Virus record (IMG/VR): IMGVR_UViG_3300031998_000073
Source of the DNA: an uncultured virus (IMG/VR IMGVR_UViG_3300031998_000073)
Taxonomy: Duplodnaviria > Heunggongvirae > Uroviricota > Caudoviricetes
Strand: one strand, 5' to 3'
DNA length: 64,000 nucleotides
Shown here: piece after piece, positions 1 through 64,000 of the stretch
Numbering within the stretch: the first letter of the stretch is position 1
Layout: every line of letters begins with the position of its first letter
Position numbers and translations under genes: made by a program
Notes under the pieces: model-generated
Databases searched by the model: none
What the model was told of the DNA's origin: nothing
The model's input: the letters and a program-made list of their open reading frames with translations, nothing else

Positions 1-5
1 GCGAG

Positions 6-380
6 GTGAAGAAGAAGCTGCGCGACTTCATCGACGAGATCAGCGACGGATGCGGCCCCGAGATCGAGCAGATGGCCGACGAGCTGAAGGACTACGGCGA
101 CCAGTTCGTGGACGCCCTGAGCGGCATGAGCCGCGAGGGAGGAAGCGGCAGCTACCGCAGCGGATCCGGCATGGACGGCGGCAATGGCTACAACCGCGGC
201 GGCTATCGTGGCGACATGGACGAGAGGGGCGGCAGCTTCTTCCGTCGCGGAGGCCGCGCATACCACCGCAACGAGGGCACCTGGGAGGAACGTGAGGAAC
301 TCCGCAAGAGGAACGAGCAGAAACTCCAGGAGCTTGACCGCCAGATGCAGGAGCTTAAAAAGCACATGCAGGACATGTAG
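6..380 (+). CDS. hypothetical phage protein, Gly/Arg-rich middle and coiled-coil C-terminus (may be 5'-truncated)
   Basis: ORF at the window edge with GC3-rich codons, followed by a GC hairpin and T-run (~390-425). Confidence 0.7.
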   Translation: MKKKLRDFIDEISDGCGPEIEQMADELKDYGDQFVDALSGMSREGGSGSYRSGSGMDGGNGYNRGGYRGDMDERGGSFFRRGGRAYHRNEGTWEEREELRKRNEQKLQELDRQMQELKKHMQDM

Positions 381-459
381 AATACTGGGAGGGGCGGGGA
401 GAGAAGCCTCGCCCCTTTGATTTTCCTATCTGAAATATGTACGAATTATAACCGAAATT

Positions 460-867
460 ATGTACGAAGACATTATGACGATACTCGACCTGACGCCGGA
501 AGGGTTCAGGGAGTACAAGCAGAAGCACGGCTGCCACTTCAGCGCAGCGCTGTGCGAGTTTGCCGTCAGCCGCATGGAGGGCGAGGACGGCAGCCCCATC
601 AAGGCACTGACGAAACAGGAGGTGGAGCGGCTGCTGAAGGAGTCGAAGGTGGAGATCAGGAACCTGAAGGGTCACGACCATGTGTTCGTGGCCAACATGG
701 GACTGGCAGACTACCTCGGCGACAGTGTGCCGGACATGGACCATCTGGCAAAGTATGTGAAGAACGTGCTGGACGATCCTGACGGCTACGAGGGCATCGC
801 CTTCTGCCGTTGGCTGGCCGACTGTATAGGGAAGAGGGTGGAAGTGCCCTGGGAGGAAATGGCGTGA
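460..867 (+). CDS. hypothetical phage protein
   Basis: ATG after an AT-rich leader, typical codon usage, stop overlaps the next start (GTGA). Confidence 0.75.
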   Translation: MYEDIMTILDLTPEGFREYKQKHGCHFSAALCEFAVSRMEGEDGSPIKALTKQEVERLLKESKVEIRNLKGHDHVFVANMGLADYLGDSVPDMDHLAKYVKNVLDDPDGYEGIAFCRWLADCIGKRVEVPWEEMA

Positions 868-1271
868 TCTGGCAGACGATAGACATAGACGGGTACTGGC
901 TGGCGACGGTGATCTACGTGCCGCTGGAACAGGACATGCCTGCCGTGGCTGAGGCCATGGTGAGGCTGGGCTGTCCGCAGGAGGACATCGGTAAGACCTG
1001 GCACCTGATGACCGAGGAATGGAACCGCGGCTATACGTGGAGCAACCCGGCACGGCGCCGCAGCATCACCCTGATAGGCCGTGCATGGAACTGGGAGCAG
1101 TTCTTCAACACCGTCATGCATGAGACGAAACACCTGGTGGACGAGATAACCGCAGCATATGACATCATGAACTACGGGGAGCCTCCGGCATACCTCCAGG
1201 GATTCCTCGGCCAGCGCATGGCCCCGGTGATCCGCCGGATCGTCTGCCCGTGCTGCGGAAAGGAAAAATAA
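864..1271 (+). CDS. putative zincin-like protein (HExxH)
   Basis: GTG at 864 overlaps the upstream TGA; MHETKH motif and downstream EPPAY. Confidence 0.6.
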   Translation: MIWQTIDIDGYWLATVIYVPLEQDMPAVAEAMVRLGCPQEDIGKTWHLMTEEWNRGYTWSNPARRRSITLIGRAWNWEQFFNTVMHETKHLVDEITAAYDIMNYGEPPAYLQGFLGQRMAPVIRRIVCPCCGKEK

Positions 1272-1350
1272 ATATGGTGAATAATGGCACAAAAAAATCT
1301 GAATTCTTATTGTACACACAATAAATCACAAATCTATTCGTTATATAGAC

Positions 1351-1485
1351 ATGAGAATACTAATTGGGATTTTTGTTACACTGATAGCCATCGGACTTAT
1401 ACACAGGGATAAGGGGAAATGGTATGAGTATCTGGCAGCAATAGTTATCGGACTGCTGGCCACCGTCGGCTTGCTTTTTATCTGA
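1351..1485 (+). CDS. 44-aa two-TM small membrane protein
   Basis: Translated by hand: MRILIGIFVTLIAIGLIHRDKGKWYEYLAAIVIGLLATVGLLFI; below the ORF-track cutoff. Confidence 0.55.
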   Translation: MRILIGIFVTLIAIGLIHRDKGKWYEYLAAIVIGLLATVGLLFI

Positions 1486-1518
1486 TTTAGTTTTCAAACT
1501 TACAGACTTGGAAGCAGA

Positions 1519-1597
1519 TTTAACATTTTTTGGAGTCTTCAAATTTAAAATTTGAGGCATTCAAATCGGCAATTCGAAGCATCCAAAAAACGTTAAA
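1519..1597. repeat. REP/MITE-like palindromic element with 22-bp-period units
   Basis: Terminal inverted repeats TTTAACATTTTTTGGA / TCCAAAAAACGTTAAA enclosing ATTTGxxGCATxCAAAT-type units; related copy at 36052-36121. Confidence 0.7.
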
Positions 1598-1599
1598 CG

Positions 1600-2007
1600 C
1601 TATTGATAGCTGCCAGCCTCTTCTTCAATATATTCATATACAAGAAATGCTCCGGCTATACTTCCTACAATATTTGCTATATGACTTAACAGGACCAAAA
1701 CGCTTAAATCGCTACTCAGCAATTCTGTAAAACAGCCAAACACACCTAAAATACTTCCAATGGTAGCAAAGACTATTGCAACGGTCTTTCTGTATTTTGG
1801 GCATATGTAAGTGCCTACAATTACAAAAGCTGCTGCTGCAAATCCACAGCCGATTACTTCCATAATATTGTGCAAAAACGACAAACCTGCAAACTCGTTA
1901 TTTCCCCACATAAATATGCGATAGCCGATAAAATACGAAAGAAGTGCCAAAGGTAACGCTATGACCCATCTTATGCCATTTAAGAATATGTTATCTTTCT
2001 TTTCCAT
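1600..2007 (-). CDS. multi-TM membrane protein downstream of the repressor (moron or superinfection-exclusion candidate)
   Basis: Four hydrophobic segments, low GC, directly after cI. Confidence 0.7.
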   Translation of the reverse strand: MEKKDNIFLNGIRWVIALPLALLSYFIGYRIFMWGNNEFAGLSFLHNIMEVIGCGFAAAAFVIVGTYICPKYRKTVAIVFATIGSILGVFGCFTELLSSDLSVLVLLSHIANIVGSIAGAFLVYEYIEEEAGSYQ

Positions 2008-2025
2008 ATCATATACTGCTAATTG

Positions 2026-2991
2026 TTAGAACATCTTCACGCTGCCCATGACCTTGTAGACCTTCAGGATGAGAGACTTGCTGATGGTCTGCTCAGGGTA
2101 TTCCTTGTTGTCGGGGATGAGGGTGATGGTGTCGTCGCCGTTGTCGCGGACACGCTTGATGGTGCGCAGCTCGTTGGTGGTGACGATGGCGTAGATTTCT
2201 CCGCTGATGAGGCACGTCTGGGGATTGCGCACTTCCTTGATGGCAATCTTGTCGCCGTGGGAGATTGTGGGGTGCATGGACTGGCCCATCGCGTTGCACC
2301 AGGCATCGCACTTGTTGTAGGGCGTGAAGTCGATCATGTATTCAGGGGTGACGGTCTGGTCGTTGGTCAAAGGGTCAAAGCCCATCGCAAAGTCTACATT
2401 ATAATAAGGTACGCCCACACGCACATCATACGAGCGACGTGCCGGGATGGTCTCCAGTACCTCTTCTGGAAGACGGAACTTCTTGCCTTCGCCGTCCACC
2501 AGCCATCCCTTCCTTACGCGGTAGGTGTCGCAGATCTTGTGGACGTCTGCCACAGACCACGCCTTTTCGCCTTTGAGCTTGCGAAGAAAGAGAGACAACT
2601 CGATGTCGGCCTGCAGCGCAAAGGTTTTGTTGATATGGCCAGTCTCGCGGATCAGCTCCATAATCCTTTCGGTCATCCTTTGCTGCTCAACTATCACGTC
2701 CTTGTCTTCATCGCCTTCCAGAACCTGTGGAGTATTTTCTGCCTTAAATTCTGGTTTTACCGTAAGCATTGGGCCTTCTTCTTTCAGGAGCCAATTAAGT
2801 GATATTTGTTGAAAGGCAGCACAAAAACGTACCAGAAATTTATCGGTAAGAATTTTATCGCTACCATTGAGCGCACTGGAAATATTAGTGCGTGATGATT
2901 CCATTTTTACAGCAGCATCGGCTTGCGTTTTGATTATTTTTTCGCGTTTTAAAAACGAATAGGCTTCTCTAAAGCGTTCTTTCTTATTCAT
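2026..2991 (-). CDS. CI-like repressor (HTH plus S24 LexA-type peptidase)
   Basis: N-terminal HTH ending ISLNWLL..EGPM; C-terminal GQSMHPTISHGD, RTIKRV and LIPDNKEYP motifs. Confidence 0.9.
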   Translation of the reverse strand: MNKKERFREAYSFLKREKIIKTQADAAVKMESSRTNISSALNGSDKILTDKFLVRFCAAFQQISLNWLLKEEGPMLTVKPEFKAENTPQVLEGDEDKDVIVEQQRMTERIMELIRETGHINKTFALQADIELSLFLRKLKGEKAWSVADVHKICDTYRVRKGWLVDGEGKKFRLPEEVLETIPARRSYDVRVGVPYYNVDFAMGFDPLTNDQTVTPEYMIDFTPYNKCDAWCNAMGQSMHPTISHGDKIAIKEVRNPQTCLISGEIYAIVTTNELRTIKRVRDNGDDTITLIPDNKEYPEQTISKSLILKVYKVMGSVKMF

Positions 2992-3100
2992 AAGACAGTT
3001 TATTAATTATATTGTGTTAAAAATACGACACATGTATCATTATTACAACAATTTATGTTAAAAATTTAAACAAGATGTTTTATTTTTACGACATTTGTCT

Positions 3101-3108
3101 TATCTTTG
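3101..3108 (+). promoter_or_regulatory. Bacteroidota -7 promoter element for the cro/early operon
   Basis: TATCTTTG matches TAnnTTTG. Confidence 0.7.
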
Positions 3109-3164
3109 CACTCGGTAATAGTTCCGAATTTATACCGAAAGTGTTCTGATTGTAGTATAGGCTG

Positions 3165-3195
3165 CAAAGATACAACTTTTATTTGAGATTTCAAA
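3165..3195 (-). promoter_or_regulatory. Bacteroidota promoter for cI
   Basis: TTTG-N19-TATCTTTG on the minus strand. Confidence 0.75.
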
Positions 3196-3218
3196 ACATT
3201 TATAATATAAAAATTGTT

Positions 3219-3410
3219 ATGGCAATAAGAAGAAAAGTTATCGTGATTCCAAGGGGCAAGGCAGACAGTATCTGTAATGCCCTGAAGATTGGCAGGACAA
3301 CGCTCTATGCCGCTCTGAATTACACATCGAACTCGGAAGACGCCAAGCTGACCAGGAAGAAGGTGCTGGCCGAATACGGAGGCATCGAAACGACAAAGGT
3401 CATACCCTAA
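3219..3410 (+). CDS. Cro-like small DNA-binding protein
   Basis: Divergent from cI; HTH-like ICNALKIGRTTLYAALNY. Confidence 0.7.
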   Translation: MAIRRKVIVIPRGKADSICNALKIGRTTLYAALNYTSNSEDAKLTRKKVLAEYGGIETTKVIP

Positions 3411-3702
3411 AAAGCAATTAAACGTAACTTAAACTACATTCATTATGACAGAATTAGACGAATACATCAAGAGACCTTACAAAAGGGCGTTTATTACAGA
3501 ACATCTCAACGCCATCCAGGACGCTGAGGCTGAACACCATTATTCACATAAAGAAGAGGAGGACTAATCATGTACAGGGTAATCGTATTGAACAACGACG
3601 GCACGATGAAGAATGATGCCGTTGAGGCTCCGGACTACAACGCCTTGGGCCGTGCACTGGAGAAGAATGAGATCAAGTCGTTTACCGTAACACTCGCATA
3701 GC

Positions 3703-4020
3703 ATGAATCTGAACGAAATCATCCACTCGCCGAACGCCGCCAACATACAGGTGGTGATCAACGCGGAAGACCTGCGGAAGTGCTTCGAGGACTTCACGGC
3801 CTGGGGCATGCAGCGGATCAAGGAGCGCGACGAGCCGGAGTACTACTCGAGGGAGGAGCTGGCTGCGCTGCTGCATGTGTCGCAGCCCACGCTGCTGAAC
3901 TACCGCAAGAAGGGCATCCTGCCGGAGCCTGTCACCATAGAGGGCCGTGTGCTCTACGACAAGGCGAAGGTGCGCGAGGCCATCGAGGGAGGTAAGATAA
4001 GGATAAGGATCAGGCATTAA
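3703..4020 (+). CDS. excisionase-like helix-turn-helix protein
   Basis: YSREELAALLHVSQPTLLNYRKKG..GRVLY pattern (HTH_17-like). Confidence 0.8.
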   Translation: MNLNEIIHSPNAANIQVVINAEDLRKCFEDFTAWGMQRIKERDEPEYYSREELAALLHVSQPTLLNYRKKGILPEPVTIEGRVLYDKAKVREAIEGGKIRIRIRH

Positions 4021-4038
4021 AAAAAGGACTCAGTAACT

Positions 4039-4281
4039 ATGAACAGGTACAGACTACAGCTGTTGGCCGCCGTGGCCATGACGATAGGCTTCTTCGCCGT
4101 CCTCGGATGGGCAGGCGACTACGACTATGCGGAGCAGGTGATCCTTCGCATGAGCCAGGAGCAGTACGACTACGTAAGGGACACGCTGACCAGGCTCAGG
4201 AACGGCAACAGGCCGTCGGAGAGGGAGATTGCCCGCTGGTGGGAGGAGCATCACAACGAAGTACGCGACAGGCTGCCATGA
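4039..4281 (+). CDS. hypothetical protein with N-terminal hydrophobic segment
   Basis: Operon position and codon usage. Confidence 0.7.
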   Translation: MNRYRLQLLAAVAMTIGFFAVLGWAGDYDYAEQVILRMSQEQYDYVRDTLTRLRNGNRPSEREIARWWEEHHNEVRDRLP

Positions 4282-4457
4282 TGAAGGAGGAGCGCGCAAG
4301 ACGGGAACTCGAGGCCCAGAGGTGCTGCCTGTACCTGGACCTGCACAGGCTGGCGACGGTCATGGACGTGCACTCGCTGGAGAGGCTGGTGAGGAAGATA
4401 CACATCATAGAGTTGAAAATTCATTCATTCAAAGGAGGCATATATGACAAAGAGTAA
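4278..4457 (+). CDS. hypothetical protein
   Basis: ATGA overlap with the upstream gene. Confidence 0.55.
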   Translation: MMKEERARRELEAQRCCLYLDLHRLATVMDVHSLERLVRKIHIIELKIHSFKGGIYDKE

Positions 4458-4704
4458 CTACAACAGGGCCGTGAAGGGCGAGAGGGCTAATACGGAGGTG
4501 GTAAACTGCATGGACTGTGAGTGGAGCAACCTGCACAGGTACGGCAGCAACCCCATACTGGCACAGTGTACGGTGAGGCCCAATCCCGGCAACGAGAGGT
4601 TTCCCTACAGGGTAATGGTGGCATCAGCCAGGTGGATATGTCCGGATCACAGGCATCATGATGGCGAGAAGTTCATACAGCAGAGGGTCAGGGGCGCGGC
4701 ATGA
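4444..4704 (+). CDS. Cys-rich hypothetical protein
   Basis: CxxC plus further Cys residues; overlapping operon junctions. Confidence 0.65.
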   Translation: MTKSNYNRAVKGERANTEVVNCMDCEWSNLHRYGSNPILAQCTVRPNPGNERFPYRVMVASARWICPDHRHHDGEKFIQQRVRGAA

Positions 4705-5696
4705 GCAAGTTCTTCAAGGTGTACGACGAGTTTGTTCAGGACTGGGAGTGGTGGAACGTCTATCCCCACCATGCCCTCTTCGAATGGCTGCTTACCAGGG
4801 CGAAGGTGAGGGACACGAAGGTGAGGGGCATCATGGTACGCCGGGGGTCTGTCCTGACCACCTGGAACGAGATGCAGCAGGCCGTGTCGAACGAGTACCA
4901 CAAGTGCAGCCGCGGCACGCTCGGGAGGGCTTTGGAGGATTTAAAGTCGTCGGGAGATATCACCATGATTGCGGACTGCAAGAAAACCGTCGTAACTATC
5001 TGCAAATATGGGTATTACTGCGGAAAGGAGGAAGACATCTGGACTGCTAACGGACTGATAGCGGACTGCCAGCGGACTGCTCCACCTATTATTAATAAGA
5101 GTAAAGAGTATGAAGAGAATAATATATATAGCGCGTGTGAGTCTCTTGACAATGGTGACGGTCTTGTCACCGAGGCCGACTGCCGCAACTGGATGCGGAG
5201 ATACGCAGAGATCGCAAGGGGTTTCGGGCTGGGTGACAACGACCTTCCCCAGCAGCTCACGGCAGCCCGGAGGCAGAAGATCGGCCTCTGCGTCCGTGAG
5301 CGTGGCAGGGGGACGGTGGACGCCATGTTTGCCCGCCTGGCTGAGTCGCCCTACTATTTCGACCAGGGAAGCCGGGGATTCCGCGGTGACTTCACTAACC
5401 TCTGGTCCCCGTCGGTGTTCGACAAGGTGCTGGAGGGAAGCTTTGTGCCCAGGGCTAAGAAGGAGGAGAGGGGACAGGCACAGCCGCAGCAGGCGAAGGA
5501 GTCGATCTACGAGGGGGAATACAGGAGCGACCCGAGGCCGGAGCGCAGGGAACAGCTCGAGGGGATGGTCAGCCTCGTCGAAAGGAACCCGGACAGCATG
5601 TGTCGCCCGACGCTCGTTGCCGCATACGAGTCGGGAGAGCTTGCGCGGCTGGGAATAGAATGGAAGCCGGACAACAACACTAATCAAACGAATTGA
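4701..5696 (+). CDS. phage replication initiator (lambda O-like architecture)
   Basis: wHTH-like N-terminus, internal iterons plus AT-rich tract, C-terminal F.NLW.P..FDKVLEG motif. Confidence 0.7.
   Translation: MSKFFKVYDEFVQDWEWWNVYPHHALFEWLLTRAKVRDTKVRGIMVRRGSVLTTWNEMQQAVSNEYHKCSRGTLGRALEDLKSSGDITMIADCKKTVVTICKYGYYCGKEEDIWTANGLIADCQRTAPPIINKSKEYEENNIYSACESLDNGDGLVTEADCRNWMRRYAEIARGFGLGDNDLPQQLTAARRQKIGLCVRERGRGTVDAMFARLAESPYYFDQGSRGFRGDFTNLWSPSVFDKVLEGSFVPRAKKEERGQAQPQQAKESIYEGEYRSDPRPERREQLEGMVSLVERNPDSMCRPTLVAAYESGELARLGIEWKPDNNTNQTN
5041..5130. repeat. putative replication origin: four 11-bp iterons plus AT-rich tract
   Basis: GGACTGCTAAC GGACTGATAGC GGACTGCCAGC GGACTGCTCCA followed by an AT-rich run. 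Confidence 0.7.
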
Positions 5697-5700
5697 GAAT

Positions 5701-5964
5701 ATGATCAGAATTATCACTACGAAGAAGTACAGGCAGATGCAGAAGGAGATCGAAGAACTCCGCGGCAGCCTGCTGAATGCACAGAACCTGTTGAAGGGTC
5801 ACTACAACAAGTATCAGCATGACCGCGGACAGATGAAGGATGAGATCGGGATAATGCAACTGACTATTGACGAGCTGAAGAAGAATCTCCGCAAGTCGGA
5901 GCATGACAAGGCTGAGGCTCTGAAGAAACTAAAGAAGTACGAGAATGAATCACGAAGAAAGTAA
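5701..5964 (+). CDS. coiled-coil hypothetical protein
   Basis: Operon position, charged helical sequence. Confidence 0.7.
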   Translation: MIRIITTKKYRQMQKEIEELRGSLLNAQNLLKGHYNKYQHDRGQMKDEIGIMQLTIDELKKNLRKSEHDKAEALKKLKKYENESRRK

Positions 5965-6451
5965 CCTGCAGCAGCAGTGTGTCGCATGGTTCCGGGCGCA
6001 GTACCCGCAATACGCCATGCTTCTGACGCATCCTATCAACGAGGGGAGCGGCCACACCACGACAGACCGCAGGCGCCAGGGCATCCACAAGGCCGAGGGC
6101 GCCGTGGCCGGAGTGCCGGATCTGCTGTTGTTCATGAGAAGCGACTTCAATAAAGTGATTAGAGATGGCGTAACATACCTTCTTCCTTACAACATGCTTG
6201 GTATAGAGATGAAGACCAAGAACGGCAAACAATCTCGGGAACAAAAGGATTTTCAGAAGATGTTTGAGGCTGCCAGTAATATGTATGTTGTAGTAAGAAG
6301 TCTTGAGGAGTTTAGGACGATCATAAACGAATACATATCAAACGCTACTTCCTTTATTCTCAAAGACATCAATGCTGCTTATAAAAAGATTGAGGAGGCC
6401 CGCAAGCAGCGTGAGAAAGAACATTTCCTAAAAGTAATCGGTAAGAAGTAA
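5945..6451 (+). CDS. VRR-NUC domain nuclease / resolvase
   Basis: ESNLQQQC, GVPDLLL, IEMKT..GKQS.EQK and YVVVRS motifs. Confidence 0.85.
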   Translation: MNHEESNLQQQCVAWFRAQYPQYAMLLTHPINEGSGHTTTDRRRQGIHKAEGAVAGVPDLLLFMRSDFNKVIRDGVTYLLPYNMLGIEMKTKNGKQSREQKDFQKMFEAASNMYVVVRSLEEFRTIINEYISNATSFILKDINAAYKKIEEARKQREKEHFLKVIGKK

Positions 6452-6897
6452 TGGAGATCGCAACGATATACTACAAGGCCAAGGACGGCAGGATCTTCAC
6501 CGATCCGCTGGAGTGTGAGGAGTACGAGAGCAGGCTTGGGGTTATCCCATGTACCGTCGCCTCGCTGATATTAGACTTGGCGAAGATGGATCCTGACATG
6601 TATATATGCGGGACCGTCCATATCAGGAGGAAAAACGGCACAAGGAACACATACGTCCAGTACACGATGTGTATAGACCACAAGCTGGAGTCCTTTGTCA
6701 ACGTCGATAACCTGAGAGACGAACAGCGTTACATCGTCTGCAAGGTCAAGGACCTGGTACTGTCCCTGAAGGATGAGGAAAGGGATGATCCTGAGCAGCA
6801 CATGATTATCTTCTCCAAAGACATCAACATGAAGAATGTCGGCATCAGCGCGAACTTTAACCCAGACATCTGGGACAACAAAGCGATAGAGTATTAA
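6451..6897 (+). CDS. hypothetical protein
   Basis: TAATG junction, N-terminal YKAKDGRIF..C motif. Confidence 0.7.
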   Translation: MEIATIYYKAKDGRIFTDPLECEEYESRLGVIPCTVASLILDLAKMDPDMYICGTVHIRRKNGTRNTYVQYTMCIDHKLESFVNVDNLRDEQRYIVCKVKDLVLSLKDEERDDPEQHMIIFSKDINMKNVGISANFNPDIWDNKAIEY

Positions 6898-6920
6898 CCC
6901 ATTTAAATTCAAGTAACATC

Positions 6921-7229
6921 ATGGAAGTAATCGGAAAGAAAGTGATTATCCGTGCCAGCAGGGCCGGAGTGTTCTACGGAACGTTGAAGTCGAAGAGAGA
7001 GACAGAGGCAGGCGTCGAGGTGGAGCTGGAGAACAGCCGCCGCATCTGGTACTGGGACGGTGCCGCAAGCCTCAGCCAGATGGCTACGGAGGGGACAAAG
7101 AAGCCAGGCTCCTGTAAGTTCACCGTCACGGTGCCGCTGCACATGGTGATGCAGGTGATCGAGATCATCCCGTGTAGTGAAGAGGCTATTAAGTCTATTG
7201 AGTCGGTAAAGGTATGGAGAATCAGTTAG
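6921..7229 (+). CDS. conserved phage protein (DUF6948-like)
   Basis: IIRASRAGVFYG..SRRIWYWDGAASLSQMA pattern. Confidence 0.75.
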   Translation: MEVIGKKVIIRASRAGVFYGTLKSKRETEAGVEVELENSRRIWYWDGAASLSQMATEGTKKPGSCKFTVTVPLHMVMQVIEIIPCSEEAIKSIESVKVWRIS

Positions 7230-7990
7230 AAGAACGTATCAAGGCATTCCTCGCTGTAAGCTATGGCTCTGGCTCTGGCTCTGGCTCTGGCTATGGCTCT
7301 GGCTATGGCTATGGCTCTGGCGATGGCTATGGCTCTGGCTCTGGCTATGGCTCTGGCTCTGGCTCTGGCGATGGCTATGGCTCTGGCTCTGGCTATGGCT
7401 CTGGCTATGGCTCTGGCTATGGCTCTGGCTCTGGCGATGGCTCTGGCGATGGCTCTGGCGATGGCTCTGGCGATGGCTCTGGCGATGATATACCTGAGTT
7501 CAACGGTCAGAAAGTGTGGCAGGTTGACGGTGTTCCCACAATCATTGACAGCGTACATGAGACGTATGCCAAGGGCAGCATCCTCAATAGCGACTTCACC
7601 CTGACACCGTGTTTTGTCGCCAAAGTAGACAATTGTTTCGCGCATGGTGACACCCTTCGTAAGGCATTCGACGATGCAACGGCAAAGGCGCTGGAGAAAA
7701 TGCCGCTGGAGAAAATGCCGCTGGAGGAACGTATCGCCAGGTTCAAGGAGCAGTTCCCGGATCCCGACGTCAAGATCTCTGCCCGTCAGCTCTACGACTG
7801 GCACCACACCCTGACAGGATCCTGTAAGACCGGACGAGACCACTTTGCCCGTGAACACGGTATCAACGTAGACACGGACAGTTTTACTATCCGTGAGTTT
7901 ACAACCCTTACATGCCAGTCCTACGGTTCAGCTGCCATTATACAGCTGTCTGAGGCCTACGGCATAGATTTGAATCAAAATAAACAGTAA
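7214..7990 (+). CDS. Gly-Ser/Tyr/Asp repeat phage protein
   Basis: (G-S/Y/D)n tract followed by a globular domain (FAHG, WHHTLTGSC..GR). Confidence 0.8.
   Translation: MENQLEERIKAFLAVSYGSGSGSGSGYGSGYGYGSGDGYGSGSGYGSGSGSGDGYGSGSGYGSGYGSGYGSGSGDGSGDGSGDGSGDGSGDDIPEFNGQKVWQVDGVPTIIDSVHETYAKGSILNSDFTLTPCFVAKVDNCFAHGDTLRKAFDDATAKALEKMPLEKMPLEERIARFKEQFPDPDVKISARQLYDWHHTLTGSCKTGRDHFAREHGINVDTDSFTIREFTTLTCQSYGSAAIIQLSEAYGIDLNQNKQ
7261..7487. repeat. hexamer microsatellite (GGCTCT/GGCTAT/GGCGAT)n
   Basis: Directly visible tandem array. Confidence 0.95.
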
Positions 7991-7995
7991 CAATT

Positions 7996-8577
7996 ATGAG
8001 AAGTAGGACAGCAGAATGGTTTATTTGCAAGATCCGCTATGAGAAGGTCATGGAGGACGGCTTGCAGAAGAAAGTGACGGAACAGTATGTAGTTCCGGCT
8101 GTAAGCTTTGCAGAAGCAGAGGCAAGGCTTGTAAACGAAATGGTGCATTATTTAAGCGGCGAGTTCGACGTGGTTGAGATTGACCGCTGTGTGTTCAAGG
8201 AGGTGTTATTTATGGATTGGGCCAATAAGGTGCTTGAAAAGGATTCAGAAGAACTGGCAAAAGCCGTAAGGAATAAAGACAGGGCAGCCTTTGATAAATG
8301 GGATAAAGAGTCTCTTGAAGACAAATTCGATAAAGGTGCAGACTCTCTTTGGTATAAGGCGAAGTTGCAGTTTATCACCTTCGACGAAAATACAGAGAAA
8401 GAGAAGAGATCCAATGTCTATTATCTTGTTGAAGGCGTCTCCCTGGAGAGTGCCCGTAAGAATATCGATGAGGTGATGGGCGGCACGATGATCGATTATG
8501 TCATCTGTTCCGTCAGCGAGACGAAGATCATGGACGTGTTTGAGTATTCATCAAAGAAGGAGGAGGATAAGTCATGA
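7996..8577 (+). CDS. DUF4494-like protein
   Basis: WFICKIRYEK..G.QKKVTEQY and ETKIMDVF motifs. Confidence 0.8.
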   Translation: MRSRTAEWFICKIRYEKVMEDGLQKKVTEQYVVPAVSFAEAEARLVNEMVHYLSGEFDVVEIDRCVFKEVLFMDWANKVLEKDSEELAKAVRNKDRAAFDKWDKESLEDKFDKGADSLWYKAKLQFITFDENTEKEKRSNVYYLVEGVSLESARKNIDEVMGGTMIDYVICSVSETKIMDVFEYSSKKEEDKS

Positions 8578-8807
8578 CAGGCAAGGAATACATGAATCTG
8601 CAGATCGGGATGTACGTCACGGACGAAGTATCCCTGGTGAAGGCTGACTACTGCATCGTGCAGGAGTTTGACCGGCTTGGCCGCATGAAGCTCCAGCCGC
8701 TCGACGAGAACGGTCAGCCCGACGGTGAACCCTACTGGATCCACTACAAGGACTACGACCTGAAGGATAAGATGCTGAAGTCTGAATTTGACAGGTGTAC
8801 GGTATGA
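8574..8807 (+). CDS. hypothetical protein
   Basis: ATGA overlaps at both ends. Confidence 0.7.
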   Translation: MTGKEYMNLQIGMYVTDEVSLVKADYCIVQEFDRLGRMKLQPLDENGQPDGEPYWIHYKDYDLKDKMLKSEFDRCTV

Positions 8808-9013
8808 GCAGCCCCAAGTTCTGTGTCACGGCCCGCAACAGGCTGACGGGTGAGCGCGAGGTGGTTACGCCTCCGCTTTCCCTCCAGAAGGCCAGGGACC
8901 TGAAACTCAAATACGGCTACCGCAACCACAAGAAGAGTGCCTATACCAATCCCAAGGTGGAGGTTTACCCCCCCCCATGCAACTTGAACTTGAATTTTGA
9001 AAAAGACAGTTAG
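8804..9013 (+). CDS. hypothetical protein
   Basis: ATGA overlap; TARNRLTGERE motif. Confidence 0.65.
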   Translation: MSSPKFCVTARNRLTGEREVVTPPLSLQKARDLKLKYGYRNHKKSAYTNPKVEVYPPPCNLNLNFEKDS

Positions 9014-9016
9014 ACC

Positions 9017-9541
9017 ATGCCTTTTAAAGTGATGTTCCATATCTTCAACCCGGGCGACAAGGTGCCCGACTACAACACCTCAGACCGAAAGCTGGCATAC
9101 ATAGAGCTGAATGCCCGGCGCAACACGCCAGGCAAGACTCTTGCCAGCATGAGGGCAGACGTGACGCCCGTGGAGCCGCTGACCAAGGCAGAGGGCTTTG
9201 CCTACCAGCTCTGGGAGATCCGCAGGGCGATGCACAAGTACTACAACGGCGGGCGCAGGCATGAGGACATGCTGGCATCCATCGCCCTCGAGACGGAGCT
9301 CGACAAGCAGATCAGGAGCGGACGGGCATTCCTCGACAGCCATCCCGGCTATCCCGTGAAGGACCAGAAGAGCCATGCCGCCTTTCTCATCGCGGAGGAG
9401 TGGCGCAACACCTGGCTTGCCCGCAAGCGCTACAGCCAGACGAAGGGCTACGACCATCAGATGTACCGTGAGATGACGCGCAAGATCCGCGACTACGAGG
9501 CACAGATAGACAAATATATCAGAGAAGTGATAGGACTATAG
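9017..9541 (+). CDS. hypothetical protein
   Basis: GC3-rich codons, operon position. Confidence 0.7.
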   Translation: MPFKVMFHIFNPGDKVPDYNTSDRKLAYIELNARRNTPGKTLASMRADVTPVEPLTKAEGFAYQLWEIRRAMHKYYNGGRRHEDMLASIALETELDKQIRSGRAFLDSHPGYPVKDQKSHAAFLIAEEWRNTWLARKRYSQTKGYDHQMYREMTRKIRDYEAQIDKYIREVIGL

Positions 9542-9589
9542 GAATGAAAGTAATAGTAAGTTTTTAACAAGCAACGTAACTGAGTAATT

Positions 9590-9775
9590 ATGGCAACGAT
9601 AAGTGATATGGCATTCGACTACGCCATGCAGCGCGGTCACGGCAAGAAAGCGCATGAAAACTTTGTCGCTGGTGCAAAGGCTGTCATCCGTGAAATTCAA
9701 GAAGCTCACGAAATTGGTGGAATTGATGCTGTTGTGCAATGTATCAATAACTTCATCGACGAATTGAAACATTAG
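9590..9775 (+). CDS. hypothetical protein
   Basis: ATG after an AT-rich leader. Confidence 0.6.
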   Translation: MATISDMAFDYAMQRGHGKKAHENFVAGAKAVIREIQEAHEIGGIDAVVQCINNFIDELKH

Positions 9776-9866
9776 CGCAACTGACACTATTTTAACTTCG
9801 TGTTAATCCGCGTAATCCGTGCCAAAAAACAAGAGCGATGAAACAAGATTAAATATTTAAGGAACT

Positions 9867-10415
9867 ATGAAGTACGAAAAGAAACCAGACGGCGTGTTCT
9901 GCAACGCGAAGACGGGGCGGACGATGGAACACCGGGGCTACTCGACCCGGATATTCTGGAGCCGCCAGATGCTCGACGACCTCCGCAGGGACTATCCTAC
10001 GACGCTTAACGAGGAACTGGCGGGATATTTCGGCGTGAGCCTGCGGACGGTGATACGCAAGGCCCGTGAGCTGGGACTCGAGAAGGATCCCGTGTGGCTG
10101 GCTTCCATGTGGGAAGAGCGCCGTGCACTGGCTCACGCAAGGGCGAAGGCGTTGGGATATCCCGGGGCGTTCAAGAAGGGACAGCGCCACAGTCCGGCCA
10201 CGGAGTTCAAGCCAGGCCACCGGCTGACCGACGAACAGAAGCGCAGGCAGGCCGACGGCATGCGCAGGTTCTCCCTGCTCCATCCCGACAAGGTCAGGGA
10301 GAGGGGCAGCAAGATCCACCTCTGGGCCGTCAGCAACCCCGACCAGGTTGAGGCCCGTAACAGGAAAGTGAGTGAAACGAAGCGTAATAAGTTCAATAAA
10401 GTAGCAGGATTATGA
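9867..10415 (+). CDS. DNA-binding protein (HTH plus NUMOD-like TEFKPG repeats, no HNH core seen)
   Basis: WS..MLDDLRRDYP..NEELA..GVS.RTV.RKARELGL and SPATEFKPGH. Confidence 0.65.
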   Translation: MKYEKKPDGVFCNAKTGRTMEHRGYSTRIFWSRQMLDDLRRDYPTTLNEELAGYFGVSLRTVIRKARELGLEKDPVWLASMWEERRALAHARAKALGYPGAFKKGQRHSPATEFKPGHRLTDEQKRRQADGMRRFSLLHPDKVRERGSKIHLWAVSNPDQVEARNRKVSETKRNKFNKVAGL

Positions 10416-10636
10416 CAAAGCTATACGGCATAACAAAAATACTGGGCTTTCCGTGCGTTTGCTATGGTGAGAAAGGATATTTCTTTGTAATCAGATGGGC
10501 GAAGAAGCATAAACGGTTTAAGGTTTACAGGGGACACACAAATGCCCGTGCCGTCATCTCCAATACTATCAATGCCAGCAGATGGTGGTTTGTAGGCATA
10601 ATGGTTTCTACCGATAACATTGAAATTATAGATTAA
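10412..10636 (+). CDS. hypothetical protein
   Basis: ATGA overlap. Confidence 0.55.
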   Translation: MTKLYGITKILGFPCVCYGEKGYFFVIRWAKKHKRFKVYRGHTNARAVISNTINASRWWFVGIMVSTDNIEIID

Positions 10637-10658
10637 ACTATAAGGAGGTATCAGGATT

Positions 10659-11735
10659 ATGAGAATTGGACTCATTGACGTTGACGGACACGCTAAGAAA
10701 AAGAAGTGGGGTGCTACGATTTATCCAAATCTTGCACTTTGCAAGATTGCGCGTTATCATAAGGAGCGCGTACCTAAATGGGGTGGACCTCATGATGTTG
10801 TTGAATGGTATGATCCTCTTCGTATTGACCCATACGACATAGTTTATATATCAAAGGTGTTTAATTTCTCCCCTGACTACGATTATGTCATTACCAACGC
10901 AAAGAATATATATATCGGTGGAACCGGCTATAAAGAAGACAGAACGTATAACCTTTGCATTGGAGATACAAATAAAGTCATCAGATATAAATACCTCTTT
11001 ACTCTTCCGGAAGAGATTGACCGCTGCCAGCCATGTTACAGCATCTATCCGCACGTTCCGAAGGATTATGCTTACGGTTTCCTTACCCGTGGTTGCCCCA
11101 ACAAATGCCTGTATTGTGTAGTTCCCAAAAAGGAGGGCGCCATCCGTCCTTATATGGACGTAGACGATATAGCCATTGAGGGCCGTAACAAGTTGGTCCT
11201 TATGGACAACAACTTCCTTGCAGCTGGCGACTATGCCCATGAGCAACTGGATAAGATAATCAGTCGCGGATACCGAGTCGACTTTAACCAGGCTTTGGAT
11301 GCCAGGCTTGTGACAGAAGACTTTGCACGCAAGCTGGCAAAGGTAAAATGGCTTGATAAGAACAGGATCCGCTTTGGTTGTGATACCCATGCACAGATAG
11401 AGGAGTGTGAGAGGGCAATGGATATGATTATTGGCTATGGCTTTCACGGAGAGTTTTTCCTCTATACGATGCTTAACAATAACATGACGGAGAGTTATGA
11501 GCGCATCTGTCATTGGTGGAGACGGCTTCAGGACGCAAGGCGGAACAAAAAAGGTAACTGGGTGTATGCCTATGCTCAGCCGTACAGAGATCCAGATAAT
11601 CCTCACCAACAAATTCCACAATGGCAGAAGGATATGGCGAACTGGGTCAACAAAAAAGCTCACTTTGTGGCGCATTCGTTTGAAGAGTTTGAACCAAGGA
11701 AAGATTTTAAATGCAGACAATATTTTCAACAATGA
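10659..11735 (+). CDS. radical SAM protein
   Basis: TRGCPNKCLYC (CxxxCxxC), MDNN and FNQALDARL motifs. Confidence 0.9.
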   Translation: MRIGLIDVDGHAKKKKWGATIYPNLALCKIARYHKERVPKWGGPHDVVEWYDPLRIDPYDIVYISKVFNFSPDYDYVITNAKNIYIGGTGYKEDRTYNLCIGDTNKVIRYKYLFTLPEEIDRCQPCYSIYPHVPKDYAYGFLTRGCPNKCLYCVVPKKEGAIRPYMDVDDIAIEGRNKLVLMDNNFLAAGDYAHEQLDKIISRGYRVDFNQALDARLVTEDFARKLAKVKWLDKNRIRFGCDTHAQIEECERAMDMIIGYGFHGEFFLYTMLNNNMTESYERICHWWRRLQDARRNKKGNWVYAYAQPYRDPDNPHQQIPQWQKDMANWVNKKAHFVAHSFEEFEPRKDFKCRQYFQQ

Positions 11736-12226
11736 CACAGATTCAACCCTTTAACCCGGAGGATCCTGAGATCCAGTCGAACGTGGCCTATATCCTGATG
11801 GCGGCTCCGGTGAAGAACCTGACGGAGCAGGAGGTGCTGACAACGCTGAGGCTGTTGCAGCTCCAGGTGCTGCTGAGGCAGCCCAACTACAACTGCTATT
11901 GGACCGACATCGTGGTGGTACACAGGAACGACCCGAGGCTGGAACTCTGCGACGACAGCGACAGGTTCCTGGCCATGCTGATAGACTGCGACCTGCGTGA
12001 CGTCCTGCTGTGCACAAAGCGCTGCCGTATGCTCTTCGGCGGCACGACCTATCACTGGCGCAAGATCGGGCGCACAATGCCCATCACGGACACGGCCTCA
12101 GCCCTCAGCGAATGCTCTTCCGGCTACTACGGACGCGGCTGGGTGATAGCTCCGCACATCTGCACCCTCCGCAAATGGATTATCGAACACAGTAATAACG
12201 AACAAATAAGAAGTCTGAGAGTATGA
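11732..12226 (+). CDS. hypothetical protein
   Basis: ATGA overlap, codon usage. Confidence 0.7.
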   Translation: MTQIQPFNPEDPEIQSNVAYILMAAPVKNLTEQEVLTTLRLLQLQVLLRQPNYNCYWTDIVVVHRNDPRLELCDDSDRFLAMLIDCDLRDVLLCTKRCRMLFGGTTYHWRKIGRTMPITDTASALSECSSGYYGRGWVIAPHICTLRKWIIEHSNNEQIRSLRV

Positions 12227-12579
12227 ACAAGGAACTGAAAAAAGAACTGATCAAGCACAATGAGGAGATGCGTGCAGCGTTTCCCAACCTCTACGACATG
12301 AGATGGGTGGAGAAGGCAGCCGACGAGGGCTGGAATGAAGTAATGGAAGGCATGAAAAAGACTTACCCAAAGTCTAAGATTTACGAGAACGAATCTATAG
12401 TCGATCTCTTTGCCACCCTGTACTACAGCGCATTCGAGAGCGCCCTCAACACGTTCTTTAAGCAATGCCTGGATGATACGATGACGTCTGTAGAGTTTTG
12501 CATGGACGAGCTTCGGAAGGTGACGGCCAGCATCAAAGCGGCATCCCCGGAGTTTAAAGGCACTAAACCCGGAGTTTAG
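12223..12579 (+). CDS. hypothetical protein
   Basis: ATGA overlap. Confidence 0.7.
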   Translation: MNKELKKELIKHNEEMRAAFPNLYDMRWVEKAADEGWNEVMEGMKKTYPKSKIYENESIVDLFATLYYSAFESALNTFFKQCLDDTMTSVEFCMDELRKVTASIKAASPEFKGTKPGV

Positions 12580-12613
12580 TCTGTGTAAACTGGGAGTTTA
12601 GTCTAAGTAAACT
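12547..12613. repeat. 22-bp-period tandem repeat with palindromic TAAAC..GTTTA core
   Basis: TAAAC at 12564, 12586 and 12608; GGAGTTTA three times. Confidence 0.75.
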
Positions 12614-12639
12614 AAAAGCAAACATAAAATGGTAGTAGT

Positions 12640-13020
12640 ATGGTAAAAGAATCCTACGTATCTTTAGTGACAGCAAAACTGTTGAAAGAGAAAGAATTTG
12701 ATGGAGACTGTGATTGGTACTATCCAAAAGAAGGAGGGGAAATTAAACAACTTGACTTATATGAGTTGAATTATTGCCGAGAGAGCTTCATAAAAGCTCC
12801 TTCCCAAAGTCTTGCTATGCGATGGTTAAGAGATATACATAAGATTTGTATCTTGATCACTCATAGCATGCGAGAACCTAAATATGGCTTTGAGATACTG
12901 CCTGATTGTGACAGTGACAAAATTCATTTTGATAAGGAGTATTTTGGATTTGACTATAATTCTTATGAAGAGGCAACTGAAGAAGCTATAAAGTATTGTT
13001 TAGAGAATCTTATTAAATAA
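12640..13020 (+). CDS. conserved Bacteroidota phage protein
   Basis: YVSL.TAKLLKEK.F, APSQSLAMRWLR and YEEA pattern. Confidence 0.75.
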   Translation: MVKESYVSLVTAKLLKEKEFDGDCDWYYPKEGGEIKQLDLYELNYCRESFIKAPSQSLAMRWLRDIHKICILITHSMREPKYGFEILPDCDSDKIHFDKEYFGFDYNSYEEATEEAIKYCLENLIK

Positions 13021-13038
13021 CGGAAAAGGAGAATTGTT

Positions 13039-13239
13039 ATGAAACTTATTTTGTGTACAAGAGTAGACAGGTATGAAGGTAAGCCTTTATATACAGTTAC
13101 AGTGGAGGATATAGATACTCCAGTCAATTTTCATTCCTATGACTGCGTGTACTTGAAACAAGGATATGACTATGATGCCTTGATTAAGGAAGCAGAAAGT
13201 AAGTTTGAACTGGAATATACCATATCAAAAAAGCATTAG
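13039..13239 (+). CDS. hypothetical protein
   Basis: ORF in an AT-rich insert. Confidence 0.55.
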   Translation: MKLILCTRVDRYEGKPLYTVTVEDIDTPVNFHSYDCVYLKQGYDYDALIKEAESKFELEYTISKKH

Positions 13240-13250
13240 GAGGACAAGTT

Positions 13251-13409
13251 ATGACAAAACAGGAAGTATTACATGACATAGACAAGTACTTAGATAAAGT
13301 TAATATGTCATTAGATACAATTATAGAACGATTGAATCAAGGACATTACGGATTGTCTGAACTAACTAAAGATGTTTTGGAGCTTTTAAGACATGATATT
13401 AAAAAATAG
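13251..13409 (+). CDS. 52-aa hypothetical protein
   Basis: Translated by hand (MTKQEVLHDIDKYLDK...). Confidence 0.5.
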   Translation: MTKQEVLHDIDKYLDKVNMSLDTIIERLNQGHYGLSELTKDVLELLRHDIKK

Positions 13410-13454
13410 ATTATCTCAGGAATTATATTGAAGAAAACGTAAAGGGGGTGTAGT

Positions 13455-13556
13455 ATGACACAGTTTATTTGGGGATTAATCATCGGAGTGTTCGTGGGAG
13501 TGATCATCGGGGTATTTGTTTTGGCGATTCTTGGCAACAACAGGATGAAGGAGTAG
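13455..13556 (+). CDS. 33-aa single-TM peptide
   Basis: MTQFIWGLIIGVFVGVIIGVFVLAILGNNRMKE. Confidence 0.5.
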   Translation: MTQFIWGLIIGVFVGVIIGVFVLAILGNNRMKE

Positions 13557-13559
13557 CGT

Positions 13560-13649
13560 ATGGACTTGGATTGGACTGACTATATCTGCATTGCCGTCAT
13601 TTCCTTGTTGGTTGTTTACGGCTTGTGGTGGAGAAAACGGTATTATTAA
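13560..13649 (+). CDS. 29-aa single-TM peptide
   Basis: MDLDWTDYICIAVISLLVVYGLWWRKRYY. Confidence 0.4.
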   Translation: MDLDWTDYICIAVISLLVVYGLWWRKRYY

Positions 13650-13664
13650 TCAAATAGTAAAATT

Positions 13665-15074
13665 ATGGGAACAATTAAATGTCCGCATTGCGGAAAAGAC
13701 ATTGAGTTAGAGATTTCGGTAAAGGGGAAGCAGGAACCGGCTGCCCCAAGTGTTCAACAGCAGCAACAGGTGAAGGACAAGGGCAGGCTGCTCTATAAGG
13801 TGGGCCTGATGTCCGATATCCACATGGACGTCGAGGACTCGCACAACTCGGAGTACATGACAGACCTGAAGAATGCCTGCGAGGTGTTCGTGAGGGAGGG
13901 CTGCGAGTTTGTCTGCAGTTGTGGGGATTTTGCACAGTACAACGATGCGGACTACGACATGTTTAAAGACTGGTATGGGGCGCACGGATATTCCAGGGGA
14001 CTCAGGCTGTTCACGCCATTGGGTAACCATGACTATCTGAGACTGTTCACCATCCGCAAGCCGGAAGACCAGTACGTCGATGACGGAGCCTTGTACAACT
14101 ATCTGCCGATGTGGGCAAACGTGGGAGAGTTCCACAACATCATCAATCCCTCTGACGGCAAGTATGAGTCAGACCTGCACTTCTTCGAGCATGGCGTCGG
14201 ATGGGACTGCGGCTATAAGGAGGGCTGGAGATCGTCAAAGTCCAAGCTGAACTACTGGACGGAGAAGCACGGTGACATCTATGCATTCCTGTCCGTTGAC
14301 TACGGCACGATGGCTTACGGAGATCCATGGGACACGCTGGCACGGGGCATCAACAGGCTGGATTATAATGACGAGTATGTGAAGCAGATGACGGAATACG
14401 TGAAAGACACGGACTATAACCGTCAGCGCGAGACCAACTTCGACTACCAGTTCTACACCCCGGAGGCGCTGATGTGGCTGAAAGGCCTGGTAGAGGATAA
14501 TCCCCAGAAGCGCATCTTCGTGTTCATGCACCACTTCATGCCCAACAAGGCCGGAGACACCTTTGGCAGCTATTCCCGTCTTCGTATCTGGCCCGTGACG
14601 GCGTCGATGGCCATCAAGCAGAAATACTACTCCGGCTCAAACACCGTCTGCGGCCTCACATTCCACTTCCTGAACAAGCTGATGCGCGAACACACGAACG
14701 CCATCTATTTCGGAGGTCACTCGCACTACGCCTGGAGGCAGCAGGAGGATAAGATCACACGGGAGTACAACGTGGATCTGCCTACGGGCAACGAGGTGAC
14801 GCCCCTGGTGGATGATCTCAACTCACTGCTCGACACGGAATATGACTACCAACTCTATTCGCCCGTCGGCCACTCCGTCGGCGACTGTGCGACAACGATC
14901 CACCTTCCCAGCCTGTCGAAGCCCGTCAGCCAGGACGGCCAGACGCTCTACGGAGCCAGCGAGGGTGGGGTAATGGAGGTCTATGAGAACGGAGTCATCA
15001 TCAAGTGCATCCGGTTCAAGGCCGACGGCTCATCGCAATACACCAACGAGGTAGTAAAGACCATTGAGTTATGA
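13665..15074 (+). CDS. calcineurin-like metallophosphoesterase with N-terminal CxxC
   Basis: SDIH, CGDF, GNHD, HH and GHSH motifs; CPHCGK. Confidence 0.9.
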   Translation: MGTIKCPHCGKDIELEISVKGKQEPAAPSVQQQQQVKDKGRLLYKVGLMSDIHMDVEDSHNSEYMTDLKNACEVFVREGCEFVCSCGDFAQYNDADYDMFKDWYGAHGYSRGLRLFTPLGNHDYLRLFTIRKPEDQYVDDGALYNYLPMWANVGEFHNIINPSDGKYESDLHFFEHGVGWDCGYKEGWRSSKSKLNYWTEKHGDIYAFLSVDYGTMAYGDPWDTLARGINRLDYNDEYVKQMTEYVKDTDYNRQRETNFDYQFYTPEALMWLKGLVEDNPQKRIFVFMHHFMPNKAGDTFGSYSRLRIWPVTASMAIKQKYYSGSNTVCGLTFHFLNKLMREHTNAIYFGGHSHYAWRQQEDKITREYNVDLPTGNEVTPLVDDLNSLLDTEYDYQLYSPVGHSVGDCATTIHLPSLSKPVSQDGQTLYGASEGGVMEVYENGVIIKCIRFKADGSSQYTNEVVKTIEL

Positions 15075-15601
15075 CGGAACCTGGCGCAAGGGTCTATGTA
15101 CGCTGGTACGGCAAGGTGCTGGAGGGCGAGGTGGTCGAAGGAGAAGGCTTTGCGGGCATGACTCCCGTCCGCATTCCACTCGACGGACACCATCCCGTCG
15201 CCCTCTTTGCGCCAGGGCACGTCTATCAGACGGAGGCTGAGGCTGGCAGTTTAGTTCAGGCTAAACCCGTGAAGCGGGCAATACTGGCAGAGGCAGGGGA
15301 GTATATTGCGGACGTGTATGTCAATGACCTTTTGGATCGTTTCAAGAAGTCACATTGGGATGAGGCCCGCAATCACCTCCGTATCGATGCACTCGACGAG
15401 TTCTACCAGCTCTGGCTCCGGACGCATACACACAAGCCTGCTGAGGCCAGATATATTGTCGGCGTCGATCCTGCCAGGCCTGGCGGTGACGTGTCAGTCG
15501 TGCTTCCCCTGAAGCCGCCGCCACCTCCCGTACATCACAAGCAGCGTCCAAAGGACACGATCAGAAAGAATATAGTACAATTATCATTATTTGATTTATG
15601 A
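15071..15601 (+). CDS. hypothetical protein
   Basis: ATGA overlap; ends in QLSLF, a beta-clamp-binding-like motif. Confidence 0.65.
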   Translation: MTEPGARVYVRWYGKVLEGEVVEGEGFAGMTPVRIPLDGHHPVALFAPGHVYQTEAEAGSLVQAKPVKRAILAEAGEYIADVYVNDLLDRFKKSHWDEARNHLRIDALDEFYQLWLRTHTHKPAEARYIVGVDPARPGGDVSVVLPLKPPPPPVHHKQRPKDTIRKNIVQLSLFDL

Positions 15602-15858
15602 ACAACAAGGAATACGAAGCCCAGCGAACTGAGATCTACAAGCAACTGGCAGAGCTGAAAAAGCAGTACATCAGGGATAACGTGGAGATAGAGCCTGGAT
15701 CCTTTGTGTCGGTAAACGGCATGAAGGCCTACCTGAAGGACTACGAAGTCAAAGGTGACCGCATCTATCCCATCCTGTTTGCCGTCAAGAAAGACGGTAC
15801 GCCCCATTCATGCAACAGGATTTATACATCATCTAACATAAAATTAGTAAAGTTATGA
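15598..15858 (+). CDS. hypothetical protein
   Basis: ATGA overlap; KKDGT motif. Confidence 0.7.
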   Translation: MNNKEYEAQRTEIYKQLAELKKQYIRDNVEIEPGSFVSVNGMKAYLKDYEVKGDRIYPILFAVKKDGTPHSCNRIYTSSNIKLVKL

Positions 15859-16433
15859 AACAAGAAGATTATTATGGCAAGTATTTCTTGCGTCACGGAG
15901 ATTTGCTTCCAGAAAGGATAGACGCTATCTCATGGAAGTTTTACAAGCTAAAAAAAGGATTTCTTCAATATCTGGACGGAAAAGGCCTTTTGTTTGACAA
16001 CAAGGAAGACGCAGAATCGATGTCAAAAACCATGGTTGAGCTGACAAAAGAAGTCAAGACTTTGGCAGCGAAAGAGACAATTCTGTCAGAAGAAGAGAAG
16101 GCTAAGAAGCATGTTTATATCTCCGGCCCTATCAGCGGTGTCGATCCTGAACAGTGCCAAAAGAGATTTAGCGAGATTGAAGAGATGCTTACAGACATGA
16201 ACTACAGAGTATTTAATCCCCTTAAGAACGGTCTTCCTTCCAATGCCAGCACTAACAGACACATGCGACGCGACCTGAACGTTCTGTCCAATGAGACTGA
16301 TCCGTTTGATTTTATCTTCATGATGAAACGATGGCCACATAGTTCAGGCTGCAAGGAAGAGTTTAATCTTGCCATCGCTTGCGGTATAAAGGTCATGTTT
16401 GAGGAATCAGGGGAAATTATCAAGTTTGAGTGA
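15855..16433 (+). CDS. DUF4406 (nucleoside deoxyribosyltransferase-like fold) protein with N-terminal extension
   Basis: VYISGPISG..F..E..L..VFNP..HMRRDL..W..S.GC..E. Confidence 0.8.
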   Translation: MKQEDYYGKYFLRHGDLLPERIDAISWKFYKLKKGFLQYLDGKGLLFDNKEDAESMSKTMVELTKEVKTLAAKETILSEEEKAKKHVYISGPISGVDPEQCQKRFSEIEEMLTDMNYRVFNPLKNGLPSNASTNRHMRRDLNVLSNETDPFDFIFMMKRWPHSSGCKEEFNLAIACGIKVMFEESGEIIKFE

Positions 16434-16434
16434 A

Positions 16435-16584
16435 ATGATTACAATAGACAAAGACAAGAAATCACAAACGTGGATCATAACCAAGACTGACAAAGAAGGT
16501 TTTCACAGTCAGATTAACGTGACCGAGGAAGAAATTCATGAACTTGGAGAATTGTTGGTACACGTTATTTGCATCTACAAATAA
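16435..16584 (+). CDS. small hypothetical protein
   Basis: ATG right after the upstream stop; ends just before a terminator. Confidence 0.5.
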   Translation: MITIDKDKKSQTWIITKTDKEGFHSQINVTEEEIHELGELLVHVICIYK

Positions 16585-16587
16585 AGA

Positions 16588-16620
16588 GATCCCCGCTGTC
16601 CTTCACGGATGGCGGGGATC
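16588..16620. terminator. hairpin between the converging early and lysis operons
   Basis: GATCCCCGCTGTCC-ttcac-GGATGGCGGGGATC. Confidence 0.75.
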
Positions 16621-16759
16621 AAAATTTATAAACTAACCATAAACCAATTGATATAACTAATATAACTAAACAATTAAGATTTTACTGCTACCGCCGTGGC
16701 AGAGTCGATTCCTGTAAATATATCGATTTTTGAGTATAGGATAATTAGAACGGACTGCC

Positions 16760-17368
16760 TCACGGCAGCTTTTTCTTCAAGCGAAGAATAAAGAATACGA
16801 TTCCGCTGAATACAATTCCAATGATTATGCCTTTGGCCTGTTGCCACAGAGCTTCCCACCAGGACTGTTTCTTCTCAATGGTGGTCTCCTTGTCGCTTTG
16901 ACGGAGCAACGAGTCCATCTCACATATCAGCTTGTTCTGTATGGACATGACAGAATCCATCCGGTCCATCTTGTGGATCATTCCCTCCATCAAGAGTCTG
17001 GTGCTTTCGCTTGTCACCTCTCTCGTATTGTTGATGATCGTTGTTTCCCTGATAACGTTTCCAGCCGTGTCCATCACCACAATATGGTTGGTGTCGCTGC
17101 GCTCCTTGATGCTCTGCAGTTCCTTGATGACCGTCTCTCTCCAGGAGGAATCCTGCTGCACCGTGTGGCTCCTGTTGATGAGAGAGTCCATCATGCTCAT
17201 AAGATTCTCTATGCGATGATTCTCCACGAAGCTTTCCTTGTTGCTTACGGACTTGCAGCCCATCAGCAGAAACGCGATCAGCATGCAGGCTATCATTACC
17301 GGCCCTCCGCAGCCGCCACGCTCCGTAACGCCCCTGTTATAGTTCCCTATCAGTTCATCAAGTGTCAT
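16760..17368 (-). CDS. unimolecular spanin candidate
   Basis: Lipobox LLMGC, C-terminal TM helix with basic tail, follows the endolysin. Confidence 0.65.
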   Translation of the reverse strand: MTLDELIGNYNRGVTERGGCGGPVMIACMLIAFLLMGCKSVSNKESFVENHRIENLMSMMDSLINRSHTVQQDSSWRETVIKELQSIKERSDTNHIVVMDTAGNVIRETTIINNTREVTSESTRLLMEGMIHKMDRMDSVMSIQNKLICEMDSLLRQSDKETTIEKKQSWWEALWQQAKGIIIGIVFSGIVFFILRLKKKLP

Positions 17369-17850
17369 TGTCTTGTGATTTTGTTGTTTTCGATCCTATA
17401 GATGTCGCTTCCAAGCCACATGTTGGCCTCGGCCACGCGACGGCGCATGAGTCCTAACAACGGCTTGCCGCCGGAGTTCACCCACTTTACCATCTCGGAT
17501 GTGATTCCCAGGTCTGTCATATCCTTGAGAATATATTTCTTCATGGTGGACTTATTGAAGTTGCCGATACCGAGGTTATAGATCCACGACACCAGCGCAT
17601 CGAACTGCTCCTGCCTGAAATTGATGCCCAGGGCATTCAGTTCCGTCTCGATCTTCCGCACGTCTTGCTCCAGCATCTTCTCGGCTTCCTTCTCCGTGAT
17701 GCACATGCCCTGCTTCACGTCGGCGCCGTAGTGTCCGTAGCCGATGGTGTAATACTTCTCCGTCGGCACAGGCTTGTAGGCAGTAAGCCTGCATCCCTCA
17801 AACCGCCTGATCATGGCAAGTCCCTTGTATGACGTTCTCATTAGTTCCAT
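17365..17850 (-). CDS. endolysin, GH24 phage lysozyme
   Basis: FEGCRLTAY, TIGYGH, QFDALVSW.YNLG and GLMRRR.AE motifs. Confidence 0.92.
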   Translation of the reverse strand: MELMRTSYKGLAMIRRFEGCRLTAYKPVPTEKYYTIGYGHYGADVKQGMCITEKEAEKMLEQDVRKIETELNALGINFRQEQFDALVSWIYNLGIGNFNKSTMKKYILKDMTDLGITSEMVKWVNSGGKPLLGLMRRRVAEANMWLGSDIYRIENNKITRQ

Positions 17851-17853
17851 AAT

Positions 17854-18360
17854 TCAGTTATCGTCTTTGTCGAGAATAGTGTGAGCCTCGTTGATGTTTA
17901 TGTCGAAATGCCGTTCTGTCTTATCTACCACGATACGGGCCAGCCACTTCCAGATGCGTGCATGCTTGTCGCCTTCCTCGCGGCACGACGCCTTATTCTC
18001 GGCAATGCTTAGGGCTTGTTCCGCGCAGATCACTCCGGCAGCGATGAAACTCAGCGGCACATAGACATCGACAAAGATCCAGCGCTGCACGCAATAGGCC
18101 AGGATAATGATGACAAAACGCTCAATCAGGGTAGGGATGACCTGTTTGAACTTGTAGCTGACAAACTTTGCCTCATGCCGCTTGGTCTTGTCCGGGTATC
18201 TGCGATGCACTCGCTTGTCAAGCTCGAAGGCGCTCCAGGCATCATAAATCACAAACAGCGTAGCAATTATGACAAGCGGAAACGCAGGCCTGAACTCGCC
18301 CACGAACCATCCGAACAGCCCGCCCAACGTCATCAGAATGTACTCAAACCATTTCTCCAT
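17854..18360 (-). CDS. holin (phage holin 4-like)
   Basis: Multi-TM, E..SIAEN motif, upstream of the endolysin. Confidence 0.75.
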   Translation of the reverse strand: MEKWFEYILMTLGGLFGWFVGEFRPAFPLVIIATLFVIYDAWSAFELDKRVHRRYPDKTKRHEAKFVSYKFKQVIPTLIERFVIIILAYCVQRWIFVDVYVPLSFIAAGVICAEQALSIAENKASCREEGDKHARIWKWLARIVVDKTERHFDININEAHTILDKDDN

Positions 18361-18384
18361 AATCGTATTCTATTAATGTTGCTG

Positions 18385-18424
18385 CAAAGATACGGAGATA
18401 TAGGCGTGAGTCTTTCATATAATT
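18385..18424 (-). promoter_or_regulatory. late-type promoter for the lysis cassette
   Basis: AATTATATGAAA-N20-TATCTTTG. Confidence 0.8.
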
Positions 18425-18466
18425 TTGGCACGGCTACGCCAATCCGTCAAATCGTGCCCGTTTATG

Positions 18467-18506
18467 GATTATTAACATTGCCGTATCAGATTAATGCCTA
18501 CCTTTG
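18467..18506 (+). promoter_or_regulatory. promoter GATTATTAACA-type, pointing toward attP
   Basis: GATTATTAACAT-N20-TACCTTTG; same layout as 40676-40715. Confidence 0.6.
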
Positions 18507-18595
18507 CAGCCGATTTAAAGTTAAACAATAATGAATGTGGTTAGCGTTTTGCCGTGAGGCATGCAGCGCGTATCTTAGCAGTTACGTTTTTCCGG

Positions 18596-18625
18596 GCAGA
18601 GTCAGTTGGCTCTGCTTTTTCTTTT
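18596..18625 (+). terminator. intrinsic terminator upstream of attP
   Basis: GCAGAGTCA/TGGCTCTGC stem plus long T tract. Confidence 0.7.
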
Positions 18626-18649
18626 CCGTTTCTTTTTGTTTTTGCCTGT

Positions 18650-18903
18650 GCGCTACAAATGCGCTACAAATTTCTAAATCGCTACAAAAATAAAATTCGG
18701 AAACCCTTTGTTTATCGAGGTTTCCGAACTTTTTGTGGAGGTGCCTGGCGCACCTTTTATTGTAGCGCAGTTTTATTTGCTTTGGAAATCCAAAATTATT
18801 GTAAGTTGTTGATAATCAGCGTATTTGTATTTGCTTACTAATTCCACGTAGTTAAAAATGATTAAGCGGAGTAAAGAAATTGCGCTACAAATGCGCTACA
18901 AAT
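18650..18903. other. attP: integrase arm sites and core
   Basis: GCGCTACAAAT at 18650, 18661, 18882 and 18893; partial copy at 18680; inverted copy at 18760; core AGGTG-CCTGGCG-CACCT at 18739-18755. Confidence 0.75.
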
Positions 18904-18916
18904 AAAGAAAATTTCG

Positions 18917-18924
18917 TATCTTTG
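18917..18924 (+). promoter_or_regulatory. integrase promoter -7 element
   Basis: TATCTTTG about 27 nt before the ATG. Confidence 0.7.
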
Positions 18925-18950
18925 CAGCCGTAACGCAACTACATTCGATT

Positions 18951-20402
18951 ATGACACAGATCATCGCACGGGGCAGCAAGGACGATGGTACCGTCAACCT
19001 GTATGCCCGGCTATACAAAAGACCCAGCCTGAACAAGACCGTCGCTCTCGGCATCACGCTGGCCGAAAACGACTGGAACTATATTGACAGAGTCCTGAAA
19101 GATGCTGAGGCAGCCCAGAAGAGCGGCAGCACCATCGCCATCAGGGATGCACTCGCCATGAAGCTGTGGACGGTGAAGACCGTACTTGACAGCATGATCA
19201 TTGCCGGGACGGCTACGGCTGGGACGGCCAAGGTGACCATCGACGAGATCCTGCGTGAGGATATTATAAAAGAGGTGGATCGCCAGCATGAGGAACTGGC
19301 AAGGAAGGAAGAGGAGTCGAAGCGCGTGACGCTGATGGACTTTATCGCCGACTTCATCCGGCAATGCGAGAGCGGGGAGAGACTGAAACGCAGGAGTGCC
19401 AGGATGATCACCGATGGCACTATCAGGAGCTATAAAGGCACGCTGTCGCAGCTGGAACACTACCAGAAAGCCCGTCACAGGATCCTTGACTTCGACGACA
19501 TGACGCTGGACTTCTATGATGACTGGCGCAGATTCTTCCTCGAGAAGAAGGACGCGAGGGGCAATCCCCGTCCGTATTCACCAAACACCATCGGGCGTCA
19601 CGTCAAGAACCTGAAAATATTCCTATACGCTGCCAAGGACATGAAGCTGACCACCACGACGGAGTTTGAGAGCAGCCGTTTTGTGGCAGACTCCCAGGAC
19701 GTGGAGAATGTCTATCTGACAGACGAGATGGTGCAGGAGATGTATATGACGGACTTTGAGGATGAAAAGACGATCAGACGCCTGATGAAGCTGGCACCCA
19801 ATGATGAGGAGCGGGCCATTATGAAGGATCAGCTGACCAGACGGACGCCTAAACTGCTGAACGAGGCAAAGGACATCTTTGTGGTGGGATGCCTGACCGG
19901 GCAGCGCGTCAGCGACTATAAGCGCATCAACGACACCATGTTCCGCACCCTGAGCGACGAGAACGACTATATCTATCTCCAGCAAGAAAAGACGGGGAAG
20001 TGGATATACATTCCCCTTGATCTCCGTATCAGGGCGATACTGGCCAAGTATGGCGGCAGGCTGCCTCACATCTACGACCAGGATCTGAATGAGCGCATTA
20101 AGGTGATTGGGCGTCTGCTTGGATGGCGTGAGAATGCAGGCATCAAGGAGCTGCACGGTACGATGGAGATCCCGACACAGAAGAAGTTCTACGAGTGCAT
20201 CAAGACGCACACGGCCAGACGGTCATTCGCCACCAACGCCTATAAGCGGAAGATCTCACTATCGTCTATCATGGTTATCACCGGACACAGTTCGGAGCGC
20301 ATGCTGAAGAAATACCTGAAGCTCGACGATGAGGAGAAGGCCATCATGGCAGCGGCAGAGTTCGCAAAGGCAAAGGAAGTCAAACTTAGAAAAGCAGAAT
20401 AA
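18951..20402 (+). CDS. int: tyrosine integrase
   Basis: TGQRVSD, QEKTG, HTARRSFATN, TGHSSE and Y catalytic motifs. Confidence 0.95.
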   Translation: MTQIIARGSKDDGTVNLYARLYKRPSLNKTVALGITLAENDWNYIDRVLKDAEAAQKSGSTIAIRDALAMKLWTVKTVLDSMIIAGTATAGTAKVTIDEILREDIIKEVDRQHEELARKEEESKRVTLMDFIADFIRQCESGERLKRRSARMITDGTIRSYKGTLSQLEHYQKARHRILDFDDMTLDFYDDWRRFFLEKKDARGNPRPYSPNTIGRHVKNLKIFLYAAKDMKLTTTTEFESSRFVADSQDVENVYLTDEMVQEMYMTDFEDEKTIRRLMKLAPNDEERAIMKDQLTRRTPKLLNEAKDIFVVGCLTGQRVSDYKRINDTMFRTLSDENDYIYLQQEKTGKWIYIPLDLRIRAILAKYGGRLPHIYDQDLNERIKVIGRLLGWRENAGIKELHGTMEIPTQKKFYECIKTHTARRSFATNAYKRKISLSSIMVITGHSSERMLKKYLKLDDEEKAIMAAAEFAKAKEVKLRKAE

Positions 20403-20633
20403 TATATATACAAAACAGCGTTTTTATATACACATCGTATATGATATATATAATTTTGTGCAAAAATTGTACATTTTACTATATATTTTTTAGGAATTAT
20501 TGTATTTCAATGTACAAATAAGCACAAATTTTTAGTGAAAAACGCTTATTGTATATAAAACCGACGAAATAAGACTGTTTGAACATGCTTATTCTTTCAA
20601 GTCTTTGAAGAATTAGAAAGAAATGGAAAGCAA

Positions 20634-20660
20634 ATAGGCCCGTCATCACGACGGGCCTAT
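20634..20660. terminator. hairpin downstream of int
   Basis: ATAGGCCCGTC-atcac-GACGGGCCTAT. Confidence 0.7.
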
Positions 20661-20846
20661 GTTTTCAGGATAATATAATATGAAACAGCATTAAAAAAGC
20701 CCGACGCCTCGGGCTTGATGCATACTTCATTTTTTGAGCTTCTCATTTCTCTATGAAGAGTAATAATGGTGCTGCAAAGATACAACATTTTAACGACTTT
20801 CTTAACACTTCGGCGATAAAATATCATGGTTTATTGCCTTGAACTG

Positions 20847-20886
20847 AATTATATGAAAAACACAATGAGATTTCTGCGTAACTTTG
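20847..20886 (+). promoter_or_regulatory. late-type promoter for the ejection operon
   Basis: AATTATATGAAA-N20-TAACTTTG. Confidence 0.8.
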
Positions 20887-20912
20887 AGGCCAAAATCATA
20901 AATTGCGCAATT

Positions 20913-21704
20913 ATGAAATGGAACATCCTTAATCAGCCGTTGGGCAGCGTATGTCCACCAGGCTCACCAACAAAGAAAGAAATCGCCTTCACAGCCCTTG
21001 CAGGACTTATATCTGCTGCCATCGCGGCGGGATCCACGGCATACGGCGGCGCCAAGTCAGCACAGGCCAACAGGGAAGCCAGGGAAAGGCTGGCAGGAGA
21101 GAGGGCCGTCACCGAGGCCGAGCGTATGCGGAAGAAGCATGAGTCGTGGACAGACACGGCCAGCGGCATGAACACCATCCGCAAGCTCCAGGACATGGCA
21201 GACCAAGAGTACCGGCGAGACCGGGGGGCAGCAGTCGTAGGAGGAGCCACCGAGGCAGCCGTCGCGGCAGGCAAAGACCTCCAGAACCAGAAGCAGGCCG
21301 AGATCATCGCCGACGCCGTGGCAGCCCATGAGGACAAGAAAGACCAGGTGGACGCATCCTACCGCCAGCAGCTCCGCGGCCTCAACCAGCAGGAGATAGC
21401 CCTCGACCAGCAGAAGGGACAGAACATAGCGCAGACTGCGGCAGGCCTGGGGAACTCGCTGGCACAGACCGCTGCGGCACTGGGATCAGCAGAGATGATG
21501 GGCGCAGGCAGTCCGGCAGGCGGTGCTACGACTCCTGCAACGGTAAAGACTGGCGGGGAGACACTTCTGCAGCAGATGGGCACCAGTTCACTTCCCTCGG
21601 ACGTCCAGAGGCAAATCGGCATGCAGTACTATCTTGGCAACAACTATAGCAGACTGCTCAATAACGAGAATTTCATGCGCTATCTCATTACAGGTCAAAA
21701 ATAA
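20913..21704 (+). CDS. putative ejection/pilot protein
   Basis: Hydrophobic Ala/Gly-rich N-terminal helix then coiled coil; start chosen downstream of the promoter. Confidence 0.65.
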   Translation: MKWNILNQPLGSVCPPGSPTKKEIAFTALAGLISAAIAAGSTAYGGAKSAQANREARERLAGERAVTEAERMRKKHESWTDTASGMNTIRKLQDMADQEYRRDRGAAVVGGATEAAVAAGKDLQNQKQAEIIADAVAAHEDKKDQVDASYRQQLRGLNQQEIALDQQKGQNIAQTAAGLGNSLAQTAAALGSAEMMGAGSPAGGATTPATVKTGGETLLQQMGTSSLPSDVQRQIGMQYYLGNNYSRLLNNENFMRYLITGQK

Positions 21705-21716
21705 ACGCTGACAATT

Positions 21717-22475
21717 ATGGGACTTTTTCAGGACTTTCTTAGAAGTAAGACGGCGACGCCGCAGAACGGTGTCCCACAACAGCAGCCGGCGGGTAACATC
21801 GTTATCCCGACCCTTGACACGACCAACGCCATCGGATCAGTATTGGACATTCTCGGCCCCACGCCAGCAGAACGCGAGGCCCAGGAGCGCAGGCTGATGC
21901 AGAACAGGACGAAGATGCAGGCCTGGACGGGACTCTTCGACGGACTCCGGCAGCTTGGCAACCTCTACTATGCCACCAGGGGCGCAACACCCCAGCCGCT
22001 CAACAATTCCCAGCAGATCGTGGACAACGAAATCCAGCAGCAGCGCCAGTTCTACGACAATATAGCCAACTACAAACGCCAGTACAACACCTCGCTCTAC
22101 AACCTGCAGAGGCAGATGAACGAGGACGTGCGTAAGGATAAACTGGCAGACGCACAGCAAAGCTGGTACAACACAAGGGATGAGATGGCACGACTGAAAG
22201 CCGAGAATGACAGGCTTAAGGCTGAGGCATCCGCAAGGAATACAGATGCCAGGACAAAGAATACTGAGGCAAAGACCGAGACTGAGAACTTCCTGCGTGA
22301 CAAACGCGGTAATGAATACGACTCGCGGGCAACAAAGAATCTCCAGCAAGGTCAGGCAGCAGTAACCAGAGCCAACAAGTCAGGCGGCAGTAAGAAAAAA
22401 GACAGCAGCAAAGGAAAGAAGGTAATAACCGGCTATCAGATACAAGGAGAAAATAAAAAGGGTAGATTATATTAA
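21717..22475 (+). CDS. putative ejection protein
   Basis: Gln/Asn-rich helical protein between the pilot-like gene and the giant gene. Confidence 0.6.
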   Translation: MGLFQDFLRSKTATPQNGVPQQQPAGNIVIPTLDTTNAIGSVLDILGPTPAEREAQERRLMQNRTKMQAWTGLFDGLRQLGNLYYATRGATPQPLNNSQQIVDNEIQQQRQFYDNIANYKRQYNTSLYNLQRQMNEDVRKDKLADAQQSWYNTRDEMARLKAENDRLKAEASARNTDARTKNTEAKTETENFLRDKRGNEYDSRATKNLQQGQAAVTRANKSGGSKKKDSSKGKKVITGYQIQGENKKGRLY

Positions 22476-22477
22476 GT

Positions 22478-25400
22478 ATGGAAGACGGCAAAATATATGG
22501 CAGCGAAAACCGCCGCAAAATGTACGAGAACCTTTCAAACGACGGATTTGAACTCGGCACATTTGAGGATTTCAATCAGAACATGGATAACAAGGATACC
22601 CGCCAGGCTATATACAGGGCCGCTCAGGGTGCCGGTTGGGAACTTCCAGAATACGATCAGTTTGACCGCGATATGACCGTCAGACGGATGAAGATCGGCG
22701 GTGAGATGAAGGAGGTTGACCATTCCACGTATGATGACTTCATGAAAAGGCATCCTTCCGGTACGAATGTCAAGAAGGGCTTTGTCGGCCAGACACCACA
22801 GCAAGCGCCCCAGCAGCCCCAGCAACAGCCGAAGCCTGTTGCCGTCTCTTCTGCACCCAAGACCGTTGAGGCACCTGAGAGTCAGACGGTGGGCACCCCA
22901 TGGGGGTCAGAGGGCAGTGCTACAGGAAAGAGCGCAGCCTACAAGCCGTCTGCCCCTGGCCAGGTACGTGAGACGGGTGATCCCGGAGCATCACAGTTTG
23001 GCGTACCGTATAAGCCAGACACCGAGATGAACGCCGCAGAACGCGACGCAGTATATCGTCAGAATGACTTTGCCGTCAAGCAGCTCAGGCAGATGGAGCG
23101 TGAGGAAGAACGACGCAGCCAGCCTGTCACGGATACCGGCAATAAGGATGTCAACAGTCACATCATCAAGACACAGGGCGAATGGGAGGACGACCTGCAG
23201 AAGGGTGTTGAGCGTATCAGCAGCTCCGTAGTCGTGCCAGCCGTCGATAAGGCCGTTGCCGAGTTTGACAAGAAAGCCAGTGAGGTGTTTGAGGGTGGAA
23301 GGAAGGATAGCAACGCTACGGGCGGTCTGCCAACCGGCACAGCCGCAGGTGCAGGCATCTTCGGTAATATCCGTGAATCCAATCAGGCCAAGGATCCCGA
23401 CAAGATCCTCAACTATCTGAAACAGCAGATGGAGAGCGTCTATAAGGACGGTTCGTTTGTTGAGAAGATTGGCAAGGAGGCCGACAGGATGGGCATAGAC
23501 CGCAACGAGTACCTGGAGAAGATCATCAAGCCGCAGATCCAGTCGGATCTCGCCAGCCGTTTCGAGAGTTCCATGATTTCAAAGGAACTTCCCAAGAGCG
23601 GCCTGGAGTATGTCGTGAACGGTCTTAGCAACAGTATTGTCGGCATGGTGGCCGACACCTTCCTGAAGACCAAGAGCCAGCGCGCCTATAAGAATCAGGC
23701 TGAGGCTATGACGGAAGAAGGCCGTAACCCCAATTATAGCCCGAGCACGTCTGCCAGTCTTTCAAAGATTGGTGTAACCTTTGCTGCCGATGCTCCTTTC
23801 TTCGGAGTGACGGGAAGGGTAGGCGGTCAGGTGGCTAAGAAGTTTGCTGAGCGTCAGATCCAGAACATGATGGCGAAAGGTCTCAGTGAGGGCGCTGCCC
23901 GCAGCATTGTTGGCACTGCACTGGAGAATAGTGTAGGTGCCAGGATGAAGAACTATATCATGCAGCACGTCATCAGCAGTGGTATTACTATGGGTGGCTT
24001 CAACGCTTTGTCCGAGGGTGCCAGACAGGTGCGCGACGACGAGTTTGATCCCTTGAAGCTGGCAGGATCCACAGCCGAAGGCCTGGCCACCGGTGCTGCC
24101 TTCGGTCTTACCGGAGGTGTATCTCAGGCACTTTCCCAGCCTTTGAGCGGCTTTGCTAAGATTGGTGCCAAGGCTGCCGGCTTCGGTGCCGAGGCTGAGA
24201 CGATGTATGCCACTGAGGAACTGGCAAAGATGATCCAGGGCGAGGAAGGCTTTACCAATCCCTTTGAGGGTAGTGTTGAGTCCCTGATGAAGCTGGGAGT
24301 GATGAAACTGTCAAGCCCTGGCGGCCTCGTGAAGACCATTGGCGAGATTGCCCATCCTCTTAGGAGTAACCAGGCACAGCGTACTGGCGTCAACTTCACC
24401 AAGGAAGAAGAGGCTCTGATCCGTGACTCTGCCGAAGGTAAGTCGCTGCTGGAGGCCCTGAGCGGCATGCACCCGGATAAGGCCGTCAGTGAGGTCAACG
24501 GTAAGAAGAAACTGACTCCGGAAGGTGAGGAGATGCGCAGGAATCTGGCAGACTCCTATAACGCTTTCATGGAGAATCCCGAATATCCCGCCACTGTGAA
24601 GGAGAAGGTGGCTGCTGTCCTTGGTGGCGTGTATAAGCCAGGACTCGAGACCGGGGCCGATATCGTACAGGGTGATGATGGCAGCGTTACGCTGAAGACC
24701 CGTGACAAGGACGGCAACTGCATCCGTGAAATGAAATTTGACTCCTTCGAGGATGCTGACAAGTGGCGCAACGAGTTCAAGAGTCAGATGGAGCGCAACG
24801 ATGCCGTGAACATGTGGAACAATGCCAGCGACGAGACCCGCCAGAAGATTGTCGATGCCGTCAGGGATCAGATATCCGGTGAGAAGGAGGCCGCAGAAAT
24901 GCTTGAACGTGCCAACGGCATGAGACAGAGCCGCATGCAGCGAGAACTAGAGAAACTGAACAAGTTCAAAGAAGAGCATGAAGGCCGTGAACTGACCGAC
25001 GAGGAGGCCCGCGAATATATCCAGATGGTCATACGCGACGGCAGCGACGAGGTGTTTAGGGAGATGTACCAGACTATCCACGACAACGCTAACCCAAAGG
25101 ATGAGTACAATCCCAAGCGCAATTACGAGGACGGGCGAAAGGTGGATTCCATGGAGCGCCACTTTGCCCAAGCAGACGTACAGATTCAGGAGGAGAGGCT
25201 GGCGATGCTCGGCCAGGACTTTGCCAAAGAGGTGACCGGTGCCGCAGGCTATGCCGACGAGAAGATGGCAGAACTGGCCATGAGGAAAGACGTGACCAAG
25301 GAACAGCTGGAGGCAGCCAGGGACTACTATAACGCTACGGCCAAACTCGCCGGAGTAATGGAGGAGGCCTTGAAGGAAATCGACGAGCAGGTTGAGGCTG

Positions 25401-28400
25401 CCAATGCCCAGATCCGGCGAAACACCCATCCTGACAGCGGTGCTTTGATAGAGGCCAGCTACGACAACAAGGACTACTATGTGACAGCCGGGCACATACA
25501 GATAATGCCAGACGGCAAGATCGTCTCATCCGACGGAAGCGGTGTCGTGATCCTCCGCGACAGGAACACGGGCGAGATAGAGGTAATGAACCCGCAGAAC
25601 CTTACCGTGACAGCCATTTTGGATCCGAAACGCCTGATTGATGCCAACGAAAGCATGGAAGGCCTTCGCGGCCAGCTGGTGAAGCAGGCAGACGACTCCA
25701 TAGAGCTGCATCCAGATACGCCAGAGACTCCCCAGGAGATGGGTGAGACCTTTACGGGTTCCGACGGCAAGCTGTATATGGTTGCCGGTGAGCCTGACGG
25801 GACTGGTAACGTGGTATGGCTGAAGATAGGACTTAACGAAGAAGGAAACCCTGTTGGAGAGCCGCAGCCGCTTGATATCGACGAGTACCGCAAGGCCAAG
25901 AGCGACGAGATCGATGCGGCAGACATGCCTTCAACAGAAGAAACGCCTATAGATACTGTGTTAAGAGTGCCAGAGGTTGAACAACCCGCTTCTGATGGCC
26001 AGGCTGAGAATATGCGACGTGAAGACGAAGGTGAGGGAACAAGGGTTGAAGCGGTTCCCTCACCAGAACGCCCGGAGCATCCGCAATCCACTTCGTCCAG
26101 CATTCCAGTTGACGAGTCTGGCAAAAAGCTCTATGAGCAGGCAAAGCCCGAAGACACCCTTTCTGACCTTATTGAGAAGCGGGGTGAGGACAAGGCAGAG
26201 AAGATGGTTGGCCAGATGGTTGACAACATCTCCAGGCAGATCAGCGAACTGTCTAAGAAAGACATGTCAAAGGTCACTGACATGAACGATATTGATGCCT
26301 ATGAGACTGAAATATCCGATCTGCACAAGAAATTGGACTACTGGAAAGGCATTTCTGACAAAATAAAGACCGAAAAGGCAAAAAAGTCATGGAATAATTT
26401 GGTAAATCCAAAAGAAATTCGTAACTTTGCAACAGATCCTGAAGGTCAGCAGAGATGGGTTGACGAACACATCGACGAGATTGTAGATTCTTACATACGT
26501 ACTCATGGCAATCTGCTCGACCCCGATGAGATTAGAAATGCTTTTGCCGGTATTGGTTACAATGGCAAAAACGTTACGGAATACAGAGAACAAGAGGGGC
26601 GGGTGGTAGCCGCCATTTACGAAAGAATGCTTAGCGAAGCCGTTGCTAACGGCAACACAAGCATAACACTGCTGACAGGCGCCGGAAAGAGTACGGCGAC
26701 GAGACAGATGGACCTCAGCGGACGCGGAGTAGTCTATGATTCCGCATTCAACAAGTTCAAGAAGCTCAACGAGGCCATTGAGGCTGCAAAGGCTGCCGGA
26801 ATGAAGGATATACAGGTAATAGCAGTCTATAACGACGCCACAACCTCCTTCTCCAACAGTGTAGAGCGAGGACTCAGGACAGGCAGGTTCATGTCGCTTG
26901 ACTACTTTGTCAACGGCGCCTTCCTCGAGAACAGCGGAAAGATATCACAGCTGAGGCAAGCCTATCCCGATGTGGAGATCATTGCCTTTGACAACAGCGG
27001 CAACAAGGCGTCAGAACGCCCGGATGGTGGCCGCGTGACGCCGGAAGAGGCAGAGGGATGGGACTACACGCTGAACGACTCGAAGTTAAACGAACTATTA
27101 GATATATTTGAAAATGGCATTAACGAAGGAAGATTTACAGAGGATCAAATTGCCTCTATCGGACGAGGACTACGTAATGTTACACGACGAATCCCCGATC
27201 TCCGAGTGGAGACTGAGCAAAGAGTTTCCAGAATTGCACAGGGCATATTTCCACAAGATGTGCCAGATCTTCGACCAGGTGTTCCCAGGGGAACAGGTGG
27301 GAGCGGACGAGGTGGACTGGTACCCGCCGCAGACGGAGCAGTTCAAGGATCATCCGGAGGACGTCCGGCTGAGGGAGAACAGGGAGCGCCTGGCCATGGC
27401 ACTGAGCCAGCGGCCCCAGCTGATGGACCGTCTGGAGCAGGCGGAGAAGGCCAGCCAGTCATAGACCAGAAACAGAAGAAGAAGCTTTTTAAGACCGCTG
27501 AGGCCAATACCGGCAAAACATTCACCTTTACCAGCAGCTCCGGTGTACGGTCAGAACTTACCCTGCAGCGCATAGACCATAACGGCGATGCCGTCGTTAC
27601 GCGTCAGGACTACGACGCCCAGGGCAATCCCGTAGGCGAGGCGCGTGAGGAGCGCTATGCAGCCGTTAAGGTAGGAGAGGCCATCGATAACGGCACATGG
27701 AAGAAAAACCTCAACAGCGAGGAACATCTCCGTGAAGTCATGAGAAACAAGCCCGGAGCCGCTAACGTCATCAGCGTGTTCAGTGATGGCGAGATCGACA
27801 GACTGTGGAAAACATACGAATCAGGAGACAAGGAGGCCTTTGAAAACCTTTACGACGAATATCGTAAAGACCATTTTGAAGACCTTATCGCACTCAGTCA
27901 GCGTGAGCGCGTCAGCTCTGCAGAGCGCACGTTAGGATACGGAACGCGTGAGGAAAAGATCCGCAGGCTCAGGAAGATATACCAGGGCAATGACGATGCA
28001 GTGCTTGCACTCAGCGACGAGTCCATGGAGCCGCAGTCGGTGGAGGAGTACATTACCAGTTTTCTCGGTGATGTACCAAAGCCCGGTGAAGGATCCATTG
28101 CCTGGGACAGTTACGGAGAGGGTGACGCCCGTGTCATAGGTCTTCGGGACGAGACAGGTTTTGGCAGCAGGGGATTCGGGGGTGACACGAAGGGGTTCAA
28201 TCCGTGGCTGGCTGCAAAGGGACAAGGTGTAAGTCTTGCAAAGTTTTCAGAGTCGCTCCATGAACAGTTGCCGGAAGGTCTAAAGGAACAATATACGGAT
28301 CAGGACATCCGTAACATTCTGCTTGACATCCTGACAAATGCTGAGAAGCCCACTGATATTCCAAACAGCATCCTTTATAACCGTATGCGGCTTGCAGAAG

Positions 28401-31400
28401 AGGCTATGCGCCGGGAAGAACAGGAATGGATAGACAGCGGCATGCGCTATCAGAAGGTGTCTCCAGACGAGAAGAGTTTTGCCGGACGGCTGGAACGTGC
28501 CAAACAGCAGACGAACACAGAGCCTACAGAAGCGCAAAAGGAGGCTGGTAACTATAAGAAGGGTCATGTCTCTTTCGGTGGATACGACTTTGTGGTGGAA
28601 AACCCGGAGGGAAGCATGCGTCGCGGAAAGGATGCCGACGGAAAGGCCTGGGAGCAGAAGATGCACAACACCTACGGCTATATCCTCGGCAAACGTGGTA
28701 AGGACGGAGACCATCTGGATATGTTCATCAATGATGCCCAGGATCTCGACAACTGGAATGGTACGGTCTATGTCGTTGACCAGGTGGATCCCAAGACGGG
28801 CAAGCTGGACGAGCATAAAATCCTGTTTGGATTTGACTCGGAGGCAGAGGCCCGCGATGCCTACCTTTCCAACTATGAGGATGGCTGGCAGGGACTTGGA
28901 AGGATTACCGGTGTTGACAAGGACACCTTCGACAAGTGGCTGGATTCATCAGACCGCAAGATTAAGGAGTTTTCAGAGCATTCAATCATTAAGAATGCCT
29001 TACAGAGGGCAGAGTCCGAGGCTAAAGAGCCAGAGTCAAAGGTTGCTACACCGTCGGAACAAGACCGTGCCATCCGTGACGCCGTGGTGGAACATCTCCG
29101 TAGCAGGGGTATCGAGGTGAGTGACGACTGGCAGTTAGGCCAGAAGATCCTTGATGACTATAACAGTCGCTTCTCTGTAGGTGAGGATACCGAAGGTGAT
29201 ATCAAGGCCCAGAAATCTGACCAACCAAACTTCTTCAGGACAGCCAACGGTCAGGCTTATGGCTACACCTACCAGGGAAAAATCTATATTGATCCGCGTA
29301 TTGCCACGTCCGAGACACCTGTCCATGAGTACGGTCACCTGTGGGCAGAGATGAAGCGCCAGACTGCTCCCGAGGAATGGGGCAATATCAAACAGGTGAT
29401 GCTGACTGACAAGCTGGTGCAGCCGATCATCGACAAAGTAAAGGCCGACTATCCTGAGCTTGCCAAGGAGGGTAGGGAGGATGACTTCGTAGAAGAGATC
29501 ATTACCCAATTCTCAGGCAAGCGGGGTTCAGAACGCCTCCGTGAGATTGCCGACGAGATAGCAGCCGAGAACGGTGGCGTATTCGGCAAGGCTGAGGCCG
29601 TCACAGCCATGCAGCGCCTGAAGAATATCCTCAACCGCTTCTGGGAGGGCATTGCAAAGATGATGGGATGGAAGTACACCAACGCCAATCAGATAGCTGA
29701 CCGTATCATGGCCGACATGCTCAACGACGTTAATCCCCGTGAGCGTATGAAGGGGGCTGACAACACTGTCAAGGGCCAGCAAGAGAGACGTACCCTGATG
29801 GGTGTACACAATATTTCTGAAGAGAAGCTGAAGAAGGCCATCAAGCAGGGCGGTCTGGCTAATCCGTCGCTGGCCGTCGTCAATACCGACATAGGCATAC
29901 ACACCGACTATGGCGAGATCTCCTTGATACCGAGGTCAACGCTGATAGATGCGATGACCGGACGCAATGCTGGCACCTATGCAGGCGACGCATGGTCGCC
30001 GACGTATCCAAGCGTCAGCAGGGTACTGACAAAGCAGGGTGACAAGCACCGTATGGCCATTGCCAAGGAGTTCTCAGGAGGCGACAGCGAGACGGAGCGC
30101 CACCTTGGAGGCGTGATCTACGACTACATAGAGGGTAACGGCGACCGCCTGCACTGGCTCTTCCTGAAGCAGAAGGGCCTGGATCCCGAAATCAAGCCCG
30201 AGCGCACTTCCCATACTCATGAAGAGTTTGAGGAGATCCAGAAAATCTTCGGTGAGGGAACCGTCACACTCCCCTCCCATGGCCGCACCAAGGAGCAGGA
30301 CAATGCCCTGCTGGACCTGATGACCAGGGACTACGAAAGGGATCTGCGGGAGAATGCCAAGCATATCAAGGATGAGGCAAAGCGTGAGGCCTACATCAAG
30401 ATTGCACTTGAACGCAAGCTTAACAGCCTTGTGGATAAGGACGGCAACCTGTACTTTGCGCCTGCCGACACCTATGTCTATGAGAACTGGCGAGACGAGA
30501 AGAAGCGTAAGGAGCCGAAACCAGACTGGTATATGACCGACAACGAGGCTAACTACCGTGTGGCCAAGGAAGGACTGGCCGAGGAGTACGAGCAGTGGAA
30601 GGAACAGCTCTTCGACGACGGCGACATCAAGGAGCAGCTGTTTGCCGGATGGACGCCGGACGGCAACAAGCGCTATGTGGCCAACACCGTCCAGAACGCC
30701 AGCCGCCTGATGAATAAGGAGTCAGACACCAACGCCTACGACCAGAATGGCCTGAATGCTACCCGTTCTTCATTGCTGAAGCGCATGAAGTCGCTTTCTG
30801 ACATCCGCAAGGCCAAACACCTGCTGCAGGGCAAGGAGGCTTATGACAGTACTCAGAAGGAAATGTCGGACGAGCTGTTTGACATTATCAGTCAGATATC
30901 AGACATGCAGAAGATCTCCGACAACCGATACATGAACATTGACTATGCGGAAGCACGGCTGCAGGAGGCCATCGCCAAGCGCGATCCCATCGGCCATTTG
31001 AATAAGGAATACGGCTACGACATTGCCAGGGACAGCGAGCTGGCATCCCAGATCATGAACTTCATCGAGAAGGCCGGAAGCCTGCCAGTGAAGTATTTCG
31101 AGACAAAGTTTAAGCGTCCCGTTGGACTGGAGGAGTTTGCCGTGGCCGTCGTGCCTGAGAAGACTTCGCCGGAGGTCATTGAGGCCCTGAAGAAGGCTGG
31201 CCTTGACGTTCGCACCTATGATAATACGGGCACGGAAGAACAGAAGAATGCCAACCGTACGGCTGCCACCATGGATGCCGTCACAGGCCGGGACGATATC
31301 AGGTTCCAGAAGAAGACAGACCGCTACCAACTTTCAGAAACAGAAAAAGACGCCGAGGGCAACAGTTTCTATGAGAAGGACGGATCCGTAGACTTGTGGA

Positions 31401-34400
31401 CTCTTCCTAACCTGTTTGCCAGGGCACGAAGACAGGCAGCGCCAATCAGGCTGACAGGGCGGAATATGAAACACATCCTAAATGAACACCGCAAGGAAAT
31501 CGGCAGTGAAAAGGATGTGCTTGCATTCCTTGATGACATATTCAGTAATGCCCCTGTACTTCGCAGGGCAAGAGGCCGTGGTATGTTTGTAGTCGTAGAA
31601 CAGGACAATACAGACAGGGCCGCTATCATCAAGCTGATGCCAAGCAAGACTGGCGACTATTACAACGTGGAAACTGCCGGATACTACCGAAAGAACAAGT
31701 GGAAGGATTATGAAGATGTGATTGCTGATCTGCGCGAACCAGACCAATCAGATGCCGCTGCCGATGCCTCTAAGCCCCAGACTCCCGATGAAAACGGCGG
31801 GGAGCCGATTAACGCTGAGGCGCAAACTTCATCTTCTGAGGGCAAAGATACTAAAAAAATCAATACGAACCAAGAAAATTCGCAAGAAAATGCATCCGGA
31901 GGGCCAAAATTTCAGCGCACGGGCAGCCCTGAGCCGGAGATGACACCAGAGGAACGCCAGTACTGGAACAAGTGGGACAAGGATATGCGGAAGTGGAAGG
32001 AGCGCAACGCCCTGCCCGCTGAGGCCACGGGACCAGGAGAAAAACCGAAGTTCCGACAGGGCGAGAGTGCCCTCGACTTTGCAAAGCGCCTTGTCGCCCA
32101 CAACAGGGAGAAGGCACTCTGGCAGACAGCCCCGAAACTGGAGGACTACCACCAGAAGCGTGAAGATAAAGATATACTGGAGGCAGCACGAGAGAACGAG
32201 AGACGCTATCCTGACAGCCCCAGTGCCAGGATGCGCCGGATAGCCGCAGAGTTCCAGCAGATACGCCATGCCATGAGCCAGCAGAAAGCCTACGACAAGG
32301 CGACGGTGAAGGCAGTGACCGACTTTGCCCAGGACTTCATGAGACAGGGCTTCGGCGATAACCTGGGCCGTGGCGAGATGGAGCGCATGCTTTCCAGTGT
32401 AAAGAATGCTACCGGCGCAAAGGACATACGCCAGTCGGTTGACAATATCATGAACATCCTGATCGACAACCATCTCCGCAACCTCGACCAGCAGGTGCAG
32501 AAGCTCTCATCCACCAAGGAACTGAGCAAGACAGCACAGGGCGTTGAGAAGCAGGGCAAGCTGGAACTAAAGGGCCAGCGTATGATCCAGGCATTCCGCA
32601 AGGCGCGTGAGGGCAGGATGGATGCCGACAAGCTGCGTGAGGAGATCAGCAAGGTGGCCGAGAAGATGGCACGAAACGACGAGGAGGCCCCGATGTGGGA
32701 ACAGGAATTCGAGGGACTCCAGATAGCCTTGCAGTATCAGGAGAACATTGAGGCCAGCCGCGACGAGTATGCAGACCTTGACCGTGAATACAAGGAGGCC
32801 GTCAGTGACTATAAGACCAGCGGACGCTCGTATAAGGATCAGCAGCAACTGTTGGAAAGCCTTGACCAGGCAATGATGGAGAACAAGATCGAGCGTATCG
32901 GCATGTTCGGCGATATCATCGGACGCCTTCAGGGCAACATCTCTGAGAGTATGCAGGGAGCCAAGGAGTTCGTGGAGCGTGAGAAGGAGCGGGTGAAGCA
33001 TATCCAGCAGATCGCCAACTTTGACCTGGCCGGGAAGCCAGCCGACGCCCTGCGCGAGAAGACAAAGGGCAAACCAGCCAACTTCTTCCTGCAGCCGCTT
33101 GGAACCTTCGAACAGATGCTACGCCAGTTTGGAAGCCGCAACGCCAATGGTGAGGGTTATCTCTATGACTACTTTATGCGTAACTGGATGGACGCAACCG
33201 ACAAGGCATTTCTCAATGAGCAGAAGGCCAAAGAGGAACTGGATGCCAAGGCCCGTGAGGTATTCGGCAGCAAGGTGAAGCGGTGGAGCGACCTCTACGA
33301 CATCGCCAGGAGCCTGCCAACATTGGAGGTTGAGGTGCTGGATGGCGAGAACTCCAGGACATTCACGATGAATCAGGGTAATCTCCTGTATATCTATATG
33401 GCCGACAAGATGACCGACGGACGGATGAAGCTCCGCAAGATTGGCATTGACGAGGAGACTGTAGATAAGATCAAGGATTTCCTCGATCCTCGCCTGGTGC
33501 AGCTGGGCGACTGGCTCCAGGATGAATACCTTGTGAAGAAGCGTATTGAATACAACAAGGTGCATGAGCGGATGTTTGGTGCCCCGATGGCTGCCATTGA
33601 CCACTATTTCCCGCTGAAGGTGCTGGGCGATGCCCGTTACCAGGAGCAGGATGTGAATGTGCCTGACAGCGAGACGCTGCCATCTACGATCACCGGCAAC
33701 ATCATCAAGCGCCGTAAGAATGCTTTGCCGCTGGATATACTGCATACCGACGCCCTGAGCCTGGCCATTGAGCATGTTGAGGACATGGAGCACTGGGCGG
33801 CGCAGTCTGAGTGGAACAAGGATATCAACACGCTGCTGAGCTATACCACCTTCCGAAACAAGGTGAAGAACATGGATACCGTCTATGGAAGCGGTGACGC
33901 CTTGTGGAATGCCTTCAAGGACACGGCAAAGATGGCCGCCGGCACTTATGACTCCAGCGCCAAGTCGGGCCATGTTGACAAGGCTATCTCAAATATCGCC
34001 AAGGGTGTGACGGCTGCAAAGATCAATTTCCGTGCCTATACGGCATTCAAGCAGATCCTGTCCGCTCCAGCCTTCCTCCATGACGTGAGGCTGGATGACT
34101 TTGTTAAGAACTCCGTCAATCCCTACGGATCGTGGAAGTGGGCCATGGAGAATATGCCCGTGTTCCAGAAACGCTGGAAGAGCCGCCAGGCGGGCGACAC
34201 CCGGCTGATGGACGATCCTACGGACTGGAAGATGTGGAAGACCAATGTCGTGCAGATGGCAACGCGCCTCGGCATGAGTCCCAACGCCCTCGTTGACGGG
34301 ATTACCTGTGCCGTGGGCGCACGATCCATCTATGAGAGCCGATACAGGAAGTATAAAAAGATCGGCGCCAGCGACGAGGTAGCCCGCAAGCGCGCACTTC

Positions 34401-36037
34401 AGGATGCCGAGATCGGCTACAACCTGACGCAGCAGTCAAGCGAGGGAGCGTTTACCAGCGCTATCCAGAAAGACCGTACCGTAGCCGCCAATATGCTGAG
34501 CGTGTTCCGTAACTCATCTATGTCGTACACCCGGCAGTGGTACGACGCCTACCGTAACCTTAAGAAGCGCACACAGAAGGGCTATAAGGAAGACTCCATC
34601 AAGTTCATGACACGTCAGATTCAGGAACAGTTCGGCCTCGATGATGATCAGGCAAAGAAAGCGGCAGAAATGGAGTATGCCCGCGAGGGACGCCGCGACG
34701 TGGCCCGTATGCTGAATATGATGTTTGGCGTGACTGTAGCATGGAATCTGGGCGCCTCGCTGCCATACTTGCTGCTGGGTGATGACGGTAACACCAAGAA
34801 GGAGATGATGACCGATGCACTCCTGAAAGGACTGATCGCAGGGCCTACAGAAGGCTTTGCTGCAGGAAATATCTGGAGTGATCTGATCGGAAGGACCTTA
34901 GCCAGCGAGGAAACGCGACGGGCTGTCAGAAACGAAGGGTGGGGAGCCGGCATCGATGCAGCTCTGAAGCAGGGAGGCGACTACGAGGTGAACCCGCTGC
35001 CATTGATGGCCGACATTCAAAGCATGATCAATAAGATGGGCTACGACAAGTTTGCCGCTGCCCAGGATGTCTTCAATATCTGTATACAGAGTGCCGTAGG
35101 CGTGAACCCGCAGACATTCACAGATATGTGGAATGCTGTGATGGATTATGGCAACCCTTCATGGATGCCGTTCACTGACACTGCCAAAGGTAATGACGAC
35201 CTGTCTAATTCCAAGGAGATTGCCCTGTTTATCATGCGAGTTCTGAATGCGCCTACAAGTTCATGGCGCAACAAATACATTGACGAGCTTGGTATGAGTG
35301 CCGAGGATGCCAAGAAACTGCCTTACGGCGAGATGGCAAAGCGTTACGCCAACTACAAACATTGGAAGGATGCGCCTATCATGGGATGGCTACGAGGTGA
35401 AGAGGGCAGGGTTGCAAAGATCGAGAAAATACAGAAGCAGTTTGACAAGGCTGTTGAGGAACGTATGCAGCGCCTTACTGATCAGGAGCTGATGCATAAC
35501 GTAGCCCGTTCTGAAAGCCCTGAAGAAAAGCGCAAGTATGCCAAGCTCATTGCACAGAGGCTTGGCCTGACTCCTGGACAAGATTCTAAAAAGCCGAAAG
35601 ATGATGAAGTCTATCAGAAAATTTACCAGCAGCGTATGTTGTACGAAGATATTGTAGAAGACGAGACGCTGGCCGCAAAATACAAGGATATTGAAAAGGC
35701 TTACAAGGAGAAGTATGAAGAGGCTTCGCGCAAGAGTGCTATTGATGAGCAGGAATTTGTTAAGGCTAACAAGGACTGGAAAAAACGCATCGATGACGCT
35801 AAAGGTGAAGTCAAAAAACGCCTTGACTGGATCCGTGACGGAAAGTATGACTCAGAGAACGGAAGGCCAGGTAAACATAAGAATCCCGAAAACAATCCCA
35901 AACTGTTGTATGAGGGCAAGAAACAGCTCGAAACCACTGACGATAAAGAGACTTATGAGGATATCATGAATAATATACGCAAGTGGCGAAAAGAGGCTTT
36001 GGAATTGCTTCTAAGGGCTGAGGCTGAAAGCAAGTGA
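22478..36037 (+). CDS. large polyvalent protein (4519 aa, probably virion-ejected): zeta-like P-loop, InPase, zincin, PBECR-like RNase and helical C-terminal domains
   Basis: GAGKST (~26680); PTEAQKEAGNYKKGH..YGY..DGDHLD (~28520-28900); HEYGH (~29325); KHILNEH..YYNVETAG (~31470-31680). Confidence 0.85.
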   Translation: MEDGKIYGSENRRKMYENLSNDGFELGTFEDFNQNMDNKDTRQAIYRAAQGAGWELPEYDQFDRDMTVRRMKIGGEMKEVDHSTYDDFMKRHPSGTNVKKGFVGQTPQQAPQQPQQQPKPVAVSSAPKTVEAPESQTVGTPWGSEGSATGKSAAYKPSAPGQVRETGDPGASQFGVPYKPDTEMNAAERDAVYRQNDFAVKQLRQMEREEERRSQPVTDTGNKDVNSHIIKTQGEWEDDLQKGVERISSSVVVPAVDKAVAEFDKKASEVFEGGRKDSNATGGLPTGTAAGAGIFGNIRESNQAKDPDKILNYLKQQMESVYKDGSFVEKIGKEADRMGIDRNEYLEKIIKPQIQSDLASRFESSMISKELPKSGLEYVVNGLSNSIVGMVADTFLKTKSQRAYKNQAEAMTEEGRNPNYSPSTSASLSKIGVTFAADAPFFGVTGRVGGQVAKKFAERQIQNMMAKGLSEGAARSIVGTALENSVGARMKNYIMQHVISSGITMGGFNALSEGARQVRDDEFDPLKLAGSTAEGLATGAAFGLTGGVSQALSQPLSGFAKIGAKAAGFGAEAETMYATEELAKMIQGEEGFTNPFEGSVESLMKLGVMKLSSPGGLVKTIGEIAHPLRSNQAQRTGVNFTKEEEALIRDSAEGKSLLEALSGMHPDKAVSEVNGKKKLTPEGEEMRRNLADSYNAFMENPEYPATVKEKVAAVLGGVYKPGLETGADIVQGDDGSVTLKTRDKDGNCIREMKFDSFEDADKWRNEFKSQMERNDAVNMWNNASDETRQKIVDAVRDQISGEKEAAEMLERANGMRQSRMQRELEKLNKFKEEHEGRELTDEEAREYIQMVIRDGSDEVFREMYQTIHDNANPKDEYNPKRNYEDGRKVDSMERHFAQADVQIQEERLAMLGQDFAKEVTGAAGYADEKMAELAMRKDVTKEQLEAARDYYNATAKLAGVMEEALKEIDEQVEAANAQIRRNTHPDSGALIEASYDNKDYYVTAGHIQIMPDGKIVSSDGSGVVILRDRNTGEIEVMNPQNLTVTAILDPKRLIDANESMEGLRGQLVKQADDSIELHPDTPETPQEMGETFTGSDGKLYMVAGEPDGTGNVVWLKIGLNEEGNPVGEPQPLDIDEYRKAKSDEIDAADMPSTEETPIDTVLRVPEVEQPASDGQAENMRREDEGEGTRVEAVPSPERPEHPQSTSSSIPVDESGKKLYEQAKPEDTLSDLIEKRGEDKAEKMVGQMVDNISRQISELSKKDMSKVTDMNDIDAYETEISDLHKKLDYWKGISDKIKTEKAKKSWNNLVNPKEIRNFATDPEGQQRWVDEHIDEIVDSYIRTHGNLLDPDEIRNAFAGIGYNGKNVTEYREQEGRVVAAIYERMLSEAVANGNTSITLLTGAGKSTATRQMDLSGRGVVYDSAFNKFKKLNEAIEAAKAAGMKDIQVIAVYNDATTSFSNSVERGLRTGRFMSLDYFVNGAFLENSGKISQLRQAYPDVEIIAFDNSGNKASERPDGGRVTPEEAEGWDYTLNDSKLNELLDIFENGINEGRFTEDQIASIGRGLRNVTRRIPDLRVETEQRVSRIAQGIFPQDVPDLRPGVPRGTGGSGRGGLVPAADGAVQGSSGGRPAEGEQGAPGHGTEPAAPADGPSGAGGEGQPVIDQKQKKKLFKTAEANTGKTFTFTSSSGVRSELTLQRIDHNGDAVVTRQDYDAQGNPVGEAREERYAAVKVGEAIDNGTWKKNLNSEEHLREVMRNKPGAANVISVFSDGEIDRLWKTYESGDKEAFENLYDEYRKDHFEDLIALSQRERVSSAERTLGYGTREEKIRRLRKIYQGNDDAVLALSDESMEPQSVEEYITSFLGDVPKPGEGSIAWDSYGEGDARVIGLRDETGFGSRGFGGDTKGFNPWLAAKGQGVSLAKFSESLHEQLPEGLKEQYTDQDIRNILLDILTNAEKPTDIPNSILYNRMRLAEEAMRREEQEWIDSGMRYQKVSPDEKSFAGRLERAKQQTNTEPTEAQKEAGNYKKGHVSFGGYDFVVENPEGSMRRGKDADGKAWEQKMHNTYGYILGKRGKDGDHLDMFINDAQDLDNWNGTVYVVDQVDPKTGKLDEHKILFGFDSEAEARDAYLSNYEDGWQGLGRITGVDKDTFDKWLDSSDRKIKEFSEHSIIKNALQRAESEAKEPESKVATPSEQDRAIRDAVVEHLRSRGIEVSDDWQLGQKILDDYNSRFSVGEDTEGDIKAQKSDQPNFFRTANGQAYGYTYQGKIYIDPRIATSETPVHEYGHLWAEMKRQTAPEEWGNIKQVMLTDKLVQPIIDKVKADYPELAKEGREDDFVEEIITQFSGKRGSERLREIADEIAAENGGVFGKAEAVTAMQRLKNILNRFWEGIAKMMGWKYTNANQIADRIMADMLNDVNPRERMKGADNTVKGQQERRTLMGVHNISEEKLKKAIKQGGLANPSLAVVNTDIGIHTDYGEISLIPRSTLIDAMTGRNAGTYAGDAWSPTYPSVSRVLTKQGDKHRMAIAKEFSGGDSETERHLGGVIYDYIEGNGDRLHWLFLKQKGLDPEIKPERTSHTHEEFEEIQKIFGEGTVTLPSHGRTKEQDNALLDLMTRDYERDLRENAKHIKDEAKREAYIKIALERKLNSLVDKDGNLYFAPADTYVYENWRDEKKRKEPKPDWYMTDNEANYRVAKEGLAEEYEQWKEQLFDDGDIKEQLFAGWTPDGNKRYVANTVQNASRLMNKESDTNAYDQNGLNATRSSLLKRMKSLSDIRKAKHLLQGKEAYDSTQKEMSDELFDIISQISDMQKISDNRYMNIDYAEARLQEAIAKRDPIGHLNKEYGYDIARDSELASQIMNFIEKAGSLPVKYFETKFKRPVGLEEFAVAVVPEKTSPEVIEALKKAGLDVRTYDNTGTEEQKNANRTAATMDAVTGRDDIRFQKKTDRYQLSETEKDAEGNSFYEKDGSVDLWTLPNLFARARRQAAPIRLTGRNMKHILNEHRKEIGSEKDVLAFLDDIFSNAPVLRRARGRGMFVVVEQDNTDRAAIIKLMPSKTGDYYNVETAGYYRKNKWKDYEDVIADLREPDQSDAAADASKPQTPDENGGEPINAEAQTSSSEGKDTKKINTNQENSQENASGGPKFQRTGSPEPEMTPEERQYWNKWDKDMRKWKERNALPAEATGPGEKPKFRQGESALDFAKRLVAHNREKALWQTAPKLEDYHQKREDKDILEAARENERRYPDSPSARMRRIAAEFQQIRHAMSQQKAYDKATVKAVTDFAQDFMRQGFGDNLGRGEMERMLSSVKNATGAKDIRQSVDNIMNILIDNHLRNLDQQVQKLSSTKELSKTAQGVEKQGKLELKGQRMIQAFRKAREGRMDADKLREEISKVAEKMARNDEEAPMWEQEFEGLQIALQYQENIEASRDEYADLDREYKEAVSDYKTSGRSYKDQQQLLESLDQAMMENKIERIGMFGDIIGRLQGNISESMQGAKEFVEREKERVKHIQQIANFDLAGKPADALREKTKGKPANFFLQPLGTFEQMLRQFGSRNANGEGYLYDYFMRNWMDATDKAFLNEQKAKEELDAKAREVFGSKVKRWSDLYDIARSLPTLEVEVLDGENSRTFTMNQGNLLYIYMADKMTDGRMKLRKIGIDEETVDKIKDFLDPRLVQLGDWLQDEYLVKKRIEYNKVHERMFGAPMAAIDHYFPLKVLGDARYQEQDVNVPDSETLPSTITGNIIKRRKNALPLDILHTDALSLAIEHVEDMEHWAAQSEWNKDINTLLSYTTFRNKVKNMDTVYGSGDALWNAFKDTAKMAAGTYDSSAKSGHVDKAISNIAKGVTAAKINFRAYTAFKQILSAPAFLHDVRLDDFVKNSVNPYGSWKWAMENMPVFQKRWKSRQAGDTRLMDDPTDWKMWKTNVVQMATRLGMSPNALVDGITCAVGARSIYESRYRKYKKIGASDEVARKRALQDAEIGYNLTQQSSEGAFTSAIQKDRTVAANMLSVFRNSSMSYTRQWYDAYRNLKKRTQKGYKEDSIKFMTRQIQEQFGLDDDQAKKAAEMEYAREGRRDVARMLNMMFGVTVAWNLGASLPYLLLGDDGNTKKEMMTDALLKGLIAGPTEGFAAGNIWSDLIGRTLASEETRRAVRNEGWGAGIDAALKQGGDYEVNPLPLMADIQSMINKMGYDKFAAAQDVFNICIQSAVGVNPQTFTDMWNAVMDYGNPSWMPFTDTAKGNDDLSNSKEIALFIMRVLNAPTSSWRNKYIDELGMSAEDAKKLPYGEMAKRYANYKHWKDAPIMGWLRGEEGRVAKIEKIQKQFDKAVEERMQRLTDQELMHNVARSESPEEKRKYAKLIAQRLGLTPGQDSKKPKDDEVYQKIYQQRMLYEDIVEDETLAAKYKDIEKAYKEKYEEASRKSAIDEQEFVKANKDWKKRIDDAKGEVKKRLDWIRDGKYDSENGRPGKHKNPENNPKLLYEGKKQLETTDDKETYEDIMNNIRKWRKEALELLLRAEAESK
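26398..26429 (+). promoter_or_regulatory. internal sense promoter inside the giant gene
   Basis: Canonical TTTG-N20-TAACTTTG in an AT-rich patch. Confidence 0.65.
27114..27464 (+). CDS. overprinted +1-frame gene (116 aa), candidate antitoxin/immunity protein
   Basis: AT-rich initiation region, GC3-biased codons and globular-looking sequence, while the host frame here reads as a G/R/P-rich linker. Confidence 0.7.
   Translation: MALTKEDLQRIKLPLSDEDYVMLHDESPISEWRLSKEFPELHRAYFHKMCQIFDQVFPGEQVGADEVDWYPPQTEQFKDHPEDVRLRENRERLAMALSQRPQLMDRLEQAEKASQS
31712..31836 (-). ncRNA. candidate structured antisense RNA embedded after the RNase domain
   Basis: Nested pairings GAAGATG/CATCTTC, TCTGCGC/GCGCAAA, GCCTC/GAGGC and CTCCC/GGGAG, just downstream of a minus-strand promoter. 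Confidence 0.5.
31843..31874 (-). promoter_or_regulatory. internal antisense promoter inside the giant gene
   Basis: CTTG-N20-TATCTTTG on the minus strand, same spacing as the promoters at 36980 and 39019. Confidence 0.65.
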
Positions 36038-36051
36038 CCCTCCCGTCTGAA

Positions 36052-36121
36052 ATTTGAAGCATGCAAATCGGCGATTTGCGTGCTTCAAATCCCGGATTTG
36101 CATGCTCCAAAAAATGTTAAA
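36052..36121. repeat. second copy of the 22-bp-period palindromic element
   Basis: ATTTGAAGCATGCAAAT / ATTTGCGTGCTTCAAAT / ATTTGCATGCTCCAAAA then AATGTTAAA. Confidence 0.75.
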
Positions 36122-36137
36122 GAGATACTATGACTGC

Positions 36138-36857
36138 CTATTTCTTGTATACAGACTTGAGATCAGACTCGTAGACGTCGATAACTTTGTCTGCAAGAAT
36201 GCTCAGGTCGCGCGACATGCTCCTGTTTCTTGGCGGGTAGCCCTTGTGGAACTTCACAACGCTGATCTTTGTCATATTGTCCTTGACAAACTTAACGGCC
36301 TCCGAATAGTCGTAGTCGCCGCTGACAAGTATGATCTTGTCACACTTCTTCTGTACGCTGAGGGATATCATCTTCACCGCAAGGGATATGTCAACGCCTT
36401 TCTCGCCAAGGTATGCCTGCTTGAACGGGTCAATCTTCACTACGCCAGTCTTCACAATCTCTATATCGTCATGGGCCAGGCAAAGCTGGTCGTATGCATA
36501 TTCAAGGTCGGAAAACTTCTGTTTCTGCTTCTTGATCCAGTTCATGGCCTCATCCTTCTCCCTATTCACCTGTGACTGCACACTTTCCGGGACTGAGGAC
36601 ATGTCGCCACTCTTATAGTGCTCAAGGTGTACGCGGTGCTTCTTGTTGACAATCGCCCTTGTGATCTTTTCCTCCGTAAAGAAGGTATCAAGGATCTTGG
36701 CTGGACGAAACCAATATGTACGTACCAGTTCGTCGTCCGTGTCTGCAAAACCCGTAAACAGCTTTGTCCAGTCCACGTCTTTCTCAATGATTCCCATCTC
36801 GTGAATGCTGTAGTACAGATTCTGTCCGTCAATTAGAATAACAACTTTCTTACTCAT
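36138..36857 (-). CDS. NYN domain (PIN-like) ribonuclease
   Basis: ILIDGQNL, EKGVDI and LVSGDYDY motifs. Confidence 0.9.
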   Translation of the reverse strand: MSKKVVILIDGQNLYYSIHEMGIIEKDVDWTKLFTGFADTDDELVRTYWFRPAKILDTFFTEEKITRAIVNKKHRVHLEHYKSGDMSSVPESVQSQVNREKDEAMNWIKKQKQKFSDLEYAYDQLCLAHDDIEIVKTGVVKIDPFKQAYLGEKGVDISLAVKMISLSVQKKCDKIILVSGDYDYSEAVKFVKDNMTKISVVKFHKGYPPRNRSMSRDLSILADKVIDVYESDLKSVYKK

Positions 36858-36881
36858 ACCAATATCGTTTTGTTTAATCTC

Positions 36882-36910
36882 AAAAAAGAAGTCTGCCATT
36901 TCTGACAGAC
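36882..36910 (-). terminator. intrinsic terminator in the NYN leader
   Basis: GTCTGTCA-GAAA-TGGCAGAC followed by TTCTTTTTT. Confidence 0.75.
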
Positions 36911-36979
36911 CAGTATAAATCGGGCTTAAAGCTCTGTTTAAATCACGCCTTGTGGCGCAGTATTTTCCTTTTTGCGCTG

Positions 36980-37011
36980 CAAAGGTAGGGAAATTTTATG
37001 AATCGTGCAAG
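36980..37011 (-). promoter_or_regulatory. promoter of the NYN leader
   Basis: CTTG-N20-TACCTTTG. Confidence 0.7.
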
Positions 37012-37046
37012 GATTTTGCCGATTTTTTTATCATATTTAATCGGAT

Positions 37047-37937
37047 TTAACCACTAACGGCAGGCATGTTGCGCTCTACGAGGGGCAGGACGCCGTGCTT
37101 TTTCAGTTTGTCATAGAGGAAGCGGCGCCCGGTCTGCGTCCAGACGGTCATCGGCTTGTAGGTGTCCTTGCCTCCGGCATGGTGGATGGGGATCATGCGG
37201 TTGGCCACATAGCCCTTGTTGAGATAGTCGGCATAGAGGATCCACTGCTCTCCCATCTTGCGCTGCACCCGCAGGCCCTTCAGGAGGTCGTTGAACGCCA
37301 CGGCACTCATGCCGTAGTCCTGGGCTATCTGAGAGACGATCACCGTGTCGCGCTGGCAGTCGATCACGTCGAGGTAGCGGGTGCGCTCCTGCAGCTGGGT
37401 GATCTCCTGCTCCTTCTGGCCGAGGTCGATCATCAGGCCGTACTTGTCTGCCTCCAGTTCCTCCTTCTCTGCACGCAGCCGCTCTTTCTCTTCCTCCGCT
37501 GCAAGTGCCAGCTGAAGGATCTGCAGGCGACTCATGTTCCGGGGATCAACGGGGACGCTGGAGTTATTGAAAGTTGAAGATTGAACATTGAAAGATGAAC
37601 TATCACCTTTTTGTGTTGAACGCAGATCGTTTTGCGCCAGACGCTCCTTCTCCAGCTGCTCCCAGCGGAGTACGAGCTTGGCACGGGCCTCGTCGTTAAA
37701 CTTGGTGGCGACAAAGAGGCATTCGGTCTTGGTGAGTTTATACATTGGTCTTTCTCGGTTGTTTGGATCAATGTAATAGCACAAGGAAAATTTTCCTTCT
37801 GCTACTTTTTCCCATGAAGGCTCCATCTTTCTTATGGCTTTCATTACATCGTAATGCTGCTTGCCTGTGATCTCTGCAATCTCCATTGAGGTGATTGTCT
37901 GCTGATCGGTGATTGTTGTAATATTATTGTTGTTCAT
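37047..37937 (-). CDS. phage antirepressor (Rha N-terminal plus KilAC/ANT C-terminal)
   Basis: ITSMEIAEITGKQH, ATKFNDEARAKLVLRW, QIAQDYGMSA and VWTQTGRRF motifs. Confidence 0.9.
   Translation of the reverse strand: MNNNNITTITDQQTITSMEIAEITGKQHYDVMKAIRKMEPSWEKVAEGKFSLCYYIDPNNRERPMYKLTKTECLFVATKFNDEARAKLVLRWEQLEKERLAQNDLRSTQKGDSSSFNVQSSTFNNSSVPVDPRNMSRLQILQLALAAEEEKERLRAEKEELEADKYGLMIDLGQKEQEITQLQERTRYLDVIDCQRDTVIVSQIAQDYGMSAVAFNDLLKGLRVQRKMGEQWILYADYLNKGYVANRMIPIHHAGGKDTYKPMTVWTQTGRRFLYDKLKKHGVLPLVERNMPAVSG
37567..37601. repeat. TTGAANN heptamer tandem repeat inside the antirepressor gene
   Basis: ttgaaag ttgaaga ttgaaca ttgaaag atgaact. Confidence 0.75.
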
Positions 37938-38044
37938 TGTCGGTCTGATTTTGGATTTCACTTATTACTCTTTTTAATATATTATGGTTCGCGCGCGCGA
38001 TACAATTCATGTACGTCTCTTTGGGAGAGTACAAGGGTACAATC

Positions 38045-38308
38045 TTAGCCATCCTGACCTCCTTTCTTCCAGTAGAGTTCCATGTCAAGGGCAGAACTGA
38101 TAAACTCTGAAAGCTGGATAAGCTGAAAGATCTCATCATTCCATATGTCATCACCCATAGAAGCCAATCCTTTGGCTGCCGACGTAAGGGCATGTCGGTA
38201 GGTCATAAACGTGTGTAGCCCTGTCGCATCGTCAAATACAAGTGCATAGTGCTGCTGAGGCTCACTTTCACCATTCAGTTGCAACTGTGTGCGGATGATC
38301 CTGCTCAT
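38045..38308 (-). CDS. hypothetical protein
   Basis: Overlapping start/stop chain in the antirepressor operon. Confidence 0.65.
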   Translation of the reverse strand: MSRIIRTQLQLNGESEPQQHYALVFDDATGLHTFMTYRHALTSAAKGLASMGDDIWNDEIFQLIQLSEFISSALDMELYWKKGGQDG

Positions 38309-38514
38309 AGTGTGCCTCCTTTCTTCTCTTCGGGTTCCGGCTGCTTGTAAGCCAACTCTGCCAGGTTGCACCAGTAGGAGGCAAACTTGCGCTTGTCTTT
38401 CTTGGTGCCAGACTTGGCAAGCTCGTTGAACGTGCGACGGAAATCCTCGCGCGTTTGCCTGAGAAGGCCGACAATGAACTGGCGGTCTTCTTCGTTAGCC
38501 TTTACCTTCTTCAT
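38305..38514 (-). CDS. hypothetical protein
   Basis: ATGA overlap chain. Confidence 0.65.
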   Translation of the reverse strand: MKKVKANEEDRQFIVGLLRQTREDFRRTFNELAKSGTKKDKRKFASYWCNLAELAYKQPEPEEKKGGTL

Positions 38515-38786
38515 GATGCCACCTCCTTTCTTGCGTCCATTTGGCAGCAAGCGGGCAAAGCCCGAGCGCCGGGCTTGGTGAAGTCGATTCGGGCGCGACG
38601 GATCGCATCCTCCACGGGCATGCACTTCGGATAAGTGGCAATAAGCCGCCAAAGAGCCTCGCGGGTCTTCATGTAAGTTGATAACTTGGCAACAGGTGCG
38701 CTGCCGATTTGATTGCTCTTTTCACTCATCTCTACCTGAGAGAACAGTGATGGCTGAGCGCTGCCGTTTTGTTTCGTTGTATTCAT
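38511..38786 (-). CDS. hypothetical protein, first gene of the antirepressor operon
   Basis: ATG at 38786 behind a structured leader. Confidence 0.6.
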   Translation of the reverse strand: MNTTKQNGSAQPSLFSQVEMSEKSNQIGSAPVAKLSTYMKTREALWRLIATYPKCMPVEDAIRRARIDFTKPGARALPACCQMDARKEVAS

Positions 38787-39050
38787 TTTGGACAAAATGA
38801 AAAACCGCGCATCAGTGTTGTCCAAGGCTGAACCAACGCGGCAAGGCCTTTGAGGGTATTGCGCTACTACCTCACACTACTGCACGGAATGTTATACAAT
38901 ATAAATATTGTTACTACATTCATTATGATAAAGAACTTAAACGAAAAAAGCCACGCATCACGCGCAGCACATCCGAATTCTTCATCAGTGCGTTGGTTTC
39001 AATAAATTTTGGACGCTGCAAAGATACGACAAATTTCTGAAACTCACAAG
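38787..39050 (-). promoter_or_regulatory. promoter plus ~230-nt riboregulatory leader (C4-like)
   Basis: CTTG-N20-TATCTTTG (39019-39050); repeated and complementary GTCCAA/TTGGAC, AACCAACGC/GCGTTGGTT and CACTGATG boxes. Confidence 0.6.
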
Positions 39051-39196
39051 TTTTTAGCGATATTTTTATCTGTTTTAATCGGAATTTATTCGGAAATTGT
39101 TCATATTTGTCAAAAATCGGGAAAAATTTAACTTGTAAATAAAGAAAAGCAGTCAAAAAACTTGGAGGCAAAGGGGATTTTTCCTATCTTTGCAGC

Positions 39197-39303
39197 GCAA
39201 ATTGGTACGAGTGATTACACTCTCCTTTCGGCGACCGGTCATCGCCACCGTCCTCTTCCGTAAGGAAAAAGACAAGCCCGGGGTCCTGTAGCCCCGGGTT
39301 TTT
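39197..39303 (+). ncRNA. candidate small RNA or leader with an anti-Shine-Dalgarno segment
   Basis: TATCTTTG at 39185; ACACTCTCCTTTC at 39217; terminator CCCGGGG/CCCCGGG plus T5. Confidence 0.5.
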
Positions 39304-39379
39304 AGTTGCGCTCCGACCAAGCGCAACGCTCCTGCCAGTGGGAAACACTGGCTTGCAGATGCGGAAAGGAGGTGTTTTT

Positions 39380-39499
39380 ATGAGTACCAGTTTGCCAGAA
39401 ACCGGCATGAAGCGCATCTTCTGCCGCTATATTCGTCGAAACGGGAAGATATACTTTCCCAAGAAAGCGAAATGCTTCACTTTCTTAGTGAAGAGGTAG
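39380..39499 (+). CDS. 39-aa basic peptide
   Basis: MSTSLPETGMKRIFCRYIRRNGKIYFPKKAKCFTFLVKR; strong SD AAAGGAGGTG; downstream hairpin plus T-run. Confidence 0.65.
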   Translation: MSTSLPETGMKRIFCRYIRRNGKIYFPKKAKCFTFLVKR

Positions 39500-39548
39500 A
39501 AATAAGCGGACATCGCTGATTTCGGGAGGCTTGCAGGAGCCTCCTCTT

Positions 39549-40484
39549 TTATTTCCCGTGAAAGCCGCTTATCATGGCCGATATTACCTGACACCTGAAA
39601 ACATTGGACGGATGATCGTCATACTTACCTGTAGGTGCGTCGCCGTATATTTCAACGAATTTCCTAAGCAAAGACAGCATATGCTCACCGCCATATCCCA
39701 TATACTCCATAAAGCGGTACGCTATGATATCAGCCTCAGACTCTTCATCCCTGCTATAACGATAGCTGTATCTGACTGTTGCGTGATCGGCGTCGGCGTA
39801 TGCTACACCAAGCAGGATGTCTGAATGTGCAATGAGATTATTCAAATGTGAAACATCCACTCCGTTTGAACCGGCGTACATGGACGAACCGGCCATCATG
39901 CCTACCGTAAGGGCTGTCCCGAAATTGGCCCAAGCCCTGTTCGCCTTGTGCTTCTTGGCAACTTTCCATACACTTGTTATCACATGTGCACAGGCGTAAT
40001 GAGCCATCTCATGCGCACAGACAGCAAGCAGCTCTTCATATGTCAGGTTGGTAAAACAGCCTTTGTTTACTCTCATCTGTCCAGTGTAGTCCATATTGGC
40101 GTTGACAGACTCATCCATAATAACCTTGACAGGCTTCTTGTATGTGAGTTCACCAATGCCGAGATCATATACCAGACGTTCAACGATGTCATTGTATTCG
40201 GTTGTTATATATTCATAGGTCTGTGTTTGGTTGTCATACGCCACCAAAGCGTTATAAGCCGCATTAAGCGTCTTGTCGTTCTTCTTAACGGCATTATTGT
40301 ATTTCGTTACATTCTTGTCGTTAGCAATGATTGTGTTCCAAAAATCCGTAGGAATCCTGAATGATGATGCTTTCCTGAGATATGGAGCGTCGAATTTGTT
40401 TATAACCCTCTTTACGTCAGACGGCTGAGCCATACAGGCAAATGACAATGTGCATACAGCAAATAATAGTAGTAATTTCTTCAT
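39549..40484 (-). CDS. exported M48-family metallopeptidase
   Basis: Signal peptide; AHEMAH, YSRDEESEAD and HP motifs; own promoter element TAACTTTG at 40512-40519. Confidence 0.85.
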   Translation of the reverse strand: MKKLLLLFAVCTLSFACMAQPSDVKRVINKFDAPYLRKASSFRIPTDFWNTIIANDKNVTKYNNAVKKNDKTLNAAYNALVAYDNQTQTYEYITTEYNDIVERLVYDLGIGELTYKKPVKVIMDESVNANMDYTGQMRVNKGCFTNLTYEELLAVCAHEMAHYACAHVITSVWKVAKKHKANRAWANFGTALTVGMMAGSSMYAGSNGVDVSHLNNLIAHSDILLGVAYADADHATVRYSYRYSRDEESEADIIAYRFMEYMGYGGEHMLSLLRKFVEIYGDAPTGKYDDHPSNVFRCQVISAMISGFHGK

Positions 40485-40624
40485 AAGAATGTTATTTTGC
40501 AGTTACGCCTGCAAAGTTAGCTAATTCTTTTCAAATTAGCAAGAATTATCGTGTTTTTCTTTCGCGCGCGTATATATAATAATGTCAAGGCTCACCGATG
40601 CCGTCGATGATGGTTTCCTATCGG

Positions 40625-40660
40625 GCGGTTCCTGTCGTGAGGCAGGGGCCGCTTTTTGTT
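40625..40660 (+). terminator. intrinsic terminator
   Basis: GCGGTTCCTGTC-GTGA-GGCAGGGGCCGC followed by TTTTTG. Confidence 0.65.
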
Positions 40661-40675
40661 TGCCTTACTTTTATT

Positions 40676-40715
40676 GATTATTAACAATTTCGTATCTTTT
40701 TATTCATTACCTTTG
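40676..40715 (+). promoter_or_regulatory. promoter for the tail/terminase operon
   Basis: GATTATTAACAA-N20-TACCTTTG. Confidence 0.7.
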
Positions 40716-40737
40716 CCGCCAACAAACATTATCACCA

Positions 40738-43566
40738 ATGAAAGAGGAGAAGAGAATCACCTACCAGGCCGGGATCACGCTGACACCGAGCGACTTCCTC
40801 TGCAAGGATGGGGATCTGGCTGAGTGCATCAACCTGACCACCGACCATGAGGAACTGAAGACGATGGTGCAGCCCAGGGAGAAGCAGACGATCAACAGCG
40901 ACTACACGCTGGTATATATCCACAGCTTCAACGGCACGACGCGCTACATCGTGTGGAAAACCGCAGAGACAGCCAGAAAACCCCTGTACTGGACGCTCAA
41001 CCCAAGCAGTGATGTGGCTGCCGACTTTACTTACATGATGATCGTCGACGTGAATACGCTCCAGATCCAGTCTATAGGAAACACGCTGATCGTATCTTCG
41101 GGAGGTAACGCAAGCATGGGATTCTTCCTCTGGAAGGACGCCACCTACAAGGACCTTGGCAGCCAGGTTCCTGACATCAGGGTGAAGTTCAGCCTCGGCG
41201 ACTTCGGCTACCTTCAGGGCGATGACGCCAACCCAGACAAGTACGGACGTGTGCCAGGCATGCACGGTGAAATATTGCTTGAAATAACAGAAACCGATCC
41301 TTTTCCTGTCACAGATGAATATGCCGGCAATGTATGGGGTAGCGAAGAAGCGGAAGGTGACATGAAATGGGACAGTGGCTACGAAACCGGAAAGGAGGCC
41401 CTTGCCGGCATTGTGTCTGCACAGCTGGACTGGGTGAAGGAAAAGAAGCGCTTTGCCTTCCCGTTCTGGGCGAGATCCGCCGTGAGGCTCTACGACGGCA
41501 GGCACGTCAACATATCGAATCCTTTCCTTCTCCTGCCGACGGTTATGAATAACTGGCATATCTTTGCATATGACCGCGAGACGGACGGCCCGAAGGTTAT
41601 AGACGGTGACGCAGGCGGTTATCCAGTAACCGCATACCGTCCATACTGTGCAAGGCTGTATTATAAAACGGACTACGGGGCGCAGGATCTCACGGACTGG
41701 GAGGACATCATCAGCGGTGTGGACATCTTTGTGTCCGAGGAGGTGAAGAGCTTCGATGTGAACGGTGGTTGGACCATTATCAACAACTGTGTCAGGTCTA
41801 ACAACACCGCGCTGCTTGGAACGGTGGACGCATGTATGCCGCAATATGACGTACTGGCCAGTATGCCTGCATTCGATGGCAGAAACTCGCTGACCTGGCA
41901 GACTTTCTACAAGCCGTCTCTATTAAGTGAGGGCGAGATGACGCACAGGCTGCTGGAAAAGTCGATATTCTATAAGATCATCGAGCTGGACTTCGACGAG
42001 ATCGAGAGCTGTTCTTATGCTTTCCAGGACGCCACGGACAAGATAGACCGTGGCGTGCTGAAGAACCTGGTCAACAACCAGACGCTGCAAAACGACGACT
42101 TCTTCTCCCGCTCCTACATGAGGCCGCAGGTGATCAAGGCCTACAACAACCGCCTGCACCTGGCTGACGTCAGAAGGAGCTTCTTCTGGGGCTTTGACAG
42201 ATTCTCATATACGGCGCATTCAGACGCCCAGATCAGCAGGATATACGTGTACATCAGGTCGGATGACGGTACAAAGATCGTAAAGGAAGACCAAGGTGCA
42301 AAGTATGAGATCGGCGACGTCTGGTTCTACTATCCGGACCCGAGGGCATTCAAAGCAGAGATATGGGTGGGAAACAACAAGATATACTCGCTGTCGCTGA
42401 AGGAGCATCCGCGGCTTAACGGCGCCTATTACTTCGGCCACCTGCCAGACTCCGTCGACGCATGGCCAAGCGGCATCTATTACCAGGACACCCCGACCGT
42501 CTCGGACGATAATACGGAGCTGCTGGAGGGTGAGATCTTCGTGTCGGAGGTAGACAACCCGTGGGTATATACGGCACTCGGCCATGTGACCGTCGGAAGA
42601 GGAAAGATACTCGGCATGGCGTCGCAGACGGTGGCCCTCGGACAGGAGGAACACGGCATCCATCCGCTGGCCGTCTTCTCAGAAAGGGGTATCTCCACGC
42701 TCCGTCTCGACAAGGAAGGAGTGTACCAGCGGTCTGACGACCTGCCGCGAGAGGTGTGTACAAACAAAGACTCCATCACGGAGACAGACGGGGCCATCTT
42801 CTTTGTGTCGAAGAAAGGCCTGATGGTGCTGGTTGGTGAGAAGGCGACGTGCGTGACGCCTCAGATGGACGGCGCGACCTTCAACAACAATATCCTTCCA
42901 GGGATCATGCCTGCGGACTTCAACGACCAGAGCAACCCGGCCAAGGACTGGGCAGGCATCATCACCAGCTGCCGCGGAACGAACTTCCAGACCTATATCC
43001 AGGCATCAGAGTTGAAGGTGGCCTACGACTACGTGGACTCACGCCTGCTGCTGATCAATCCGTTATACAGTTTCATCTACGTGTACAACATTTCAGACGG
43101 AACCGTGTCGAAGATGGTGCTTGACATGCAGGTAGAGAGCGTCGTGAACTGCTACCCTGACTACCTGATACAGTTCAGGATCAAGGTGCCGAACTCCAAC
43201 CCCGTACATGCCATCTTCACCCTCTACGGGAAGGACCGTGAGCAGAGCGTGACGGCCAGGCAGACGGCCTTTATGCTGACGCGCCCGATGAAGCTGGCAG
43301 GGCCGCTGACGGTGGCAAGCCTGCGGGAACTGGTGAACGTCGGCATGTGGGAGCGCCAGGACGCCCAGGGCAACGCCCTGAGCTGCGTGAAGACGGACGT
43401 CTGGGTGAGTGACGACCTGTATAAGTGGTACGCCCTGTCGTCGCGCTTCGGGGCAGCCGCCAGGTATTTCCGCATCGGACTCTACATCAAGATGCTGCCG
43501 TCGGAGCGTCTGAGCGGCACGGTCATTGCGGAGCAGGAGCGTCGTGACAACAACAGAAGGGCATGA
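40738..43566 (+). CDS. putative tail nozzle / stabilisation protein (P22 gp10 / T7 gp12-like)
   Basis: 942-aa beta-rich protein; DG.LAECINL start, YNNRLHLA, C-terminal LTRPMKL. Confidence 0.6.
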   Translation: MKEEKRITYQAGITLTPSDFLCKDGDLAECINLTTDHEELKTMVQPREKQTINSDYTLVYIHSFNGTTRYIVWKTAETARKPLYWTLNPSSDVAADFTYMMIVDVNTLQIQSIGNTLIVSSGGNASMGFFLWKDATYKDLGSQVPDIRVKFSLGDFGYLQGDDANPDKYGRVPGMHGEILLEITETDPFPVTDEYAGNVWGSEEAEGDMKWDSGYETGKEALAGIVSAQLDWVKEKKRFAFPFWARSAVRLYDGRHVNISNPFLLLPTVMNNWHIFAYDRETDGPKVIDGDAGGYPVTAYRPYCARLYYKTDYGAQDLTDWEDIISGVDIFVSEEVKSFDVNGGWTIINNCVRSNNTALLGTVDACMPQYDVLASMPAFDGRNSLTWQTFYKPSLLSEGEMTHRLLEKSIFYKIIELDFDEIESCSYAFQDATDKIDRGVLKNLVNNQTLQNDDFFSRSYMRPQVIKAYNNRLHLADVRRSFFWGFDRFSYTAHSDAQISRIYVYIRSDDGTKIVKEDQGAKYEIGDVWFYYPDPRAFKAEIWVGNNKIYSLSLKEHPRLNGAYYFGHLPDSVDAWPSGIYYQDTPTVSDDNTELLEGEIFVSEVDNPWVYTALGHVTVGRGKILGMASQTVALGQEEHGIHPLAVFSERGISTLRLDKEGVYQRSDDLPREVCTNKDSITETDGAIFFVSKKGLMVLVGEKATCVTPQMDGATFNNNILPGIMPADFNDQSNPAKDWAGIITSCRGTNFQTYIQASELKVAYDYVDSRLLLINPLYSFIYVYNISDGTVSKMVLDMQVESVVNCYPDYLIQFRIKVPNSNPVHAIFTLYGKDREQSVTARQTAFMLTRPMKLAGPLTVASLRELVNVGMWERQDAQGNALSCVKTDVWVSDDLYKWYALSSRFGAAARYFRIGLYIKMLPSERLSGTVIAEQERRDNNRRA

Positions 43567-43587
43567 ATCTAACCAAAGGAGGTATAT

Positions 43588-44058
43588 ATGAAATGTAAGA
43601 CAAACCACAAGGAGGAGATGAAGAATGACCTCATGCGGGTGTACCGCGAGGTCGTGGGACAGTACAGCTGCAGGGACCAGACGGAGGCCTACGAGCTGAC
43701 GGTCAGGCACCAGGCGCCGCGCTTCTACGTTGACGCCCGGTGGGCGCTGCAGGTGATCTCGCCGATGACGCGCGGCGACTTCAGCGTACTGGAAAAGATG
43801 GACGCGCTGAGGCGGCAGATGTACTACGACCTGCTCGACACGGTGCTGAGGCTGAAGCAGAAGGAGAAGTTCTGGTCCAGTTCGCTCTATGAGCTGGTCA
43901 GGCATGCCATCCTGGAGCCTGCGCCGAGGTTCTATATCGAGACTGACCGCATGGGCCAGATATGGCGTGAGAAGACGGTGAAGCGCATGAAGGTTGACAC
44001 GATACGCAGGGCCGTGTCAAGGAGGACGTCAAACATGGTGGAGTATGAGACTGCGTAG
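43588..44058 (+). CDS. hypothetical protein with duplicated APRFY motif
   Basis: QAPRFYV and PAPRFYI. Confidence 0.75.
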   Translation: MKCKTNHKEEMKNDLMRVYREVVGQYSCRDQTEAYELTVRHQAPRFYVDARWALQVISPMTRGDFSVLEKMDALRRQMYYDLLDTVLRLKQKEKFWSSSLYELVRHAILEPAPRFYIETDRMGQIWREKTVKRMKVDTIRRAVSRRTSNMVEYETA

Positions 44059-44566
44059 GCTGACGATAGAGAAGGCCGTGCTGACGGCTGTGATGGCGGC
44101 CTGGTATGTGGCAGGGCCGCAGACGGGCTATGGGATTGGCGACATGTCGCCGTTGCACCATGCGCTGTCGATGGTCAGCCATGCCAACGTGTGGCACCTG
44201 GCCGGGAACCTGTTCGTGCTGTGGATCATGCGCAACCGCCTGTACCTGGCAGCATCCGTGTGTATCGCGTTCGTGATGTCCTTCCTGCCCGTGGCCGGGC
44301 CTGTATGGCCGATTGACGGCGTGACGACGGGATTCAGCGGCGTGATCTTTGCGATATGGGGCGTGAAGTGGGGCGTGCACTGCCAGAGCTTCTGGCCTGC
44401 CGGCAGGGAGATCATGCGCGAAAAGCTGTGGGAGTTCTGCTGCAAGGCGCTGCCGTTCGCCCTTGTCGGCATCGTGATACCGAACGTGAACTGGTGCCTG
44501 CACCTGTACTGTCTGTTGGGAGGCTTCATGTATGGCAGATGGCGGTGGGAGCATTTCCTCAAATAG
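44045..44566 (+). CDS. rhomboid-family intramembrane serine protease
   Basis: SHANVWHLAGN, GFSG catalytic Ser motif, C-terminal H in LHLYCLLGG, multiple TM segments. Confidence 0.8.
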   Translation: MRLRRLTIEKAVLTAVMAAWYVAGPQTGYGIGDMSPLHHALSMVSHANVWHLAGNLFVLWIMRNRLYLAASVCIAFVMSFLPVAGPVWPIDGVTTGFSGVIFAIWGVKWGVHCQSFWPAGREIMREKLWEFCCKALPFALVGIVIPNVNWCLHLYCLLGGFMYGRWRWEHFLK

Positions 44567-44570
44567 GCCC

Positions 44571-46763
44571 ATGACCGCTGACGGGGAAGTCCGGAAGGTC
44601 TGCGAAGGGATCGTCAGGGAGAACATCAGGCGTAACCGTGAGATCTTCGAGGGCTTCAACCCGGTGACGGGACGCGGGGCGCCGGGGCCGAGGGTCAGGG
44701 TGAAGATACCGGACTCGCCCATCAAGGTGCAGTACATGCCGGAGCGGTGTGTAAGGCACAATATCCTTATCAAGAAACTTGTCAGACGCGGCTCCATCCG
44801 CAGGTACATCACCGACGAGATGGGCTGGGAATACACCGAGGAGCGCCACCAGGACGTGGTGTATGCGATGTTCCTTGCGCGGAGCGAGGAGGATCCGGCC
44901 TTCTACTTTGCGCTGATCTACAAGATCGTCGATAAGGAGGAGGGAACGGTGATCCCCTATATCCTGAACTACGGCCAGCGGATGCTGCTGGAGAAGCAGG
45001 AGGAGATGCGCATGGCGTGCAAGCCCATCCGCATTGTCATGCCCAAGGCCAGGCAGTTCGGAGGATCCACCGAGACGCAGCTCTACGGCAAGTGGATGCA
45101 GGACTGCCGACATCACAGGTGGAACATGGCCATTATGGCCCACCAGACGGCAGCGTCCATCCGTATCCGTGCGATGTACGACCTCGCGCTGGAGAACCAG
45201 CCGGGCTGGAGTGTGGGCTATAAGGGTAAGCGGTTGAAATCGGCACCGTTCAAGGGCAGTACCGCCGACTTCGTGGTGAAGACGAACACGGGCGAGGTTG
45301 TCAGGGAGAGCATTACCACGGTGGCCAGCTATGAGAACTACGATGCCAGCCGAAGCGCAAACCTGAAGATGGCGCACCTCTCGGAGGTGGCCTACTGGAA
45401 GGAGACGGAGCAGAAGAAGCCGGAGGGCGTGCTTTCATCCCTCAACGGTACCATCGGCAACCGTCCGGACACGATGATCGTGATGGAGTCGTCGGGGCGC
45501 GTCGTGGGCGACTTCTTCTACAACATGTACCAGGAGGCGAAGGATCCCGACATTCCCAGCGCATGGGAGGCGTTGTATGTGCCTTTCTTCAAGATCGAGC
45601 TGTACCGGCAGGAGTTCAACCAGAACTACCAGGGCATCTTCAGGAACAAGACGCCGTGGCGCGAGGTCGAGGAGGATCCCGCGTATGCGGAGAAGGCGAC
45701 AGAGTTTGCGATGTGGCTCTATTTGAATAAGGATAACCCGAACTGGGTGGAGGGCTACCGCCAGAGCGGCAAGTATTTCTGGCAGCTGTGGCAGAAGGGC
45801 GCCTCGCTGGAGGCCATCAGCTGGTGCCGCGACAAGATCAACGAGTTCCGTTCCTATTCCTACTTCGCCACCGAGTTCCCCAGCGACGACGTGGAGTGCT
45901 TCATGGCAGCGGGTAACCTGGTGTTCAACAAGTACAGCGTCGATGCCATGCAGCTGAAGATGAAGAAGGCGCCTATCTTCGTCGGCAACATCATCGGCGA
46001 CGACGACAAGGGTACCAGGGCCATCAGGACGGCACACCTCATTGACCGCCTCGACGACGGCCAGGTGCTGAGGATATGGCAGATGCCGGACTGCCTGAAG
46101 GTGGAGAACCGCTACGTGGTGAGCGTGGATATCGGCGGACGCTCGAAGACGTCGGACTTCACGGTGATGACGGTGACAGACCGCTTCGGCATGATGCGCG
46201 GCATGGGGGGCAGGCCGAGGGTGGTGGCACGGTGGCGGGGACACATACGCCACGACATGCTGGCATGGAAGGCCGCACAGCTGGCGCATTTCTACCAGGA
46301 CGCGATGCTGGTGATAGAGAAGAACACCGCCGACACGCGGAAGGCCAGGCTGGATGAGGAGGGCGACCACTCGGGAACCATCATCGACGAGATCGCCGAC
46401 TACTATCCCAACCTGTATATAGGAAGGACGGAGGTTGACAAGGTGACGCAGGAGGTGACCAACGTCTATGGATTCCACACAAACACGCTGAGCAAGGAGC
46501 AGGTCATCGACAACTATATATCGTATATAGAGGACGAGCTGTATGAGGAGCCTGACGAGCAGGCATACAAGGAGCTGCTGATCTACGAGCGGAAGGAGGA
46601 CGGCACTATGGGCAACGTGGACGGGAAGAACAACCACGACGATATCGTGATGTCAACGGGCATCGGCCTGTGGGTGAGCCAGCGGATGCCGCTGCCGACA
46701 TGGAAGGTGGAGGAGAAGGGATCCGGTGAGGCCAGGGGATCAGGTACGGTAGCGGACTTTTAG
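44571..46763 (+). CDS. terL: terminase large subunit
   Basis: KARQFGGST Walker A, AHLSEVAYW Walker B, MESS, SVDIGG and HDD nuclease motifs. Confidence 0.9.
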   Translation: MTADGEVRKVCEGIVRENIRRNREIFEGFNPVTGRGAPGPRVRVKIPDSPIKVQYMPERCVRHNILIKKLVRRGSIRRYITDEMGWEYTEERHQDVVYAMFLARSEEDPAFYFALIYKIVDKEEGTVIPYILNYGQRMLLEKQEEMRMACKPIRIVMPKARQFGGSTETQLYGKWMQDCRHHRWNMAIMAHQTAASIRIRAMYDLALENQPGWSVGYKGKRLKSAPFKGSTADFVVKTNTGEVVRESITTVASYENYDASRSANLKMAHLSEVAYWKETEQKKPEGVLSSLNGTIGNRPDTMIVMESSGRVVGDFFYNMYQEAKDPDIPSAWEALYVPFFKIELYRQEFNQNYQGIFRNKTPWREVEEDPAYAEKATEFAMWLYLNKDNPNWVEGYRQSGKYFWQLWQKGASLEAISWCRDKINEFRSYSYFATEFPSDDVECFMAAGNLVFNKYSVDAMQLKMKKAPIFVGNIIGDDDKGTRAIRTAHLIDRLDDGQVLRIWQMPDCLKVENRYVVSVDIGGRSKTSDFTVMTVTDRFGMMRGMGGRPRVVARWRGHIRHDMLAWKAAQLAHFYQDAMLVIEKNTADTRKARLDEEGDHSGTIIDEIADYYPNLYIGRTEVDKVTQEVTNVYGFHTNTLSKEQVIDNYISYIEDELYEEPDEQAYKELLIYERKEDGTMGNVDGKNNHDDIVMSTGIGLWVSQRMPLPTWKVEEKGSGEARGSGTVADF

Positions 46764-46767
46764 TAGA

Positions 46768-46795
46768 TTGAAAATTGAAGATTGAAGATTGAAAT
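46768..46795. repeat. TTGAA(A/G)A heptamer tandem repeat
   Basis: Four copies filling the convergent junction. Confidence 0.8.
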
Positions 46796-47085
46796 CACTT
46801 CTCGTCATCCCACTTGGTACAGATGCCAAGCAGGGTCTCGAAGTCTGAGGCCTCGATGGTGGCGTCGATCTCCACGGGCTTCGGGACGATCAGCTTTGTC
46901 AGCTCATTGCGGACAGTGATGAAGAACTTGCGGTCTTCGGCATTGTTCGGGGAGTTCTTAGCATAGTACATGAAGGCATCGCGGTACTCTTCCTGGGAGT
47001 CGCCGAGCAGGCCCTTGATGAAATCCTTTTCATCCTTGCCCACCTTGTTCTGTGCGCCCTTCGGACGGCCTGCCTTCCTTGCCAT
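46795..47085 (-). CDS. possible terminase small subunit
   Basis: N-terminal GRPKGAQNK motif and small helical size. Confidence 0.5.
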   Translation of the reverse strand: MARKAGRPKGAQNKVGKDEKDFIKGLLGDSQEEYRDAFMYYAKNSPNNAEDRKFFITVRNELTKLIVPKPVEIDATIEASDFETLLGICTKWDDEK

Positions 47086-47089
47086 AATG

Positions 47090-47647
47090 CTAACCTAAGA
47101 ATGACGGGTGAATGTTCATGGGGCCGAGGCGGGAGTTGATCAGGGCGTTGATCTCGTTATAGGACTCGGCAGACTCCTTCTCGCACATGGCCGTATAAGG
47201 GTCGCTGGTCAGTGCGACAAGCAGGATATTGTACTCGACGGACTTTACGATGTAGTTGTGTACGGCATCGCGCAAGGGGTCGATGCAGTGTGGCGGCCAG
47301 TTGCCGGGAAGGGACAGGTAGATGCTCTTCTCCTCCCAGCCAGACGTGTGGTTGCTTGATATGCGGTGGACGAACGGCGACGGCAGGAAGAGGTACGCCT
47401 GCATGCGGCTCACACACTTGTCAAGGGCACGGTCTATCTGTCGGTTGACGGTGTATCCTTCGGATTCGCTGCCGGTGAGGATCGGCGTCTCGAGCTTTCG
47501 CTGCTTCTCCAGACTGTTGATGTCGGCCTCGATGTCGTGTACGATCTCCGGCTTCAGGATGATGATCTCGACAATCTGGCTGTCCCTCCGCGGTCTGGGA
47601 AGCGCGGAGGGCAGCAGGCGGTCTGTGTGAAGATGATGCGGGTACAT
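47090..47647 (-). CDS. putative head-tail connector protein (paralog 4)
   Basis: Shares an (H/E)xYxV helix pattern with its neighbours; portal operon. Confidence 0.55.
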   Translation of the reverse strand: MYPHHLHTDRLLPSALPRPRRDSQIVEIIILKPEIVHDIEADINSLEKQRKLETPILTGSESEGYTVNRQIDRALDKCVSRMQAYLFLPSPFVHRISSNHTSGWEEKSIYLSLPGNWPPHCIDPLRDAVHNYIVKSVEYNILLVALTSDPYTAMCEKESAESYNEINALINSRLGPMNIHPSFLG

Positions 47648-47655
47648 GTGAGTAA

Positions 47656-47683
47656 TTGAAAATTGAAGATTGAAAATTGAAGA
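47656..47683. repeat. TTGAA(A/G)A heptamer tandem repeat
   Basis: Four copies, intergenic. Confidence 0.8.
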
Positions 47684-48541
47684 TTATTTCACTACCCTTA
47701 CTGCAAACTTGGCAAACACACGGTCATCGTGGCGCGAGAAGAGGGTTACGACGCAGAAGCCTGCGGACATTCCCTTCAGGTGCCAGCGCCCGTCATTGCC
47801 GATGCAGGGATGGCAGCAGGGATTGTCGGCACGTACCATGATGTCGTCGATGACGGACGTGTCGTTGTCATCGCCGTAGATGGTGTACGAGATCTCGCTG
47901 TCGTCGCCGATGCCGATGATCCACGGATTGGAGAACAGCTGCACGTCCTGTACGTGCCCCGTGTTGTCCGGCGTGATGATGCCTGGCACGTCATCGCGCG
48001 ACGGGATGACCGGGTATCTGATCACTATGGACTTCGGGAACCGGTAGAGGGGAGCCGACGGAGCCGTCTTCTGGAAGCAGGCCATGATGCCGGCACGGTC
48101 TTCCTCGGCAGCGCCTCCGTAGATGGCCGCAAACTCCTTGCTGACGCTGTGCCACCAGAGATAGATCATGCGGTCTTCGACGAACTTCTGCGATAGGCGG
48201 GCCAGCGTTTTAGTGTAGCCGTCGTTGAAGCGGTCTGATACGTTCAGCAGGATATCCGTCACTCCGTTGGCCTCGGTGCCGCTGATGGTGGCGTCCTCGG
48301 CGACGTTGCCGCCGCCGGTGAGATAGTCGGCAAAGAAGGTCTTCAGCACCTCTATCTGTGAGAACATGTAGCGTGAGAGCATCGCCTCATGGTATGCCTC
48401 GTTGCCTGCCTGCTCATGGAAGGCGGCTGCGATGAGCTTTGGATCCACGGCCTTGTCAACGACGCCCTTCTGATAGGTCTCGTTCTTGGCCGAGTTCATG
48501 GCCAGGCCGTGGATGATAGTGATCTTGATAGTCTTACTCAT
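47684..48541 (-). CDS. putative connector protein (paralog 3) with C-terminal Ig-like extension
   Basis: DRFNDG..L....KFV...IYLWW...KTAP. Confidence 0.6.
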   Translation of the reverse strand: MSKTIKITIIHGLAMNSAKNETYQKGVVDKAVDPKLIAAAFHEQAGNEAYHEAMLSRYMFSQIEVLKTFFADYLTGGGNVAEDATISGTEANGVTDILLNVSDRFNDGYTKTLARLSQKFVEDRMIYLWWHSVSKEFAAIYGGAAEEDRAGIMACFQKTAPSAPLYRFPKSIVIRYPVIPSRDDVPGIITPDNTGHVQDVQLFSNPWIIGIGDDSEISYTIYGDDNDTSVIDDIMVRADNPCCHPCIGNDGRWHLKGMSAGFCVVTLFSRHDDRVFAKFAVRVVK

Positions 48542-48554
48542 GTCTTCTGTGCTT

Positions 48555-49085
48555 TTAGTTCTGCGTCACTGTGCCGGTGACGTCGGTGTAGTCGGCTGAC
48601 GATGCCTCGGGTGCCGTCTTGGACAGGCAGAGCCGGATATGGTTGACGGCATCCTGGGCGTCAACGACAAAGTTCTTTGAGTACTCGGGCTTGCTCTTTC
48701 GCCACCAGTCGTAGAGCATCTGGCTGATAAGGTACTCCTCACAGAGCGACGACATGGGCTTGGCCAGCCCGTCGTTGTAGCGGTCATTGACGACCATGGT
48801 GACGGTGAACGTGTCGGATAATGAGGAGAGCGTGTCGCTGATGGAGCCTGTCGCCACTTCAAGGAACTCGGCCATTTGTGCCTCGAACTTCCCGAGGGCG
48901 GCCTTCAGGTAGCGTAGCATCTGGCGGTCCTGGTGCTGCTCCCCTCCTGCCTGCTGTGCGGAGGCCGATGCGGCCAGCTTCACGGGATCCTCCACCTTCT
49001 CTATGCGCGCGGTGTCGAACGAGTCTGCCTTGACGGCCTCGAAGATCAGCGCCTTGTCGAGATTCAATACGATAGTCTTTGACAT
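48555..49085 (-). CDS. putative connector protein (paralog 2)
   Basis: DRYNDG....SLCEEYL....YDWW...KTAP. Confidence 0.6.
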   Translation of the reverse strand: MSKTIVLNLDKALIFEAVKADSFDTARIEKVEDPVKLAASASAQQAGGEQHQDRQMLRYLKAALGKFEAQMAEFLEVATGSISDTLSSLSDTFTVTMVVNDRYNDGLAKPMSSLCEEYLISQMLYDWWRKSKPEYSKNFVVDAQDAVNHIRLCLSKTAPEASSADYTDVTGTVTQN

Positions 49086-49096
49086 ATTTATATATA

Positions 49097-49567
49097 TTAT
49101 GTGGTTGTGATTACTGTCGAAGTGGATGATACGATGTCGTGCGTGCCCTCCGGCGCCTTCTTCTCATGGATGAGGCGCACGACGGCAGAGAGCTGGCGCT
49201 TCATGTCGCCGAAATACTTGTCTGCGATTCGCGGTGACGTGACGGTGAACCAGGAATAGAGGGCGTAGGACACGCAGTACTCGTCACACGACTTGCTGAT
49301 GAAGTTGTTGAGTGCGTCGTTGTGGCTTGTCGGCAGCGTAATCGTGATGGTGTCATTTTCCTCTGCGGTGATGAAGGCCTCCATCTCTGCCGCGATGTCG
49401 ATGACGGCCTGACGGAGGTAGTCCTCGATGATGCCCTTCTCGTTGGTGCCGAGGGTGATGTCCCCAAAGAGGCGGTTGCCGTTATCGTCGGTACTCCGTT
49501 TGCCGATGATGGAGAGTGAGCGGGAAACCTTGCCGTACAGGGCCGTATAGTCGAATGTCTTCTGCAT
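49097..49567 (-). CDS. putative connector protein (paralog 1)
   Basis: HNDAL....SCDEYCV..LYSWF...KKAP. Confidence 0.6.
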   Translation of the reverse strand: MQKTFDYTALYGKVSRSLSIIGKRSTDDNGNRLFGDITLGTNEKGIIEDYLRQAVIDIAAEMEAFITAEENDTITITLPTSHNDALNNFISKSCDEYCVSYALYSWFTVTSPRIADKYFGDMKRQLSAVVRLIHEKKAPEGTHDIVSSTSTVITTT

Positions 49568-49573
49568 AGGCGG

Positions 49574-51613
49574 TTACTGTTGGAGTGTGAACGGCTGTCC
49601 TGCGCCCTGGCGGGTCAGGAGCTGGCCGGGGCCGTTAAGCAACTGTGTGGCGATCTGTGCCTGCTGCTGGTCTGCACCCGGAACCTGGACGGGAGCGCCC
49701 GGCACCTGTCCTGACATGACCTGCTGCTGGTAGTTGTCGATATCCTGGAGGAGCTTGTCGGTGAACGGGGCGTCGAGGTTCTTCAGGTAGGTACGCACGT
49801 CGATGGCCCTGCTCTCCCAGAGCATGTTCAGCACCTCGTTGCCCATCTGGTAGAAGGCAGCCGAGGCCGCGGAGTTCTTGATGGAGACGTTCGCCTTGAC
49901 GTTGCGGCAGGCGTTGGCACGGTAGAAGACCTGCCTGTCGGACTTCTTCGGCGTGATGTCGCGCCCCTCCTCGTAGAACTGCTGGAGAGATACCAGCGTC
50001 TTCATGGCTACGCGCTCCTCGAAGCCGTTGAACTTCTTGATCAGCGGGTAGATGGTCGTGGTGGCGTTCTGTGCCTCCATGGCGTAGCGCGAGGCAGCCG
50101 TGCCGCTGGTGGGCGTCTTGCCCTGGAGGGCGCCGGACACGCCAGACACCTCATGTATCATGTTGAGCTGCGTCTGCAGCATCTCGTTGGCGCCCGTGTT
50201 GAATGCCGAGTGCGTATAGAACTCCGGCTTTGCGCCCGTCTGCCGCTTCGTGTCATCATAGACGAACACGGCGTCGAAGCGGGACTTCTGGCTGGCATAC
50301 TCCTCGGTGCTCATTCCCTCCGGCCTCAGCGACAGCGGGAGGAACGTCATGCCCTTGGCAGCGGTACGGATGGCGTAGTCGTTGATCATCACCATGCGGT
50401 TGATGTACTTCTGCTGGTCGATGAAGCTGCCCATGAAGGAATGTACCTCGCCGTTGACGAACGGGAATAGCGACATGGTGAAGGGATGGCTCTTGTAGTC
50501 GTAGGGCGTCTCACCCTCGCAGAGGATCCGTCCGTCGGGAGCCATGAAGTAGTACTGCCAGTACTTGTCAACGATCTCACGGGCCGTGATAAGCGCCCAC
50601 TGATCCCTGGGCACATTCTTCTCCTCATACAGTGCCATGCGCTCACGGTTGATGTCGATGACATACTTCAGATCCTCCTTCTCGCAGCGGAAATACTTGT
50701 CTATCTGATCGGTGGCCAGCGGGTCGAAGCACTGGTAGCGGGGCTTCACCTCCTCGCGCCACACCTCGATGACACGGCAGAGGCCGAGGTTGGACGGCTG
50801 GTAGAATGACAGGCTTTCGTAGCTGTGCCTGTCGTTGAGCTGCTGAGACGTCTGGCGGTTCATGTTGCCCACCTCGCCGATATGGAAGATCTCATCGAGG
50901 TCGTCGATGGTCAGCCCGTACTCCGGCTTGGCGAAGTGGTAGTAGATGTTCTCGGGCGTCATCTCATGCAGGCATCCGATCATGTGGATATCCTGATGGG
51001 TAGGATCGCTGCCGCCCTCCCAGAACATGATGTCGGGGTTCATGACGTCGTTGTACGAGTCGAAGAGTTCCTGGCGCTCCTCGAACGTGTTTCGCATGAA
51101 GGCCGCGGATGATATGAGGTATTCGGCGAAGCCTGAGTCGAGCTTCTCCGACATGTACTGGTTCTGCCAGTTGGTCTGTATGGCTGCGGAGAGGTTGTCG
51201 GAGAGTTCCTTGGCCGCCTGGTTGCGCGCGTAGCATACAGGCTCCGTCTCCTGCTTGGCATGGATGCCGAAGACGCTCATCCACAATGAGATCATGATAT
51301 TGTTCTTCAGCGGCGTGAGGCCCTGCATCTGGATCCACCTCTCTTCGGTCATGTCGCCGTGGCCATAGACGTGTATCACCTCGCCCCACTGGTTGCCGAA
51401 GAGCATCTTCAGCACGCGGTGCCGCTCCTGCCTGAAATCATCCTTGTTATTCCATGAGCGCGCGCACTCGGAAAGCAGCGCCTGGTCGTACTTCTCTTCC
51501 TGCAGATTGCGCTCCCGGCGCTCCTTGACGGTGTCCCTCCGGCTGCCCTTCTGCAGCGGACGGACGTCATCGAGTGTGAGCAGCGGCCTTGTCGGCTTTG
51601 TCGGCTTTGTCAT
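49574..51613 (-). CDS. portal protein (P22-like)
   Basis: FGNQW, LKNNI, IDQQKYINR and EVSGVSGALQG..SG.A motifs; Gln-rich tail. Confidence 0.85.
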   Translation of the reverse strand: MTKPTKPTRPLLTLDDVRPLQKGSRRDTVKERRERNLQEEKYDQALLSECARSWNNKDDFRQERHRVLKMLFGNQWGEVIHVYGHGDMTEERWIQMQGLTPLKNNIMISLWMSVFGIHAKQETEPVCYARNQAAKELSDNLSAAIQTNWQNQYMSEKLDSGFAEYLISSAAFMRNTFEERQELFDSYNDVMNPDIMFWEGGSDPTHQDIHMIGCLHEMTPENIYYHFAKPEYGLTIDDLDEIFHIGEVGNMNRQTSQQLNDRHSYESLSFYQPSNLGLCRVIEVWREEVKPRYQCFDPLATDQIDKYFRCEKEDLKYVIDINRERMALYEEKNVPRDQWALITAREIVDKYWQYYFMAPDGRILCEGETPYDYKSHPFTMSLFPFVNGEVHSFMGSFIDQQKYINRMVMINDYAIRTAAKGMTFLPLSLRPEGMSTEEYASQKSRFDAVFVYDDTKRQTGAKPEFYTHSAFNTGANEMLQTQLNMIHEVSGVSGALQGKTPTSGTAASRYAMEAQNATTTIYPLIKKFNGFEERVAMKTLVSLQQFYEEGRDITPKKSDRQVFYRANACRNVKANVSIKNSAASAAFYQMGNEVLNMLWESRAIDVRTYLKNLDAPFTDKLLQDIDNYQQQVMSGQVPGAPVQVPGADQQQAQIATQLLNGPGQLLTRQGAGQPFTLQQ

Positions 51614-51633
51614 ATACCTGAGTCTTTTTTGTG

Positions 51634-51673
51634 CAAAGATAAGCCCCGGAGGCGGTTATCTTTTCATATAATT
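51634..51673 (-). promoter_or_regulatory. late-type promoter for the portal operon
   Basis: AATTATATGAAA-N20-TATCTTTG. Confidence 0.8.
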
Positions 51674-51705
51674 TCGCCAGCCGTACAAATCTGCGACAAC
51701 GGAAA

Positions 51706-51745
51706 AATTATATGAAAGAACAAGGTGTTTTATCCCTTAATTTTG
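51706..51745 (+). promoter_or_regulatory. late-type promoter for the capsid operon
   Basis: AATTATATGAAA-N20-TAATTTTG. Confidence 0.8.
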
Positions 51746-51764
51746 GGGCATAATTTTTCAGAAC

Positions 51765-52196
51765 ATGGCAGAAAAGACCAACAAGATCCCGAAGAAGGCA
51801 TACGCGGTGATGCAGGATGCGCTGTTTGAAAAGGACGGCACAGGTGCATACAAGCCGCGCGAGATGGCCAAGGAGGGCATGACCTCCCTGAAGAAGCATG
51901 CCACAAGCCTTGTGGTGGTATGTACCGACAGCAGCGTGGAGGACGTTACAAGCCTGCTGACGAAGAACGAGATCCCGCACGACAAGGTGGTCAGGCTGGA
52001 TGAAAACTTCGACTATATCGTGACCGGCGACGACAACTGCGTCAAGGCATGGTCGTGGAAGGGCGCGCTGGAGGATATCGGCTGGAAGCTGAAGCACCAG
52101 CCTGAGCCTAAGCAGGACACGCAGAAGCAGGCCGACAACTCGCTGGAACACTTCTTCAAGAATGCACAGAAGGACTGCTGTGTATGTGGAGATTAA
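51765..52196 (+). CDS. hypothetical protein (possibly a degenerate HAD-like fold)
   Basis: First gene after the late promoter. Confidence 0.7.
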   Translation: MAEKTNKIPKKAYAVMQDALFEKDGTGAYKPREMAKEGMTSLKKHATSLVVVCTDSSVEDVTSLLTKNEIPHDKVVRLDENFDYIVTGDDNCVKAWSWKGALEDIGWKLKHQPEPKQDTQKQADNSLEHFFKNAQKDCCVCGD

Positions 52197-52221
52197 TCAA
52201 AATTTAATAACTGAGATATAT

Positions 52222-53028
52222 ATGGCTACAACAGACACCAACGGAGGGCAGGAAGCCCAGCAGCAGCCGCAGAGCGCGCGAGACCGCTACCGCAGCCGCT
52301 ACAGTGCAGCCCACCCAGACCTGAACCTCGACGATGACGAGGCTTTCTACGACCAGGCCAACCGGAACCTTGACGAACTCGAGGACTTCCGCAAGACCAA
52401 CAAGGAGCTTGGCGACGCCTTCGACAAGACCCCGCTTCTGGCCGGCATCGTGCTTGCCGCGAGATCCGGCGAGAATCCCTTTACCTATCTTGCGGAGCAG
52501 ATCGGCCCCGATGCCGACATCCGTGAGCTGGCCAGTAACCCCGAGTTCAGCAAGGCCATGGGCGACGCCCTGGCAAAGTTCCAGGAGCGTCAGGCCGCAG
52601 GCGCCAAGGCAGATAAGGAGGCCGGGGAGAACTTCCAGAAGAGCATGGACGCCCTGGCAGAGCTTCAGCAGGAGAGGGGACTGAGTGACGAGGACCGCAT
52701 CGGACTCATCAAGAAGCTCTTCGGCGTGATCGACCCTGAGACAAAGGAGGTCATCGAGCCGGGCATCATCGGCAACGCCTCCGTCGGCATCGTGCCCAAG
52801 GAGGTGTGGGAGGCCGTGCTGAAGGCACAGAACTACGACAGCGACATCGCATCGGCCACCGAGAAGGCGCGCGCCACTGCACTCAACGAGAAGATCCAGA
52901 ACGGCAGGAAGGACTTCAAGGGCGCAGGCGTCCCCAGCCTCGGCAGCGGCAGCGCAGGCGCACGTACCGCTCCGAAGAAGAAGAACGACGGCAGTCTGAA
53001 GGCATTCCAGGAGAGCTTGGGCGTATGA
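52222..53028 (+). CDS. putative capsid scaffolding protein
   Basis: Acidic helical protein upstream of the MCP with a flexible G/S-rich C-terminal tail. Confidence 0.6.
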   Translation: MATTDTNGGQEAQQQPQSARDRYRSRYSAAHPDLNLDDDEAFYDQANRNLDELEDFRKTNKELGDAFDKTPLLAGIVLAARSGENPFTYLAEQIGPDADIRELASNPEFSKAMGDALAKFQERQAAGAKADKEAGENFQKSMDALAELQQERGLSDEDRIGLIKKLFGVIDPETKEVIEPGIIGNASVGIVPKEVWEAVLKAQNYDSDIASATEKARATALNEKIQNGRKDFKGAGVPSLGSGSAGARTAPKKKNDGSLKAFQESLGV

Positions 53029-53204
53029 TGAAGGACTGTCCCGTTATGGATCCCAGCCCGGGGCATCCAGACCCAGTGGATCCGGCAAAGAGCGACATGC
53101 TCCCATTCGGACGCAGAGCAGGACAGAACCTCAGCGGAACGCAGATGAGCGCAACGCAGCTGAAGCGCGGAGGACTCGTAAGAGCAAGACATATAAAGAA
53201 ATGA
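53025..53204 (+). CDS. 59-aa paralog of the MCP N-terminal arm
   Basis: DPSPGHPDPVDP..DM....AGQNLSGTQMSATQLKRG versus MCP DPDPANPDPVDP..DM....AGQNLPGTQGSATQIRRG; ATGA overlap. Confidence 0.65.
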   Translation: MMKDCPVMDPSPGHPDPVDPAKSDMLPFGRRAGQNLSGTQMSATQLKRGGLVRARHIKK

Positions 53205-53236
53205 ATAATAAACAACCCATTAAAACAACAGAGAGA

Positions 53237-55045
53237 ATGAAAAAGATTCAGAATTTTGTGGAGAGACACGGACTGATCATCAGCCTGCTCTTCGTAGTGA
53301 TGGCCGTCCTGACGGGCGGCACCGGCATCTGTCTGGCTGAGGGCGCAGCCGTGGTCGATCCAGACCCCGCCAATCCCGACCCCGTAGATCCGACAGTTAA
53401 TGACATGGGCGACGCCACCGGTGAGGGCGCAGGACAGAACCTGCCAGGCACCCAGGGCAGCGCCACGCAGATCCGTCGCGGCGACCTCGACACCGAGGAG
53501 TACGACCCCGACATCGTAAAGTACAATGCACCCAAGTTCGTGCTGCTGAACTTCGCCCGTACCGTGGCCGTGCAGCGCAGCGTGAAGGGCTATGAGATCG
53601 ACCACTTCCGTATCGGTGAGGCCAGCCTGACGCTCCGCACTACCGCACAGATCAACGAGGCCGAGAGCATCAAGCTGAGCGCGTCGAACTGCAGCGGCAA
53701 CCTGAACGACCTGGGCGTCAGCTCAACCGTCATCGTGAAGGGCGTGAAGGGCTACCAGAAGGGCAGCACCACCAAGACCAGCGGCGACCTTGTGCTGTAT
53801 GTCAGCGCAGCCGACGAGGACGAGGTGACGCTCCGTCCGCTGAACGGTAAGGCCAAGGTGGAGGGAACCATGAGCGACTACATGCGCGACTACCTCGTGC
53901 CCGCCATCCCCGCCAACACAGAGCTGTACATCTCCAGCTATGCCGGCTCCGAGTCGCAGAAGATCGTTTCTCCCGACAACAGCCAGCCCCGTTCGACCCG
54001 CGTCTATCTGCAGAAGCGACTCTTTAATATCCTTATCACAGACCATGAGCGTGAGATCCTGAAGAAGACCCCGTGGGGATTCGACGAGATGCGCGACCAG
54101 GCACTGGCCAACTTCTCCAAGAAGTTCGAGCGCGACCTGTGGGACGGCGTGCAGACCCGCTACCTCATGCGCACGAAGGACGGCAACGAGGAGTATGTAT
54201 ATACCTCCGAGGGTATCCTCCGCCAGCTGACGAACACGCTGGGCATCGAGGGCAAGTTCAAGTACGCCCACATCACCGCCATCGGCAAGATCATGTTCAC
54301 CAAGTATGCAGAGACCACCGAGGCATACCTGCTCTGCGGTAAGAACAAGGTGGCCGAGATCGCCAACATGGAGGAGATCATCAAGCACATGGACGCCAAG
54401 TACGACCACAAGAAGACCGACTACGGCATCGTGGTGCGCGACCTCGTTTCGAACTTCGGCACGCTGCATATCACCTACGCCCCGATGATGGACGAGATCG
54501 GCTATGAGGACTTCTGCGTCGCAGTGCCCCTCCAGATCGCCCGCTACTACCACAAGGTGAAGAAGGAGTCAAACATCGACCTGAACAAGGCCGGCAACGA
54601 CGCACGCGAGGCCATGCGCTATACCTATATCGAGATCGGCGCCCTGGCACTCCGCGGTCAGAACTCCCTGCTTGTCGGTCCTTCCGACCAGATCATCGAC
54701 AAGAACATCAGCGACGACACCGAGCCTATCGAGGTGGTGGACGCCATCCCCAGCAACCCGACGGACGGCATGATCATCTCCTTCGACGGCCTGCTGAGCG
54801 AGGACGGCGAGGTGACGAAGGTGAGCGCACTGCCTGCCGATCCCGCAGAGGGCGACATCATCGCGCCGACACAGGATATCGTCGTAGGTACCGATCCCGA
54901 CACCGTGACCTACGAGGAAGGCAAGTACTACATCTATGAGAGCAATGCCTGGACCGAGTACGACGGCGTAGTCCTCGACGGCGACAAGGTATGGCAGTGG
55001 GACGAGGATTCCAGCCAGTGGGTGGAGTACACCGGAAACGTCTAA
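53237..55045 (+). CDS. major capsid protein (DUF5309/SU10-like) with N-terminal hydrophobic helix and acidic C-terminal extension
   Basis: Strong codon bias; LQKR, FERDLWDG, EGIL and NFGTLHI motifs; position after the scaffold candidate. Confidence 0.8.
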   Translation: MKKIQNFVERHGLIISLLFVVMAVLTGGTGICLAEGAAVVDPDPANPDPVDPTVNDMGDATGEGAGQNLPGTQGSATQIRRGDLDTEEYDPDIVKYNAPKFVLLNFARTVAVQRSVKGYEIDHFRIGEASLTLRTTAQINEAESIKLSASNCSGNLNDLGVSSTVIVKGVKGYQKGSTTKTSGDLVLYVSAADEDEVTLRPLNGKAKVEGTMSDYMRDYLVPAIPANTELYISSYAGSESQKIVSPDNSQPRSTRVYLQKRLFNILITDHEREILKKTPWGFDEMRDQALANFSKKFERDLWDGVQTRYLMRTKDGNEEYVYTSEGILRQLTNTLGIEGKFKYAHITAIGKIMFTKYAETTEAYLLCGKNKVAEIANMEEIIKHMDAKYDHKKTDYGIVVRDLVSNFGTLHITYAPMMDEIGYEDFCVAVPLQIARYYHKVKKESNIDLNKAGNDAREAMRYTYIEIGALALRGQNSLLVGPSDQIIDKNISDDTEPIEVVDAIPSNPTDGMIISFDGLLSEDGEVTKVSALPADPAEGDIIAPTQDIVVGTDPDTVTYEEGKYYIYESNAWTEYDGVVLDGDKVWQWDEDSSQWVEYTGNV

Positions 55046-55134
55046 ACGGACCTCCTTTCATTCGGGGTGGCTGCGTACCGGCTCCCGGCCATGCGGCCAC
55101 CCCATATTTTCCCAAAAAGCAAAAGTAAGACATT

Positions 55135-55665
55135 ATGCTGAAGATTTATCAACTAAGACTGAAGCAGAACACCTTCGAGGTCACGCTCCGATACAAGGGC
55201 GTAGGCGTGAGGGTGGCTTTCGTGGACGGCAATACCTACAACGGAGTGCCTGCCAAATGCTACACAAACGACCCGTTCAAGCAGCGTGCCATCGAGGCCA
55301 GCCAGATGTTCAAGGACAAGGAGATCGTGCTGGAGCGCACGGTTGAGGAGGAGGGTGACCGCAAGGCCGCTGCCGCCAAGTCCGCAAAGAAGGTGAGCAT
55401 GGCAGCCAAGACGAAGCAGGCCGCAAAGCCTGCAACCGCAAAGCCTGTAACCGCGAAGTCGCCAGAGCCTCCGAAAGACCAGGAGCCTCCGAAGGATCCC
55501 GAGTCAGGGAATGCCGGTGACGGTACAGCCGCCATGACATTCGACAACCTGGGCGAGGCCATCCAGTACATCGCCAAGGAATGGCAGATTCCCGTGCAGA
55601 CCGAGAGGGAGGCCCGCCAGGTGCTGAAGGATCACGGCATTAACCCGACCATCAAGAAGGGGTAA
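55135..55665 (+). CDS. hypothetical protein with Lys/Ala/Pro-rich linker
   Basis: Follows the MCP. Confidence 0.75.
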   Translation: MLKIYQLRLKQNTFEVTLRYKGVGVRVAFVDGNTYNGVPAKCYTNDPFKQRAIEASQMFKDKEIVLERTVEEEGDRKAAAAKSAKKVSMAAKTKQAAKPATAKPVTAKSPEPPKDQEPPKDPESGNAGDGTAAMTFDNLGEAIQYIAKEWQIPVQTEREARQVLKDHGINPTIKKG

Positions 55666-55685
55666 AAGAGTGAAAAGGTGAAGAG

Positions 55686-56366
55686 ATGCTGGTATCGGAG
55701 ATAGTGACACGGGTGAGGGCCGTCATCGACGAGCTGATGCAGAACGACTCGGACTTCCTCCGCGAGAGCGAGGACGAGAAGAACCTGACGTCGTTGATCA
55801 TCGACAAGATCGGCTACGCCCTGCAGCACGTCATCGAGAATGCGCCGCTCGACAAGCTCGACGACGACATGCTCGAGACGCTGACGGGGACGGAGCTGGC
55901 AAACAGCTTCTCCATCGACTCCACAAGCCTTGTCGCCACCCTGATACTTCCGACAGAACTTCTCCGCATCGTCGAGGCCCGGCTTTCGTCGTGGTCTCGT
56001 TTTCCTGTTCCTGAGCGTGACACGTCACAGGTGTACCTCATGCAGCAGGACCAGTACGCCCGAGGCTCATGGGACAGGCCCGTGAATATCCTGACCTACA
56101 ACGCCAGCGGCAAGAAGATACTGGAGATGTACAGCGCCAAGACCAGTGCCGACACGCTTGTGTTCGTGTTTGTGAGCAAGCCCGACACCACTGACATCGA
56201 CGCAGATCACATGTCAACGGACCTGGACGTGCCCTCACAGCTGGAGGCAGCGCTGATCTACCAGATTGCAGCCCTGACGATGACGGCCTTCAAGGATGAC
56301 GTGGCCGGATCGCTCTTCGCCATCGCCTCAAAGTACCTGGATCCCGACGCAGTGAACAATGAATAA
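55686..56366 (+). CDS. putative tail adaptor / tail tubular protein A-like
   Basis: Helical ends with a beta core; LPTELLRI and ALIYQIAA patterns. Confidence 0.55.
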   Translation: MLVSEIVTRVRAVIDELMQNDSDFLRESEDEKNLTSLIIDKIGYALQHVIENAPLDKLDDDMLETLTGTELANSFSIDSTSLVATLILPTELLRIVEARLSSWSRFPVPERDTSQVYLMQQDQYARGSWDRPVNILTYNASGKKILEMYSAKTSADTLVFVFVSKPDTTDIDADHMSTDLDVPSQLEAALIYQIAALTMTAFKDDVAGSLFAIASKYLDPDAVNNE

Positions 56367-56383
56367 TACGCTAACGCACGAAA

Positions 56384-56653
56384 ATGATTACACCGGCATT
56401 CATATTCGACACCGAGGCCAACGGCTATATCAGCGACCCGTTCACCGTGTTTGAGCAGGCGAAGGTACACATCGAGCTTGCCAGCAGGGCGCCTGTGGTG
56501 ACGCTGAAGGAGGAACCGGACGGCAGCTACGCCAACTACGGGCAAAGCCCGAAGGAGAGTGACCGCTACGAGATCAACCTCACCACCAAGGACGAGATAA
56601 CGGTCCGTCTGGCCGCTCCCGTCGAGGTGACGAAATGTTACATCATCAACTGA
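56384..56653 (+). CDS. hypothetical structural protein
   Basis: Operon position. Confidence 0.7.
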   Translation: MITPAFIFDTEANGYISDPFTVFEQAKVHIELASRAPVVTLKEEPDGSYANYGQSPKESDRYEINLTTKDEITVRLAAPVEVTKCYIIN

Positions 56654-56660
56654 CACCCGT

Positions 56661-57662
56661 ATGAAAATATTCGAATACGACGTACATATCGGCCAGCACC
56701 GCGTCCTGACAAATACGCATGACATCGCCGACAAGGCCGTCACCGGCAGGAAGCTGGCAGACCGTATCATCGACTGGTACCACATCATCAAGAAGGCCAT
56801 CCGCAACGAGCATATCGCAGACAAAGCGATTAATACCAGAACCATAGACGACAAGGCCGTCACGCCCAAGAAACTGTCTGACGATGTTGTTCCCGATGTG
56901 ATCCAGCCGCTTTTGGACGAACTTGACGAGAGACACAAGACCATAACCGACGATCTGCAACATCAGATTACATCAATGGTTGCAGGCTCAAGTGTACCCA
57001 TCAGCAATCAGTTTGGTGACAATACGCTTGTATGTGTTTCGCAGAAAGCCCTCACTGAGGCATTCAACAAGGTCTGGGGCAAACTGGAGGAGATTACTGG
57101 TGAGAGCCTGAAGGGATTCAACCTCATTGTCACTCCTGAGTATTACATCGGAGAGGACGGCTGCACTGTTCATGTCTCTGCATCAAGTGCTGAGACGGCA
57201 GGAAGGTTTGAGTATATCCGCTTCCACATCAATAATATCCTCGTCACTGAGGCTGAGGACGTGGAAAGCTTGGAATATACCACTACGGTCAATGAGACCT
57301 CGGAAATCAAGTGTGTGGCAAAGATTCTCGGCATCGAATACACTGAGACAAAGATGCTCACACACTACAGCTCATTCTTCCTCGGTGCTGCAACAAGCTA
57401 CACCAACATCATGAATGTCAACCATATCATCTCCATCAATGATCACATGAGGGGCAGCTACAATGTGCCGTGCAATGACGGAGACAGAATCTTCGTGGTT
57501 GTGGGCAAGAGTCTGAGGGAGGGCTTTGCGCGTGCTGACATGAACGGTGTTGAAATCCCGTTCACTGAGAGTGAGGTGACTGTTGACGGTAAGCAGTATG
57601 TGGTATTCACGTCACAAAACACCTACCAGAGAGGAACCTACAATATTGACATTAACAGCTAA
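56661..57662 (+). CDS. tail fibre-related protein
   Basis: IADKAVT..K repeats; QFGD....VSQKALT motif. Confidence 0.65.
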   Translation: MKIFEYDVHIGQHRVLTNTHDIADKAVTGRKLADRIIDWYHIIKKAIRNEHIADKAINTRTIDDKAVTPKKLSDDVVPDVIQPLLDELDERHKTITDDLQHQITSMVAGSSVPISNQFGDNTLVCVSQKALTEAFNKVWGKLEEITGESLKGFNLIVTPEYYIGEDGCTVHVSASSAETAGRFEYIRFHINNILVTEAEDVESLEYTTTVNETSEIKCVAKILGIEYTETKMLTHYSSFFLGAATSYTNIMNVNHIISINDHMRGSYNVPCNDGDRIFVVVGKSLREGFARADMNGVEIPFTESEVTVDGKQYVVFTSQNTYQRGTYNIDINS

Positions 57663-57667
57663 GAGAT

Positions 57668-58078
57668 ATGGAAAGTGTAAACGTATATGCAAGGGGCAGG
57701 CAGAAGCCTGTGGCCACCTACAACAATATCCTCCTTCCCCAGAACACAGTAGGGAAGAGGAACATCCTTGTGCAGGACATGATGACCACTGAGAATGCAA
57801 GGTACATCATCAAGTGGGACTTTGACCTTGACGGGCAGACAATCACTATCCCTGACGGCTGTATGCTGTCTTTTGAAGGAGGCAGTTTCTTTAATGGTAC
57901 TGTGAATGTCAACGGTGCTGACATCTTCCCCAACTACGACGCCCTTGCAGGGACTCAGAACATGACTGTTGAGGGCTATCCCAAGGCTGGTGTCGTGAGG
58001 TGGGACTATGAGAATCAGAAACCTGTCTGGAGTACAGGAGAGAAGTGGGTGAATGCCCTTGGTGGTGATAACGTATAA
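57668..58078 (+). CDS. tail-associated protein resembling a tailspike N-terminal module
   Basis: YIIKWDFDLDGQTITIP.GC.L.FEGGSF.NGT; C-terminal PVW..G.KWV.A.G. Confidence 0.6.
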   Translation: MESVNVYARGRQKPVATYNNILLPQNTVGKRNILVQDMMTTENARYIIKWDFDLDGQTITIPDGCMLSFEGGSFFNGTVNVNGADIFPNYDALAGTQNMTVEGYPKAGVVRWDYENQKPVWSTGEKWVNALGGDNV

Positions 58079-58090
58079 AGACTTGCAGAT

Positions 58091-61000
58091 ATGAACAACG
58101 AAGTAACTTACATTCCAAATAGAATTAAGAGCGCATCAAAGAATGACCCATTTGTAGCAGGTGCCGAGGATATAGATGCAGGGGGTAAGAGTCAGCAGGC
58201 TATCAATCAGGAGATGGTATCAGATGTAGAAACTCTTGACGGCAAAATTACAGCAGAGAGACAACGGGCAGAAGGAGTGGAACTGAATCTTACAAGGGAT
58301 ATTTCAGACAGATACACTAAGGATCAGGTTTACAACAAAAGCGAGACTTACAGTCAGGAAGAGGTCAACAATATTGTATCAAGGACTCCCGAGACTGATG
58401 TGATTGTCATTGACATACCTGCTGCCTCGCAGAGTGACATTGCAGGCTGGCTTGATGCCAACACTCCAAGTGGCATTGACCCTGAGACGGGGAAAAGCGT
58501 AAGAGCCAACAAACTTTACCGTGTCCCTGGCCCAACAAATACTACATTCAGTGAGTGGGCCTGGAATGGTACTGCATATATCCCGCTTGCAAACAAGGAT
58601 TATGGCATTGATGACGAGCCAACTCCTGATTGTGATAATATGTCTAAGAGTGGAGGTACATTTAAGTTTGTGAGCCGTCAGACATATAATTCGGAAGATG
58701 TAGGGAAGGCCATTGAGAGTATTAATAATGTACCGACTATTTATGACAAGGAAAATTGTCTTGTTACGCCTTTTATTGACGTGAGGGATACAAACGGTGT
58801 ATTCTACTTCGGTGGAGCTTCTGGAAGTGATTTCGTACATTGCCATATCTGCTGCTATAATCTTGCCAAGGAGTTTATTACCGATTATTGGTGGACAATG
58901 AGCCTTGGATATTACGTGAACTTTGAAAGAAACACGGAAGCTGGTGCAAGTGTAAGATATATCAGGGCAACCATGTATGTACCCAACATTCAGAACTGTA
59001 GCATAAGGGATGATGACGGTAAGGTCTTGTGGCAGGGTGATATCCATAAAGATGGAGTCACGTTAGATTATCTGTATGGAAATACGATAAGAGAGTTCAA
59101 ATGTAACCCTGCCAATGGCAGATTATTGAGAGACGAAGATTGTTGCTGTACGCCATTCGTTAGTGTTGATGGTCTAAGTGGAATATGGTGGAACTCGAAC
59201 TGTCATGAGTCAGAGGTTTCCCTTTGCTGTTATGATGCAAACAAGAGATTTATTGCCGCCTCAAACTGGTCGTCAAATTATTTGCGCTGGATTGATTTTG
59301 GTGGTAGTGACGTCAGATACATTATTGCGTCCATGAAGAAAGACAAAATTCAGGACTGCTTTATTAAAGATGCAAATGGAAACGTTCTTTGGTCTGTTGA
59401 CGCAGGTGATGTTGGAAAAAAGAATTTCAAGGCATACTCTGTTATTCTTCAGTTTGGTTATGACTACTGGCTGAATGATGATACTTCGTTCACTGTCAGC
59501 ATAAACCATGCCAATGCCAACAACTCCGTAGGATATGCTAACTGCGAGAAGGAAGTCGGAGAGGTATATCTTTATGGTGCTGATAGTGCATTGAAAGGCG
59601 ATATGTATGAATATGTAATACCTAATTTCCACTTCCTTGTAGCAAGACAGAAAGAAGGGCTGGACTATTTTGAGCTTACTGTTACCGACTACAACCATTT
59701 ACAGAAGAATGACATATTACTTTGCTATGCTGCATATTCAAATTTGTATGGAGTATTGGCTGAAACAAAAAGTAGAGTATCTTCCAGCTTATTGAATGTT
59801 ATATATAATTCTGATAATATAAATTATTGTATTGAGGCAGCTGATTATCCTGCTCGTATAAAAGAGAAAAAGGATTATCTTGTAACTCCGTTTATTGATG
59901 TAAGTGAACTAAGTGGCATTTGGTATGCTGCGGGAATACGATACATCTATGCTCACCTCTGCTGCTATGACGCAGATAAAAACTGTATAGAGGACTACTG
60001 GTGGACAATGAATACCGGCTACTACATTAACTTCCAAAGGGAAACTGAAAAGGGTGCACGTGTGAAATATGTTAGAGCCACAATGTATATCCCGAACATA
60101 AGGGAATGCTGCCTGAAGACAAGTGAAAACGGAGAAGTCCTTTGGCAAAGCAATGTTGACAGCTATTTTGGAAGTACTTCACAGGCAGAAGACCTTCCTG
60201 TTTACTACAATGACTACCTTAAGGGTATCAGGGAGAAAGTCGAAGACAGGATCATCTCACTTGGGCATCGCAATGATTCCTTCTTCTTCTTTACCGATGT
60301 TCATACCATATTGGATGGCAGAAATAACAACTCTTTCAATTCCGGAAAGATCATCGGTAATCTGATGAAGACTACAAATATAAACAAGGCTGTGTTTGGA
60401 GGTGACATTGCTCCCGCTTTAGGCAGCAGGCAGAATATGATTGACACCATGTCTGACTTCGCTGAACAATGGTACAGACATATAGCACCATACGGAAAAC
60501 TCTACAGCGTAAAGGGTAACCATGACTTCCATATCACGGACAATGGTACAAGAATCACCCTTCCGCAGGGCAGTGTAAGGAACTACTTCATGAACAGACA
60601 GAACATGGAGGCAGGATTACACTACGATGACAACAATCAGGAGTCCGTATACTTCTACACCGACAATCGGGGTCAGAAGATAAGATACATCTTCGTTGAC
60701 ACGATGGATACCGTTGATTGGACTTTCAGCAAGCCCCAAAGCGATTTCTGCTACAATGCCATCGCTAATGCTCCATCTGGATATGGAATCGTTGTAATAG
60801 GCCATATTCCAGCCTGTGAGACAAATGCCCCAACTATCCAGACACTTGCCGATTTCCTTGGAGGATTCAGGAACAAGCAGAGTGTTACAATCAACGGTAC
60901 TGTCTATGACTTTACCAGTGTGGAATCTGACCTGTTGTTCATGCTTGCAGGCCACGAGCATCGTGATGACTTTGTTGCCTATAAGAATGTGCCTTACTTC

Positions 61001-61447
61001 ATTGTCGCGTGCGACACTCTTGTCAATGACTACAAAGTAGGTCAGTTTGGAGAGACTGATGACTTTCCCAATAAAGTAAGGGGCACAATATATGAAGTTA
61101 CATTTGATGCGGTGTTTGTAGACATTCAGAATGAGACTGTTCAGTTTGTAAGAATTGGAGGAGGCTATGACAGGATATGCCACTTCAATACCAACAGGGT
61201 TAATGCGGGCAGTACAATCCAACTGCAAACGACAGTAGAAGACCCCGAATGGCTTGATTGTGATGGCACTGGCAACTATTATGGTGGGTGGGATCCGAAT
61301 ACTGGCATGTATATCTATGAGAACAGCCATACAAAAGTGTCTGTCAACAATGGTACGGTGACTGGTCTGGCTACTGGCAACGCCCTTGTGTGTGCAAGAA
61401 ATCGCATTACTAAAGTAATGGAAATATTCGTAATTGAAGTTGTATAA
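58091..61447 (+). CDS. tail/virion protein with three internal repeats, a metallophosphoesterase domain and a C-terminal Ig-like domain
   Basis: TPF.DV..CCY..VLW three times; TDVH, GGD, GNHD, GH and GHEH motifs; V.NGTVTGLATG. Confidence 0.75.
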   Translation: MNNEVTYIPNRIKSASKNDPFVAGAEDIDAGGKSQQAINQEMVSDVETLDGKITAERQRAEGVELNLTRDISDRYTKDQVYNKSETYSQEEVNNIVSRTPETDVIVIDIPAASQSDIAGWLDANTPSGIDPETGKSVRANKLYRVPGPTNTTFSEWAWNGTAYIPLANKDYGIDDEPTPDCDNMSKSGGTFKFVSRQTYNSEDVGKAIESINNVPTIYDKENCLVTPFIDVRDTNGVFYFGGASGSDFVHCHICCYNLAKEFITDYWWTMSLGYYVNFERNTEAGASVRYIRATMYVPNIQNCSIRDDDGKVLWQGDIHKDGVTLDYLYGNTIREFKCNPANGRLLRDEDCCCTPFVSVDGLSGIWWNSNCHESEVSLCCYDANKRFIAASNWSSNYLRWIDFGGSDVRYIIASMKKDKIQDCFIKDANGNVLWSVDAGDVGKKNFKAYSVILQFGYDYWLNDDTSFTVSINHANANNSVGYANCEKEVGEVYLYGADSALKGDMYEYVIPNFHFLVARQKEGLDYFELTVTDYNHLQKNDILLCYAAYSNLYGVLAETKSRVSSSLLNVIYNSDNINYCIEAADYPARIKEKKDYLVTPFIDVSELSGIWYAAGIRYIYAHLCCYDADKNCIEDYWWTMNTGYYINFQRETEKGARVKYVRATMYIPNIRECCLKTSENGEVLWQSNVDSYFGSTSQAEDLPVYYNDYLKGIREKVEDRIISLGHRNDSFFFFTDVHTILDGRNNNSFNSGKIIGNLMKTTNINKAVFGGDIAPALGSRQNMIDTMSDFAEQWYRHIAPYGKLYSVKGNHDFHITDNGTRITLPQGSVRNYFMNRQNMEAGLHYDDNNQESVYFYTDNRGQKIRYIFVDTMDTVDWTFSKPQSDFCYNAIANAPSGYGIVVIGHIPACETNAPTIQTLADFLGGFRNKQSVTINGTVYDFTSVESDLLFMLAGHEHRDDFVAYKNVPYFIVACDTLVNDYKVGQFGETDDFPNKVRGTIYEVTFDAVFVDIQNETVQFVRIGGGYDRICHFNTNRVNAGSTIQLQTTVEDPEWLDCDGTGNYYGGWDPNTGMYIYENSHTKVSVNNGTVTGLATGNALVCARNRITKVMEIFVIEVV

Positions 61448-61452
61448 AATAT

Positions 61453-62835
61453 ATGGCTACAAAGAGAATAGCGTGGACTACGGGAAGCGGTAACATTACC
61501 TTGACTTATACTGGCCAAGGTAATGGAACCATTACTGTGGAGTCTGATGAAAATAATCTTGGAGCTGCCAGAAGTCAGATTGTGTCTATTCATACAACCG
61601 ATAATGTTAAAACAAAAAACCTTACAGTTAACCAAGCTGCTTGTCCTTTTCCTGTAGGTGACACAAAAAATTATTCTTACACAGGTTCTTATCAAGAAGT
61701 AGAATTGCCAGCAGGTCAGTATAAGTTACAATGTTGGGGTGCTCAAGGTGGTAGTAATGGAGCTAATTCAACTTATGGAATTACTGCTCAAGCTGGCGGT
61801 AAAGGTGGTTATTCTGAGGGTATTATAACGCTTTCTCAAAAAACAACTGTAAGAGTCTACGTAGGAGGTCAGGGTTCATCATCCGCTGGTGGTTTCAATG
61901 GCGGTGGAAGCACAACAGGAACTTCCCAATATAATGCAAGCAATGATTTAGGCTATTCAAAGATGGGTGGCGGTGGTGGTGCCACTGATATAAGACTTAG
62001 TGATGGAGCATTGCTTTCACGCATGATTGTAGCTGGCGGTGGTGCTGGTGGTGCTATGGCTTACAGAAGTAATACTACAACTACCACTACAAGCGTGAGT
62101 TTTGCAAGTTCTAATCTCAAGTATGATGGTTATTATTTGGAAACAAACGGAACGCCAACTGCGGCTAATAATTGGTGTATAACTAAACCTATATATTTAA
62201 AAGCAGGAGATACTATATCTGGAACAGCAAAAGGATATGGGCCTGTTATATACTTAGCAAAAACAAATTCTTCTGGAAGTTCTTATACAGCAATATTAAC
62301 TTCAAATTCAAGTAGTTCAACATGGCCGTTCACATATACTGCAACAAGTAATATGTACGTTGCTATTTCAACTGCTAAGTCAGGTTCTTCAGCAAGTGTC
62401 ACAAGCACAACAACAACAACGTCAACAAACGCAGAAGTAGGTGGTGTTGGTGGTGGTTTAATGGGTGGCGGCTATTCTTTAACCTATGTTGGATATGTGA
62501 ATGAAGCTGGTACAGGAGGTTCTTTTGGAATAGGTGCTAATCAGACTACTACAAATTATCGCTTTGCTTCTGCTGGCGGTGGTGGTGGCTGGTATGGCGG
62601 AGGAGGAGGACAGAAGTCTAATGCTACTATTATTTATGTAAAATATAGTGGTGGTGGTTCTGGGTTTGTTAACATTGCTGCTAATGCACAATACAGACCT
62701 ACTGGATATACAGGATTGCAGCTTGATAGCGGTGAGACAAAGGATGGTGCTACATCATTTCCAAATACTGCTGGTACAGGCAATGAAACAGGGCACTCTG
62801 GTAATGGATATGCAAGAATAACGAGGCTGGCATGA
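61453..62835 (+). CDS. glycine-rich domain virion protein with BACON-like N-terminus
   Basis: LPAGQYKLQCWGAQGG, GGGGGATDIR, RMIVAGGG, GGGGGWYGG and GNGYARIT motifs. Confidence 0.8.
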   Translation: MATKRIAWTTGSGNITLTYTGQGNGTITVESDENNLGAARSQIVSIHTTDNVKTKNLTVNQAACPFPVGDTKNYSYTGSYQEVELPAGQYKLQCWGAQGGSNGANSTYGITAQAGGKGGYSEGIITLSQKTTVRVYVGGQGSSSAGGFNGGGSTTGTSQYNASNDLGYSKMGGGGGATDIRLSDGALLSRMIVAGGGAGGAMAYRSNTTTTTTSVSFASSNLKYDGYYLETNGTPTAANNWCITKPIYLKAGDTISGTAKGYGPVIYLAKTNSSGSSYTAILTSNSSSSTWPFTYTATSNMYVAISTAKSGSSASVTSTTTTTSTNAEVGGVGGGLMGGGYSLTYVGYVNEAGTGGSFGIGANQTTTNYRFASAGGGGGWYGGGGGQKSNATIIYVKYSGGGSGFVNIAANAQYRPTGYTGLQLDSGETKDGATSFPNTAGTGNETGHSGNGYARITRLA

Positions 62836-62903
62836 GCAGGTTTCAGGCCTGCAAACCCAGACTTTCAAGGCACAATAATATTAACAAAAAAAATATATAG
62901 ATT

Positions 62904-63512
62904 ATGGCATACGCAAGTTGGTTAACCCCGTCAAAGCAGTCAGGAAGCGGCAATGATACCGTGAACTTCTCTGCTGGTTCAAACAATACGGGAAGAAATT
63001 CAAGAAGCACCAATGTTACCTTCAAGGCCGTTGGTTGCAGTGATGTGGTGGTGGCTGCTACACAGGCTGGCAAGCCAGAGTTCGGGTCTTTCAACAGCTC
63101 TACGGCTGCTGCTGACAAACTTGGACAGACTCTTACGCTGAGTGGAACAAGTAACTCCTCAGCACTTACTTTCTCGAAGGGTACGGACAATATTGGCCTG
63201 ACACTTCCTGCAACTTATACTGCTGGAGGTATGACTATCAACAATGGTGCAGCCATCACTGGAGACCCCGGTGCCACACAGGAATATGCATGGAGTATTC
63301 AGCTCACCGTTCCTGCAAACACGGGAGTCAGTGCGCTTACCTGTCAGATTGTAGTCACTGATGATGCAGGACACACGAACACTTGTACTATTACCTTGGC
63401 TGCTGGTGATGCAACTCTGAGTGTATCACCTCTCAGCGTTGACCTGCCTTGGGATGGTTCTACAAGTGCAAGCGTGACTGTCACGTCTAACACCAACTGG
63501 ACTGTTGAGTAA
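62904..63512 (+). CDS. BACON/Ig-like domain protein
   Basis: WLT....SGSGN....NTGR..R and VTSNTNWTV motifs. Confidence 0.75.
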   Translation: MAYASWLTPSKQSGSGNDTVNFSAGSNNTGRNSRSTNVTFKAVGCSDVVVAATQAGKPEFGSFNSSTAAADKLGQTLTLSGTSNSSALTFSKGTDNIGLTLPATYTAGGMTINNGAAITGDPGATQEYAWSIQLTVPANTGVSALTCQIVVTDDAGHTNTCTITLAAGDATLSVSPLSVDLPWDGSTSASVTVTSNTNWTVE

Positions 63513-63514
63513 TT

Positions 63515-63886
63515 ATGAGTGAGGTAATCAACGTACCTAAGATGCTGGAGCCTACTGCCAGTGACGGAAAACTGGCAAAGGCTTCGTCCATCTTTGACCA
63601 AGATGAGGGGAAGTTCCAGAGTCAACTGAATGCCCTTATCATCAAGGGTGTCACCAAGCTTGTGCAGCTTACTGGCAATATCCTTGCAGATGAGGAGCCT
63701 GACGTGAACACCCAGACTGATGTCATCTACGTCAATGATGATGCGGAGCAGCACACCGTAGGAGTGAACAATGAAGTCTATAGGACTCCAGACGGGGAAC
63801 TGATGGTCATCGTGGTTCCTTCTCATGGCTACGCTGAGATCAACTTCTTAAATATTGGAGGCACTATATTTGTCAGGGGACTATGA
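63515..63886 (+). CDS. hypothetical tail-region protein
   Basis: Operon position. Confidence 0.7.
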   Translation: MSEVINVPKMLEPTASDGKLAKASSIFDQDEGKFQSQLNALIIKGVTKLVQLTGNILADEEPDVNTQTDVIYVNDDAEQHTVGVNNEVYRTPDGELMVIVVPSHGYAEINFLNIGGTIFVRGL

Positions 63887-64000
63887 GAAGAAGGGTCATT
63901 GCAACAGGTGGTGAGACACCAGTACCGGCGGAGCCATATCTTGATGTGGTTCCCAAGATGCTCTGGATAACTGACACGGTTGGCAATGATGCCTTAGTGT
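63883..64000 (+). CDS. partial ORF running off the window
   Basis: ATGA overlap; MRRRVIATGGETPVPAEPYLDV... Confidence 0.55.
   Translation, partial: MRRRVIATGGETPVPAEPYLDVVPKMLWITDTVGNDALV

Follow-up and report, generated by a model that had tools for sequence, protein, structure and literature searches.

A probable small gene nested in the +1 frame beneath a zeta-toxin-like module and linker of a giant polyvalent phage protein

Judging from conservation, codon composition, and a modeled product, the +1 frame of a very large phage gene very probably contains a second, translated gene for a small protein; over the same bases, the main frame reads as the tail of a zeta-toxin-like kinase module and then as an apparently disordered linker. 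The whole 64,000-nucleotide stretch of DNA analyzed here, which we call the window, is from a Bacteroidota (rumen) prophage. Its giant ORF encloses, in frame, a cassette consisting of a promoter-like site, the kinase module, and the small +1-frame gene (Table 1), and each of these three parts was found again in relatives. As an explanation of the whole, we somewhat favor an absorbed unit of promoter, kinase, and nested gene for a small partner. The locus shows that a "linker" in a giant polyvalent protein can hide a real gene, and because gene callers forbid long same-strand overlaps, such a nested gene stays unannotated.

Table 1. Coordinates of the cassette and its host gene in the window
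Feature	Coordinates	Strand	Description or basis
Giant polyvalent (DarB-like) protein gene, 4519 aa	22478..36037	+	Host frame of the cassette
Zeta-toxin-like P-loop kinase module, main frame, aa 1300-1591	26375..27250	+	Pfam, AF2, Foldseek
Bacteroidota-type promoter-like element TTTGGTAAATCCAAAAGAAATTCGTAACTTTG	26398..26429	+	Inside the 4519-aa ORF
-33 box TTTG of the element	26398..26401	+	Followed by a 20-nt spacer
-7 box TAACTTTG of the element	26422..26429	+	
Shortened Walker A, T-G-A-G-K-S-T	26675..26695	+	Relatives have 9 nt (3 aa) more
Probable nested gene, +1 frame, 116 aa, all-helical product	27114..27464	+	Conservation, GC profile, AF2
Main-frame G/R/P/A-rich disordered linker	27251..27470	+	Off-frame reading of the nested gene

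The giant protein has Pfam matches to InPase (aa 2018-2155) and PBECR5 (aa 2435-2532) and a PHROG match to the DarB-like antirestriction family, and the combination of these two domains with a zeta-like module in a single phage protein of this size identifies it as polyvalent. The surroundings of the gene include integrase, Ant, terminase, and portal genes, which indicates a prophage context. DNA comparison of the cassette was confined to eight distinct loci: the window and its close kin L003 and L004, together with L014, L005, L017, L007, and L032. Seven of these are polyvalent, and L007 is a chromosomal stand-alone locus. Neither the cassette DNA nor the proteins P0002 and P0067 had a match among GenBank phages, scans of IMG/VR with P0038 and P0034 as queries returned no match, and in a sample of 401 Bacteroidales genomes taken around G002, none except G002 had a match, whether the kinase module or the small protein was the query.

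The kinase module lies directly 3' of the promoter-like motif. A sequence-only reading of the window had placed a zeta-like P-loop domain there, and both profile and fold matches bear this out. Against Pfam Zeta_toxin (PF06414), the window module itself is borderline, scoring 22.3 to 23.5 bits depending on the piece scanned with a cut-off of 22.3, and all 12 members of alignment A1 match the profile at E <= 0.01 (best, 1.3e-9); precomputed PF06414 annotations are present on three homologues. An AF2 model of the module is ordered as far as A1 residue 292, and when it was compared with the PDB by Foldseek, ranks 1 to 10 were all zeta_1, PezT, or zeta chains, the best being 6epi_F (E 2.4e-6, prob 1.00, TMq 0.58). 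At the level of sequence, no PDB match to the module was found. Zeta-toxin-like kinase domains in polyvalent proteins are noted by Iyer et al. (2017; PMC5512222).

The window copy of this module has an unusual P-loop. Its Walker A block reads LLTGAGKST, as against LLTG[AV]GGAGKS in all 15 aligned homologues, so the canonical GxxxxGK[ST] pattern is present in relatives and absent from the window. The extra 9 nt can be seen directly in a 7.5-kb contig of run X3, where GGAGGAGCT is inserted behind position 26683; this contig differs from the window at 151 letters over about 1.8 kb. In the module model, pLDDT drops to 69 in the Walker A block. Since the motif is three residues short, the kinase may be dead in the window.

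The nested ORF opens with an ATG at 27114, with a TTG two codons upstream at 27108, and its stop codon ends at 27464. Its first ~46 codons coincide with the module's folded tail, and the remainder lies over the main-frame linker. The sequence-only reading had described a 116-aa +1 ORF with an AT-rich start region, GC3-biased codons, and a globular product, set against a main frame that turns G/R/P-rich, and we found each of these properties. GC content is 0.28 in the 40 nt ahead of the ATG. Values of GC1/2/3 over 27114-27464 are 0.61/0.32/0.77 in the +1 frame, which is gene-like (other genes in the window, 0.46-0.58/0.36-0.39/0.43-0.85), and 0.77/0.61/0.32 in the main frame, which is not; over 27251-27463, the main frame reaches 0.89/0.70/0.34. 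The linker as translated in the main frame has a modeled pLDDT below 50 at A1 residues 293-328 (the 36 last modeled residues), and its length differs between homologues. The +1 product, modeled by AF2 from 32 sequences, reached a pLDDT of 91.6 and a pTM of 0.77.

We considered whether the +1 ORF is no gene at all; its being open and seemingly conserved would then reflect a composition rich in purines and poor in T, together with the conservation that the main frame imposes on the nucleotides. GC-rich linkers frequently keep other frames open, and the giant gene itself supplies an instance: a longer +1 ORF at 28479-29120 (213 aa), which we used as a control, reads R/S/T-rich and is plainly meaningless, with 48% identity to L020 where the main frame has 65%. 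The Atlas recognition score of the small product is also low, at 1739, when 2300 is reached by 91 of 100 proteins of known families. The confident fold model speaks against this explanation, as does the behavior of the frame across loci. From its ATG, which stands 1 to 4 codons past a +1-frame stop, the +1 frame is open in all eight distinct loci, and no stop interrupts it even where main-frame identity to the window is down to 33%. As a null, we reshuffled synonymous codons while keeping the main-frame protein and local codon usage. The +1 frame remained open in 1.7% of 5000 reshuffles for the window (P = 0.017), and the corresponding probabilities were 0.0014 for L003, 0.034 for L004, 0.031 for L014, 0.0034 for L005, 0.0006 for L017, and 0.035 for L032, with 0.27 for L007; seven of the eight loci thus fall between 0.0006 and 0.035.

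Substitution patterns, compared frame by frame, point the same way. In a 19-codon core compared over the 28 pairs of the eight loci, differences at +1-frame positions 1/2/3 were 0.26/0.22/0.44, making the third position of the +1 frame the most variable, and at main-frame positions 1/2/3 they were 0.44/0.26/0.22. Main-frame third positions are correspondingly suppressed: they differed in 0 to 4 of 25 codons in this region, as against 111 to 164 of 245 to 248 in the upstream domain. Fisher p values for the five pairs tested ranged from 3.7e-8 to 2.3e-4. Over the core stretch, identity was 0.88-1.0 in the +1 frame versus 0.60-0.96 in the main frame, contrary to the control domain, where the off-frames had 0.27-0.52 and the main frame 0.55-0.81. 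The linker part is the exception that would suit a noncoding +1 frame; there, close pairs gave a mixed pattern, with 0.28-0.42/0.23-0.27/0.28-0.34 at positions 1/2/3. We also considered RNA structure as a cause of the silent-site conservation and rejected it: around the nested start, the sequence is less stably folded than its shuffles (z +1.30), 187 of 200 of which do at least as well. By these measures, the dominant coding signal over the bases of the nested ORF is that of the +1 frame, and we regard the explanation by composition and main-frame conservation as very improbable.

A second concern was that ribosomes enter the +1 frame by shifting from the main frame and do not initiate at the nested ATG, which would yield a shortened protein consisting of the kinase module and the +1-frame domain. 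Phages do make alternative C-termini through programmed frameshifts, and here two frames overlap for ~46 codons inside a translated gene. Against this, the position of the ATG is kept in all eight loci while the main-frame residues beneath it vary (N-G, Y-G, N-D, Y-V, or D-E, always as xAT-Gxx), and stops in the +1 frame lie 1 to 4 codons upstream, which leaves hardly any room for a shift. The region is moreover AT-rich and unstructured, as a start site would be, no slippery run was seen in it, and nearly all 34 members of the small family begin at that methionine. Such a shift is, if anything, marginally less probable still than a noncoding +1 frame, and initiation at the nested ATG remains our reading.

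These family members came from a profile search of 1.84 billion representatives, with 34 at E <= 1e-3, 18 at <= 1e-10, and 6 at <= 1e-30. A start of the form M-x-L-T-K-E-D-L is common to nearly all 34. Seven members contain two tandem copies of the small domain, and the second copies retain the motif where no kinase tail could possibly lie beneath them, which is hard to reconcile with a noncoding +1 frame. The domain, often doubled, is found at the N terminus of proteins of 250 to 450 aa, and P0033 and P0065 combine it, in one reading frame, with a PLxRFG/DarB-type domain. P0033 is annotated by NCBI and occurs on contigs up to 238 kb, whereas P0065, in its C-terminal part, matches a small gene that Bacteroides phage BS-TP4 carries between its repressor and integrase. 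At least one called member, P0060, is itself a nested ORF, in L032, so an entry in a protein database is no proof of a stand-alone gene. Larger in-frame proteins of 358 to 2000 aa with the small domain were absent among 8000 candidates scored, which is weak evidence.

The small protein has no family in Pfam, PHROG, NCBIfam, PADLOC, or Rfam. Two candidates fell below threshold and were set aside: a Paratox match of the protein (E 0.079) and a DUF2693 RNA match (19.4 bits versus 81.3). Its fold found no match in the PDB by Foldseek (best E 4), a best Z of 3.6 by VIA-align against 48,161 chains, and a best E of 2.3 in BFVD, and an Atlas search gave no usable match. Neither epsilon nor PezA appeared among the Foldseek or VIA matches, and neither was matched in Pfam; with no fold match to its model, nothing links the small protein to known antitoxins. 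A ribbon-helix-helix reading of its R-I-K-L-P-L stretch and the helix that follows was likewise unsupported by any profile or fold match. Judged by sequence, the nested product is a new family without a name, and one that is not confined to the kinase overlap.

The -33 TTTG/-7 TAnnTTTG consensus for the Bacteroidota primary-sigma promoter is given in PMC7366714, and the element at 26398-26429 has both boxes with the 19-21-nt spacing. We searched both strands of the 64-kb window for TTTG-N19-21-TAnnTTTG and found two matches, versus a shuffle mean of 0.21 (at least two in 3 of 100 shuffles); on its + strand, the giant gene contains no match besides this element. The perfect promoter motif that had been noticed inside the giant ORF is therefore present, and it recurs as a perfect match in 6 of the 7 distinct polyvalent loci, 716 to 809 nt 5' of the nested start. 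The window, L003, and L004 share all 32 nt unchanged; L005, L017, and L032 have perfect matches with different spacers at the equivalent place in another register of the giant ORF; and L014 retains the -7 box alone. A second candidate promoter at 27103-27110 (TATATTTG) was rejected, being just 3 nt from the ATG and kept only in three close relatives.

It is also possible, though rather unlikely, that TTTG-N20-TAACTTTG is not a promoter but a coding coincidence or a module-boundary sequence, such as a recombination joint in domain shuffling. The position of the element does coincide exactly with the 5' boundary of the module, and its -7 box, which translates as R-N-F-A in the window type, is invariably read V-[TS]-L-Q in L005, L017, and L032. 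There is also no obvious start codon at the usual distance of 20 to 30 nt: the sole ATG, 26 nt past the site, opens a 2-codon ORF, and the small-gene ATG in the window is about 680 nt away. What is kept across loci, however, is the two boxes and their spacing only, in four spacer versions and two reading registers, which suggests that the constraint acts on the DNA. Further, the six polyvalent loci, about 28.6 kb in all, contain no second match on either strand. TAnnTTTG is enriched in the window (46 versus 23.1 +/- 5.0), and this -7 box stands 21 to 28 nt ahead of several real gene starts there. Finally, 26391-26434 is the only part matched by many unrelated metagenome contigs, and look-alike pieces of 36 to 41 nt in other metagenome contigs have A-rich flanks resembling intergenic DNA. 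From this pattern of conservation, we think that the internal promoter probably works.

What the small protein does is best approached through the association of the two genes. The overlap between a kinase tail and the small ORF occurs in seven polyvalent loci and in one chromosomal stand-alone locus, L007, which is not in a phage and in which the small ORF overlaps the 3' end of a zeta-like gene. A search for a stand-alone pair of zeta and small gene thus found one, and the pair is linked in unrelated contexts, as expected of type II toxin-antitoxin systems. The small ORF is absent from seven other stand-alone zeta-like loci, L008-L010 (44-45% identity) and L026-L029 (37-38%). The N terminus of the L007 kinase looks like a lipoprotein signal ending in LSGC, which would be a poor fit for a cytoplasmic toxin.

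The small protein could accordingly be an antitoxin or immunity protein or some other partner of the kinase module, which we consider possible but short of probable. A different role is less likely than this, yet far from negligible: the nested gene would be real and its product no antidote to the kinase; it might instead serve the giant protein, as an adaptor in packaging or assembly or as a chaperone translated from an overlapping frame, or be a separate anti-defense or lysogeny factor merely travelling with the module. The small domain, often present twice, at the N terminus of 250-450-aa proteins would suit such a role, and its in-frame fusion to a PLxRFG/DarB-type domain leaves room for functions besides immunity. 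So do the resemblance of the P0065 C-terminal part to the BS-TP4 gene between repressor and integrase, a model that resembles no known antitoxin fold, and a small ORF that is intact in the window despite the shortened Walker A. Weighing on the other side, the small ORF overlaps a zeta-like tail in widely differing contexts, one of them a chromosomal gene outside any phage, and a general packaging helper is unlikely to stay tied to one domain. The earlier suggestion of an absorbed toxin/partner pair stands in part. The recurring overlap and the stand-alone pair at L007 support it; the missing antitoxin-fold match, the shortened Walker A, the roughly 680 nt between promoter-like site and small gene, and the fusion of the small domain elsewhere count against an antitoxin that protects the lysogen.

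Under the absorbed-unit explanation, the cassette would have originated as a two-gene unit like L007 that was afterwards read through by the giant ORF, so that the "linker" would be the shadow of the small gene. The small gene starts where the module's final helices are encoded and continues beneath what appears to be a disordered linker. A transcript from the internal promoter could allow the small protein to be made separately from the virion-borne giant protein, for example in a lysogen, and the small protein might then act as cognate partner of the kinase module (immunity/antitoxin or regulator) and shield the producing or lysogenic cell. More broadly, some "disordered linkers" of polyvalent proteins might be off-frame shadows of separately expressed genes, serving here as immunity against an injected zeta-like kinase; we regard this as a tentative and rather doubtful extension.

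The hidden nested gene defines a protein family that has no name in Pfam, PHROG, NCBIfam, or PADLOC and no fold match, and it gives a concrete explanation for a low-complexity spacer in a polyvalent protein, namely that a real gene is being read there in a different frame. Linkers of other giant proteins in phages and conjugative elements can be checked in this way. If the product is an antidote, a phage could carry a virion toxin domain without harming its own host, and lysogens would have a possible route to resistance against related phages. A toxin-immunity operon would, if this is true, have been swallowed entire by a larger reading frame, and the lysogen or producer would be guarded against the virion-borne toxin domain of its own and related phages. 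Promoter, kinase domain, and small gene form a short unit that is open to testing in Bacteroidales.

The cassette invites comparison with several known systems. Zeta and PezT toxins are UDP-sugar kinases of type II toxin-antitoxin systems, in which the antitoxin gene usually lies upstream. The main-frame module is like them in its zeta fold and Pfam profile match, and, as with epsilon and PezA, its coding sequence is physically joined to that of a small helical protein that looks acidic. Unlike in those systems, the putative partner in the window lies 3' within the toxin-like gene, in another frame, and has no detectable likeness to epsilon or PezA, and the predicted kinase is a domain of a 4519-aa protein with a shortened P-loop.

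CdiA-CT/CdiI and Rhs are polymorphic toxin/immunity cassettes, whose modules move as units. They likewise mount a toxin domain on a delivered protein of great size and have its small cognate gene on the 3' side, whereas in the window, the small gene overlaps out of frame and does not follow a stop codon, and the toxin domain is internal and not C-terminal. In phage lambda, Rz1 is a complete small gene nested within Rz; as here, it is read in the +1 frame of a larger gene, with two products expected to cooperate. The window differs from Rz1/Rz in that the host is a 13.6-kb polyvalent gene and the overlap covers a folded domain tail and a linker, in that the nested family also occurs in tandem second copies without a kinase tail and fused elsewhere, and in that a promoter-like site travels with the unit.

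The host protein resembles the polyvalent proteins of Iyer et al. (2017; PMC5512222), with which it shares a giant multidomain phage architecture and the InPase, PBECR5, and DarB-like matches. That article makes no mention of overlapping genes, frameshifting, or internal promoters, and in the literature outside subscription journals, we found neither a nested gene nor an internal promoter described for any polyvalent gene. To the polyvalent proteins described there, the window adds a probable gene nested in a linker and a promoter-like site inside the ORF.

The window is classed as a virus record and carries an integrase, an Ant-like regulator, a terminase-like gene, and a portal gene, and the runs containing it are labeled bovine gut metagenome. 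Because its giant ORF has InPase and PBECR5 domains and a DarB-like PHROG match, we take the product to be a polyvalent protein sensu Iyer et al. 2017 (PMC5512222). Zeta-toxin-like kinase domains are mentioned there for polyvalent proteins, and a term search of the paper returned none of "overlapping," "frameshift," or "internal promoter."

Features of the window considered in this analysis
Feature	Coordinates	Strand	Remarks
Integrase	18951-20402		
Ant-like regulator			
Terminase-like gene			
Portal gene			
Giant ORF (main frame)	22478-36037	+	4519 aa; Pfam InPase and PBECR5; DarB-like PHROG match
Zeta-toxin-like kinase module	26375-27250		Main frame, aa 1300-1591
Promoter-like string	26398-26429		TTTG-N20-TAACTTTG; inside giant ORF
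Nested +1 ORF	27114-27464	+	ATG at 27114 to stop ending at 27464; 116 aa

The sequence-only reading had proposed that a 116-aa gene is overprinted in the +1 frame of the giant ORF, and we confirmed this ORF and followed it through relatives' DNA from IMG/VR, JGI metagenomes, and GTDB genomes. After merging duplicates, there were eight distinct loci: the window, L003 (=L013/L020), L004 (=L011/L012/L021), L014 (=L015), L005 (=L016), L017, L032, and L007 (=L022), the last of which stands alone as a gene in a Prevotella MAG. Compared with the window, main-frame identity is 68-69% for L003 and L004, 51% for L014, 47% for L007, 36% for L005, and 33% for L017. Each of the eight has an open +1 frame whose ATG lies 1-4 codons past a +1-frame stop, and the products, 58-204 aa long, begin with the common motif L-T-K-E-D-L-x-x-I-K-L-P-L-S-x-x-D-Y. 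The letters AT|G are constant over the nested start, and the main-frame residues there vary among loci. No nested ORF was found in L006 (23% identity) or in two sets of zeta-like genes that stand alone, L008-L010 and L026-L029; L018, being a broken fragment, stops short of the region.

When codons were reshuffled synonymously, holding the main protein and local codon usage fixed, the +1 frame stayed open in 0.06-3.5% of reshuffles for seven loci, versus 27% for L007. Main-frame third positions differ in 45-66% of codons in the upstream part of the domain versus 0-16% over the initial 25 overlapping codons (Fisher p 3.7e-8 to 2.3e-4 in five pairs). In a 19-codon core (28 pairs from the eight loci), the most variable site is main position 1, the +1 third position (0.44), and the least variable is main position 3, the +1 second position (0.22); as read from the alignments, this pattern is the signature of +1-frame coding. 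Protein identity in the core is likewise higher in the +1 frame (0.88-1.0) than in the main frame (0.60-0.96). In the linker part, the substitution-position pattern is mixed and the two identities are about equal, and in a control region the off-frames fall ∼0.3 below the main frame. The GC-by-position profile follows the +1 frame (0.61/0.32/0.77, versus 0.77/0.61/0.32 for the main frame over the same bases). RNA structure, which could also conserve silent sites, was rejected (folding z +1.30), and Rfam gave no family at threshold. As a negative control, we considered a 213-aa +1 ORF over the InPase domain (28479-29120, +); its translation is R/S/T-rich, its identity in L020 is 48% versus 65% for the main frame, and we read it as a chance ORF reflecting compositional noise. 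These comparisons indicate that the nested frame is under selection, with the evidence for +1 coding strongest in its first third and in the motif W-Y-P-P-x-T-E, whose bases (27318-27355) are one of the few islands at least 80% alike between the window and a 19-kb contig from metagenome run X8.

The proposal that the +1 product is globular over a main-frame linker also agreed with structure prediction. An AF2 model of the window's product (A3, an alignment of 32 sequences) has six helices, pLDDT 91.6, and pTM 0.77, versus pLDDT <50 where the distal overlap is read in the main frame. Main-frame helices (pLDDT ∼82) coincide with the nested gene's first ∼46 codons, which, on the predicted structures, are truly dual-coding. 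Searching 1.84 billion representatives with a profile built from seven +1 products (A2) retrieved 34 proteins at E <= 1e-3, 18 at <= 1e-10, and six at <= 1e-30, and the shared methionine and motif form the start of nearly all members. Seven (P0027, P0028, P0029, P0032, P0033, P0037, and P0038) contain two tandem copies, with the motif retained in the second copy, beneath which no kinase tail can lie. P0033 and P0065 carry two copies fused in frame with a PLxRFG/DarB-type domain; the former, annotated by NCBI as a hypothetical protein from a Muribaculaceae MAG, occurs on contigs as long as 238 kb. The nested ORF of L032 and P0060 are identical, so presence in this database is no proof of a stand-alone gene. 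The Atlas recognition score of the small protein is low, and neither the PDB nor BFVD gave its model a convincing match.

Several family members have additional features. Three longer ones (P0027, P0029, and P0030) share a tryptophan-rich C-terminal motif, W-L-E-W-P-x-D-Q-x-W-P-P-x-W-L, and the 204-aa nested ORF of L003 has a different, E/Q-rich extension; read off-frame, extensions of this kind may account for the long G/S/P/A linkers of the giant homologues P0004, P0005, P0007, and P0008. P0084 (308 aa, on a 3-kb contig) has a Pol-beta-type nucleotidyltransferase-like segment followed in the same frame by a complete small domain that reads past the usual stop; it may reflect a frameshift or chimera in the assembly, or a genuine in-frame fusion. 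P0065, which begins with two copies of the small domain, has a C-terminal domain resembling gp60 of Bacteroides phage BS-TP4 (40% identity, E 3e-13), a 112-aa hypothetical protein encoded between repressor/PsbP-domain genes and an integrase (L036, 5959-6297, +), a likeness that gives a faint hint of a lysogeny-linked role.

The P-loop domain upstream was predicted to be zeta-like, and profile and structure comparisons agree. A region search (1513 candidates scored) gave 24 homologous giant proteins; the kinase-module alignment holds 16 of 25 rows, omitting P0014-P0016 and P0018 as near-copies of P0013 and P0022-P0026 for partial cover, and 12 of these rows form alignment A1. Pfam Zeta_toxin scores 22.3-23.5 bits on the window's segment against a cut-off of 22.3, and all 12 A1 members match at E <= 0.01. 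A1 had no sequence-level match in the PDB; its AF2 model (pLDDT 78, ordered up to residue 292, aa 1591) gave zeta-type toxins as all ten best Foldseek matches (including N. gonorrhoeae zeta_1, PezT, and streptococcal zeta). The window's Walker A (26675-26695) is 9 nt, or 3 aa, shorter than in 15/15 aligned homologues, and the nine bases are present in a closely related contig from run X3 (151 differing letters over ∼1.8 kb). Because of this shortening, the window's kinase may be enzymatically dead, with the nested gene intact.

A Bacteroidota promoter had been claimed inside the giant ORF before this domain, and the string is there. With the consensus of PMC7366714, TTTG-N19-21-TAnnTTTG has two matches in the window on both strands versus 0.21 expected (3/100 shuffles reach two). 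The −7 box alone is over-represented (46 matches versus 23.1 ± 5.0; 0/100 shuffles reach 46) and precedes several gene starts, e.g., 18951, 40738, 51613(-), and 40484(-), by 21-28 nt, which argues that the phage uses this promoter type. The 32-nt site is identical in the window, L003, and L004, while about half of nearby codons differ at the third position; L014 keeps TAATTTTG with CTTG at −33. Perfect matches with other spacers are present in L005, L017, and L032 (N20, N19, and N19, respectively), 771, 809, and 737 nt upstream of the nested ATG (716 nt in the window), and there the −7 box reads V-[TS]-L-Q versus R-N-F-A in the window group, one register off. No further match occurs on either strand of six polyvalent loci (∼28.6 kb). 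By our reading, and contrary to a simple operon picture, no usable start codon lies 20-30 nt past the site (an ATG at 26455 opens a 2-codon ORF), so the nested gene's leader would be ∼680 nt. PMC7366714 gives internal TSSs as 21% of B. thetaiotaomicron TSSs and leaders >100 nt for 13.5% of mRNAs.

The sole other perfect match in the window, TTTG-N19-TATCTTTG (3165-3195, -), is followed 174 nt downstream by the start codon (ATG) of the minus-strand ORF 2026-2991. Many short contigs from three other gut metagenome runs (X3, X5, and X8) match only 26391-26434 (∼40 nt, 5-7 differences), with unlike A-rich sequence on both sides, which is what look-alike intergenic promoters would give; sequences of this family may occur widely among Bacteroidota of the rumen or the phages that infect them. 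A second −7-like box, TATATTTG (27103-27110), ends 3 nt before the nested ATG and is kept in three close relatives only; we rejected it as the promoter for that start, being too close unless the mRNA is leaderless.

The search for a stand-alone zeta-plus-small-gene pair found one, at L007, where the kinase ORF ends ∼49 codons past the nested ATG in a chromosomal setting with housekeeping-type neighbors. Around this gene (3689-4732, -, of L031, the same locus as L007/L022) lie genes for a pyridine nucleotide-disulphide oxidoreductase, DUF4251, glutathione peroxidase, and a sodium:solute symporter. The N terminus of its kinase looks lipoprotein-like to us (basic start, hydrophobic run, LSGC), and an exported zeta-like kinase would be odd. 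The ancestral state may have been a locus of two genes, as at L007; the giant ORF of phages would then continue through the small gene in another frame, whose E/Q-rich codons would surface as the main-frame G/R/P/A-rich linker, longer small genes giving longer linkers.

Of the toxin/partner cassette in the sequence-only reading, the anatomy stood, in that the promoter-like site, the zeta-like module, and the nested gene recur together as a unit across the loci compared. The partner function is more tentative. The reading we rate highest is that the small protein is a partner of the kinase module, as immunity protein/antitoxin or regulator; it is favored because the physical tie to the kinase recurs in unrelated settings, and we consider it possible but short of probable; its weak points are the lack of likeness to known antitoxins, the shortened P-loop, the lipoprotein-like N terminus at L007, and the fusions to other polyvalent domains. 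Nested phage genes, zeta toxin pairs, and polyvalent proteins are individually known already; in the literature searched, we found no conserved gene nested in a polyvalent gene, no promoter-like site conserved inside a polyvalent ORF, and no existing name for the family of small proteins.
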